Source: Catajapyx aquilonaris (lineage: Eukaryota). From it: a stretch of 64,000 nt of DNA. Shown here in pieces: positions 1-64,000 of this stretch. The notes below the pieces were generated by a model. That model saw only the letters and a list, made by a program, of their open reading frames with translations, was not told the origin of the DNA and did not search any database. The DNA is taken from assembly GCA_000934665.2 (NCBI GenBank), contig KZ537993.1:1-64000 (forward strand), given 5' to 3'. The stretch's first letter is position 1, and the number at the start of each line of letters is the position of its first letter. A program made the position numbers and the translations under genes.

Positions 1-3000
1 ATGAGTTAATCTTATCTTCCTTTCGCCAGAGTCTTATCAGGTCGCGGGTCTTATCTGTACTTTTTTTTTCACCTCCCCCAGCTTCCCAATCCCCCCCTAC
101 GTCTGCCACCGTTCACACTGTTAAATACCTTACTCTTTCGCCTCACTGGATTTCGCAAGATGTTGTGCGGGATTGCTCTGAATAGCCAGGATAACGTTAG
201 AAATCGGCTCGCAAGGGAACTGATTCAATCAATATGTCGGCGACTGTACGTATATGCAGATATTGTTTTGCACCTAATTATGCTAAGTGTTATTGATTTA
301 ACTCCAACTTCATTTTGCTGTCTATTCTCACGTAAATTAAATGTGACTACCGTATAATTAGACTCCATCGATTAACTGAATGACAGGATACGACTGATGC
401 TTCCTGTTCATTATTGGTCAGTCACCCTGTACATTATAATTTATATGACATTATTGATTTACCACGAAAATCAAAAGCTACAATTTTTTTCCTTTGAGGA
501 TATTTTTCCACCCCCGCATCGTAGCTTATACCCCTCACCGTGACCCAGGTGCGAATCACTTAGAACCTGGCGTCACATAAGTAATCGATGGCGGGTTCTT
601 GCCCTTGCCTCACCCAACATTCGCTGAGTACAGACAAATGATCCTAATCAGTCCTCGCAAATTCTTGGCATTGCTTCGAGTGAGAATTGACAAATCGGTG
701 GAATTGGTCAGGTTTACCAAAGCGACGTAATACCCCCAAACATGCGGGGGCAACCTAATGAAATGGCTTCCGCTTCAATATCATACCCATGGGGATTGCC
801 CGCAAGTGCAGAAGAAACGGGAAAAACTGCGTAGTGCTTGTTTATTCGAGCGGTAAATAAACCTACCACGCTCTGAAGTGGAGGGGTAAAGGGACACACA
901 AAAAAAGAAGCGTGGTTTGGAAGCGTCACTAATAGACAATTGAGCACCTCTTTCAGGGGTAATAGACAGGAACGATATTTGAGCAACTAAAAGCGCCACA
1001 AGCTCAGAAGGAGCCCATTTGGAAGTGCATTAGTTGGAAAGCTGTGGCTTCTTCATTTAAAGCATAATTAAAATCCGGTATATGTTGTAAATAAATTCAA
1101 ATGCGGTTTGCAAGGTAGTCTAATATTTAGGTGGTTTTTAAAACTCGATATCTCGCCATTACATCTACATAACCGTTGCACCTGAAGATTCGTATCTGTA
1201 CTAGTCTTTTTAAGTGAATCATCGAAGAGTAACCCCTTTAAATACGACGTCACGAGCTTGCTATAGGAGCTGCATTAAAGCCGAGTATGACTGGAGACAT
1301 GCAGAGGTCAATTAGCCAAAGTACACGGTGCTTGCGTAATTCAGCTGAGAAAAAAAGGGCGCTAGAAGCAATTTACCGCTTGAGTAAATTTAATTATTCC
1401 AGCGACTGTATTACATGTGGCCTAACGAAAAGGTTGGGAATTTTGCGTTGCATCACATATACCATAAGTTATGCCCATTGGCATGCGCTTTCTAAATGCT
1501 CAATTTATATGATGAATATATCGTTCTAGATGGGTAGGAAAACTGAGTACAACATACCGTACGGTATGTACATACTGTATACTTGCAGTAGAGTCACGAT
1601 TTAACGGTATGACATGGGAGTTATTGATCATCCTGCATATACTGTAGTTCATTATCAACGACGGTGACGTAAGTTGTTTGAAGGAGAAGAAAAAAATTTC
1701 TGTCGGGACGATAATGATCATTTTTTTTTATGTAATGTTTTTGTCCTTTGACATACTTATGCGGAATGTGACTTAAATAGTGTTCAGACTTCATAATCAG
1801 TCCCAATAACAGGCAGGTCATTAAGTCAGATGGAAACAAGTGCAATGCAATATTCTTTTTGTTTTAGAATGAGACTGATGCGAATATAAGCTCCTTTTTT
1901 GCTAAGGGAAGCGAAGTAAATAAATCTTGTCAGTCAAGCTGAACTAACAGGTCTTTTTTGCATGACTGCCGAAACACTGACTTTCGATAAAGAAATGAAT
2001 CTAATGGCATACTATATAGGTTGCCGTCCTATCCGTTGTGCGCCAGGATTTATTTCTTTTTTGCTCATTAACTACTACAGTAAACAGTATAACCACATTG
2101 TAAGATGAGGCATGAGTCGGCATAGGTCCATTATGTTGTTCTTGTTATGGCAAACAGAAGCAACCGTCTTCTAGTAGGTATTTTATACTATTAAATAGCA
2201 ATTTAGGGCCAGGTGGCTCATGGTTTTAAAATGTTCCAATAATTTTCTCCTTTAAAGTACACTGATTCTATTCATGAAATGCGATTCATTAATTTTTTGC
2301 TATAAAACGAAACGCGATATCTAAATAGCTAAACTCAAATTAATGTAACTTAATGTACTCATTTTAAACTAAATCATTATGTTGGCTGGGCAATTGCTTT
2401 CACGGTATTATGTGAGAGGCTGTCCTGAATTAGTAACACGCGAGAGGACGCATTTGTAACTTTCGCACCCTCACTCAGGAGCACTCACTTGTAACTGATG
2501 ACATTAAACGGAAACCTGGACACAAATGCAAATTGGGCACTCTGCAGCTCATATGCAGCAAGAAGTTCATATCGGATGCATCCTTTGGGATTCACAGCGG
2601 TGTTAACAATAATAACCCAAGGATAACTTAATATACATACATCAAACTATTGCAGTGTAGCTGCTAGTGTCATGCTAAAAGTGCAGAGGTGACGGTCAAG
2701 GCTACTTCTCTATGGTCACTTTGCATGTAGTGTGTGGTCAACTGTGAAATATCTGTGTAGTGGCAAGTTAGCTCTTTTTTGGCACTAAGCACCTCAGGAT
2801 TAAAATAAGCAGCGTACTGTGAAAAATTGCTAACCACTATACGGGCATTTCAGTCGGAACACATTGTGTAACTAGTACAGCGTGTAGCTCATGCTCTATA
2901 GTCAGAATACAAACACCGAGTCCCCTGAATATAATGCAAGTTTCATTTACCTCTTGGCTCATCACGGAAGGCTATCCCGTATTCTTCTACTACACTATTT

Positions 3001-6000
3001 GATTATCATATCATGAATAAGTCCTAGGGTGTTGATTAGGAAAAATGCAAAAGTAGCTGCAGTCTGTTTGATCTCGTATATATCTATTCATGACGTCAGG
3101 TTAGGATCCTCATCAGGAGAGGATCTTATTGGCATTCAGGACACTTCCTATTGAGATCACGCGCAGAACGAATCCGAATCCCGGTTCTAGAATGATGCAA
3201 CCTAGAGTCTGAAGCTACTCGCAAATCTCAGCCACTTCTCTCAGCAACGAAATTGAAACTCGAAGTCAGTTAAGATGTCTCCTAAGATTCAGTCTCTTGG
3301 AAGTCTCTAGAGACTACAAGAATACAAAAGTGTTTTCCACCAGCTATTCACTCAGTGTCACAGTGGTCCTGGCAGATGCAGTCGCATCAAGAGACCCTGA
3401 CTAGTTAAGTGCACACCCGTTTGAAACCATTGGCGCGAATCCGGAGAGACGAATTAGCGACTCTTCCCTTGCAAACTGAAAGTCCAGAGTTGTGGAACTG
3501 AGCTGGTGATGAGCGTAAATACACCCACATTTACCGGTTATACACTGTTTGAGGACGCGGGGGGTACGTGTTCTCGACCGTACCGTTGCGTTGGTTGAAT
3601 TGAAGGCTAATTAATTCAAAGAGGTGGGCCCGGAAACGCCGACACTTTGGAGCCAAGTAGAATTTCAAAAGCTCATGCTGTGATGCTCCCGGTGGAGTTA
3701 ACGGTTTCGACTGGTTCAGAGTGCAAAGTTTTCATGCCACTAGAACTTTTTTTCAAAAAAGGCAAGTATCTGTGAAGTTATGTAATGTGAGGTGATTGAT
3801 TTCCTATTTCCCATGAGGTATCTACCACCGATCAGATAAGAGAAGAAATATATCTGGCAGCGACACAGCCCAAAAATACAATGTAAATATTCAAATAAAA
3901 AATGAACTACGCAGTACTGCAAGGTCATTTTCTGTAATAAAGTCGAAAAACAGCATGCTTATACCCTGTACACATTTCTGATTACAGGTTCAAGCACATA
4001 AATCTGGTAATTCTACCGCTGTATCAGTGTGACTACGTAGATTTGGCTTTCCCAACTGATGTAATTGCACTTAATGCATATTCCCCATTGTATTCCAGCA
4101 AGTAACGAGCACTGGCCACTAATACCACTCTAGCCGCAAAAATACCGAGCGAGAACACTATTGCACTGTAACAGTTAGCAATATCACGCAGGACAGTAGC
4201 ATTGCAAAACATGGTTTCATGCACGTCAATGGTGGCAGGGCGATAAGAAATGTGTGATTTCCATGCTGCATAGTGCAGTGGCCTGAATAATACGCTCGTT
4301 TGTCGCAGGTTAGACAAATGTAAACAGTACACTGGGTATATGACTGTATGCATTGTGAGTATAGGCAGACTGTGTTGGACTAGGATAGAATATAAGGTAG
4401 TTCCATTATAAATTAAGAATCCTTAATTACAGTGTTAATTTAAAGTTGTGTTTGCTCCAGTTGCCCTGTATACAGTACATCATAATAATGGTGGATGCAT
4501 TTCGGCGCAACTGATTATATGGTCTAAAATGAGGTGGAGTTTGCATCTCACTTGATTATTCGATGTTACATTCTCTGCACTTGCCACTGTTTAACAGCTC
4601 ACCAACAATTGGTGATTGAAATACAAATGTATGTATAGTACCCACATTGTTACCAAACCGCATGCAGTTGAGTGCCCAAGCAGCTGCTAAACGTTGCGCT
4701 ATATTATGCAACATTCAGCTCTACCAATACTTTAACGTATTATTAATTACATGCTATTACATATAGTATTAATGATATTCGGGGCATGCAAATTAAGTCC
4801 AATGTCGGCTTCCACACCCATGCCTAGTCCTTTTTACGCTGTCTGGTGTGACTGCATCCCAAGGGGAATGCTTTCTGCAGTAGCCTACTGTACTTCCAGG
4901 GTCGTAAAGCTCCGAAAAGAGTGGCTGGCTCGAAGTGAAATGGGTTGAGAGTAAGAGCATGCATATCAGACGGGGTGGGTTCAAAATAATAGTCGAGGGT
5001 CATTCCCAAGCTGGAAGGAGGCAATGACCCTTCTGGACATGCTAAACGTCCTCGTGGTGTCCAAATACGCTACAGAAATACGCTCTCTTACCTTGTTTAC
5101 CTTGTTTTTTGATTTCTGACAAATTCAGTGGACGTTCTGCGCCATTTTTATAGTACAGAAGTTGTCAAAATTTTAAAGCGATTCCGCAATTCCGCCTCCG
5201 TGGGAGCCTTCATTCTGCGCCTTAGGCTGGGTTCTAAAAAGTACAAGTTTTCTTCTTGCTTCTGAGCCTAAAGCAATTGCGTAGGACCAGAGCTACACCA
5301 AAAAATAACCAACACCATTTCTCATGAATAAAGCCCCTGGTGTAGTGGTGGCGTATCGCTTCACATTGCAAGGAAAGAATATTTCACAAAATCTGTGACG
5401 GCGGGGTCTCGGAATATCAGAATTCTTGCCAGAAGGCCCTGTAGCCATGTGCGGAGTGGCAGAGACGTGAGGTGGGGAAATTCAATCTGATCTATGCGCT
5501 TTCACTCACTTTCCACACTTTCTGGCACTCAACTTGCGGCAGAAATGTTTCGCACAGCAGGGTATGTGAGAGATATCCGACACGTTCGTTCTCACTTCAG
5601 ATGCATTATTGTAGGAATTACACTCCGTGAGAATATGTTAATTTTAAATATTTTGCTAAGTGGTACACATTGTCTGCAAGCAGAAGGTACACTTTAGATG
5701 TAAGAAGTTCATGTAATTAAAAGAATTTGACACGAGTGACATTTCATCTTATAAATAACAAGGCATAAGTTCTTATCTCTGCTAAGGAGCTCATAGCTTG
5801 TTATTTTTGTTGTATAGTGCTTTTGTAGATACAGTACTTGCTTCCTTTTGTGACTCTGAATTGAAAGTATTGGGGTCCTGTTAGTTGTTAGAAATTTTGC
5901 AGAAGCTCCATAATTGGACACCTCGATCGGGAGCTACACAAAAGCATCACAAAAATAACAACTTCGGGCGAAGTTTTTGACAACTATAAAACGACACCAA

Positions 6001-9000
6001 TACTTAGAACACACTCTATTTTACTGCCAGTTACCCCTGATGTAATAGCAAACCTTTACCCTCCCTGCAAAGATGAGAGCAAACCTTTCCGATAGTCCCA
6101 AAACTTGCAAAAAAGGAAGATGTGCGGGTATCCTTTCATCCTTAATTGTGATAAAGTATGACATACTGCTCCCCTTCGGCACGTCGGTGTCTCCACGTTG
6201 ATCCGATCTGTAACAAATTGCTGCTGGTAACCCTGATTGCCTTTCTGACCTCGAAGATCCAAAAAATAGTAGAAAGCAGTTCGTCTAGTCTGCCCTTGGG
6301 AGAGCCTATCTAGTGACACAGATGTTGGTGGTAATCAGCACGATTATACCGAAAGCAAATTAATCAATTATTGTAACAACTAGGGAACCAATATTGTTTT
6401 TGCGCTTAGTGTTATGTCAGCAAGGGTTATCCATTGTCAAGATCGATTGGCACACACATTCATGATGATAAGCTGGTACAAACACCATGCGTGCTATTGT
6501 AATTACGCACGTGGCCGTAAAAGGCGACATCACCAACGTGTGAAATCGTATTAACATCTGGTTCGAGAGGAGAATTAAATCGACAACCTTTTCAACCTAA
6601 AGTGATCGGTGGGAAAAAAATACCCTTCCAGAAGATGGCCACTTCCTGTAGCTATGGCAACGTGTTCTGGACCGTCAGATCCGGCAGCCAAAGCGCCCTG
6701 TCAGCAAAAGAAGGATGAGCTTTCAATGGAGCAGCTGATCTCATTATGCAAGGGATCGACGTGGAGAGATACGTTGCGGCGCATGCAGTATGTTTGCAGT
6801 CATGCCAGGCATTCAATATTTTTTGTATGTACTGTCGATGCGAATCCCATAATCCGTGGCCCTCTGCAAACCACATAAAATGCCCAGTAGCGCATTGTAC
6901 ACTTAAGCCCATTTCGCCTATATAATTAACTTGCGCCATATCTGTAATCGTAACTCGCTCATTATGCGCCAGTACGTAATACCCTTGGCAGATCTCTTGC
7001 GGCCGCATTGTTGCATGGTTAAGTGAGAGTTGTTGCAGTTCAAGCACACGAAGGCGTATTTCCGTTCAGTATGATCATTGGAGCTAATCTGGAATTAAGC
7101 TAAATTAGCATTCTGCTGCATGGTGGTTGATCAGTTGTACAGCTTAATATTTCAAAACAGCTCTGTAAGGATTTTGTGAATTTTTATGCTTCATGGTCAT
7201 CTTCATCCTGACATGTCATGCAACCGCACCCTTGTATCACATGCACCATAACCTGCAGGCGCAAGAAGCACTTGTCGCAGTGATATGTAGCAACTTGTCC
7301 GTGATCACAGTTTCATTATTACAACTTTCATTTTTGCAATATGTTGAGTGAAGACACAATTTGCTACTTCCGCACTTTTCAAGTATTGTTACATTGAATG
7401 GATTCACCGTCTACTTTTTCTACGCTTCCAAACTGACATGCGGCTTAGGAACTTTATCCGGAAGAAAGTAACTCTGTCGGCCAGGATGTCGCCCGTAATC
7501 TTTATACCGCCAACAGTTGTGTGGCCAGATTGTGAAGGAAATTCAGATCCGACGATCCCAAACCTTTTCCACCCCTACTTCTGGAAAGAGGGTCCAGGGG
7601 CCGGACGTGATTGGCTCTCTTTATGCTTGACCACGACACTCTTGCCATCCATTTTCATAAACCTTCTCGCCTTTTCCGGTCGTCAACGGTCTTTATGGAT
7701 GAACCCTGAAAAAAAATCCAGTGGGCTCATCTTTTCAGCACCACCAGGCATGACCTGAGATTTGGGAAATATTGGCAATTTGGGACCCTTTCCAGACAGG
7801 GGTCGAGAAGGGATTGAAACGCGTTTGTGCACGTGGCTCGGAAATGGCGGCGAGGGGACGACACTTTTTTTCACAGGGGAGTTTAATGCCCTAGGCCTAA
7901 AATTCCTTCTTTGTATGCCTTTCCACCCCTGCCAAGTCAACCAGTTATTCCCTTGCGGCTGAAAATACAAAGAGATGGATGGAATACTGTTATGGTTACG
8001 GTTATTGCTAGGTCTGGGATGTAGAGAAGGGTAGGAGAAAGCCTGGGTTGGGGTGTGACGGCACGTGCTGCTTGGATGTCGTCCTGGATTCCAATTTTCC
8101 AGTCTGTCGAAATAAAGTTCTGGTCTGATGATCATGGAAAAATGCCAGGAATATTATTTACATATTTCTGTATGACTGGATTTATTTATAGAGGTGTCTG
8201 TGTGTTTGGTATTGCTTTATGTTCGAACGATAATTAGGGGCATGAAGCCTTCTGTTTACGTTTCATGCAGGTCTAAATGTAAAAACAACATGCTCATCTG
8301 CTCATCGATCGTCGTGTGTTCCCTATTTTGCTATTCAGCAATCCCTGCCCCGTTCATTAAGCTTACTTGTTCTTAAGGCATATACCCAAATGCAGCACTG
8401 GTTAACAGTTACCAAAATATGAATTTGCTTGTATACAGTATGCGATACTGCGATTGTGAATAAATAAAAATGTGTTTTTGTGAGCATTAAATTAAAGTTA
8501 TTTACATCAGGACTGAACAACTGTTTTATGCCGTGTTAAGGGGACAATAGTTATTTACTGCTATATAGCCTTTGGTAACCTTCGGAGGCAAATGCGGCTA
8601 CAGTAGTCAAGGTCACGGGCATACATGCGAAAGATCTATACAGTATAGATGAAAAAAAGATATAACTATAAACTCCCCTTCCCCGCGCTTGATTAAACTT
8701 CCGTTACGAGCACCAAACGGCATATTTTCACACTTAAATTTTCAATATTTTCAGGGGTAAGAACCTCGAACTCAGTCCATAGCTGAAGTAGTATTGGGAA
8801 GGGAGAGGTTACAGACCTGACTATGCTTTTCTTTAAGACGCAAAAGGCTGGTGTATAACCTTTGGATTTAAAACCAGATTGAGGTTTGGAGCTTCAAAAA
8901 ACAGGATGGAAAACTCTAGGAATTCTGTAGAACTACTGGCCTACTAATTGCGAACAGGCTTACCGGCTTACACATGCTGCAGGCAAGTATTTGACTAGGC

Positions 9001-10789
9001 CGCAGCTGATCCTTTAAGATTAATCCACGTGCTTCAATCAATCACTGGCAGCCGTCTAGAAGCTGCACCTTAAAGTAACGCTCATCCATTTTAACGCCTC
9101 CAAAAACCTCCATCAACCTTACAGTATAGTTACAGATATCTACAGTGGAAGCTGGCATTCCACTTTCCAATTGAAAAGAATCGTTTTGTCGCTCTCCAAT
9201 CCTAAATCAAACTATAACGATGGACCATTCGTCCTGCGTAATGAGCATGCCCAGCCGGGAATGTGCCAGTGGCTTCTCACCCACGATTACCCACAAACCC
9301 GGCCGCTTCCAAGTTTTCTAATGAGTATTAAACGAGTATGTAGTTAGTGCATGCCAACATTATTTGCAATTTGGATTTAAGAGGCTCTTTCCCCTGCAGT
9401 AATTGTAAATCACATGGTCAATCAATGCCGCAGTAAGAGCCGCTGTAAAGCTTAGTATCAGGATGTAATAAGTTGGCACTACTGTTAACACAATGGATCC
9501 TAGGCTCTAATTAAATTTTGGGGTATTCAATAAGGCGTTGAGGGTTGTTGCACGGGCTGGACATTTGATAGACTGGCGCAATTGCCGATAAAGAGTAAAG
9601 TGGTCGTATATGTGTGTGTTTTTGCAGCGTAATTGTAAATTCAAGTGGCCATGCGAGAGGTGGGGCATGCATTTACGGTACGGCAGTGAAACAACTTTGC
9701 ATGATTAGGGATTCTGTATACTCTCACTTTGAACCTGAGCTTTCATATACGAGATTTGTCGGCGATGGGGATTAAGTGCGAAACTCCGGGAATTTGACCG
9801 CAATCGGTTCCGCATTCCCTCACCCAAAATCAGATTTTGCCAACCCGCAGCAACCTCAAACTTGCTCTTGATTTTTGTCTAAGTCTTTCTAGGTCTGGTA
9901 GGAGCTTTTATCTCGGTGCATAAAGTCATGGAGTAACTTTGCCGGTGGCAATTTGGCTCGACTTTGCGGGAGAGTGAAATTATTTAGCGCAAATATAATG
10001 CTACTTGAGCATATGTCATTCCCAGATAGCAGAGTATATAGCTGTATTTGACTGTTTGTTAGAAACCGCATGTCATGGGTAAATTGCTTGCTCTCATTAA
10101 CACAAAATCGGATTTAGTTTGGTAAATACAGATGTCAATTAGCGTCTGCGGATTATTGTACTGCGCGTTAATATTTTGGCGAAATATCAGCTCTGGTTAG
10201 TGTCGATGTTTTCATCAAATGGTTGTTTAATACGTTTAAACTATAAAAGGTCACGTGCATTTTTAATGGCCAAACCAGAGAGCAATAAAGGAGGAATGAA
10301 AGTTTACTTAGTTTCTCTCAGAGACACTATAACGAAGTAGTAATGTCCGCCCACCATTGCACGTTCTCTTTAGTGGCTGCAACTTTTGTTGTCCAGCAGT
10401 GCACAACGTGTCTCATGTGTCCAAATAAAAGTCCAGGGGTCCTTCATGGGTCAAAAGTTCACAGGTTAGTAAAACTAATTGGTGCAAAGAAAAGCAAGTG
10501 CCTTGCGGGGAATTCATCTCACCGTGACTTTCCGTCACATGTCAAGAGTTAGATGAACATATTAGAAAAGACAATTAAACACTACACTGCGACGAAACAA
10601 GTACCTAGTCACCCCATTTCAATATTTAAGGGCTTACACATCAATTTTATCAGTTTTATCCATTCTGTATGGCATTTATCTTCCTGCAGATTAGGCAGAG
10701 CTATTTGCTTAGCAAAGTAGTACTTACAGTGCAACATGTCTGCTACAGCAGCATTACAAAACAGCTGATAGTGTCGGTATCTTCGGTAA

Positions 10790-13700
10790 ATGCTATACAA
10801 ATTTATCTTTTTATTGCTACTGCTGGTTTTTATATTGCTGATACCGGCAGCGCCGAATATTGTAAACGACGGACGCCTGGGAAAAAAAACTCGGGGAGAT
10901 TTGGCAGGATCAAGCGGAAAAATGTGTGCTCATTATTACAACGTAGCACTTTTTCTGGTAAACAATGTTAGAGACAATCATACAGTACATATGCATAATA
11001 AAGTAACATGCTATACAGGTAGAAAATTTGAGTAGATATTCGGCGCGATAGGGGTCATATTACAAACAGTGCACTTAGTATATTCAGTATAGCTACGTTA
11101 CTTTTCATGTACTTTATCATGTGGTTGTTTAAGTAATTCATGTCAGGAATATATATTTATTACATTAATTGATAATTGGTCATTGTCGATGAACGGAATG
11201 AGCACTATGGGTTTTTTTGGCACAGAGATAATGCAGAAAAAGTTTTATTGCTAGTAGGCCTAGTCTATATTGTAACAGGAGTAAGTGAAATGAGATGGCT
11301 CTTACATTATTGGTGAAAAGTGATTAGGTTGTGAGAAAATAATTTGACCTGATGGCAGGGATCCATAACTCTTTCATGTTTCTGGCTGAGAGAGTAATAT
11401 TATGAATCATTTCGAGCAGTTAAAGATTAACAGCATGTGGGGAGGAAATCAGGTGTTTGTTATGGCAATATTACCTACCGGTGTGTGTTTACCTTCATAG
11501 TTGAATTTGAAGTGATATTTTGAACCTTTTTCTCTCTCCTTCCTGTGATGTGACATTGATCCGAGGGATTTAGTAAGGCCCCTTACATCCCTGTGTTGAC
11601 GCCATGTACAGTATAGCACCAAGATGGGATAATAGGCCTATAGTCTATCTCGGTGTATGGGGTCAATAAAGGGGTGGAATTAAGTAGGGCGGGAGGTGCT
11701 CATTGTTAACGAGCATGTTGCGGCCCCGAAGACCCCCCATTGGCGGGTCGACCAGGCCTCTCCCATTCGGGAATATACGATGCGTAGAACTTATCTTGAC
11801 ACCGTCATTGCTCACTCGCTCATATTGTGTTATTTTTCTTACCTTGTCGGGTAAATATTGTAATATACATTAACATCATGGTTTTCTCTCTCTATTAGAC
11901 TAATGCACATTACACTATCTCACTCGAATGGAACAAGTAACCTCCTGGCGACATAGCGAGAGCAATAAGGAACCAACAACACCTTCCAATAACAGGTTGA
12001 AGTAGAAGCGTGGATGTTTCTAAAAGGCGAGTTTCCTGTTAGCCAGCATGATAATCCATTATCAGGAACTTTATGCAAATTAGCTCGCGAGAAAGAAATC
12101 CCAGTTGATTCCGCCTTCTCTGTTGGATTAAGAAAGGATTCAAAGGAAGAAATTAAGTGCGAACCGTAAGCTATAAAGCTGCTGGTGCATTATAAATTTA
12201 TGTTCCGCTGAGGTATAGTTGCGAGGATTTTGAAATTTATATCAGCCTGCTGAATTTCTCTACGTATTTCTGCGGTTTTAATTACGTTATTTTTTACTAG
12301 GCCGGCTTAATTAATAATGAAAGAGACAGGCGTGATTTTGTTATCCCAGTATTATTTTCTACCTCGCTTTGAATAATATTGTGCAAAATAAGTCAGAATT
12401 CGTTTTAAATTTCATCTTACAAAGGCTGAAACAGTGCAGGTTGTTATTAATATTTGCGAATAATTGTAATTTGTCGTGAGAAAGTTGTTAAGCCGATTGC
12501 CCTTTGATTTTATGTAGAACAACAAATTTGATGCAATTCTGTGGTTTATAATGATAATAACTCACTTCCAAGCATTAATGGACGTAGAATAGTTACGGTA
12601 TATCTGAAATTGACGTAATGAATAAAACATTAAAATCAAAGAGATCCCGCTGAATAGGGACGTGATTGTGTAATTAAAACATCATTTGCCTTGTTATTTG
12701 CATGTAAAATTTAATGTGCATAATGAGCGTTTTCAAAGCTCTTAACCACTTTAGCTACTACTGTACTAGATATTATTTCTTTAATCTGCCTTTCTATCCT
12801 AACACGATGTTAAAATTGTTTGCTTTTTAAGTTATATTGTTTCAGTTATGACATGAATGCAACAGGGGAATATTTTTGATGTTGTGATGGGGTCCACGCT
12901 GTGAATGTGATAATTCATAGATTCAAACCTGGTTATTACTATGCAAACGCAACGCCATATTGTGGCCACATTAAAGATGATCGGCATGTTCAGCTTAAAG
13001 TACATCATACATACATGTACAGTATATCTTTTCCCATATACAGCATATTGCTAAATTCAATTATCTTTACATAGCGTCAACATATAAAAACAAAACACTT
13101 TTTGAATTTTTGAATTGTGCTCCGCCACTCTTTCTATCCGAAATAATTTCACCAAATTAACAGCGGAGATAATAATGTGCTAATTTCCGTCATTGTCCCT
13201 GAGCGATGTCTCGTGCAAAAGAGATCGGTCCCACCAGCAGATTTCCAATGAAAAGGAATAGGAAGAGACGAACACTTCATCTATTTTACCCTCGTCCTGT
13301 CCAGGACACCTGACCGTGATAAACGACTGCCTTGAACGCAATCGGTGAGGTCTGAAGGCTTGACCGCGGGTGCGGCAGAGCAGCAGACATGGCCAGCCCC
13401 TATATATATGGTGAGTCCACCAAGTGTGTGATATTGGCTTGGTTGGCACAAGCATCTAGCCTTGAGTGGCAAGCAAGGTCCAATGAACAAGCAATCCCAG
13501 CGTTATGATGCCATTTTGGGCGCAGTCTGCTACCAGCCAGGAAAAGCTGTCGCTGAGATGAGCATGATCAACGCAGTCAGAGACATGTTACCACGAACAC
13601 GACCTTGTTAAAAAGCACGACTGAATTTCTAGATTTCAATGCTATTTGTTCTCTGTGGTGCTTCACTGGGGATTTGCTCAGGGGTGTGTGAAACTAGAAT

Positions 13701-16087
13701 GTGAAGTAGCACATCTGCTTTAAAGTATGGTACTCAAAGTGTCAATTTTTCGCCCCGTTATATTATGTTTTGGCCAATAAGGCTCATTGCTTGTAAATAC
13801 ACCCAGGTGCTTTAATTCCTCTCTGGCCTGGTTCATTGGTGTGTTACATTTATACTGTACAACCTGCCCATCACGCGGTCAGACGCTGTGTTTTTATTGG
13901 CTAATTAAATACTGAGAGTCAGGTTTGCGTACATGCTCCAGTTTAATCAAAATAATTATATTTTAAATCTGCCTTCTGGTAGTGCTTATCTAATACAACT
14001 ATAAAGGTAGGTAAAGCACCCTGGGCGTACTAGGGTACCGCATACACGTAGTGCATTAAAGGCAAATATTATGGCACCATCCACTTGTGCAATCCTAAGT
14101 CGGTGTAATTCTGCTTCCGAGCTGGAGCTTAATGCAGGCCCATTATATCCCTCGTCCTACTAAACTGCATAATTCCTTCCCTGCCATTTTATGAATGTTG
14201 ATCGAACCTTTCCAGGGTTTTCCTAATATTAAGGGGAGTATTAATTATTCAAATCCTGCAGGGCTCCCGAAACACCGCTCACTTAACAAGCGCAGGTAGA
14301 TGCCTCCGTCCAAATTTTTTAAACCCAACAAAAAGCAGGAGCACTTTGGCTCCACAATGGAGACATTTATCAAGCAATTCCTAGGCAGGAAGTGTCTTTG
14401 AGCGGAAGTCGAGAAATTTCATTAGAGGCCCAAGAGATGAGACTAAAGCACTCTAGTGGCCGCTGAGACGCAACAACTTCCAGGCCATTGTAGCCCAAGT
14501 CATGTGGAATTTCCAGAAACGTGTGTGATCAAGCTAGGCCATAATTCCATTGTTCTTTGAAGGGTGATTGTACAGACACATGCAGATTTCAGGAGGAAAA
14601 TTCCTCGGATCTTATCAATTTCAGCTATTGTCATACCTTTCTGTGCGAGATTCTGAAAGTGTTTTTTTTTTCTGGGTCTCAAAGGAAATAACGGGGCTGT
14701 TTTGAGTATGCAGTAACTTTAAATGGGAAAGGAGCGCAAATGAGACAGCGAAGAACACCGGGAGATAATTAGGACAATTTTTTGCTTCAAAAGCGCTTAG
14801 CATTTTATGAACGAGAGCAGTGTTGTCACGTTCTTCGTTACGAAATTAATACCACCACGTGCATGGGACTATAATAATTTATGCGACAGTTAAAGTAAGA
14901 CATAATAAAAGCAGTAAAAGCAAGGGATAAGTGAGGAGAAAAACGTTAGAGTAATGCCTTGGTAATGAATGCAATTAGCGAGGTATGTGAAACATTGCTT
15001 TACATTATTCCATCGGGTCGCTACAATATAAGAAGCTCACTTCCAGGCGGTGCCAAAGAAAAAGTGCTATAAAAATGTCATTTTTTTGCTTGCTTACCAA
15101 AGGCATAAAAAGCAACATCTGAGTAATGATTTTCCGGGATAGTTTCAGAACTTCTGGAAGCCATTTGCTCAAGTGTTGTTGGTGCGACCTGGAGGTAGTT
15201 ACATGTCGCTTGCACTCCCATCCTCCAGCAAGATTAGTAATTTTGAACATCTGTTGTATTAAATGGTCTAGCAATAAAAATTGTCACTTTTTGCAGCGTG
15301 TACACTTCCAAGCAAGTGTTTTCTCACCCCAAGTGTTTGTTCATAATATTTTGTTCGCAGCGGGTTTTTTTTTTGTGGCAGTATGCCTATTTTCAATTCC
15401 GGGTCTATTAAAGAGCAATATTGTCCTATTTGTAACAGGCTCACTTCAGTAAGAAACTGGATAAATTCATAGTGTGATAGTATTTCATTCTATCAATCCA
15501 GTGCAAGGGATGCTTAAACCAAGAGACTATACTCACTTCGGTACTCAGGTGTAAAGTACACCTGAAGTGGTACCCTTTGGAACTCTTCGGTACTCCTTAG
15601 GTACTCCTTGGCGCTCCCAGACAATAAACAAATATGCTCGTAACTTCAGGATATTTTCCCTCTCGTGTCGTGCTTCCAATCCCAAGGGGCTAAAAAAATG
15701 GTGCCGGAACCCGGGACCTTTCACATGCAAAGCGAAAGCTCTACCACTGAGCTACACCCCCACTTCGTAGGAGTAATTGCTTCATTACGAGGGGACCTAT
15801 GAACATGTTAATATTGAACGTAATTTCATGTAGGGTGATGACACCCTTTCCAAATCTCCAAAAAGAAGGGCATAGATGCTCTGTATAGGCTATTATACTA
15901 TAATAAATACGCCTTTTTACTTCAGCATAACCTAATTCAAACGTCCTATTTAATGTCTCTGTCTCTATAAAGTGAGTGATGGCCAATAGTTTCACAACTA
16001 TCTGTTCTCTTCCTCAGATGCCTGAAGGAGGAGCAAGAAATGCAGAGAGGAACGCTCCAAGGAATATTGCAGCACCATCATACCTAG
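10790..16087 (+). CDS. Hypothetical small spliced gene (candidate exons 10790/10851-10957, 11996-12165, 16018-16087); unverified
   Basis: Three open segments have plausible AG/GT boundaries and compatible phases (CTG|gtaaac; aacag|GTT...CC|gtaagc; ttctcttcctcag|A TGC...TAG), followed by AATAAA at 16189 and 16214. No homology recognised. Confidence 0.2.
15699..15761 (-). pseudogene. tRNA-Ala(TGC)-derived pseudogene or SINE head with deleted T-loop
   Basis: Minus strand reads GGGGGTGTAGCTCAGTGGTAGAGCTTTCGCTTTGCATGTGAAAGGTCCCGGGTTCCGGCACCA then T7. A box and anticodon arm are intact; the B box is truncated. Confidence 0.7.
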
Positions 16088-17179
16088 CGGAATCTACTTC
16101 TATGTGCGATTATGCAGATTAACTTTTTTCATATAATGCCTGTTGTGCCCATATCTGTGGATCGGAAAAAAACAAAAACAAGCTTGCTAATAAACGAACC
16201 TTAATTGTCCGTCAATAAATTCTTCCTTGATGAGATTCCAGGTCAATTACTAGTAACTACGGTGTGCAGAGGGAGGTTGCCCATTAGATCTTCAGGGAGG
16301 CAAGTACAGTATGTCATTAAGGAAATTTAGAATAGAAAGGCTTCAATTTTAGAGCATGTGATTGCCTCTAAACATTAAAATACGTAACTCAAGTATTCTT
16401 TAAAACGTTGGCATGTATTACAGTACTAGATAATTACCCGCATATGCAGTAGATATTTGTCATGTGTTGCATTGATCTAGTTTCTAGTGGCTAATATGGA
16501 GCTAATAATGGCAAAAAAATTGAATCTAGAAAATGTGTACCATCTGATTTTCAGACATACCCAGTTCACAACTGCATCAGATACTATCAATCTGGTTGAA
16601 CCATTCGCAATGTGATTGTAACCAGGAACCTCTCATTAAATGTGCATAATAGATGTTTCAAACAGTCAGCATTAGTATTATGTTTTAACTGATGCACGTT
16701 CATATTTTTATATACTTTTTTTGACAATTTTTAGTCCTTCATTTTGTACTCGTCAACACTGCAGGATTGTAGGTGAGCGATTCCTGCACATATACTCGTA
16801 GTCCCACAACAAAGCTGCGTGTTTTTTTTGTTCATGTTATTGTTGCTGTTAGAACAATGCTCTCAGGTCGAATATTTCAATACTTTGTTATTGCCTTCAT
16901 AGGAAGTATGAGGTGTGTGTCCGAAACTAGGAGAGAGACTATTCCTTAAGAGGGCAATAATTATTTGAAGGTGAACACTATTTAAATAAAAATCAAATGT
17001 GTCCCCCCACAAAAAAAATTGTCAGTATTTTCTTTTCATTGGTTTTGCACACTTTACTGTCATGGAGTTTTATGCAGAGAAAAACATGTCAAAATTTCTT
17101 GCAAGTCATTAGCCCATCTTGAAGTGATGGCGCCCTTTCTTTACGATAAGTACATGATGGAGAGAGTGTCAGTATCGAA

Positions 17180-17246
17180 GTAACGCGGTAGTCTAGTGGT
17201 TAAGACGCTCTCTTCGTAACCTGAAGGTTGAAGGATCGAATCCTGA
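17180..17246 (+). other. tRNA-like module 1 of foldback left arm (mirror copy 19040-19105, minus)
   Basis: A box TAGTCTAGTGG, D stem GTCT/AGAC, loop TTCGTAA, B box GGATCGAATCC, T5 run at 17264-17268. The anticodon stem pairs poorly. Confidence 0.6.
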
Positions 17247-17382
17247 AAGGAAGGCGTCGTTTCTTTTTATCGCTATGGACCTTTCTGGCTGCTACTTCAT
17301 CTCTCATTTCACATTTATTTCTCTTTGAACTGCATCCGGTAAATAGGCTAGACCCTTCCAACACTCACACTCTCGTTGCACC

Positions 17383-17452
17383 AGAGCGTGGCTCTGTGGT
17401 AACGCATCAGACTCTCAATCGGGAGATGTGGGTTCAAATCCCGTCGTCTCCA
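17383..17452 (+). other. tRNA-like module 2 of foldback left arm (mirror copy 18834-18902, minus)
   Basis: A box TGGCTCTGTGG, loop CTCTCAA, T arm GGG-TTCAAAT-CCC (B box GGTTCAAATCC), ends CTCCA, T6 run at 17478-17483. Confidence 0.6.
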
Positions 17453-20400
17453 CGGTTGAGAGTCAGGGGGCGGTCACTTTTTTCGAAGAAAAAAGACTTA
17501 AATTTAATCATTAAGAAAATTGAAGAATTCAGGTTTGTGTGGGCCGTCCCCAGCCCCCACCCTACCACTGCCCAAGTGGGTGCATTTACCTTATACCTGG
17601 GAGTTCCATTCTCAAACCTATCACCCCTCCAAATATTTAACTCTACCATTTAAACTATAGGTCCTATAAAATCACCAGCACATGCAAATGAATCGGCACA
17701 CTTTTTAGGGCATTTCCAATGGTTTGTTGCAGCCTGACCTTTGACCTGAAAGGCCCTAATATTAGGTTTTTGGTCTGGGGCCAGGCCCTACCTCGGTCTC
17801 CATCTGTCGGAGCTTTCGTAATGAGACTGTACAGAGCACAGTACATAGATATACAGTATATCTCTCCATGTGAACAAGCCTGCTAGCCTAATGTAGCGGT
17901 CCGCCTGTCCTTGTGGGTAGCGGGGCGGGGGTGGTATTAATGGGGGGAATATGTAAGGTCAAAGAGACAGGGAGGTGACCAAGGCTACACGAAAATTTGC
18001 CTATCTAAAACCGCGTCGACGATATATGCGCATCTCCACCCACAGCAGAAGCGGGTGGGGATTTATTATTTCATTAACCCATATAGAGCAATGCCACGAA
18101 ACAGTGACGCCGAATGTCCGTCCTGATGACCCCAAGGAGGTGACGATGACCACTCGCCTACGTCACATTCATACTGATACCAGCCAACTGGGACTGCTAC
18201 ATTTGGCTAGCCGGGGGGCACACTTGTTCACATGGAGAGATATACTGTATATCTGTATGTACTGTGCTATGTACAGTCTCATTACGAGAGACCCGACAGA
18301 TGGAGACCGAGGTAGGGCATGGCCCCAGACCAAAAACCTAATATTAGGGCCTTTCAGGTCAAAGGTCAGGCTGCAACAAACCATTGGAAATGCCCTAAAA
18401 AGTGTGCCGATTCATTTGCATGTGCTGGTGATTTTATAGGACCTATAGTTTAAATGGTAGAGTTAAATGTTTGGAGGGGTGATAGGTTTGAGAATGTAAC
18501 TCCCAGGTATAAGGTAAATGCACCCACTTGGGCAGCGGTAGGGTGGGGGCTGGGGATGGCCCACACAAACTTGAATTCTTCAATTTTCTGAATGATTAAA
18601 TTTAAGACTTTTTTCTTCGAAAAAAGTGACCGCCCCCTCCCATTAAGCAGGTGTCTTAAAATTTTCAAAAAAAAAAATCTCCCCTCCCCCCCTGTCTTCC
18701 CCCTCTCCACCCTCCCCCCCTCTTCGCTGCTCCTCTTACACCTCTGAAGAAGTGTTTGGGAAACTGCGAAGAAACAGTCGCCATCTTGGCCAGAGATGTC
18801 GGCTGCAAATTTTTTTTCTCTGACTCTCAACCATGGAGATCCGGGATTTGAACCCACATCTCCCGATTGAGAGTCTGATGCGTTACCACACAGCCACGCT
18901 CCGTGGTAACGAAATTGTGGGTGTTGGAAGGGTCTAGCCTATTTACCAGATGCACTTCAAAGAGAAATAAATGTGAAATGAGAGATGAAGTAACAGCGGG
19001 AAAGGTCCGTAGCGATAAAAAGAAACGACATCATTTTTTCAGGATTCGATCCTTCAACCTTCTGGTTACGAAGAGAAAGTCTTAACCACTAGACCACTGC
19101 GCTACTTCGATACTACATTCTCTCCAGCATGTACTTATTGTAAGGAAAGGGCGCCACAAAATGTAGTCGGCTTAAACACTACTTACATACAGGTGTAACT
19201 GACCACCTCTCCATACCTCCATGAAATCGCTAGACATGTAACACCAGCCCTTCACATCAACAACTGTTAACCTGCCCCAAGCGGTTTTTGACCAAAGCTT
19301 TGCGGCTGAAGTTCAAACTGTCAAACACACTCCGCAATTCTGAAGTGCATTGCGTGGCATCAAGTTTCTCCCGGGAAGCTCCAGGCACTTAATGTGTTTA
19401 AAGTCGGTGCCTAATTAGCAGCATAGTAATTCCGCCACATTATACTGTTTTCAGCTAATTGGCTACTTGCTTGTGCGTATCATAAGCTGCAGCTCTCTGG
19501 GTTGGATAATTGAACTAGCATACCTCGGCAGGAGATAAAACGGATTAATTTCTGCCAGTACAAGCTTCGCTGGATAGCCACTTGCGAACTGTCTTAAGAC
19601 CTGGCCAGACATTCTGCCCCGCCCGTCTAAATTAGCCTTATAAACTGATTTACACGAGGATATTGCCTGCTGCTTGTATTATAATGACACAAATTTGCAT
19701 GTGCTTTAAAAAGGGCTATAAATTGAGACGCTAAGAAGTTCAGACTTTAGTTTGGTGCCGGGAACAACAAGCTGGTTTTGCGTTGCTAATGTATAGCCTT
19801 GAGCATTTTGCTGCAAAAACAAGGAATGAGAAAAGAGGGAAACGTCACTTACATAACAGGCTTCCACTCGCTGCCCTTGTTAAAGGTGCGTCAAGAATCT
19901 CATGCGTTGTATAATATTCTTGAGGGGTCATTAAAATTCTCGATGTATATTCATGGTGGTAAGTAGCAATTCAGTAAATTCGATAAAGCATTAAAGGAAA
20001 CTAAAATTAATCGCTATATTTGTACGTTAAGCTCACTCTAATAGTAAGCCCATCGCCCATGGAATAATGATTAAAATGAAATGTAACCTCATTATTAGAA
20101 TAGTGTATTTGCATTTGTCGCATTTTAAAAAGTTTAATTACTGCACTATTCAATATTATGAAATGTTACAAGTGGCATAATATTGGATAGAAATGTCCCA
20201 TGAGCGCAGTCCATTATTGTATGCCTGAAGTGCTAAATACCATACAGTATACCCACGTCCAACTAACAGCTCTTGAACGGCTCATTATGATGCACGCATC
20301 ACACACTTGTTGAGCGCCTACTTTTAAAATATACACATTTTCCATTGCCGAAAACCTTTCAAGAATGCACCAATATGGGATTGTGTCGGCTTGTCTGCAG

Positions 20401-23400
20401 CACATAGGCCACTCACTTACTGGAGGATGTCAATCTAAAATCGCTTTTCAGGAAGCACCCAGCAGTAAACATGTATAAGTTAACTGTTAAGGGAAGCCAG
20501 AGCTCATAGTGAGGGCGTGCACTACATGCTCTACTGTTTCATTAGTATTTATAGCCCTCTATGGTGAAACTTGCAATGTTTATTCCAGTAGTCTACATTC
20601 GCATTATTTTTGTAATAGTTTTTTACTTGCAGTAAGACTCGTACACATAATTACATACTGTATGACTATACCTTCCCAGGTTTTCGTGTAGGTCTATAAC
20701 TTTCCTACATTACAACTGAAGGTACTGTAGACATTCCCTGTTTGGTAAGGCTCCTTTTGTTTCATCATATTATTAAAAAAACTTATTTGTCTTACATTTA
20801 CATTGCAATTGCAGTGTACGACCCTGGAGGTCGGTAATATAAATTACACCCCAGGATTTCAGGATGCAATGAGGTGATTACCGCTGAGCATGATGCTTCA
20901 CTACAACATGTGGTACTGGACTTAATCCCTCTTAGCCTATCGCAATAACCTCTGACGTGGTATTAGCCAGAGGGGCATAGGCTGGTGTAGTTGAAGGGTC
21001 GGCTGGCTAGTTACGAGCCATAATATGAAGTTTGGAAAACCTTTGTTCGCCAGGGCACGTAATTTCGATGTCAGGAGATCCTTCAGGAAGAAGTGGTCGA
21101 TAGCCGCTCCTCATTTACACCTGTTGATGCGAAGCGACACATCACAAGTCTAGCCCAGGGGCACTCTCCTTCACTCCTTGTACCTGTCAAATGACACTGT
21201 TAAGTGACACCATAACGATGTAAGTCTTGGCCTCGACCTCCTGAAACTTTCATGGCCCCTTAAGTGGCTGCCGGATGCCAAGCGCTGCGTCATGTGTCGT
21301 TGATGCTTGTTCCTGTGACGTCAACGTCTTTTGCTTACTCTGGTCCAGTCAGGACTTGGAGGATGGACATTACGCGCATGCCATTATCTGTGTATGTTCA
21401 GAGGACGGGACATAAAGAGTTTTACGAGTTGACAGTATTTGTAGACAAAGACCACAACAAGGGAGTGCTATTATGTCATTCCGTGGTTCTAAACGAACGT
21501 GACACCCCGTGTTATTGCTGCGATTATCAATCGATCCCCCTGCTCAAATATTGTCCTAGTGAATCCCGAGAGTGATTTCGGCCTGACACGGCAAGAATGT
21601 TAACAGGCAGCTGCATGTCATCTGGTTAATTGTGACTCGTTTCGGTTTATTGGCGTCATAAACAAAGGTTGACTGTCCGAATATTTTTTTTGTACCGTAG
21701 GCCTACCTGTCGTGAAGTGACTGGGGAAATATATTTCATGCAGACCCTTGCAAGTGTACTGGATTCGTGAGATGAAAAAGAAATATAAGTAGATTCATCA
21801 CATGATGTTTGTTTGATAATAATTACTGCGCAATTTCACAAATACACTACACTAATGTTGCAATTATTGCATTAAACATGATATCACAGGCTGGTTCTTA
21901 CTCATCGACTGTGCCTTGGCCAGTAGTGGCGTAGTTATATCCTGCAGAACATTCTTGTCACCCAAGCCATGGCCGTCAACTGGCGAGATTGAGCCAGAAT
22001 ATCCTTTGATAAGGCCTCCCTTTCAGTGTAAGTGCGGGGCATTGTTGTGGCTTACTGTGAATAGGGTATGGCTTTTCTACAGTACTTGCTTTTTACGTTT
22101 GAGTGATGGTGAAAGTAGTGCGGGAGAGTAGGTTATAATTATTTATTTTCAGCCTAGAAGTCGCCGATTGTGGAGCACTATTCTCGGCAGGGAAACTTTC
22201 AACTTGTTGCATTTTCATCAATGAACTTTTTGATATCAAATGTGCATTCAGAGCGGTAGGGTTTATTCAAACGTTTGATGCCATTATTAATGACTCTCAC
22301 TCTCACTACCTTTTATTTCTGGCACAGTGATTTTCAAACGTAGCCTACTGCCAGCTTCCTGTTTGAAAAATTCGGCGGAGAAGAGACTATAGGCTTGGAA
22401 AGGGCAAAAAAATGATATATGCCAAAAGTTAAAGAGATACTGCCTATGCAGGAAGCGTATTTGGCTCTATGCCCTTATAGCCAACGGCACCAGCACATTT
22501 CCTTCGTTTTATAAAAAAAATTAGAAAACTCTATTGATTTTGAATGTAAAGCAGGGCTATTAGAGCTCTGGTTCCTTTAAAAATATATGTTCACCATAAA
22601 TGCACTGCTGGTTGGATTGCATTACTTTACAACCACCATGAGAAAGTGTTGTTTCCTAAAAAGTGCCTCTAAACACAATTAGCAAATGCGCACATTTTTA
22701 TTAACCTCCAAGCGACTATGATGAAAACTGCTCCCAGTCCGATCGCAAACTTTTTCCAGGACACATCGCTCCCTTCTCCCAGACTCGTAATTCCAAGCCT
22801 TAAAACCACAAAGGTAAACCTCTCCCGAAACTGAAACTTTCCATCTGATAAATTATCCTCCGCAATGAAATGCTTTTCCCCCAGCAACTTAGTGCTTTGC
22901 ATAAATTACGCCCGTTATTTCTAAATAACTCAGTCAGCCTGTAGCTAAATTTCCCCACAAGTTTTGCAAGTGTAATGTTCTTTGAAAATTCTTAAATTAC
23001 TTTTTAGGTCTCCCTTAGTTAGCAAGCGTATAGTTGCGGCTTTTTCAAGTTACCTGCGAAGAGCTTCTTTACTGGTGGTTATCTGAATTCGCAGCAACAG
23101 CTTGAGCTCAGTGGTTGCTGTCACCGTCAGAGACTTTGCTCTTTCTCAACCAGCTTTAACTACTTTCCTCTTGCAAAATTCCAAGGCCAATGGACACAGC
23201 TTGGCTCTTGCTGAATAGCCCCACAGAGCTTTTCCAGGTGACTGCTCTTTGGCTTTGCTATTCTATTGGGACTCTAAGTTGCTCCTGGGTTTGAGATGAG
23301 AGTCGCAGCCTGTAAGGCTAGGTTTACTCTTCATTTATAGATGAGTTGCGATGGAGATTGCAGTGCGGTGCAGTACTTCGGATATTTGCTTTTTATTAAG

Positions 23401-26400
23401 GGGGGTAATGCTGCATATGCGTTTTAGGTGTTTCGAGATCAGTAATGCATGGTGAAGATTGGCCTTTCACGTTATTACAGGCGGATGGATTGTTTGCAGA
23501 ATGGTTCAGTTTGAAGGCAAGACTATTCGTTCAGTTGTTTGCTTATTCTCGGAGGCTGGCAATTTTCTTATTGAAAAGTTCAGCAGGTTTGAAGGGAATC
23601 ATTAATAAATTATTGCCTCCGTAAAGCGCCAATTTATTTAAAAATAAGTAGTATACTGTGTACTTTTTCTGTGCTAGTACAAATTCACCATTTTCACTTT
23701 AGGGTACTGTACTTTTTCTCAATATTACTTAAGTAGCTAGTACTGTATCTGGAAGATGCCAGTTTCACTTATATGGTTACTACCAACAAATACCTGCTGG
23801 CATATTTGGCCTCCATATTACATGCTGTACATCTCTCTTAAACATGAACTGGTGAATAGTAATTGCAAAAACGTGAAAAAGTGCATTGTGATATTAGAGC
23901 GTTAAATGACTGCGACGTTTCTTTGAAATATGACATAGGACCGGAGATATTAAGACAGGTTACACTGTTCTCTCTTTTTTATACAACTTCAAAGTGCTTT
24001 CACGTTCATGCAAATTTGAATATTGTGCGTCTCTCATTCACGGTGACAGTTGGATAGATCTGAGCTTCTCTCCTGTCCGGTCCAGCACCATCTCTGAAAG
24101 GAGACATCTGAGACGTCGCTTTATCTCCCGGACAAAATTAACATCCAGCTAGAGATTAATTTGCACAGTGCGAGACAACGAGCCCACCTTGTTTGTCCTC
24201 GCAACCGCCTTGAATTCCATTTTGATTTGCTGCCACCCCTTGGCGCCTGTCCTCACAAGCAAGACGACAAAACGGACTTTATGGGTGGCGTGATGGGAAA
24301 TTTACGCCTCTGCCTGATGCCTCCCCACAGCAACATCCCCATAGCACCTACAATATAAAGAGGCCTAACTTCTCCTCTTGTCCTCCGTCCCTTTCCAACA
24401 CTTTCGACTCTCGAACTCGACTGCAGCTGACGAAACACCGTCTCTCTGCAGACTCATTCTGGACACAAGGACCGGCACAATTATTGTTCCGGTCCCGCGA
24501 AGGCCCTGGTCTAATGCAGAAATTGCGAGAGGCCCTTTGTTGGATTTATGGCGGAAAGGTGGTGCATCATGCATGGTGGTATAGAGGCAACGGCTTGTTA
24601 CTACCATTGGCAGAATTACTGGCAGAATCCGGAGGGGGCTGCATGTTGGATCCTATATGTGTGCGTGGCCAGCTGCAATTTCATTGGGGCTTTTGTAAAA
24701 ATACAGGTCTGCAGATGATATGCAAATTGTGCCATATTGCGGAAGGACGTGGATCAGTGTAAGAGTGTCCAAAGGAGGATGTAGAGATATCGAAATAGAT
24801 TGAGGTTAAAATTAAAATGTGTCGTAACTTTTATTTTAAATTTAGAGAGGCGTATTCATTCTGACAGAATAAGTTATAGGCCTACCATAAGTTTTAAATT
24901 CATTATCTGAGTGATGAAGTTGCGAACACAGGATGACATATCTGCATACACGATCTCCAAATTTCCAGAAACATACCAATAACTTGCGTAAATCATTACG
25001 TAACGCCATTTATTCTGTAGTCTGCAATACTGTAATATCTGTTAAAGGTTTTGGCCAGGCACTATAACCTGACTCTTTATAACCATTAACATCCTAGTGT
25101 TTTTTCCCCACAAACTTGGCATGTGTTGAGTGCTGTTGGTTGCATAGCTGAACTTTTTTTATATATAAACAGTGCGTCAGTACTCCGCACTATCGGGTGC
25201 AGTACATCTGACTTTGATCCGCCACATCCTGCATTAAACGCAGTAATATATTAAAAAATTTCAATGCATATTTCAATACTGAATCCTCTGTGCATCAGTT
25301 CAGTAATCTAAGCTTTTGCGCATGCAGAACCTTGCATTGCATTTTTTATTGATACGGGAACCGGTTGATGAATTATGAATACGCATGGAAAGCAGCTTGA
25401 TTAACCTGAAGCCTATGACCGCTGCGACTAGTGTCGGCACCGCATCCTTTGAAATGCGACATAGGATAAAGGGCTGTTCATATAACCAATACGCAGACCG
25501 TTTTGTTTCATGTCCTAATCCATGGAGCTGGATAACGAATGGGTAAGTTTACACTGAGACCATTCATGCAAACCACGACTAAACAAATACTGGGTTGATT
25601 AGTTTCCAACATTTCAAACCACTTCAGCGGAATCAGCCATCATTCAGTCGCCTGCCGGAAATAAAACCGAATGGAAAAATAAACTGTCGTCAAAATTGAG
25701 GTTCTTCCACCTGTTCAAACATAAAGACTTATCTGTTGGACTTTAAATCACACTTTATTTTTTCCTTTTACTTTTATAGCGTTACAGTGTGAAGTTTGAG
25801 TTACACTGATTTATTTAGGGATCACCGCAGAAGAAACATTTCGCTAGGGCTCTTGTCGTGAAATGTTTACTTCCTGCGGTCATAAGGCTTTGATTTGAGA
25901 TTAACGTACACTATACACAAAAATTAAGGGGAGAGTATTACTGTTATAAAAATCGTTTGGTCAGGGTATTTGACTGCAAGTTTTTTTTTTCTTCAAGAAA
26001 AGCCGAACAATGTTTGATTTGGAGGACGTAATTAATACAGTTATGTGACAGTGTGACGTAAATAGCCGTATTACTGTTGTAGCCTATATTTGAATTGGAA
26101 TCTATTCAAAAAATATTGGTAATACTATTTATTTGACTGGTTGTGCATTGAGTCATTTATATACTAAAGGTTTACCACTATTACAATCATTTCCTCTCAC
26201 GAACCTGAACATTTTCTAAGGACTAGCTGCCGAACCTTACATGCCGTTCGAATATGGTGCTTTAAATATCGACCCTGCACACATCACAAGACGACCCTCG
26301 CCCTTTGCAAACATTTATTACATTAATAAATAGATTAATCACGAGGTGTTTTGTCGCGATCTTTCGTCGTATTGCTTCAATTGGCAACATCTAAACTGTA

Positions 26401-26684
26401 TAATGGTGCAATTGTGGCAACCAGTCTTCCAACAGCTAGTCTTTCCCTGTAACGTACAGTACGTCCTCTATCACGGTGGATGGATAAGATTATAACTTAC
26501 ATGTTTAGGCTCAGGGCAGAAGCTCTTTGGTAATATTCTGGGCTTGAGCAAATTCCCCATTAAAACGCCTGGTTTACACTGACGAACAAAAACGGCGTCG
26601 TTGTTCATCGACAACATCGGTGTGGGGCAGTGGTCACAAACATCATCATCATCAGTTAGAGAGGGGACACGGAGGGGTCTTGAG

Positions 26685-27467
26685 TCAGACGTGAGTGGTG
26701 GTGGTCGTGGTGGTGTTCATGTCAGTCTGCGGCACCAACACCCATTTGTTCAGTATCTTGGGCCTGAACAGCTGCCCGAAAGTGTCGCGGAATTGTTTAC
26801 TCATCAGACAATACAAGATGAAGTTGATGGCACAGTTGCAGAGAGCCAGGATGTCCATCACTTCCCCCAGGATGGCGTAGCAGTCATCGAAAAACCTTCT
26901 TCCCAAGATGCCCGACAGCAGGCCCATAATGCCCTGGGGAAACTCGGTGATCAGGAAAAGGAAGAGGACGGCCAGCAGCATCCGCGTGGTCCGATCAGTT
27001 GTCCTTTGTCCCTCCGAGGCCTTGTTCTTATGGTCAGGCGCCTGCGCGAGGGACGGCGTCCTCTTGGCCATCAGGTTCTCCTTCCGCTTCCGGGCCTCAA
27101 CCAACGCGAAGATAAGCCTGAAGCTGAGAGCAGTCAGAGCAGCGCATGGAATCAGCTTGATGACCACGCTGTAGATCCAGAAGTTGACGTTGAAGAGCAG
27201 GAAGTTGTGTGCTTGGGCCAGCCTGCTTAGCCCCATTATGTAAATGGTGGCTGTGGTGTTGTCCGGGAGGGGCAGGGGGGCAGAGTTGATGGAGAAGGCG
27301 AGGAAGGAGGGGATGCAAAGGATTGGAGAGAAGATGTAAGCACTGACTATGGCCCATAAGGCCCGGCTGCTGCTGCACCATGCTCGGTTTTGTGCAGGGT
27401 AGCACACCATCAGATAGCGCCACACTGCTAGGGTCAGGGTCAGCCATATGGAAATGGTGTGGAACAC
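26685..27467 (-). CDS. MsR: Myosuppressin receptor-like class A GPCR, coding exon 2 (TM3-TM7, C-tail)
   Basis: Acceptor ccttccag|GTG, phase 0. Motifs FHTISIWLTLTLAVWRY, NFWIYSVVIKLIPC, DRTTRMLLAVLFLFLITEFPQG and INFILYCLMSKQFRDTF are typical of insect myosuppressin/DMSR receptors. Confidence 0.9.
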   Translation of the reverse strand: MFHTISIWLTLTLAVWRYLMVCYPAQNRAWCSSSRALWAIVSAYIFSPILCIPSFLAFSINSAPLPLPDNTTATIYIMGLSRLAQAHNFLLFNVNFWIYSVVIKLIPCAALTALSFRLIFALVEARKRKENLMAKRTPSLAQAPDHKNKASEGQRTTDRTTRMLLAVLFLFLITEFPQGIMGLLSGILGRRFFDDCYAILGEVMDILALCNCAINFILYCLMSKQFRDTFGQLFRPKILNKWVLVPQTDMNTTTTTTTHV

Positions 27468-28239
27468 CTGGAAGGAAAATGGAAAGACTGCTGTAAAGGC
27501 CTGGAAATTGCTTCCAACACTTTCATGGCCCTATACCAATCTTATTTTTCCGGACTGCTGGTATACCGAATTTACGTGCCAAGGTCTGTATTATATGCTT
27601 ATAGATCCGGCAGTAAATTTTGATATTCTCCAAGGAATGCGATACTATTTCCGCATCGCATAATTCCGCATTACGCGGCCAGGAAATTCGCTCAGTCGTT
27701 TTGCACCGCCTGTTCCACTCGTACTGTTATGTCATTATGAATGTTTCCGCACTTCGAAACACATTGGATTAATCTAGGACCTATATTAAATTTTTTGATC
27801 GCCACACTGGCAAGTTCGTAAAGGTTGTCGATTCCATCTGTCGCTATTTTTAAAGGTTATGCCATTTTAAAGTAGAGAATACAAAATTGGCAAGCTGTCG
27901 TCGCTAAACAAATTGATGAAATTTTTTTCTTGGTGCAGACGTGACCATTGTCTTGCACAGATTGCTCTGGCTCCACCCTCCCAACAGAGCATTAATTACT
28001 CAGTTTAATTAAAAGGACGCGATACTGCTTTAAAGTCCACTTAGCTCCCAGAAATTCAATTATGGCGACTCATGGGGCCAACTGAGACTGTGCGTGACCC
28101 GTCAGAGGCTCTTCCCCTTTTGTGTAGGAGAGAACTTTCTTCTCTTTATATTGCTTTTTTTTCAACCCAATCGACCAGTTCGTCTAACTTTGCCCTTCCA
28201 GAGAACTGCGCAGTTATTTATAGTCTAATGAAACATCCA

Positions 28240-28325
<86 letters not shown>
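28240..28325. repeat. (TAT)n microsatellite in the GPCR intron
   Basis: Uninterrupted TAT run of ~28 units. Confidence 0.97.
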
Positions 28326-28445
28326 GGCCACAGCCGCTTCCTTCCCTCCCTATCCTTAGCCCCATCCAATGGTGGTACTCCATCCCCCTAATGGAGCGCC
28401 GCCGATTCTCCCAATGGGTCATAAATAAATACATAAATAAAATTA
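28324..28445 (+). mobile_element. Probable SINE 3' fragment
   Basis: TAGGCCACAGCCGCTTCCTTCCC resembles a common insect SINE body motif (from recall) and ends in an A-rich (ATAA)n tail. Confidence 0.4.
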
Positions 28446-31400
28446 TAATCATGAGACATGTCTATAACAGACCTGGATTATGCTACATTGAGACTATTAA
28501 ATCGAACGGAAAGTAGTGTACCTGCTATACTTTGGTATTTTTGTCTGAAAGTAACGGAGGTATAGTTATGGCGTGATTATATTTAGCACTAGCTCTCTGC
28601 GTTTGACGTCAGAGCGCTCAACCACATCGTTATAAGGTTCCTGCTAAGATATGTCTTCATGGATATTGTTACGGTGACGTTGCACTAATTTTCAAAATGG
28701 CATTTCCTGTAATAGCGCCGTTAGCAGGAGGAAACGTGTCTCTCTCTACACTACACCATCCATCTCTGCAGATGAGTGTCATATTTCACTCCAGGCCATT
28801 ACATGATGCAAGTCACGACCTATTAAATATTGTTTGAATTTTACACGCTATGTATGTTATTCTCCTTTTCCTCCGGTTCGAAATACTCCAGCCTCCGAGA
28901 ACAATCCCCTGGAGCCTCCAGATGTTTTCGCTTTTTGCAATTTCCCGGCTGAATGCCTTTCCCTTCACGAAGAACAGCGATCACTCTTTCTAACGAGATG
29001 CCTCCAAATGGGAGAGCCATCAACTCTGTGGTCCTCCCAGAACCACACCACATGACCCAAAGTAAAAATCCGGATGTAATTAGCCCAGACAAGTCCCATG
29101 GTGGCCATTCGGACACACTTTGCGTGGACGTTGCAGACCCGCCTAGAGACCCATTCTCAGCATCCATGTACCATCGATTTCTTCTGTCTGTTTGGGCAAA
29201 AGTAAAGTGCGAAACGAGGTCCTCCCTCTGCAAAATGTCTCTGGCCTAGCGATAGGGTAACCTAACAAAGCAGGCTCATTTCGACAATAGCACGATGGAA
29301 GCGGATCGTTTGGGTGGGGGCTTGGGGAAGGGTGTGCTTTTAGGAAGAGGTGGGTGTGGGGAGAAGAAAATTAATGCGAGCTCTTGGAGGGCTCTAACGA
29401 TTACTGACGGCGAGAGAGGATATCCGGTAGCGTCGTAACACCAACTTCTTTGCCGCTTGTCCAAAGGTGGCGACATGTTTTAACAGCCTTTGAAATTTGA
29501 ACACAAAAAACACGCATGTTGGTAACACTGTTCATAGTGGCAGCATTCTCTGTGGATCGTGATTTAAATGCAGGATGTTGCGGCAATAAATGCTTTGAAA
29601 TTCAATCGAGTTACGAAAACTGATGCGTTTTCAAATACTTTGACACTGGTGTAGTGACAATCAAATTGGGAGTTAACCCTGATAGCAATAAATTGGAGTC
29701 TAGCAGAAGGGGGTTTTGGTAATTCATAGTCCCTGCGCGGTTGACTGGTATCGGAGCCTGAAACACGTTCCCAGCATAAAATTTCGGGGAGAGAGGGTTC
29801 AGCTAAAAGGTTACAGCTTTTAGGACACGTGGCAGCCATTCATTCTGGTAGGCTATTATTTGTGGCGAAGAACTGGCTTTTCCCCAATTTCCACTTGGGA
29901 AACCTCCAGCGCAAAATCCTGTTATCGGGTCAATTATTCGATACCCAATACTGGAGGGCATATGTCCAGTATCGATTATGCATTGCAATATTCATTGAAT
30001 CCTTTAGGGGAAAAATTGTGGCCCAGTCTGAAAGAGCAACAATTAATGCGAATTTGATTAATAGTCACTTTTAATGGGCGGAAGCGTGGACCGTGATACA
30101 TGAATTTAAACCTGCTTTCATATGGGATTAGGATCCCATTAGGGTGCACTTATGTATAGGAAGAGTTGCAAGGTCGTGTGCAGTACCATTTCCCATCTGG
30201 GCTAATCCAAAAATACTTCAAGGGGGCTGACTTTGGTAGAGAATACAAACATTTACAAGCTCTGTAATGCCCTAATTATATCCTCATTACTTGCGAAACA
30301 GGGAGTAAACACTAGTCCAACGTACGCAGAGTCTCCGTAATGACAGGGAAGGGAAAAGGCCGGGCTTTCGTCTTACTGGTCACGTTAAGGATTAATTAGC
30401 GCCATGGTCAGGCACAAGCCATAAATCAGAGGCTCTAACCACACATGAGATGTCACGGTTGTACTGTACAGTGTACAGGGTATTTAGAAATCCCGACCCA
30501 GCTAAGAATAAATTTCAACAATAACATAATTGTTAAACTTGCTTGGCACAATTGTACGAGCTGTTATTATTTTTAGACTAAACTTCAAGAACTGATTGTT
30601 GAATTTTTATTCATTTTGTTTATGCCTACTGCAACAGAGTCCATGTAATGCCTATTAATACGCTCTGTGACGATTTAAAATAGGCTGGGTAAAGATGTTT
30701 GATATGAGTCAACAAGGTAGATTAATAAAACAATATACTAATTAGATGTATGCCCAGTTAATTATGATTGTGCTTGCACATGAGGAAGTTTCTAGTAAAG
30801 TAACATGCAGTGCACATACTGTATAATCAGCCTCAGTGCGATGAGCAAGCGCTAGGCTACATATTTTATCACACTTGTCAGAACTCCATACATTTTTAAA
30901 TGCACCAAAAAAGTAGAACGATCTACGTAATTCTCCAGATATTCTCCATGCTATTATCAACCCTAAGATTTAAAATGTCCTCTGTTTCTCACAACCGAAA
31001 TCACATAGCAATGTAGATGACTAATATTCTTTTAATAATTTGGCACTTAACCCTTTAAGATTCCTGAATGCTTCAGAGTTGCGCCCGCTAATAGAGTGCG
31101 AATTCGACCTTTTTTAATTTGCAAGTGCCGCCAAGAATTTTGTCAACAAGCTGCCACGTGGTATTTTTCACAGCGTTCCTCCGATCCAAATATAACGCGG
31201 ACATGCCCATTACTTTGCAGACGTCCCATAAATAACGTCGGTATAATCGTGATATAGTGCAAGAGGCGAAAGGGCAAAAATACGTGCAATTCTAAGCATC
31301 TCCCGCTACATAAATATCCATCATGGATGACTTGCACACACTTAAATAAAATGAAACTTGAGTCTAATGAAAGAGACTCGTGTTAAAAGAGCAACTTGTG

Positions 31401-34201
31401 TCAAAGCATATCCCGATTTTTATGTTACCAGTTCCATGGGATGAAAACGGCAAATTGAGAAGATGGATTTGTCTCCGGCGGCAATTGTTGAAAATAATAA
31501 TGAAATATTTGAAAACTGGTGTCTCTCATCTACAAAATTGAAGCTGAGGAATAGATCTTTTGTTGCGCATTTGTAAAGTATGAAAACTTCAGAAGCTGCA
31601 TCCTGCATGATTAAGATAGTTACCAACTGAATAAGTTTCAATTACCTCCATTTCTTTAGAGTCAATTTCCTGAAGAACTGTACAAAACTGCAATTTCACC
31701 AGAAACAAAGGGAGCAACAGTTAAGACAGAGAAATTGCAGAGTTGATTCCGGTGCATGTGCCTTCTGCGGGAGGTCAGTAACTTCCGATCATTGAGCAGA
31801 ACATGCGATTCTTTAATTAACCCATTGGAAGACTTAGATTTTTTATTGTTAAGAATCACTGTCACGTGCGGCTGACATGCTTAGAAAACATACCACGTAA
31901 AAAGTAGGGAACTCTTTATTAGTCATACCGAGTCATACTATAGGGACGGCAAAACTTTACTGCCTCTTGGCGCGATAATGACGCCCCCAGATTTACTATA
32001 GAGCATTTTGGTCTACTAATTACGTCAAGGAATCGCACTGTCCCTGACCATTATATGGAAATTACTGAACGTCATGTATATGTATGACGGGAGTGCGGGT
32101 GTGAAATGAAATAAACAACTTTGTCATAAATACTGCCCAAAGAATGGTGAATAAATGGGTCGAGAGTTCAATTTATTTATAAATTACTATTATATTGTTT
32201 GAAAGGAAGGTAATTGAAAATAATACTAACAGTATTTGACGCTAAATAAAGTTATGCATTCCACTCCCCACACCCCCAAATTAATTGTATGATTTGGCAA
32301 TATATCAATGCATGTGGGAGTTGGTAATAAGCGTTCTTGACATTCACGACATTACGACGATTGAAAAAACACGTGCATATAACTATTGAAGCTGACTTCT
32401 GCGCAGGCTTACATTTTGATATGCGGTCTTCAGAAGCTTTCGAACTCGTATTTCAGGCTATATCGCTGGAAATCCGCGAGTTATGCCAATAATGTTGCGA
32501 ATATATCCACTGCAAACAGTGTACCGAATTGGGTGACAAGCACAAGAACTCACTTGTATTTAATTTATAATTTGCGCAATGATTTTATTCTCCCGTCCAC
32601 ATCATCTCATTGGACATCTCCGATTATCTTGCTTAGGATAATAATGCATTTATTTTGGCTATGGATTTCGACTAACTGAAACAAATTCGTTTAATGCCTG
32701 CAAATGACATAAAGAGAAAATATAGGCTACCAATCCCTACAATATTCACATTTTCTTCCAACGTTTCTACAATATATTGTTACTCCAAATATTTTTTTCC
32801 TCATATTTTGGATTGTTCCTTTAGTAAACAACATCTTCACACGCCAGAGTATCATACACTAATGAAAATATTTACTTGAACATCTCCAAATGCATAACAA
32901 TGGTGAGGAATTTGATGATAATTACAGGACTAGTATTTTAACTCATGTTAGACATCTATCTATTGCACGTATTATCGCATGTATACTGAGCGGGAAAAAA
33001 GCCAATGCCAGTGAGGCCCAATGAATATTTTAAAGTCACTTCCGTACTCTCTTAAATCACAGAACATTTCCTGAGCAGACTGTCCTTCCTCCCACGTTCA
33101 CGAAGCCTATGTATGGTAGCTGAAAAAATATCTCTAACCAAGCAAAGGCAAACCAGGACGTGGAATACGAAATCCAGCCTTTTGTCTGTATAACAGCAGC
33201 ATTCACGTGGCTCTTTTTTAAACTTAATAAAGCCTATTCATATTTTTACATATTATCATTCTAGTCATTTGGGGTCTTGCCTCCAATATAGTACACTATA
33301 CTACACGTCACACAATCCTACCGTACAACATATCCAGTAATATCTTTTAAAGGTCTCACTATTGTCCATTGTCAGACTATTCATTTGGCAAAGTTTAGGA
33401 TTGTCCCAAATTTTCATTTTTTCAATGCTCCAGTGGAGTACGTATTGTACCTAAAAATATATACATTCAGGAATCTAATTAGAGTGAATGGAGCACGAAG
33501 GATTTCACGATTCCTCTTTCCCCGGTCCTGACATTTTTTAAATCCGACGTGTCCAGGCAGAACATACGCTCCATTCGCCTCTGGGCATGAAGAAAATCTC
33601 TCGCGAACAGCAAGGAGTCCGAAATAATATTACTTGAAAATAATGGGACTGTTCTCGGCGTAATTTTCCCTCATTTCTCCTTTTCGAATGGACCTTCCGT
33701 TTCCGTTGAGATATATGTCTATTCCAGAGATGTAACAAAGATAAACAGTGTATGTGACAGATATAATGTCAAATCCTCAGTAAGTATGAAACAAAAAGTG
33801 ATCTACTATAGACTATAGTTTCACGGTATATTATTAAATTATTCATAATTAATGTCCTGCATCGGCCAAGAAAATGATGCGCGTGCGGTCATTATGATGC
33901 GATCCATTGATTTGAAGAATGATCCCCGTCATAATTTGATCAAACGTGAGCTAGGCATTCTCTAACTTGACTGGATGAGAGCAAGGTCAGAATAATATTC
34001 GGATTATTCCGAAAAATTTATTCATACCATGATGAATATCACAACCTAAAAACTATCAACTCAAAATCATTCCGTTACAACTCTGACTATTTACATTTCA
34101 GTTTCTACATATTTGGACCAGCCGGAAACCCCCTTGGCGGCTATTAAGCCTAATGCCAACCATCATTAATTCAGAATATGAAACGTGCCCAAAAGCCGTA
34201 C

Positions 34202-34606
34202 CTGAGCGAAATGGGCGTGGAAGACGACGAAGAGCGTCCAAGCGTAAGTGTACCTCTCCTGTTTGGACCTTTCGTAGGCCACGTACAAATGGCACGCGAA
34301 TGGAATGTACTCCACCATGACCACCATGTCCGCCACGGCCAACCCAGTCAGGATCTGGTTGGTCGGAGAGGCCATCTGCTTCTGAGACAACACCACAATG
34401 TTGAGCACGTTGGCCACCGACCCGAACACGCACACAACCAGACTTATATATCCATGGACACTCCGGTAGTTCTTTCCTAGGTCCAGCAGCGTGGTGCCGC
34501 AGTACGGCGGCACTTTGCTCGGAATCACCGAGGTGATATTGGCCGGATCGGGGAAGGCCGTGGAGGTAAGGTTGGTCGCCCAGAGGACGGTGCTGTTGTC
34601 TCCCAT
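34202..34606 (-). CDS. MsR: Myosuppressin receptor-like GPCR, coding exon 1 (N-terminus, TM1-TM2, start of TM3)
   Basis: ATG in good context (accATGg); N-glycosylation sequons NST/NLT/NIT; HGYISLVVCVFGSVANVLNIVVL and SPTNQILTGLAVAD. Donor CAG|gtacgg, phase 0, joins exon 2 to give 395 aa. Confidence 0.9.
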
Positions 34607-35153
34607 GGTGCTAGCTGCCCCTGATGGTCACGATGGCATCACCATGTCTCGTCCAGCTCTACCGGCCGACGGAGCCTCTCCCGCGCTTTTCGTCGTGTAT
34701 AACTGCACGCGTCCGCATGCGCGCAGGTGCGCCAATAGCCAGCATTGGCGGTTGCCCAGCGCAGACGCGAGCGAGCGCTCAGGAGTCAACAAGTCCTATT
34801 GAAGACACGTCCCTCCGAGAGATGTATATTCTGTCAAAGACGATGACATACCAGTCACATTGCGGCGTATGGAAACTAGGGATCATGACAGGACGCATAC
34901 AAAGGACGTGCCCAGCAGATCATTCAACAGAATGTGACGCCTCACTTTGAATGGGTAGGATGACGCAGATATGTCGGATGGAAACATCTGCGAAAGATGC
35001 GTGTGTGCCCAATATCGCCTACAGTCAGGTGCCAAATATCGATTTGATCTACACGTGATATTGTTTTATATACGGGTACAGTGCGCCAACATATGTCGAC
35101 AAAAAAATGACGTCAAATGTATGACACGTTTATTGGGGTCATACCTTTTAAAA

Positions 35154-35906
35154 TAACCACTCGAGTGTAACCACTGGCCGTAAAATTTAGCCGTTATTGT
35201 TGGAACACCTTATCGCTACATTGATGACACCTGTAAAGATTGCCTTTATCGCACTTAGCGTCATTACTCGAGCACCCCCCATTCTTGAGGCCACAAAAGC
35301 CAGAATTTATGTGCCGCATATAACTGCAACCAAGCATTAAAGTGACATTGCAAAAGGTTGTAAACATGAAGAAAAATGACAAAGTATGAGTCCAGGGGTG
35401 ACAGATTCGTTCATTTCTATTCCGGAGTCACGACATGGACTGCCACCTAACAAAAGGGCAGGACTAGAAATATGAAGATGTCGCCCATTGAAAAAGAAAC
35501 TTGCGCCACCAAAGTGGATGGCATAGGGGCAAGCATCACCATGAATCTTCCAGTCAGCAGGAAATGCACATCGACGCTCGGAGCAGTTTGTTTGAGTCAT
35601 TTAGGACCACAAAGCGACGTTATGTGACTAGTCACTCTCGCATTTTTTAAGACCTGCATCTAGCAATGATATGTCATTTTAACATGCTCTTAGCGTATAA
35701 TATTTCCCATGCATTAGAGAGAGGACAGCTGGGCAGGTTGGCATAATTATTGCTTGGATTAATCTCTAAATTACTTTGTCATTTTTCACATTGAAATGTG
35801 CGAAAGATTTCTCCCAAATGACTTGATCAATTCTTAAAGCAATTTTGAGCGATATGCTCAAATCGGCTGACAATTTTTATCGACACTGAGTAATCGAGTG
35901 GGTTAA
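35154..35906. mobile_element. Possible degenerate piggyBac-like MITE
   Basis: Left end TAACCACTCGAG and right end TCGAGTGGGTTAA form a short inverted match with a TTAA-like terminus. Confidence 0.3.
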
Positions 35907-36746
35907 AAATAGACGTTATCCAAAAGCATTGGCCATTATTAGTGAAAAACCACTCAAAATAATTGAGTAAAGAAGCTTCTACATTACACAGCAATTATTG
36001 ATATTAATTTATAATTACTGTGTGTAACTGCATAATAGTCTAAGTTTCATTCAATTTAACTGAACTGTATTGCGTGTCAAGCCTTTTGCAATAGTGCGTT
36101 GAACTACTGTACGCCAAACATTTACCTGGTACTGTATAATTATTCTCGATCGTGACGAGATATTTATCTGCAGAGTGCAGCCACAATTACAAATGTGTCA
36201 ACAATAATATTGCTGCCAATATGCTGCGCCTGTTTGAACAGCATACCCCCCGGTTGTCGATTTAGATTCATTTAGGCTCAGTCTCAGCGGAGCAATTTGA
36301 ACTGAATTCGAAACTGATTGGGAGCAATCACAAACTTAATGGCCACATGGAGCTATGGCGAAATTCCCAAATGTTAAGCGTTCACTTTATAGTCAGCACA
36401 TACGACACATGATGAAATGTTGTTATTTTTTTGCACGTGTGAATGGATTATCCCCGGCTTATGCCCGTGTTCCTGTAAATTGACATGACGCATTTGCAGT
36501 TGGAAACAGTTGAGGCTGTCTAATTAATCTCTTCGGTTGTTACCTTGGTATCAAGTGCAGATGACAGCTCCATCACAGTGCCATTGCAAAATTACTCGAA
36601 TGATTACGGTCAAAGTCTATCAATGTGACGATTTCGGATTTGCAAAATGTATTCGCAAAAAGGCTGACAGTGTTGATCATCGGCATAACTCGTTAACATA
36701 ACAATGTTTCACAGCCTCATTGATAATTTTTGATTGCTTTTATAGG

Positions 36747-36748
<2 letters not shown>

Positions 36749-36826
<78 letters not shown>
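36749..36826. repeat. (ATT)n microsatellite
   Basis: Uninterrupted ATT run of ~26 units. Confidence 0.97.
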
Positions 36827-36832
<6 letters not shown>

Positions 36833-39699
36833 ATTAAAAGACAATCTGTGATTATGACTGTATAGTGGAAATTCAAAATTACAGATTTTCCTTTCATATG
36901 GCCTCATACAACTGGAGAACTGGTGAATACTTATAGCAACTTTTGCATGTGACGATATACTAATACATTATGTACTGTATAGCAAAATGTTCATATAAAT
37001 TATTCATCACTTTCTTCGCATCAGTACTGAAATTTTCGGTATGTATGATGTGGTCTTTAGGGTTCAGAAGATGATAAATGGGGTACATACGCCGCAAGTG
37101 TCCGTAGAGATGAAACGGCTCCAGTGATTCCTAATGTTTTATTCATAACCCTGATTCCTCAGATAAGCTTGCAAACTTTCTACCGCAGCACATCCCATAA
37201 ATTTAGTGAAGGACATAACCCAAATGGACACTGCTGGGTACTTTGAATTGAGTACCGCATATTACATTATGACCACTAAAATTAGCAAATAACGGTCATT
37301 CTGGTCAGATTGAAGGAGAACTAACATGCTTCAAATTCTTATTTGAAACAATAATCGCATTGATTCATTTCATATAACAATCAGAGTATTGGGTTAAGGG
37401 TAATGCGTAGATGTGATAGTAGAAATGTGGCATTCACAGAGTAAGTATGTATTAATCAGGGAGCTGTAGGACACGCAATCAATTCCCTTGTAAAAGCACA
37501 TAGTACCTCGCTCAAAGTGTGGGAACAGCCCTAATTAAACACAAAAAACGCTCTAACTACAGTGCGGAGTACACCTAGACGTCAATTCTCCAGGGAATAC
37601 CCATTAGAACACAATTGCTCATTAAAATATTGCGCATTGCACATTATGAAAATATACTGGCACGAAATGAAATACAAACAAAGTGCGCATAAGCTTTCAT
37701 CTGTACTGTATAAGGTCATGCGTTGCGAATCTGCATAAAAAGAAAATGTCAACTTTGTCATTGCAGTATAGTTGGGCAGTAATTGGCGGGTTTACTGGAC
37801 CGATATAGGTTGGGCTTCGGAGGTGAAGGCCCTTTGGCCACCCTGCAAATGCGGGGTCGTTTCCAGAGCTAGCCCGAAATGCAATCTCGGATATAGCCAA
37901 TTAGATACAAGCAGAAGGTTCTGGTATCATCCTGCGTGGTAACGAAGTGTATCGTTTGAAGCTATAGGCACGGAATACAGATGCACTTTTACTGAAGGTG
38001 ATTCAGATTTCGTAACGTTTGTAGACTATTACGTGGGCTCAGTGATTGCAGCACGATTAACCTGGCGTTTGGTTTAATATTATCAACGAAATTTCTTGAT
38101 ATCACTGCAGCCTTGCAGTTTCTTGATAAATGTTATAACCGGAACCATCATCCGCGACGGAAGCATCTGTTGGAGAACGCAGGTCTGACATGTTTATGAC
38201 ACACCACGTCCAACAAAAACCATAACACCAGGAAATATTTTATATGTTTGCTATACCGTAGCGACCATAAATCCGGTTGGAAGCTACAAAACGTCTAGCT
38301 GAGGTCATACACAAGGCATAAACTAATTTTCAAGTCTCCCTGAAGCCATTAATTCAAAGGGTGTCCAGACTTGTTCACAACTTGTTTCTGTTCAGTCTAA
38401 GCAATCGTTCCAAAACAGATGCTCAAAGTTTGGGCTCCAAAAGTTCCAAACTCCAGCTATTTTTCCTGTCACAAAAAAGGGGGGGCCCACGCTTCGAAAG
38501 CAACGAATAATTGAAAAGTTGCTCTACCCTACAATTTTTCTTTCCATGCAAAATTCCACGTCTATATCTGAATCCCCTTGCCAAAAGCCCCCCTATCCTC
38601 GGAGCTGATTAATTTGCGGTTTCCAGCGTAAAACCACGGTTAAAATGAAAATTACAGTTCGGGTCAGCCTATATATCCCGCTGGTGGTATATTTTGACTA
38701 GGTTACAAAATCCAGTGCGGCACTTTTTTCGTGAGGTAATTTTTAATCGTGAATATGACACGAGATATGCCACCCTTTTTATAGCTCGTATCGTCCTCTT
38801 CCTGACTAGTCTCATAAAAGATGGTCGACCTGTTCCTGAGGCTCAGTGTGGCTCGAATCCCGAGGACCCAGTAAAATGGGACGTTCAGAACAGATAACGG
38901 TCGCACTTCATAGACAATGAAAATTTTTATTCGTCGGCCTGTTACAGCATGGAATTTGTATCCATAGGGGGAGGTCTAGCACTTTTACAAGTGCTTCTGG
39001 TCGCTAAAGGGGCAATTTGGCAACGCTTTTCTGCACTTGGGTTCTAATTAGCGCTAATCTTAATAGCCGAGCGCAGGTTAATCCTCTGAGTGCTCCGGTC
39101 AACAATGCCATATGGGAGGGATGGCCAGGGTGCAGATTTCATTTAAAGCGCGGTTGTAGTCAATGAGTCGTTGCTGCGATTTTTTGTTATTTTTCAAAAA
39201 AATTTAGAGAGTGGATGGGGTGTGAGTTGTTGAGGGTTGTGCCATCTGACTGTGGGGGATTGGACCTGCAGTTTGAGCAGCGGTTTGAAGAGGTCGTAGC
39301 TGCTTGACGCTGTGTACGGTACTGTATATTCGAAATGTAATCTGTTGGCATAACTGATAAAAATGTGAAATGTGGCCAAAGTAAATCCCAATGTGTTGCG
39401 CATAGTCTGACTAATGAAAACACTGACTCCACCGTGGCATCCACTATGGACAGATTTCACTACAGCTCTGGGTCACCTAATATTCTTCTATGCACTCTAA
39501 TCTCAGAGTAATGTAGCGTAGCCTATTGTTATTATCCAAGCATGGTCATCAAGTAGAATGTCTACTGATTAATTATGAAAACTAGTGCGAGCCACAGCAT
39601 ATGGGTTCATAAAATGCCAATAGAATTCAATGAAAAGATTGCTCCCATATCCCATTATGGGCACATAATATTATCTTATTAAGTTGTTGGTACATTTTA

Positions 39700-40051
39700 C
39701 ATCTTATTTATTTAGTATTTATTTTACCCCGTGATACAACTGTAAGCCATTATAGGGGGGTGGCCTACCACCATCAGATTTCGAGTATTTCATACTTTTT
39801 TCTTCGTTCTCCGTGCAGGGAAGCAAGGGAATGGGGTAAGGATAGGGATTTTTGGGGAGGGGACAGAGGTGCAAGTGCAACGTCGGAAAATGGGTCATGT
39901 GCAGTCCGCCAGAAGGCTAGGTTGCCAAGACGCCTTCTTAGGCGCGGGTCTAGACCCACTGACGCAGGCGGAAGGGAAACTCCCGGGCAGGGATCGAACC
40001 TGGGACCTTCCGCTCAGCAAGCCGAGACGTTACCATCCCGGCCACCACGCC
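39700..40051 (-). mobile_element. tRNA-derived SINE
   Basis: Minus-strand head GGCGTGGTGGCCGGGATGGTAACG (A box) ... GGTTCGATCCC (B box), GC-rich body, A-rich tail near 39700-39725. Confidence 0.65.
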
Positions 40052-40317
40052 TTCCCCAACATTTTACATCTTACATGCCCCATGGTGGTATCTTCACCTT
40101 ACCTTGATGGTGGGGCTTCCGTGATCAGACAACCTCAGTGCAGCTATATCGCAGATTAGTTTAAGCTACTTTCAGGGTCACCCATGGGAAGGTCTTTGTC
40201 AGGTTGAAGATAAAGAAACACTGCCTTCTTCTCTTCTTTCTGTCAGCTTACACTCGCTTTGACCATCTCTGCAAGATAAAGTAGTTACTAAAATAAAGCA
40301 ATGTATTTGTTAACCAC

Positions 40318-40333
40318 TTTATTGACATTTATT
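40318..40333 (-). terminator. Candidate polyadenylation signals for hyccin (two AATAAA)
   Basis: TTTATT on the plus strand at 40318 and 40328, ~3.2 kb downstream of the 43530 stop. The assignment to hyccin is inference. Confidence 0.35.
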
Positions 40334-42697
40334 TTTTAAACAAAAGTTTCCAAAAACAAAAGTATTGCAGTTCCTATCATATTTTATAATAGAAAACAAA
40401 TGCAATTTACTTGTTTCGCTCTGTGCCGCAACTGTGTTTACTGCGCGAGATTTCAATACACCAACTGTTATTCAAACACTTAATTTGCTGCTATGATTTG
40501 GTTGACACAAAAGGATGGTCATGTGCAGACACCAAAAAGGAGCTAACTACATGACAGGAGCCCACTGAGAAGAAACGGTGAAAATAATATGCTCCCACTT
40601 GTCTATAAAAAAGAACCACTTTGTTTTTTTTCCCTATATTGCAAATGCTTCATACGGATATGTCACATGCTCCTCAGCTCAGCCCACATCAGCATATACA
40701 TTACTTCCATTGCCATGCAAAAACTTATTGTCATGAGTTCATAAATAATTTCCACATTTTTTTCAAACAAAATGTTTTTATGCATCAAAATTTACATGTT
40801 TTGGAAGAAATGGGGAATAAATGAGGTAAAGACGGTCGCCCCTACTATTCACCATAATTTACAAGCTATGTACACACCCACTCCTTACATACAATTTGCA
40901 GAAAATGACCCTGGGTTGTTATTGTGTAACATGTCAACTTCAACAGTAGTGGATAACAACACATTCCTGCCAAGCTAATTAGCCATTCTTATTGCACTAC
41001 AATGACAATAGCAATGAAATTTTCCACCTACTCTTACGTTTCAAAAAATGGTGCACACTACATGCTTGGGACTTGTTGCCACAGTAACAGCTTCTGGTGC
41101 CTTTCAAGTATTTTAAATACCTGGCTGCTAACGTGGGGAATCAGATCCACAGATTACAACTGGTTTGGAAATTAAGTCACACTGTTCCTCGCAGCCTTTC
41201 ACATACTTGTTAATTGGCTATCACAGAAAAGCAGTTTATGCCAATTTTTGACTAGACGTTACTTTCTCCTCTCCCTGCCTGGCATATTCCCATTTATTTT
41301 ATCTGTGATGTATTTAAGGCAATTAGAAAAAGTCCATGGTAAAGTACATGAATATAGAATCTTTCCCCTCTCTCCCTGGAAACTGCAATTGCATGCAGCA
41401 CTTCTAATATTCAGCTACATTATTTTCTTATGGATGTGGTAAAACTAAATTGCAGCCAGTTGAAGATGGCAACACTTCCCAAATTGTATCTCTACCATCC
41501 AAAGAGAGATGTAATGATTCAACACATGTTCCCGCACGCATACACAATCTCACAACACGCACTTGCACAATACATATGCACGTAGTTTTTGTTTTGAAAG
41601 ACATACAGCACAATACCAGTGTTCACATCAAGATTATTGGGGAGTTTGGGGTGTCGCGGGTGAGAGGGTGAGGGAGTGGGATAATTCTGCCTTCCATTCA
41701 CTAAGACTACTCTATAAACATTCCCAAGAGGGCAAAAAATTCAGGGAAAAAAATATATGTACTGTATATACCGCTCCATGTGTACATTATATACATAGTA
41801 TACATATAATCACATAAAGGAACCACAGGTTGTTGAGGGAGTGACATTAATTCTGGCCATTGTCCTCGAACAATGTGAGACAGAAGTTTCAGGAGGGGCA
41901 GGGACAAACCACTAAAACTCTCTTCCAATTCAACATATAACCAAGGTAAGAACTTTGAGCCACAATATCAACACATGTCGTATTAACTTGCACAAAATTT
42001 TCACTGGAAGACTACAGGTGTATAAGGAATGCTCAGAAAAGATTAAAATAATAAGCTCAGTGAAAAACAAGTGTCACAGAACTTGTGCAAATCCCTGCAC
42101 ATGTCTTGCACAAAAGAGTCTTATAAATCTATTATGAAGTTGCAAAGGCAAGAGGCAGAGAGATATTCTCCTTGCATGCCCACTCAAGGTGCCGGTATTT
42201 TCCTTTTGTTCAATAACTCTGATTCTGGGAATACTGTTCATTAGCTATTCTAAAAATGTAAAAAAATAAACATCATTAAACAATGGCAAGGAGGCGGAGG
42301 AGGCAGTGTCAGCCTGAACAACACTGACATGGGGAAAGGCCAACACTGACAAAGAAACTTGTAAAAAGATTTCTCACTTTACCCTCCTTTCATGCCACCT
42401 CATCTTATTACTGCACACAAAACAGTGTTTTCATGATTACTTATTATGCTGAATGAGAAATATTTAACAAATAATATTATGCTTTGATATATTAGTTACA
42501 ATAAAATAAATAACGAGGGTGGACTAGATTTTTCAAGAGGGAAAGTGCACGACATATCATTGTCACACAGTCCCAAATCAAGTAACATCCTTAATGAAGG
42601 GCTCCTTAAAAGCATATTTACACCTAGGAGAATTCTGCATATGAATGCATGGATGTTTTCACTGTGCAGAATGCTGAACTGGCTGCTCCAGTGGATC

Positions 42698-42949
42698 CAG
42701 TGGTTCTCAACGTGTGGGTGGGTTGGGGGGGGGATACAAACATTATGTGACTTGAAAAAGGTGCAACAGTTGCACTGATTAGGTAGCACATTCCTACTCA
42801 CTGGACTACTTACTAGTAGTGAAGTAGTACTGTTGTAGTGCTTAGATGGGTGGAGGATTGGGGGNGGGGGAAGGGGGAAGAAGAGAGAGAGAGATATCTG
42901 AAATTACTTTCCAGGGAGGACCCGATGTGGCATAGGTTGAGAACCGTTG
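42698..42949. mobile_element. Old hAT-Charlie (MER5-like) MITE remnant
   Basis: Ends CAGTGGTTCTCAA ... TTGAGAACCGTTG; TSD not conserved. Confidence 0.45.
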
Positions 42950-43529
42950 TCCTAGTCGATCATTTACCATTCCAGCATAACTTCTCAGCAGAATGTCCTA
43001 AGATCAAATATGTAGCAATTTCAACTAAGCCCTGTCATATTTAGTTGGTATCAGGACTGCAAACAGCAATCAGAACTCAGAACTATGTCACAAGAGCCGG
43101 AAAAGCAGCTCCATAAGACTTGCACGTGTATCGGAGATGATGTAGGATACTGCCCAGCATTCTGCTAAGTGTAAACGAGGCTGTGAGCTGTCTATCACCT
43201 TGCCAAAACACACTTTAACAGCAAGCGTGATCACAGGTGATAGTACTAGTCCTTTATCATAGCCTTCTCTCACTATGCTCCCCACATGTGCCAGATATTG
43301 CAATTTATTAGATAAAACTTAGGAAATATAAGAACTAATACTGACACCTCCAGTGGCTGACAGAAAATTTGCTCAATCCTCTAACAAAGTGAGAGAGGTG
43401 AACAACAACAAAATCTCAATCATGTGCTAGGATGTTTGTCAAAACAAAATCCTCCTGTAAAGATGTCTGGGAGAATAATTTTAAAGACTACCAACCAATG
43501 TGTCTGGGATGCCCTTTCAAGATCCCTTC

Positions 43530-43987
43530 TCAGACACTGGTGGTATGGAATGGACCACCTACATCCTTGGCCACAACTCTGGTAACTACCTTGACATCTC
43601 CAAGCCCATCCCGGCTGATATCTTCCAGGGAGTTAGATAGGTCCACTGAGTCGCTGTAGACCGATTCCCCTCCTGTGCTATCTGTGGCGGTAGATGCAGA
43701 TGTGGCAGTGGTGGCTGTAACTACTACACCGCTGCTGTCTTCTGTTCGGCTGCTGTCTGCCTCTCCATTAACCATAGATTTTTCGTCCTTCTTTTTCCTA
43801 GAGTCTACTCCATTGCGGCCCTTGTTTTTCTTGGCAAATCCAGGCAGGGCAGGCAGCTTATTCAGTGCTTTAGACCTCATGGAGGACCCACCAGGCCGGT
43901 TTGAGAGGTCTGGCTCTTCTTCCTTCTCTTCCGATATGGAAGTCAGATTCTTGCCCTCCACATCATTTGTCTGGATTGGGATGTCAT
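43530..43987 (-). CDS. HYCC1: Hyccin, distal last coding exon (isoform A, 493 aa)
   Basis: Acceptor ttcttatgctag|AT GAC ATC CCA, phase 1, completes KKLP-DDIPIQ. Low-complexity tail ends HTTSV-stop. Confidence 0.8.
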
Positions 43988-45242
43988 CTAGCATAAGAAA
44001 AGGCAGTCCAGTTAGTTCAATTTACGCGTAAGTAGTTTGAGGTATGACAATGTGCAGATATGCCAAGTGTCAAGTGATTGGAAACTTGTGCAAATATGTC
44101 CTGTCATTCCAGCAATTATAAGTAAAAGACTATCAAATCTTCGAAAGATTGCATTGCGTTAGTAAACATTGAGCTCTGTGACAATCACCATACTGTTATC
44201 ATGGAAGTCAAAAATGTGCTGTAATAGCATGATTGTGCAGATGACAAATAGCCTTTATCCAGTGAGAAAGTATGTCAATTACTGATGGTTTGGGATGCTA
44301 GGGCCTATAGGGTACATAAAAAATTGCTGTACATAATTGTCACTAGGATAACATTTAAACATCTCTCTGCTTCTGACAATTACAGCTTTAAATAAAAATT
44401 AAGTGTTAACAGATCCATTTGTAGCCCCACCAACTTTTTCGGGCGATAAATTATTTTCAATTATTTTCCCTTAGTTTTGTAGCCAAGGGTTTACAAATCT
44501 GTCATCATTCACATTTTTCTGAACATCTGACACATTCTGCCAGACATAACATGTCACATTCATGGCTTCCAGGGATTTGTTTTGAGAATTTGATGAATGT
44601 GGTACTCTACATGAAGACAGTTGAAAAAAAAAAATGCAAAATTGTGCCACATACAAGATAAACTGCCTTAACTAGATAATTTTTACACACATAGTAGTGA
44701 GTCTTAAAATACATTTTAGAGCAATGCAATGCCTTCCGAGTAATTCTATATCAGACAATTTATTCGTAACTTCATGTAAAATATTGACAGCCATTACATA
44801 TGGCCTTTGAATAGCAGTCACTAATGTATTTAATTTGTTATCAGACATCCTCTTACACTCTGTTGAAAATCCCAAAATACTGATTCCGCATTTTAAGGAA
44901 CCATTAGTAGCTGCTATTGCAGCATAAGAAATATAAAGTACTTGTTTGCAAAAATAGCGGTGATTGCAAATGGTGCAGTACATGCATCATTCCAATGTAC
45001 GACATTCCCAGGCCGCAAACAATAGCAAAGACACCTTCTGTGTAATGTCCTGGAACTGAAACAAACCATTCAAAATACCCAAGCATGCAACCAACTGGAG
45101 AGCAAAACATGGCACACTGAAATCCTCAATACCAATAACCAAACCATGCCTTAAATTGCATTAATAACGTGTACTTACGGTTCCAAAATTTCACCACCAC
45201 CCCTGAATAATCAATGAAACCACTGGTGCAACACTACACTAA

Positions 45243-45763
45243 CTACATGTCATCTTCAGGTTTGGGTTCAGTGCTGCGTCTCCACGGAGACTTAGCCCCT
45301 GCTGTTATCATGCTGAATCTCTTGGCGATCCCAGCTATGTCTGATCCACCACCATGCAGTCGTAAGAAAGGATGTCCTATAGAGGCCCTCCCTTCAGAGG
45401 AATCACTGTCCAAGGTTGGGGTAGACACGTTACGCCTGAACTGGTGCTGCTGTGGTACTGGAGAGGTTGGCTTGGAAAACCAACAGGGTGGTGTGCTCTC
45501 CCGGAAATGACGATTAGAGGGAGACCCTCCTTTGGGACGCAGCTTTGGAGTTGCTGGTTCAGTTGCAGGTAGGGTTGAGTCTGAATCTGTGTCCGAGTCG
45601 CTGGAGGATGATGTTGTAACACTGCCTTCCTCGACATGCCTTCGCCTTCCACGGTCCTGCAGCTGCCTCAGCAGTGACATGGGTGCACGTTTCGAGGGCG
45701 TCGAACTGGGCGACACCACCTCGGAGAGTTCCTGGGTAGGTGACTCCACCAGGGGGATGTCGT
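45243..45763 (-). CDS. HYCC1: Hyccin, alternative proximal last coding exon (isoform B, 514 aa)
   Basis: Acceptor gatcag|AC GAC ATC CCC, phase 1, gives KKLP-DDIPLVESP. 173-codon open S/P/R-rich frame ending in TAG. Confidence 0.65.
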
Positions 45764-46024
45764 CTGATCACCCAATCGAGAGGGAAAGAAGGCCACCACA
45801 TGCACCATGCAGTTTAAATGCTAGGTTAATACACATGCCCCATCCCTGGATCTAAGTGATGCATGCAAAACGCACCAGTTAAGACCCTTAAAATTACCAC
45901 TAAAATCTCTTCCCATAACCTAGTTCAGTGTGCACCGCAAGATGTACAGTACATACGTAGCTATCCTAGGGTCTAACAAAGAAGACAACTACTGGCGAGC
46001 GAAAAGAAAGATGGGTGACCTCAC

Positions 46025-46141
46025 CTGGCAATTTCTTCGTCCGGAAGGATGCATTGGTGATTATACTCTTGGACACTGTTGCTGTAGCAGTGGAAGGGGA
46101 CAATGCCACACTTATGCCCATTGGGCCATCACTGGGCTGGC
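46025..46141 (-). CDS. HYCC1: Hyccin exon 6
   Basis: atgcag|GC CAG...CCA G|gtgagg; QPSDGPMGISVALSP...IITNASFRTKKLP matches the conserved FAM126 motif ITNASFR. Confidence 0.88.
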
Positions 46142-46323
46142 CTGCATATTTAAAAATTTCAATACATTAAATGTATGGAAAAACACAATTCTCTTTCTTT
46201 TGTAACTAGACCATGCCAGGCAGGATGGAAAGCCCTCTCAACCCAAAGTTGGTGTGTGCTACTACAAGAAATTGCAGTCATTGCTGTTAATCCTGTTATA
46301 CAGTAATTATTGTGTGTTATCAC

Positions 46324-46967
46324 TAGAGAACGGATTTCTAGGTTCTAAAAAACCCTCAAATAGGTAGGTATTTAGGCCCTGAAAACAGTCAAAATAGGCT
46401 CTTAAATAGGCACTATAAATCAGGCTGGTTCTAATTTATTTTAATTTCTACACAATGGAATTTTGCAGCACAGTAACAAACTAGCAGTTATTCCATATTT
46501 TCGGTGGTTAATCGCAGCTTTTCGGCGACAGTTAAGATCCTCCCTCACGGGGAGCCAATAGGGCTGCAATAGGGTCGATAGAAAAGCCGTCGGGCCGAAT
46601 GTAGCAGCTTATTTAACGGCTATTAATAACAGTTATTTTGAGTCGCAATAACTGTTAACGGCATATTTCCCGGGATCTTACCCATCAACCGCTTTTTCTC
46701 TCGTCACAGGTTGAAGTGGGAGGGATTCCTTGAATGGAAAACCTGCAGAACTCTCGAAAATCTTACCGAATGGCGTGAAAAAGGTCGAAATAGGCGCTAA
46801 TAGGTGCTAATAGGCCATTTAGGTCCCAACACCCGAAATAGGCATTTTTACGTTCTATAAAACTACGATTTTTGAGGTCCTTGTGTTATGAAACGGATAG
46901 ATATTTTGGTTCCCGTGTTCTGCCTACAAAAGAAAAAGTAGGTAAAAACCTAGAAATCCGTTCTCTA
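46324..46967. mobile_element. hAT-superfamily MITE (644 bp)
   Basis: Perfect 8-bp TSD GTTATCAC (46316-46323, 46968-46975), 21-bp TIR TAGAGAACGGATTTCTAGGTT, many internal AATAGG repeats. Confidence 0.9.
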
Positions 46968-47025
46968 GTTATCACCATCTTTGGGCAAAAGGGTTTATTC
47001 AAAATCCCATGCCCTTTTCCTTGTA

Positions 47026-47785
47026 CAGTGCTGGACACAATAGCATATAACAAGTGTAAACAACGACTTTGGCGTTACCTGGCAACTGGTCGTGTTCGGA
47101 CATCGTCATGTGGAGAGTGCTTAGCGTTCTTTCTGTCGTTGCCACTGTTTACAGGTAGCGATTGATGCTGGGACGAAGGGTGTGTGCATGCTTACCAATG
47201 CATGGCATCGGAATAAGCGGGCTGAGGGGGATATTATTTTGAGAAGGCGATTCGTTATTATCACACTATCGTCACTGTCTTATTCCCACGATGATGGAGT
47301 TACGGAATGGACTCTGACAGTAATTCAGAACGAAAATGTGCCTCTTACCCAACCAACCCACCCTCTTTCACACACTCTCACCCACCCACTACTCCCCTTT
47401 CATCCGTTACACTGGACTTGATTGGGAGTGGATGACATTCAATGTGGACCTTACATTAAATTGGCAGACAAGAGCATGTACCGGACTCCTTCCCGATCAT
47501 TCAGTAACTCCATGCATCCTGACTAATACTGGAAAGTGACAACAGTGTGATAATAACGAATCGCCTTCTCAAAATAATATCCCCCTCAGCCCGCTTATTC
47601 CGATGCCATGCATTGGTAAGCATGCACACACCCTTCGTCCCAGCATCAATCGCTACCTGTAAACAGTGGCAACGACAGAAAGAACGCTAAGCACTCTCCA
47701 CATGACGATGTCCGAACACGACCAGTTGCCAGGTAACGCCAAAGTCGTTGTTTACACTTGTTATATGCTATTGTGTCCAGCACTG
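47026..47785. mobile_element. Tc1/mariner-type MITE (760 bp) with 242-bp perfect TIRs
   Basis: TA flanks; TIR starts CAGTGCTGG as in Tc1; 47026-47267 is the exact reverse complement of 47544-47785. Confidence 0.9.
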
Positions 47786-47841
47786 TACAGTAAGTACCCT
47801 GCCTGGAGAATATGAAGCCAAAAGACCTTCTCCCTTTGTAC

Positions 47842-47972
47842 CTGAAGGGTTGACGTTGAGAGAATTTTTGATGGCCCCTGTCACCAGTAGTACATCTGGA
47901 TAAAGTTCATGAGCTGCCCTGTGATAGATGTCCTCCAGGGCCTGGGTGCCAATATATGCAAAGTCGTTGAAC
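47842..47972 (-). CDS. HYCC1: Hyccin exon 5
   Basis: ttctctag|G TTC...TCA G|gtacaa; ALEDIYHRAAHELYPDVLLVTGAIKNSL resembles FAM126 [28 protein letters not shown]. Confidence 0.9.
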
Positions 47973-48873
47973 CTAGAGAAGTGACAGTAGAAGGTTGGGG
48001 TCAGAGATGAGAGAAGGTGGGGAGTATGGGTTAAGGAACGGGGGTACGTTCTGCCAAGGGAAACATTTTGTTTGTTCATTGGTTTGAAAAAAATAAAAGT
48101 AATAAATATTTCAACCCACACAGGAAAGAGAAAGGGAATGATTGGAAAACGACATTGGAATCGAGACATTTAGGACGCAGGAAGAGAGGACAGAGAAGAA
48201 GAAAATGTGAAACAATAAACACAATCATTAATAAGTCAACATAAAGGTATTTGTTATCATTCCAAGCAAAAACAACAACAAAACTTTTCTGTCACAACAA
48301 GAGAGGATGCATGACTATTCCGCTTGAAATATGCAATCACAATGCAAGTAAATGCACACACAGCCATAGCCAAAGTTGAACAGGAAAAATTCAAATAAGA
48401 ATTAAGATCTGTTAACAAACAACACCAATGAAAGAAAACATGCATAAATTCAATAATAATCAGTTAAATAATTTGACTGTTAACACATCTATAATGAGCA
48501 GAACAGCAGAGAGAGAGAGAGAAATAGAGTGAACAACAGATGAACACCATGCATCTTTAACAACCACACGTTTACCCAAGGGGGTACAGAGTTCTGAGAA
48601 AAGTAATAACTACAGAGAATCCTTACACTGTAAGTAAGTTGTATCTAAAAAAACAAACAAATGGATCATCATTGGGAGGTTGAGAGGAAGAAAGTTCGAA
48701 AGAGAAATTTTGTGCATTTTTAAAATTGTCATTAATAAATATCTATAATTAGTATTATTGTTTTTAAACACTACATATCCGTAAGTAACTTTGACAATGC
48801 CAACAGGGTCATATCACTTCAATTTATTTAAGCATCCTGATCATTTATATAGTTCTCACATCTAAATGTACTA

Positions 48874-49656
48874 CGAGGGGGGTTCAATTATGAATGATAA
48901 TTTGAGCTGTGCACGCAAATGAGGAGGGGTGACAGAAAGCCAACACTGCCACGTGATTCCATAGTTCATGTTCTCTCCACCACAGCATTGTTACCTGCCA
49001 ACACGTACTGGTGCTTCAGTGACAGCCATGAGTGAAGCAAAGGTGCACGAAAGTGTGGAACAGCAGATTGTGATAAAATTTCTGACCAAGGAGGATGTCA
49101 AACCAGTGGAAATTTGCAGATGACTAATGGCACAGTATGGTGAAGCCACACTGTTGGACTTAACCGTGTACAGGTGGAGCAAGGCTTTCAAGGAAGGCCG
49201 ACAGCACTTCGAGAATGAACCACATGACCAACACATTACTGTGCGGGACATAGCCTCAACATTGATGAAAGTCTCCACACTTCCAATGCTGATCTGCAAT
49301 GATGAGGCTATGTCCCGCACAGTACTGCATTGTTCTTCTTGAATAAGGGCATCAACTTGGTTTGCATTCACCTCCGTTGTGATGTCCGTGGGCGCCAGTC
49401 ATATGGTTCATTCTCGACGCGCTGTCAGCCTTCCTTGACACCCTCCTTTTATCAGTAAAGAATACGCTGTTCGACACATTCGTGCACCTTCACTTCGCTC
49501 ATGGCTGTCACTGAAGCACCAGTACGTATTGGGAGGTAACAATGCTACGGTGGAGAGAACATGAACTATGGAATCACGTGGCAGTGTTGGCTTTCTCTCA
49601 TCCCTCCTCATTTGCACACACAATTCAAATTATCATTCATATTTGAATGCCCCTCG
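48874..49656. mobile_element. Mariner-derived foldback MITE built from two inverted 5' halves; transposase pseudogene fragments
   Basis: TA|CGAGGGG...CCCCTCG|TA. Left arm from 49028 encodes MSEAKVHESVEQQIVIKFLTKEDVKPVEICR*LMAQYGE...VYRWSKAFKEGR (mariner HTH). Right arm encodes the same N-terminus on the minus strand, plus VDALIQEEQCSTVRDIASSLQISIGSV. Confidence 0.85.
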
Positions 49657-49893
49657 TATAAAAAGCAATTCAAAGATCTGGACTACTCCTGGAACACATG
49701 ACAAGCTAATAGGGATGCAACCCTAGGTATGGCAAGCACCTGCTTGTGAGAAATTTTTGTACACCGCCAGGTATTACTGAAAGCAATGTAATTCAACCAT
49801 TCCGAACATCCATGAGGATGATCAAATGGCATCCCACTCACAATATATTTCAGCTACATAATGGCACCATATTACAATGGAGTAAAAACTTAC

Positions 49894-50129
49894 ATGGCAA
49901 AGTAGACAGCATGTAACATCTGTAGCAAGAAACCAGCCGTGACAGGTATCCTAGGCAGAAGCCTGGGAACAAATGTCGAGTCAGAGCCATAGCTAGATCT
50001 CTTTTGGTGGCCTGTCTTCCCAAACCCTTGGGTCACCAGCTTGGAGGCAACCTTGCACAACTGCTGCAGTGCATGCTTTGGAAGCATACTCAAGTGACGG
50101 TTGTACACAAATAGAAGTGCCGTCACCAC
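49894..50129 (-). CDS. HYCC1: Hyccin exon 4
   Basis: tttttcag|GTG...GCC AT|gtaagt; VVTALLFVYN...RIPVTAGFLLQMLHAVYFA. Confidence 0.9.
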
Positions 50130-50288
50130 CTGAAAAAAAAGTATCTCCTGAAAACCCTTTGCACTTGTGTTTCCAAAGTACTGCACCATAAACACTACCG
50201 TGCATGTGAAGATGATACTGTAATCGTTCACGTTCTCTAAAGATTATTTATTTATTTATTTCATATTTGAGGTATTTAAAAATATCAC

Positions 50289-50543
50289 CTGCAGCCTATT
50301 CTGGGCATTCAGCAATTCAGCCTGAGGCAGGGGTCCCCATCGCACCAGGTTGGTGTTGCATTCCTCCAGGCGCTTGAGGGCTGATTCAGTGAGGGAGGCC
50401 GGGGCCAGGCTCATTGGGTCATGGTAGATGGATGACTGTGCCAGTGACGGGAAGCGGTAAGTCAGCACCTTGGGCTGTCCTGACTCCTCCACCACCTCCA
50501 AGTTGTACATGCCTATGAGGAGGGTCTCCACGCTGCGACAGCT
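50289..50543 (-). CDS. HYCC1: Hyccin exon 3
   Basis: cttcag|AGC...CAG|gtgata; ETLLIGMYNLEVV, PSLAQSSIYHDP, LTESAL and LNAQNR are hallmark FAM126 motifs. Confidence 0.92.
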
Positions 50544-52589
50544 CTGAAGTGAGTAATACTCATCAGTCAGCCTGCTGTTAAGACATTCATCCAAAACAAA
50601 ACTGGCGATTACTTTTTCTTATCACACAATTTTGATTCTCACTTGTCAAAAATTTTCAAGTCAAAGAATATACACAAATTTTACTTTAAAGCTCTACATA
50701 CATAAATTAATTCAGCATTGTCTCATTATTGCTGTTAACATACTTTGCACATCATATCCTTGCATCTGATGCAGTATTGCCACTTCTGCTGGTGTGCAAC
50801 CAAAAATTTAAACACTCACATACTTTTTTTAAAAGGTTGGCCATTATTATGAATGTAGTTATTGTAATACAAATCATTCTTTCAGTCTTCATGCAATGAT
50901 TTTGAATACATGTCATAACTGCATTTGTATGTGTATGATGTTGACTCCACAGCCCACATCAAAGCAGAAGCCAGAGGTGATGAGAAGGAAATTTGATTGC
51001 CACTGGGAGAAAGCCATGTAGCCATGTAATTCAATGCACCATCCCACACATAAGAAAATACCAATCACAAAACTCAATCACATATATATTTAAGTGCACA
51101 TCTGTGATCAATGTTTAGCACAAGGCCAGTCGTAGTCACAATCTCATAGCAAATCCAAGTCTGAGTGAAAAGCTAATGCTCATATATGTGCAACAGATAC
51201 CTGGAAACTGTCCAATAGAAGTTTTTAGTGATCCTCAACAAGACGTGGTTTGCATGTATGGCTTTAACAAAGCAAAGCAACTTCCTGAACATGAGAGAAT
51301 TATAAAATATGTTATGTAAGGATGAAAACCCTCTGTAGTTGTAGGTCCTCATAAGAAACATGACATTGCTGTATCTCCACATTATGGGCGAAAGCACTCT
51401 GAGCACTGATTCTGTAAAAATGGCCTTCACTTTATTTCCAGTCCTGTTGTAATGCTTGGCAAAAAGCGTGGAATCATTACTTTACATATGCAAGTACCCT
51501 TGGATGGGCAATATCCCCTCCACTACATTGGATAGTCACATTTAGCAATATCTCCTTCCCTTGAGCAAAGCTCAAAACGAATATTGAAGACACCAAGGCG
51601 ATAATATCACAGCCTGCAGGAGTGGCATAGTATGCACTCTGTGAAGCTGCTCCTATGGCATTATGGTCAAAAACACTAGATGTACTACCCTAGTTGAGCC
51701 ACCTATTTGGTCAATGCATGTATCTGCAGTACAATCTTATGCCCAGCAAAAATTTAGGGCACATTTGAAATACATATATACCACATGTTGGTTAGTCATT
51801 GGTTGCCTTTAGCTGACCTTGACAAAGCATTTCAGACATCGTGGTTTTGCATCCTGACTTCCTGTTGTTGAAATAACCCACAATTTCACATGAACATATG
51901 TCATGCTCTGAACTCATGCACTGTATAAATCCATGTGACACTTTTTATAATTGTCTCATTTACTGTCGTACTGTACACTGCAATAAAATATGTGGCAGGT
52001 CAACAAGCGCTAATCAAAACAATTAACACTATTTACATTTGTTATCTGCAACGAGAATTTATGCAGGTAGACCAGCTTTCACTAGATATAAAAAGCTACT
52101 TCACTCACTTTGTTGGACTGTTAAAATAAACTGCATTTCAGTAATGCAATGGAGTTATACAATTACAGCCGGTGATCAATTGCAACACAGGTCACAGATT
52201 GTCAAGAAAATTTCCTGAGCAGAGAGTTTGCTGGAGAACGGAAAGATACATCATCTATATGCAAACCTTTAAAAATATTAAATATTAAAGCAGCAGCAAA
52301 AATACCTAGGGTATTCCCACTTGTCAGTGTCATGCAATCACTGCCTACCATGGCATTTATTAAAGTAATTACTATTTTGTTGACGTTTCCTCCTTGAGAC
52401 CTTGTACAAAAAGTATTTAAGGAAAACCTGCTTGTCAAATATCCACAAAAGGTAGGCCTGCAATGCAGTACAGAACATCCATTATAAAACATTACATATG
52501 TAAGCATAAAAATAACATCCAGACCACAATACAATTTTGCATTTCGCACCAGAACTAGTCACTATAGATCAGAAGAACCTGTCTCTGAC

Positions 52590-52724
52590 CTTTTTATCAC
52601 CATGAGCAACGGCATTCAGGTAGACGTAGATGAGAGTGGGGACAAACTGCATGGCAAAGTGCTTGAGCTGCGTCTCATGAGAGCGGTAGTACCCGAACAG
52701 CTGATCACACACAGGGTCCACCAA
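52590..52724 (-). CDS. HYCC1: Hyccin exon 2 (not in ORF track)
   Basis: cttatgcag|TTG...AAG|gtcaga; LVDPVCDQLFGYYRSHETQLKHFAMQFVPTLIYVYL resembles LLEPVCHQLFEFYRS. Confidence 0.9.
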
Positions 52725-52971
52725 CTGCATAAGAAAAATTCATGTTTTACTCTTGCCACTGGAGACTCCCTCAGTAGTACAGTAAAAGCTGCATGTAGCA
52801 GAATCACTCTGTTCTGGAAAATCTCCTGCAGTAAGCAAATTTCCAGGGTCCGCTATAGACGGTTTTCACAGTACTTGAACTTTGGTCATGCAGTGATTGC
52901 AGTGTCAATCTACATGTGAAATGTTCACAACCTTAGTTGCCTCACCTCCATATTTGGTGCACAGTTATGTC

Positions 52972-53355
52972 CAGGTAGCCCCTACTTTACGAAGGGGTTA
53001 GCTTCCGTTAAAGCAGGGTTTCAAAATGACAAGTTGTAAAAAGAGAAAAAATGATAACGTAATTGAATGAGATTGGTTCAAAAACTGTCATAATTTTCCC
53101 ATGTCCAGCAGTAATATTGCTGTTTCATGCTGAGCATTTGAAACATGTTTAATGGAGGGTTCCAGGTTGAGGGTCATCAAGTCCTGAGGGTTACATGATT
53201 GGACTCACAGGCATTGCAGTGATGTGCTTTTATTGCTTTCATTATTAAAAATTTTTCAATGTGACTTTAAATGTTTTCAATTGTAATTAAAATATTGAAA
53301 AGGTCGTTAATGTGAAACTGGATAAAGTGGGCCGTTGTAAAGCTGGGCCTACCTG
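52972..53355. mobile_element. Degenerate pogo/Tigger-like MITE in hyccin intron 1
   Basis: Imperfect TIRs CAGGTAGCCCCTACTTTACGA / TTGTAAAGCTGGGCCTACCTG followed by TA. Confidence 0.55.
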
Positions 53356-53600
53356 TATAACAACAGTGTGTGTAACTCACTGCCACACTCGAAGGTGAGG
53401 CACTAACCCCGAGGCACTGGGTGGTAATCAGTGCCAATGAGATTTTGACTGCCACGAACAAGAGCTCATGTCTGAAGCACATGATAGAGCTGCATCAACA
53501 TATTTTCCAAGAGTAGATGTAGGGTGCACTGAAAGCGACCAAGGTGCATGACAGCAACAGCGATCACAATGCGCCCTGACATTGCGACAACAGTGTCTAC

Positions 53601-53750
53601 CTCCTGGTACTTGGTCCTCTCCTCCAGCACAGCATGTAGGGCATGGGCCAGCTCCTGGTTGATAGCCTGCCCAGTGGCAAAGCTGTGCAGCTCTGCAGGG
53701 GACAGGTTGGCATAGTCATTGACCCACTCACGCACGGTGTGCTCCGTCAT
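53601..53750 (-). CDS. HYCC1: Hyccin (FAM126, PI4KIIIalpha complex subunit) exon 1
   Basis: ATG ACG GAG...GAG|gtagac; MTEHTVREWVNDY resembles the FAM126 N-terminal VEEWLSEF segment. Confidence 0.88.
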
Positions 53751-54535
53751 CCTTCCTCTGTCCTTCCTCCTGCGGGGCAGCCCTTACCCCCTGACCAGCA
53801 GACCCTTCTCATGCGGCAGGCGAGGAGGTGCCCTGTCCATGTCTTACTGTCAGTCAGCAGAGGAGGAGGGCCAGCAAGTCAGCTTGTTGCATCACTCCTA
53901 CTACTGCTCCTTGTGGGTGGAGGGAACTTGAGGAAATCCTGCTCTGCTGCTGCCACTGGGCCGGAGGAGGGGCATCATCTGGGGCACTGTAAAATCATGA
54001 GGTAGGTCGGGGACTGGCAGGCAGGTGGGGAAGTGGGGGAGGATCCGAAAGGCAGGCGGCGACCACCAAGAAGCAACTAGGTAATAAAAAGGCGGATTAT
54101 CTAACATTGGCCTTGAATGAAAATCTAACCACGTGAGTTGACTGCATATTCGAACACCACTTCGATTATTTTTAGCAGGAATATCCAAGGCCAGAGGGCA
54201 ACTTCACGTGACTCGCGTCGACCGATCAAATAGCCGCTACGTTTTGACAGATAGCCACTTATTGACAGCAGATTGACAGTCAGTTATCAAAAATGTAAAA
54301 TGTGCATAATTATTTATGAACGATATAAATGCCGTTAATGAGTTTCTAAGGTGAATTAATGCTAAATTTGTTTAATGGTAAGTTGTTCGTAATTGCGCTG
54401 CATTTGGTAACTAGCACTTGACGGTTAAAAAATGGCGCCGGTGGAACTTATTGAAATGGAGCTGCTGCCTGCCTCAGGTCCACCGGGTCCACCTCAGGTC
54501 TTTGAGAGAGTTTGAGGTGCCTGGAGTAGGTCAAG
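53751..54535. promoter_or_regulatory. Bidirectional promoter / 5' UTR region shared by hyccin and rotatin
   Basis: 785 bp between divergent ATGs. E-boxes CACGTG (54130) and TCACGTGA (54204), three TGACAG (54245, 54263, 54274), YY1/Pho-like AAAATGGCG (54429). Confidence 0.6.
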
Positions 54536-54575
54536 ATGAGCCAGGTCAGCCTGGGGAGCATCATCCAGAAGCTGG
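54536..54575 (+). CDS. RTTN: Rotatin exon 1
   Basis: ATG...CTG G|gtaagg; MSQVSLGSIIQKL resembles rotatin MVLAGLIRKLGH. Confidence 0.8.
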
Positions 54576-54634
54576 GTAAGGTGATGCATTTTTGGCTCAG
54601 CCAGTGTTGGCCTGACCCTGTGGTTGCTTTGCAG

Positions 54635-54822
54635 ATCACAGCATTTTGGACATCCGGCGTGGGTCTCTGCATAGCATAGTGTCCAAACTGCAGAATGGTT
54701 TGGTCACGGTTGACGATCTGGCCAAGGAGGAGATGCTGTTCGTCAAGCTGATGGACTGGATGCGGGAAGGGGACCAGGCCGATGCTGAGACGGCCATGGA
54801 GCTTATTCACACTCTTACACAG
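54635..54822 (+). CDS. RTTN: Rotatin exon 2 (RTTN N-terminal domain)
   Basis: tttgcag|AT CAC...CAG|gtcagg; HSILDIRRGSLHSIVSKLQNGL...LFVKLMDW resembles [22 protein letters not shown]...LFLHLLEW. Confidence 0.85.
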
Positions 54823-54887
54823 GTCAGGACTTCGCAATTGGCGATTGGCTTAGGTGGTCTAAAACTGGCCTATTTTTGGCTTTGCAG

Positions 54888-55087
54888 AGTGAGAGGGCTG
54901 CAGAGATTCTAAGGGAAGTTGGTGCCTTCAGGGTGTTTGAGAAGCTTCGAGGAGAGAGTAAAACAGCAGACAAAATAATAATCCGACTTCAAGAGCATCA
55001 GCCGCCATCATCAGCCCTAGACGCTCCAGAGTTTGTAGCAATGCCATATCCAAGAGACGTATTTGTTTTGGATTCAGCACCACCAAG
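54888..55087 (+). CDS. RTTN: Rotatin exon 3
   Basis: tttgcag|AGT...CCA AG|gtaatg; AAEILREVGAFRVFEKLR; phases are consistent. Confidence 0.8.
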
Positions 55088-55437
55088 GTAATGCATTAGT
55101 GACCCACAAGCGATGCAGGCCTCACCTTCCACAAGATATATTTCTTGGGTGCCTCTTGAAGAACTGTAGAGTGTACTATACCGTACCTGACTGGTTTCTT
55201 AATCTCTTACGCCTCACCTGGTTTTATTTTTTAAACAATTCCTGATTCCGTATGTAGGCATCTACGAAGGAAATGTGGACAGTGTACTGGGTGCTTGAAA
55301 ATTATTGGTCAGCTCAGTGATGTCAATCACTTTTTACAGGAATTACACACATTTGACGCAGTGTGCATATGTCCATCGCCACTTGAATAATGTGTTTTCT
55401 GTAGCCACATGAGTTTTAATACCAATTTATGCTACAG

Positions 55438-55843
55438 TTTGGTCCTGACGGAATCATCTGCCCCTTCAAATGAAACAACTATGGTGCAGGAAGATCATCA
55501 GGCCCGTCACACAGATTCCCTTCCACTGACCTACTTCCCGTGGCAATTCTTATGTGAGGCTGATAAAGAGGCACTAAAGTCCCTCAACTTGAGTCTTGCA
55601 AGCTCGGGCTGTGGTGAGGTGATGGAAGCATGTGAATTCTTCTCAGAAGTGGTCTTGCAGGACTTTCCAGCAGAGGTCTTCCTGCAGAGGCCTGCGACTC
55701 TGCAGGCCCTGCTTAGCATCATCCATGCCAAGGAGAGATATCAAATGTGCACTGTGGCAGTGCGCTCTCTTCACAGGCTGTCTGATGCACTGCAAGCCAG
55801 GGTGGCTTACTACTTGGATCCAACCAACTATGCTATCAAACAG
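55438..55843 (+). CDS. RTTN: Rotatin exon 4 (alternative in-frame acceptor at 55405 possible)
   Basis: FPWQFL...D and VVLQDFPAEVFLQRP match the rotatin hallmark DFPAEIFLQRP; donor CAG|gtcagt. Confidence 0.88.
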
Positions 55844-56362
55844 GTCAGTTTGGTTTGCTGTGGTTCCTACAGAAATTTTATTGCCGAGGTTTTGAAGTAA
55901 TATGACGTTATACTTCTCAGGCCAGAGACTTGAAATAATTTTGTAACCCTGATCACAAGGGTACCCAATTTGTTACCTCCAGTGTAATTTCTGTTGTGCA
56001 AATCCCGGAGTGAGTTTTGTTGTTGATTGGGATATTTTAGCAATTGCTTTCTACAGTAGCTACACAATAACCCACAACCTCTCACTCATCCAGGGAGGGC
56101 TAAGTCCTGCCCCAGGTCTCTCTCCCACCAATCCATTGCTCCATCTCTGGCTCCTCCTGACCAATACTGGTTTAGTAGCATTGGAAAGACCCCAAAAGCA
56201 TAAGAGAGTGTTAGGCAGAGTCTGAAAATGATTGACAGGACCAGAGTTGTCAGGTAGATAGCTACTGTATTAGACTGCCAGTCTCACATTTATGTCTGGA
56301 AAAATGGTGTTTTCCCCTGTCTGCTGTGCCTGAACAAAACTGAATGTGCAATATATTCACAG

Positions 56363-57886
56363 GTGTCATCTGTACCTGATTCCCTTCTATCATTGACACG
56401 AAAACCAACGAGTCCAAATTTTGAAGACAGCACTCAGCTTGGCTATCAACAGGTGACTCTCCCACAGTTCTGTACTACACTGATTCAAGAAGCAGTACCC
56501 CTGACTAGTTCTACAGATCCCAACTTGAGGAATGCTGCTTTGTACCTTCTCGAGTACATTCTTAGACTGGCTGGAACTTGCATCACGCCAGCAGTAGTTC
56601 AAGACATCAGCTCTCAAGCACGGGAAACCTGTGAGGAGATAATACATGCCATGCAGACATTGGGTGACATCCTGACTCATATCTGTGCAATAGACAGAGC
56701 TACATATGTGATGCTGCTTGGTATTTCTGTCCGCCTGCTAGATATCCTCTACATAGATCAAGAAGAACTAGTCACAATGCCTGAGAATCTGAGGCGTTCT
56801 CTGGTAGAAGCCATATTCGATCCAGTTTTGCCACATAAGTATAGTCGTTTACATAGTCAGGTCAAAAAGTATGTGGAGCAGGTGGACTGTGCAGCTGTTT
56901 CTGCATTTGAACGTGCCTGGGATGTATGTCAGTCAATAGAGTGTGCTGGTTCCTTACTACAGAACATGCCCAGTGCAACAGCAGAACTTGCTAACAATTG
57001 CTTTGACAGTATTGGTTTTCATATGAGTCCTGACATTGTCTCTGCATGTTTTTACATTCTTTCAACACGACCCGAGGATGATGGTGTGGAGAAATTGGCT
57101 GTGCGGCTGCTGGCATATACAGACCTGCAAGTACGTGCAATGGCATACAGTTCATGTGCAGCACATGTACGTGAAGCTCTGGGTGTATCACAAGCTGCCA
57201 ATATTGACCTGTCTGAATCCGGCCGCATCCAATTCCTTCTGAACGCTGTTATCCTCAGTGAAATTGTTATGTTTGGCCTCAGTGACTCTGCAGAGGAAGT
57301 TCATGGCGAGGCTGAGGAAATATTAATATACTTGTTGAAAGGCAAGTGGGTAATGAAACCACAGCAATGGAACAAACTGCTATCTGAAATAATGCCTTTG
57401 CTTCCCTTGCTGGAATGTTTTGCAAGCACAGAAACAGGCATAGGCCGGCTCACCATGGACCTTCTCAATGTAGACTCCCAACTACTGGGAAGAACCGAGT
57501 TATTACGTGGCAATGTGCGACTCTTGTATTCCCGTGAACAAGGTGTTAGAGAAGAGGCACTAATACGCATAGTAAACCTTCTATGCAAGGAAGATCCTTC
57601 CTTTGAGAAAATTCCTAGCCTAGTGTCAGTGAGCAGTGGAGTCCAAAATGACATCCTGCTTGTCACCCCAAGAGACATTGCCAGGAAGCGAGATTATGTT
57701 CCAGTGTATCAGGCTGGCAATCTGCTAAAAGTGCTAGATTTGGTGAGGTCTGATGATGTAGATGGTGACCTACGCAGGAGTGGCTTAAATCAGATCAGTG
57801 TAATGCTGGAGGACCCAAACCTTCACTCCTTGTTCATGGAGTATGGTGGCCTTCAAGTGCTTGTGGAGGTGTTGGAATATGCTGTG
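56363..57886 (+). CDS. RTTN: Rotatin exon 5 (508 codons, ARM/HEAT-like helical)
   Basis: tcacag|GTG...GTG|gtgagt; long open frame including LRRSGLNQISVMLEDPNLH. Confidence 0.9.
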
Positions 57887-57950
57887 GTGAGTATTTGGTA
57901 GTTTTTCAATGGCATTGTAATACTTGTGCTTTCTGTTTTGTTTATTTCAG

Positions 57951-58086
57951 ATAGAGAAACATTACGTGTTCAAGCCTGAGTACATCCCACCCATTCTGAG
58001 CTCCTTCTTCTGCTTGGCCCACCACTTACCAGAGTGTAGAAGAAATCTTTCGAGAGATATGAACACCTTCACTAACATCCTGAGAG
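57951..58086 (+). CDS. RTTN: Rotatin exon 6
   Basis: tttatttcag|ATA...AGA G|gtgagt. Confidence 0.82.
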
Positions 58087-58247
58087 GTGAGTCTTTCTTT
58101 TTTCTCTCACAGATGCAGCTTTAGATTGGAAATTAAATTACAAAATGTTACCTAGCCAAAAATAAAATAAAACATGATGGAAGGACTTTTATTCCTTCCA
58201 AGAAGTACTGGTATATACTGATTAGTTAACTGAGAGTTAATAATATT

Positions 58248-58557
58248 CAGAAGAACCCTGATTATCCGACTCCTCGGTTTATCTGAGCTCCAGCAATAAA
58301 GCTATGTTTTCTCATCAAGTACTGTAATGCAGGCCTACTGAACATTAGTTTTGTATTGCCTTAGTTATTGTAAATACAGTACAGCAGAGTGTGCATGTAA
58401 GGGACAAATACTTCACTATTTCTTAGAAAACCATAATATTGTACATTATTTCATGTTTTTATATGTTTTTGTTGCATTTCATTCAAGCTTTCTTTGCTCC
58501 TCGGATTATCTGACGATACCCCAGTCCCATGGGTGACGGATAATCGGGGTTCTACTG
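58248..58557. mobile_element. pogo/Tigger-like MITE, copy 1
   Basis: TIRs CAGAAGAACCCTGATTATCCG / CGGATAATCGGGGTTCTACTG|TA. Confidence 0.7.
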
Positions 58558-58725
58558 TACAATAATTATTCCAAATAACTTACACTAAAAATTAGAGTGG
58601 TACACAACAGAGTAACTAAAGGTAACTAATGAATAAACAAATTATTTGGCATATGTGTTACCAGGTATTGGACCTTATCATTATATCCCTCAACAAATAC
58701 TGTGTATTTTTCACATTCTATACAG

Positions 58726-59592
58726 GTTTGTTCTTGTTTCGAAGTGAAGAGAAAGTGGTCCAGGATGCATCCTGCCTTCTGGCTTTTCTCATTTACGAAG
58801 AGATGATCCTCTCCGTGCCAGATTCTCCGGATGGCCTGTGGTTCAAAACATCTCTCCCTGATGTTATTGCTCGTTATATGTCCTTGCCTATCAAGGGTCA
58901 CACTCATTGGGTCACCAGCCCAAACACTGAACTGAGGATTAACCTGGACTTTGAAATTGCCAATCCAATGGGGATTCTAAGGGTTGGTTGGAAGCAAGCA
59001 ATGACAGATAATGTGAAATGTTCTCTGATCATGACATTGACAGAGGAAGAAAAGATTCTGCTGGATGCAGCTGATCATGAGGAAACGTCAAAACAAGTGA
59101 TGGCACGTATAGAAAGTGCCATAAGTCATGACTCTGTTATGTCTGAACTGGCAGCTCTTGAAGCACAGATTCTAGTGGTACAGTGCTCCGATAATAATAA
59201 TATGCAGCTACCCTGGGAGCCAACATTCTCACGTTTCCTGGCTGTGTTTCCGGCATCGCTGCCAGATGAGGAACTTCTCTGTGATATCCTGCGCATCCTG
59301 GAGACCTTCTTGAAACGATTCCAGGACAAAGGACTAACAGGGTGGCTTGGGATGATACTGAGTGACTCAAAGCACTTGTTCTACTCAGTGATTCCCAGGT
59401 CCCGGAGCAGGTGGGGTGAAGTAGACAAGAAAAAGAGGCGGCAAGCAGCACACTCCAGGCTTCTAACAGCTGTGGTGAGGCTGATGGAGTATATGGCCAA
59501 GTGCAAGATGGGGGCAGAATGTGAAGGAGTGATGCTGAGAGCTTTAGCAAGAAGGATAGCAGAGCTCTGCAAAGAGGAGCACAAACATTTGG
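58726..59592 (+). CDS. RTTN: Rotatin exon 7
   Basis: ctatacag|GT TTG...TTG G|gtaggg; includes LPWEPTFSRFLAVFPASLPDEELLCDIL. Confidence 0.88.
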
Positions 59593-59903
59593 GTAGGGCC
59601 TTTGTTAATTTGACTCCACTTGTTAAAATAATATTAGACTAATATAATATTGGACACATACTGTGTGAAGAGTATGCACTAAGCCAGTGACCTTGGCTGA
59701 TGCAGAACACTTAATCTCAGGGGTTTTGCCAGAACCATCCAATAAATCTAATTTTAAATACTTATGACGACCTGGTACCTGCTGCCTGCAATTTCCTTGG
59801 CATTGACGGAATGTTGTTGATTTTTCTGTGACTCCGTAATTAAGCTAAAGGTTCTTGCAGCACATCACCACCCCATCAATTAATTGTACTCTTTTCCCGT
59901 CAG

Positions 59904-60142
59904 CATCACTTAACCTTCTTCTACAGCCAGTCTGCCTGACTTCACGTCAAGGTTGGAACAGAGTAGTTGGCAAAGATAGAGATACTTGTAGTCAGTTGGT
60001 ACTCCTGTGCGATGCAACCAACTGGATGTTTGGTGTGGGTGAAAACCAGCAGTTTTCCTTCCTGGGGAAAGGCTTGTGTCTCAAGGCAGTCATCTGTCTC
60101 TGCCATGTTGCCCTTGAAATGACCATTGAGCATGGAACCAAG
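59904..60142 (+). CDS. RTTN: Rotatin exon 8
   Basis: ttcccgtcag|CA TCA...AAG|gtgagc; SFLGKGLCLKAVICLCH. Confidence 0.82.
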
Positions 60143-60210
60143 GTGAGCATATATATATAAGTGGCAGTAATACTCCTTACAGGATGAACTAACCAAAGAC
60201 TTCATTTTAG

Positions 60211-60543
60211 AACTGGTTTCATCTGTGGCTTCCACCTGAAGAAGGCTCCACCCTTCTTTGGTTCTCATCATTTTGGGCCCACAGGGATCCGATGGTCAAA
60301 GCAGCATCAATCCAGATATTGACAGCATTAGTGACAAGTCCTCAAGGACATCAATTTGTGGCCCAGCAACTTCAAGACCTAGAAGGTGGTCTGTGGGGAC
60401 TGGCTTTTCGCTTCCTGTTAGATCCATTTGAGGCTAATATTGTTCGTGAGAAAGCAGCCCTGCTAATGACCAATATGACCAGAAATGTTGGCAAAGTTGA
60501 TGAAGGTTGGGGAGGCCCTGTTATAGTTGACCTAGCAACAAAG
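60211..60543 (+). CDS. RTTN: Rotatin exon 9
   Basis: cattttag|AAC...AAG|gtaaag; WFSSFWAHRDPMVK, GGLWG and VREKAALLMTN resemble rotatin WVDRDPEVR. Confidence 0.85.
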
Positions 60544-60770
60544 GTAAAGAAATTATTGCAACACTTGTTTCTTTGTTGTTCCTTGCCGGCCACAGCAGGC
60601 GTGTCCACAGTCTAGTCATAAATAAATGTCTGGAGATAGGCTAGTGTAATACTGTAGTAATAAAGTGTGTCTATTCCCCATATATTCAAAGTGATCCAAT
60701 TGAAATACCCTCAGTGGTTAGCAAATTTTGGTCACTAAGCTGCTTGTTTATGAACTCGTACTTTTCACTG

Positions 60771-61672
60771 CTGTAAGGGGGGGTGACTTTGTGACAGTTT
60801 TTGAGGTTTTTCGTATCAACAGAAACAATTTAATGTTTTTCCGTTAAATGTTTTGTTGATTATTGTACCCTCATCCTTCCTCTACATATGTGTGTGCAGA
60901 TAATATCGATAACTGTGTGTCCGTTACAAAAATATTCATGTGGGGTGACTTCGTGACAGTAGTCATTGCCTTCAGGTTAAACATGAGAAACAGAAAATCC
61001 CACAAACTCTTAATTTTAGACCAATTTTCAAATTTACAATGATCTATTATTTTATAAAATTAATCATATAATTATAATGTCACATGAAAAACATTTTGTA
61101 GTTTTTTTGGTCTTTTAGTTCACGCCGTAGCTTTGTAAAGTTCTCAGTCGCAGCTAATTTCTTTGGTTGTGTATAATAACGAGTGGTACAGTACCCTAAA
61201 GGACTGGGACACAGGTCAAAACTTTGAATACAAGGGTATCGTAATATCAGTGGACTGACTGTGTGACAAGCTATTACAAAGTCGCCCCTGCAAAAGTACA
61301 AAATTACTTTAACACCCTCGTATCTTCTACCATTCAAGTTCAATCTTGCATCATGTTATATCATTTCTTAGCCAATGAATTTGTCTTTAAAATCATTTAT
61401 GTATTTGACTCTCATCACAATTATGCAGGTTGCTATTATGAAAAGTAGTTGAACATAGAGCCAACAATCCTCGCAGTTTGCAAACTTGGAATGTGACTGC
61501 CAACAATGCATGAGTGGGAGCTTTCCCAACTGTATGCTAGGTGGCACCATATTCACACCCATCTACTGGTGCTGGTTTTAGTCAAATACGTAAAATAATA
61601 GTGGTCCGAGAATCTAAAAACTAATTTGTCACAAAGTCACCCAGCATGTGACAAGGTCATCCCCCCTTATGG
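60771..61672. mobile_element. pogo/Tc1-like MITE with subterminal repeats
   Basis: Ends CTGTAAGGGGGGGTGAC / GTCATCCCCCCTTATGG|TA; repeated GGTGACTT(T/C)GTGACA motif in both orientations. Confidence 0.65.
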
Positions 61673-62232
61673 TATTTACTTTTAGTGGTTATCAATTTAG
61701 CTGCTAATGTCAGGTTGTGAGACTTCTATGTTAGACCCATGCTTTTTAATGCCTGCAAATTGATTTCTCTTGCAATAGTGGTCTCAATGCCAATGTCTAG
61801 TGCCAATTGTTTTAATGGGCCATCTCTAATCGGAAATTTATTGCAATTCATGTTCAATTCAGCCTAAAATTAGAATTAATATTTTCCTCACATGAAATTA
61901 CCTTTGCAATAGTAACTGCTTAAAAATAAGCCGCTTAGTGCAAAAAAGCACAAATCACAAAAATGACATTTCCATTGGAACTATGGGATATCCCCATTGT
62001 TACCATTGTCATTGAAATTTTCTCATTACAGTATTGCCAACAGTGGTGAAGTTGATGTGGACCTCAAAATTTTGAGTAAATGTACTGTTGATCAGGGTTT
62101 ACTGACTTGCTTATGATTGCAGCTTGAAGTATTTGCTCTTATGCATTAACTTGCACCACCTACTTCATTACTGATTACCACTTTCCCAGGGAAATGTCAT
62201 GATGGAATGATTTATTGATTGAAGTATTTCAG

Positions 62233-62452
62233 AAACTTACATCTGGTGTACCTGCTCTGATGTCATCATTGGACCAGAATTATTTCTACCGTGAAGTACG
62301 CAGATTGACTGACGCATACAACCCCTCTTCATCAATCAGCACAGGTGTAGTTACAAGCCTTAGTCAGCACCCAAAGGAGCCGCTTGATTTAGACAATTCT
62401 GATTTGAGTCTGGAGTCATTCTTGCTCATCCCTGGAAGGCGCTTATCATCTG
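62233..62452 (+). CDS. RTTN: Rotatin exon 10
   Basis: atttcag|AAA...TCT G|gtatat; TSGVPALMSSLDQNYFY. Confidence 0.75.
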
Positions 62453-62512
62453 GTATATTCACGTACATTATTTTTCTGTACAATGCAGATGTGTAACGTG
62501 TTCATTCTACAG

Positions 62513-62857
62513 CTTTGTGCCATGGAACAGAAGAGGGGCCCATTGTTAGAGAGCTGAATTGCTGCACCCCAGGTGTCATTGGGAATATATGCTTACTGCT
62601 GCACAATGTGATCTGCCTTGACTCTGACAAGGTAGCTGCCAGACTGAACGAATTTGGCATCTTGGAATCTCTCCTTAGGTGCATGGAAAATGTTCCTACA
62701 AATAATCAACACTGGCATGGTGCCACTTACATGTACACTAAGGCATGCTCCCTTATTGCCCTCTGTGGTCTGAGAGATCATGTGGTTAGGCAACATGTGC
62801 TGCACAACGGCAAGAGCCTGGACACATTTGTGAAGCTATTGGATGCAGAACTTTTTG
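62513..62857 (+). CDS. RTTN: Rotatin exon 11
   Basis: ttctacag|CT TTG...TTT G|gtaatt; TPGVIGNICLLLHNV. Confidence 0.8.
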
Positions 62858-62993
62858 GTAATTATAACTTATTAGGGGGGGTTATAGAAGTCAAGATTCT
62901 CTTTTGCTGTATTTCTAAGAAAGAAATTTTAAGTGCTAATTGAAAAAATCATTATCAATTCAATGGAACCACGTAGCTTTAAATTTATTGATA

Positions 62994-63425
62994 CAGTAGA
63001 CCCCTGATTATCCATCACCCATGAGACTGGGACAGGGCGGAACACAAAAGGTCAGATAATAAGAGCATCTAAATTAACTTGAATGAAACACAACAATAAA
63101 CATAAAATACATCTTAGAAATAGTGAAGTGTTTTTCTATTACGTACACAATCCACCCTACTGTACATTTATAATTTAACTAAGCCAACACAAAACAAAAT
63201 ACATACAAAATACAAAACAAAATCATAATATTGATGAGAAAACATAGATTTATTGCTGGGGAAAATATACTTTCATTTTTCTGTTTTGAAGATGACATCC
63301 TAACATTAGTTGCTTGAGTCTGTCCACTTATTTGGCCACAAAATATCCATAGGTGTTGAAGTAGGATGCTGTCCAATATGCTGAAGAGACTGATATTCAG
63401 AGAGTGGCTAATCAGGGGTCCACTG
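62994..63425. mobile_element. pogo/Tigger-like MITE, copy 2 (same family as 58248-58557, opposite orientation)
   Basis: TA|CAGTAGACCCCTGATTATCC...CTAATCAGGGGTCCACTG|TA; the start matches the reverse complement of the 58557 end (ATTATCCRTCACCCATGRGACTGGG). Confidence 0.75.
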
Positions 63426-63742
63426 TATTTATATTTCACGAAGTCAATTTTGGGAATGAAATTAAGACCATGTCACTGCTTTTGCACTCCTGCGGAGACT
63501 TGATTGTTCAGTTCCCTATCATGCACTTTGCTCCACAACATTTTCACACTAGAGTTGTATGATAATACATCTCCTTGCACCAAAAGTAGACAGATAGTCT
63601 GAGGAATGAGCTGGCTGTAGTATTACATGAAAAGTAGTCAGAGTTCCATGTAATAATTGCTCTCAGGAATTGACATTGTGGACAGGAGTGGGGCAAGTGT
63701 CAGCTTAGTTGGTACCATTAAAATGGTTTGCTTAATTTTCAG

Positions 63743-64000
63743 GTAAAGAAGAACAAGTTAATGAATTGTGGGCTGAAATACTAAACTTGATCACTGTTGC
63801 TCTGAAGGATGCAGATTTGAAGAAGTTAGAGCCATTTTGTGCAGCTTTGGCCAGTGGATGGCGTGGCTATGTATTGAACGTGAAATCATGTCTGAACACC
63901 AAAAGTTCTACAAAGCTTTCAACTCACTCCATGCAGTGTTTATTGGCCATAATGTTGACGTTTGACTGTGAAGTGCGTCAATTTGTGACTTGGACTGTGG
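63743..64000 (+). CDS. RTTN: Rotatin exon 12 (truncated by window end; not in ORF track)
   Basis: ttttcag|GT AAA GAA GAA..., phase 1, open to the end: KEEQVNELWAEILNLITVALKD... Confidence 0.78.

Follow-up and report, generated by a model that had tools for sequence, protein, structure and literature searches.

Anatomy of the inverted arms

Positions 17128–19156 of the window (the whole 64-kb stretch of DNA analyzed here) form a near-palindrome of 2029 bp, in which a repeat search, blastn, and MAFFT alignment place two inverted arms around a spacer. The 2-kb inverted structure noted in an earlier sequence-only reading of this DNA is real, and the dimensions given there, arms of ~775 and ~965 bp around a spacer of ~290 bp, were confirmed as 775, 966, and 288 bp. 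The locus thus displays the trait that defines a foldback-like organization, with inverted arms (775 + 966 bp) making up most of the 2029 bp. Its features are:

17128..17902, + strand: left arm, 775 bp, in the order terminal leader, unit 1, linker, unit 2, inner body
17128..17182, + strand: terminal leader, 55 bp at the outer end of the left arm
17183..17255, + strand: unit 1, left copy, with A-box-like and B-box-like motifs (1 mismatch each, gap 33)
17264..17268, + strand: T5 run, 9 nt behind left unit 1, Pol III terminator-like
17383..17452, + strand: unit 2, left copy, with A and B boxes (1 mismatch each); Rfam tRNA match of 27.6 bits
17478..17483, + strand: T6 run, 26 nt behind left unit 2, within a small local hairpin
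17903..18190, no strand: spacer (middle domain), 288 bp, non-coding, multi-copy
18191..19156, - strand: right arm, 966 bp, an inverted version of the left arm with 181 additional bases
18625 and 18677, - strand: T6 run and T11 run, respectively, in the right arm
18639..18819, no strand: segment found in the right arm only, 181 bp, directly behind unit 2
18833..18903, - strand: unit 2, right copy; Rfam tRNA match of 22.5 bits
19017..19021, - strand: T5 run behind right unit 1
19030..19102, - strand: unit 1, right copy, with A-box and B-box-like motifs

Five modules occur in the same order and with the same junctions in both arms, and the tRNA-derived pieces must therefore predate the reverse copying of the arm. 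The palindrome itself was probably made once. Similarity between the arms begins at the motif TGGCGCC, and the terminal leader is 92.6% identical to its mirror at 19103–19156. The surplus length of the right arm corresponds to the single segment 18639–18819, which is C-rich with A/T runs, is itself high-copy, and has no detectable target-site duplication (TSD) around it. As single-stranded DNA, the palindrome is predicted to fold at −907 kcal/mol, compared to −248 ± 14 kcal/mol for 10 shuffles, with 738 of the 775 left-arm bases paired with the right arm. A small local palindrome also lies at about 17847–17866, and TRF detected no tandem repeat array in 17128–19156.

Divergence between the arms is uneven. 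Without gaps, the outer arm part (17128–17464) is 90.4% identical (32 mismatches in 335 aligned columns) vs 96.6% for the inner part (17465–17902; 15 mismatches in 438 columns; Fisher p = 0.0007). This difference is real, and would fit a younger inner hairpin element (17465–18638) nested within an older outer one. However, identity is patchy by segment (84.9, 90.6, 94.2, 96.3, 98.5, and 93.1%), the outer part is CpG-richer (observed/expected 1.0 vs 0.37), and CpG sites hold 11 of the 32 outer and 4 of the 15 inner mismatches. In addition, the inner unit has no flanking TSD, and the corresponding empty-site joint (17464–18639) is not among the contig joints listed. The nested arrangement is possible, but we do not adopt it.

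As in a non-autonomous form, neither the arms nor the middle domain have coding capacity: the three stop-to-stop ORFs of the palindrome (142–162 aa) contain no Pfam family, which bears out the earlier statement that a transposase ORF is missing, and no transposase was found in the window near the palindrome. The absence of an evident TSD, also pointed out earlier, held over offsets of ±6 and lengths of 2–12 at either end, apart from GCGC within the palindromic tip, in a test that concerns one copy only, with arms 3–10% diverged. To our knowledge, the arm tips fit no superfamily signature. A scan for bacterial-type promoters and terminators, irrelevant to an animal genome, yielded nothing above shuffles, and a DIRS-type internal complementary region was rejected, with no repeat of at least 20 nt between spacer and arm tips.

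Pol III-like units within the arms

A/B-box pairs were searched with Pol III consensus motifs, each permitted no more than 1 mismatch, at a spacing of 25–60. On both strands of the 64 kb, the only pairs were those of the palindrome's four units (five pairs in total, since two A boxes overlap in one of the units), while 30 shuffles yielded none. Each arm includes two different A-box/B-box units that face inward, with a T run behind each; along the sense strand of the left arm, the T5 and T6 runs are followed by two more T5 runs further in. B boxes are identical between the arms, and right unit 1, which has the same B-box-like motif as its left copy, includes a match to the full A-box consensus (start 19104) that overlaps a second A-box-like motif. 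As for a SINE-type head at the very 5′ end of the arm, the boxes are present, but 55 bp lie upstream of unit 1.

The sequence-only reading had described these as two tRNA-like units per arm. The boxes, inward orientation, and T runs all stood, but the resemblance to tRNAs proved weak. Left unit 2 carries CUCUCAA at the anticodon-loop position, and the tRNA scores of both unit 2 copies (27.6 bits for the left, 22.5 bits for the right) are lower than the Rfam gathering score of 29. These two sub-threshold matches were the only ones in an Rfam scan of 16500–19800 at E ≤ 1, and a 121-base query with unit 1 had no Rfam tRNA match at a cutoff as loose as E ≤ 10. ARAGORN identified no tRNA in the window, none of the units folds into a cloverleaf in minimum free energy predictions, and the fold of unit 1, the segment in which the arms have diverged most (84.9% identity), is no more stable than that of shuffles (z = −0.02 for the left copy). 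The units are relics rather than tRNA genes, and unit 2 is a decayed tRNA-derived module. Penelope-like and retrozyme-type inverted repeats carry a hammerhead ribozyme in their repeats; none was found by the same Rfam scan.

These observations bear on whether the palindrome could be a working Pol III/TFIIIC locus, either as four genes for small RNAs or as a boundary element that the host retains. Such a function would be consistent with the only A/B pairs in 64 kb (and none in shuffles), with B boxes that are identical in both arms, and with one T run per unit. On the other hand, the units are sub-threshold or unscored as tRNA, no cloverleaf is predicted, the fold of unit 1 does not surpass that of shuffles, unit 1 is also where the arms differ most, and the depth of the sequence exceeds that of single-copy DNA by a factor of tens to hundreds (see below). 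We consider this reading extremely improbable. The small Pol III RNAs, hairpin dsRNA, and TFIIIC boundaries proposed earlier found no support here; decayed units combined with a depth tens to hundreds of times that of single-copy sequence argue against a locus-specific role.

A second possibility is that two copies of a dimeric tRNA-derived SINE inserted independently, tail to tail, on either side of a 288-bp target. tRNA-derived SINEs include dimeric ones, e.g., Twin of Culex, and, like these, the studied arms each hold two tRNA-related A/B-box modules, both oriented inward, and display a high summed depth. Unlike SINEs, however, the arms have no tail and no TSD, a leader ahead of the head, internal terminators, and a palindromic build. 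Specifically, no TSD was found around either single arm or the unit modules, no A-rich or simple-repeat tail was found at the inner arm ends, and 55 bp precede the first head. The T5 and T6 runs behind each unit and the two additional T5 runs would also halt Pol III well before the arm end, and inner and outer end positions are identical for both arms. Tail-to-tail insertion is therefore very improbable, and the inverted duplication of a dimeric SINE suggested in the sequence-only reading is a poor fit to this arrangement of leader, terminators, and TSD-less, tail-less arms.

Multi-copy sequence of the palindrome in sequencing contigs

Next, we considered contigs from three DNA runs (X1, X2, and X3) of one sample of the same organism, of which 1368, 1003, and 1131, respectively, matched the 3.3 kb around the palindrome. 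Summed contig word depth, which does not equal copy number, was 3387–23127 (X1), 1169–13981 (X2), and 1832–17773 (X3) within 17166–19163, whereas the right flank (19164–19800), where depth is flat, gave 45.4, 18.8, and 30.3. The whole palindrome, spacer included, lies at 60–740× the depth of the adjoining single-copy flank, and the spacer at 84–193× (X1 bins of 3793–7238). Depth differs ~5-fold between neighboring bins, and this unevenness along the palindrome indicates a mosaic of sub-repeats. Individual contig joints skip single modules: one, from 17364 to 17595, omits unit 2 together with the next 140 bases, and another, from 17156 to 17254, runs across unit 1. No other copy was found within the 64-kb window, where blastn of 15000–21500 matched only the palindrome's own arms, and exact 26-base words from unit 1 and the inner arm had no match in public metagenome contigs or genome contigs.

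In two diverged contigs whose flanks are different, the match ends at, or no more than 15 bp from, the right terminus. One of them, 4039 bp long (X1 record 6), has 27 other letters along with 3 gaps in 195; its match stops at 19157, beyond which the contig continues for 3.8 kb with no match to the right flank of the window, and a 1858/2069-bp contig (records 5, 13, and 20) stops matching at 19142 and continues in other sequence. Contigs from the flank of the studied locus itself start at 19086 and 19129 and run into the right arm, and a diverged contig in a shallow run of another study (X5 record 28, 18008–18253) bridges the junction between spacer and right arm with 183 + 63 letters. At the left terminus, the diverged contig X2 record 9 (17029–17235) crosses into the left flank, one contig joint links 16913 to 17281, and the left flank at 16944–17054 lies at 6–13× single-copy depth; in some copies, the shared sequence thus extends past the palindrome, and a larger duplicated block would account for this as well as a clean transposon end would. 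Where one arm carries a private change (17157, 17183, 17187, 17190, 17254, and 19077), nearly all other contigs have the letter of the other arm. At 17647, both arms share a C, and all 20 of the covering X1 contigs have an A. Among the contigs shown, none spans a whole copy, and no second palindromic copy was seen. Four further joints were set aside: two on opposite strands (17859/17977 and 17939/18235) with a shorter side of 36–37 letters, the first of which adjoins the local palindrome, and two (17129–18697 and 18180–18655) with shorter sides of 25 and 23 letters.

Could the palindrome be an assembly artefact, in which two repeat copies were misjoined in opposite orientation? It lies in a high-copy repeat region with no spanning contig among those shown, and a fraction of only 0.33–0.42 of its sampled 31-letter words is present in the contigs of any one run. 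Yet it contains no N (the window has a single one, at 42865), its arms differ by 3–10% plus indels and enclose a spacer, unlike hairpin-read artefacts, and the contigs from its own flank enter the right arm. We give such a misjoin hardly any credence.

A more serious alternative is a local inverted duplication of mosaic repeats (arm and spacer) through fold-back repair or template switching, in which only the component repeats would be multi-copy and the palindrome would not be mobile as a unit. The missing TSD, the module-wise uneven depth and joints that skip single modules, the sequence shared across the left terminus, and the C at 17647 that sets both arms apart from every other covering X1 contig are all consistent with this scenario. 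However, the spacer is itself far above single-copy depth, the spacer/right-arm junction is bridged in a diverged contig from another study, and the matches of the two differently flanked, diverged contigs end at the arm tip (19157 and 19142) instead of at a random breakpoint. Taken together, we regard a local duplication as possible, although rather unlikely.

The explanation we favor, with moderate confidence, is that the palindrome represents one copy of a multi-copy, non-coding, foldback-like family of non-autonomous DNA repeats that carries tRNA-derived modules as passengers. This partly upholds the earlier proposal of a non-autonomous DNA-transposon-like family with tRNA sequence in its arms: the multi-copy parts and the recurrence of the right terminus in other contigs support it, while the lack of a TSD does not. 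Under this explanation, the arms would be a patchwork of older dispersed repeats, two patches of which would be tRNA-derived and retain A/B boxes and a T run. Movement, present or past, would have occurred as DNA, most likely by an enzyme encoded elsewhere that recognizes the shared arm tips, with the Pol III modules as passengers. If transcribed at all, each module would yield an RNA of about 85–105 nt ending at its own T5 or T6 run, and modules whose RNAs end there could thus neither transcribe the whole palindrome nor serve as a SINE head. We infer the palindromic form of other copies, along with the movement as DNA and the passenger status of the modules. We regard the palindrome as an ordinary relic of a mobile element rather than a locus with a special regulatory role.

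Relation to known elements and implications

FB, Tetris, and Galileo are foldback-like DNA transposons of Drosophila, with TSDs of 7 bp in Galileo/P and 8–10 bp in Tetris/Mutator-like elements, according to the available passages of Dias et al. (2014, PMC4079207). As far as these passages describe them, the palindrome resembles all three in its very long, dominant inverted arms and non-coding middle domain, and in its modular build, rearranged forms in other copies, multi-copy status, and apparent non-autonomy. Relative to the same passages, it differs in that the studied copy has no 7–10-bp TSD and no known partner transposase, its arms are without tandem repeats (a trait that is not universal in foldback-like transposons), and they hold tRNA-derived modules, which these passages do not mention.

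A parallel to the modules themselves comes from TRIMp3 elements (Helenus, Ajax, and Cassandra), described by Kojima (2024, PMC10886601) as non-autonomous LTR retrotransposons with a Pol III promoter of small-RNA-gene origin in each terminal repeat, possibly through insertion of a SINE into that repeat. Like these, as characterized there, the palindrome is a short non-coding element with small-RNA-derived sequence in both terminal repeats that conserves the boxes and is not a working tRNA. TRIMp3 repeats are, however, direct LTRs associated with a PBS/PPT and 4–5-bp TSDs, whereas the studied arms are inverted, with a T run straight behind each unit and no TSD, and the text of that paper includes no mention of “inverted repeat” or “DNA transposon”.

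The palindrome also resembles palindromic (hairpin) MITEs in being a non-coding, hairpin-shaped repeat, and the window holds three such repeats, i.e., the studied palindrome and two more. A MITE of the Tc1 type has features that the palindrome lacks, namely CAGTG tips and flanking TA:

47022..47789: Tc1-type palindromic MITE, CAGTG tips, TA on both sides

In the titles and abstract openings of the literature found, tRNA-derived modules in inverted arms were not described, although the family may already be catalogued in Repbase or Dfam, and three short unit motifs had no occurrence in literature text. As it stands, the finding matters little and adds one more modular, hairpin-shaped repeat. 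It illustrates that tRNA-box modules can ride passively in long inverted arms and thereby mislead tRNA and SINE annotation, and a near-palindrome of 2 kb is a potential DNA hairpin and rearrangement site. A bolder version, in which the arms of a foldback family keep working Pol III promoter modules with their own terminators, as an inverted-repeat counterpart of TRIMp3, seems improbable to us. If true, every insertion would bring in four convergent small-RNA genes or TFIIIC sites, with the boxes maintained by selection on the family. The occurrence of small-RNA-gene promoters in terminal repeats would then, if the boxes are conserved family-wide, reach beyond LTR elements (Kojima 2024) and include inverted-repeat elements, an extension that we did not find in print.

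Architecture and history of the arms

The proposed palindrome with paired, inward-facing tRNA-like units was borne out by our analysis, with arms of 775 and 966 bp, a 288-bp spacer, and four units that each combine an A box and a B box.

Features of the element
17128-17902, left arm, 775 bp
17903-18190, spacer, 288 bp
18191-19156, right arm, 966 bp
18639-18819, 181-bp segment, right arm only, missing from the left arm
17264 (+), T5 run behind unit 1, left arm
17478 (+), T6 run behind unit 2, left arm
18677 (T11) and 18625 (T6) (-), T runs behind unit 2, right arm
19021 (-), T5 run behind unit 1, right arm

The right arm is the longer one because of the single 181-bp segment. Arm-to-arm identity rose from 90.4% in the outer part (17128-17464) to 96.6% in the inner one (17465-17902; Fisher p = 0.0007) and was patchy by segment, with 92.6% for the terminal leader, 84.9% for unit 1, 90.6% for the linker, 94.2% for unit 2, and 96.3%, 98.5%, and 93.1% along the inner body. 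The outer and inner parts also differed in CpG observed/expected ratio (1.0 vs 0.37), and 11 of 32 vs 4 of 15 arm mismatches, respectively, fell at CpG sites. The predicted single-stranded DNA fold of the element reached -907 kcal/mol vs -248 +/- 14 for 10 shuffles, pairing 738 of the 775 left-arm bases to the right arm. No second copy was found within the 64-kb window.

Five modules recur in both arms in an unchanged order, joined at identical junctions, which indicates that the tRNA-derived modules predate the reverse copying of the arm. Contigs from three DNA sequencing runs (X1, X2, and X3), all made from a single sample of this organism, were matched to the 3.3 kb around the element at ≥80% likeness. 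At changes private to the left arm (17157, 17183, 17187, 17190, and 17254) or to the right arm (19077), nearly all other contigs carry the other arm's letter, so that both arms have diverged, each in its own way, from the consensus of the family. A single site, 17647, with C in both arms vs A in 20/20 covering X1 contigs, hints that the two arms may be each other's closest relatives.

The tRNA-like units

An A-box/B-box scan of both strands of the 64 kb (consensus motifs, ≤1 mismatch each, gap 25-60) found pairs only at the four units of the element, and none in 30 shuffles; there are five pairs in all, as two A boxes overlap in the right copy of unit 1. All four units point toward the element centre, each with a T run behind it, and units 1 and 2 are different sequences sharing only positions general to tRNAs. 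ARAGORN detected no tRNA in the window, unit 2 matched the Rfam tRNA family at 27.6 and 22.5 bits (both below the gathering score of 29), unit 1 gave no match over 121 bases even with the cutoff relaxed to E ≤ 10, and none of the units had a cloverleaf as its minimum-energy fold, which rules them out as tRNA genes. Unit 1 folds at shuffle level (z -0.02 and +0.65), and unit 2 shows some structure (z -2.56 and -2.92). Set beside the box pairs, these results leave a working Pol III/TFIIIC locus a very unlikely reading.

T runs are the stop signal for Pol III, and the modules would therefore yield at most RNAs of roughly 85-105 nt and could not transcribe the whole arm. Accordingly, the arm is not SINE-like in build, and SINE insertions arranged tail-to-tail, for all that each arm holds two tRNA-derived units, are an improbable origin.

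Elsewhere in the window, a tRNA-like sequence at 15696-15761 (-), missed by ARAGORN, scored 37.8 bits against Rfam tRNA and so cleared the family's gathering score (29). It has GCA (Cys) at the anticodon-loop position, an apparently shortened T arm, a CCA end followed by T7, and a fold at shuffle level (z -0.73). The sequence is probably either the pseudogene of a tRNA or a retroposed tRNA/SINE head.

Neighbouring repeats and genes

Immediately left of the element, 16500-16943 is another dispersed repeat (summed X1 word depth 990-3556 vs 45 for single copy) with no further copy within the 64-kb window; X1 depth falls to about 400 at 16944-17054. A second palindrome (47022-47789; 258-nt arms, 99% complementary, 252-nt spacer) has CAGTG...CACTG tips flanked by TA on both sides, which we take to be a Tc1/mariner signature, and is likely a young hairpin MITE. 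In a third (48872-49658; 198-nt arms, 89% complementary, 391-nt spacer), short ORFs in the middle presumably resemble the N-terminal helix-turn-helix of mariner transposases; Pfam searches of two pieces returned no family. Perfect trinucleotide microsatellites lie at 28240-28325 ((TAT) x 28.7) and 36748-36826 ((ATT) x 26.3).

The window is part of an animal genome. The 281-aa open frame at 26685-27530 (-) matches Srw-type (E 6.6e-30) and rhodopsin-family (1e-15) 7TM receptors and is a host GPCR gene or exon. Two long frames, 56258-57901 (+; 547 aa) and 58626-59642 (+; 338 aa), contained no Pfam family; a host gene with large exons is their probable source. The nearest Atlas clusters of the former include PRD1/MEI1, rotatin, and BRAT1-type TPR/HEAT proteins (0.93-0.95, with cluster recognition below the usual level), and its product looks like a helical-repeat protein.

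Repeat depth, termini, and nature of the element

The three runs yielded 1368, 1003, and 1131 matching contigs on the 3.3 kb. Summed word depth across 17166-19163 was 3387-23127 (X1), 1169-13981 (X2), and 1832-17773 (X3), against a flat 45.4, 18.8, and 30.3 in the right flank (19164-19800), i.e., 60-740 times single-copy depth, although this measure should not be read as a copy number. The spacer, too, is multi-copy (84-193 times single-copy depth), and depth shifts about 5-fold between adjacent bins.

Summed word depth along the element in X1
Unit 1 bin, 22847
Unit 2 bin, 4514
17610-17831, 18242-23072
Spacer, 3793-7238
181-bp segment bin, 23127

One contig links 17364 to 17595, leaving out unit 2 along with the next 140 bases, and another links 17156 to 17254, bypassing unit 1. 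Together with the uneven depth, this indicates that the arm is a mosaic of sub-repeats of differing abundance.

On the right, a 4039-bp contig with ~85% likeness along 195 bases matches as far as 19157 and then continues for 3.8 kb, and a 1858/2069-bp contig stops at 19142 and continues beyond; flank contigs of the locus itself start at 19086 and 19129. The first two provide sequence evidence for a putative fixed right terminus. On the left, one diverged contig crosses the terminus (17029-17235), one joint connects 16913 to 17281, and 16944-17054 lies at 6-13 times single-copy depth, so in some copies the shared sequence extends left of the palindrome, an argument against a clean transposon end. 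Mosaic repeats duplicated locally in inverted orientation are a possible though less probable origin, which the left flank favours and the right terminus opposes. None of the contigs shown from the DNA runs spans a whole copy, and no second palindromic copy was seen among them; a diverged contig from another study covers 18008-18253, bridging the junction of spacer and right arm. An assembly artefact seems most improbable.

No target-site duplication (TSD) was found at the outer ends, either arm alone, the inner palindrome, the 181-bp segment, or the unit modules. The element showed no coding capacity, its arms no tandem repeats, and, apart from the sub-threshold unit 2 tRNA matches, there was no hammerhead or other Rfam family at E ≤ 1. 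The foldback elements Tetris, FB, and Galileo are described as long-armed and modular, with rearranged forms and a middle domain that is non-coding (PMC4079207), and our element shares this build; unlike them as described there, it lacks a TSD at its one examined copy and arm tandem repeats, and we therefore class it as foldback-like rather than as a proven foldback member. TRIMp3 carries promoter sequence from small-RNA genes in both terminal repeats, proposed to stem from a SINE inserted into a repeat (PMC10886601). The logic is alike, with small-RNA-gene-derived sequence within both terminal repeats, but those of TRIMp3 are direct LTRs and ours are inverted arms. A literature search at listing level found no published description of tRNA-derived modules in inverted arms.

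The sequence-only reading had proposed either a non-autonomous DNA transposon with tRNA genes captured in its inverted repeats or an inverted duplication of a dimeric SINE. That interpretation finds partial support. Multi-copy parts and the putative fixed right terminus support a foldback-like non-autonomous repeat family, while the internal T runs speak against a SINE-type build. On balance, we lean toward such a family of DNA repeats, in which the tRNA-derived modules are passengers and whose copies would have been moved in trans through shared tips. Overall, the element is decayed, mosaic in build, and multi-copy, an ordinary repeat that is probably of foldback type.
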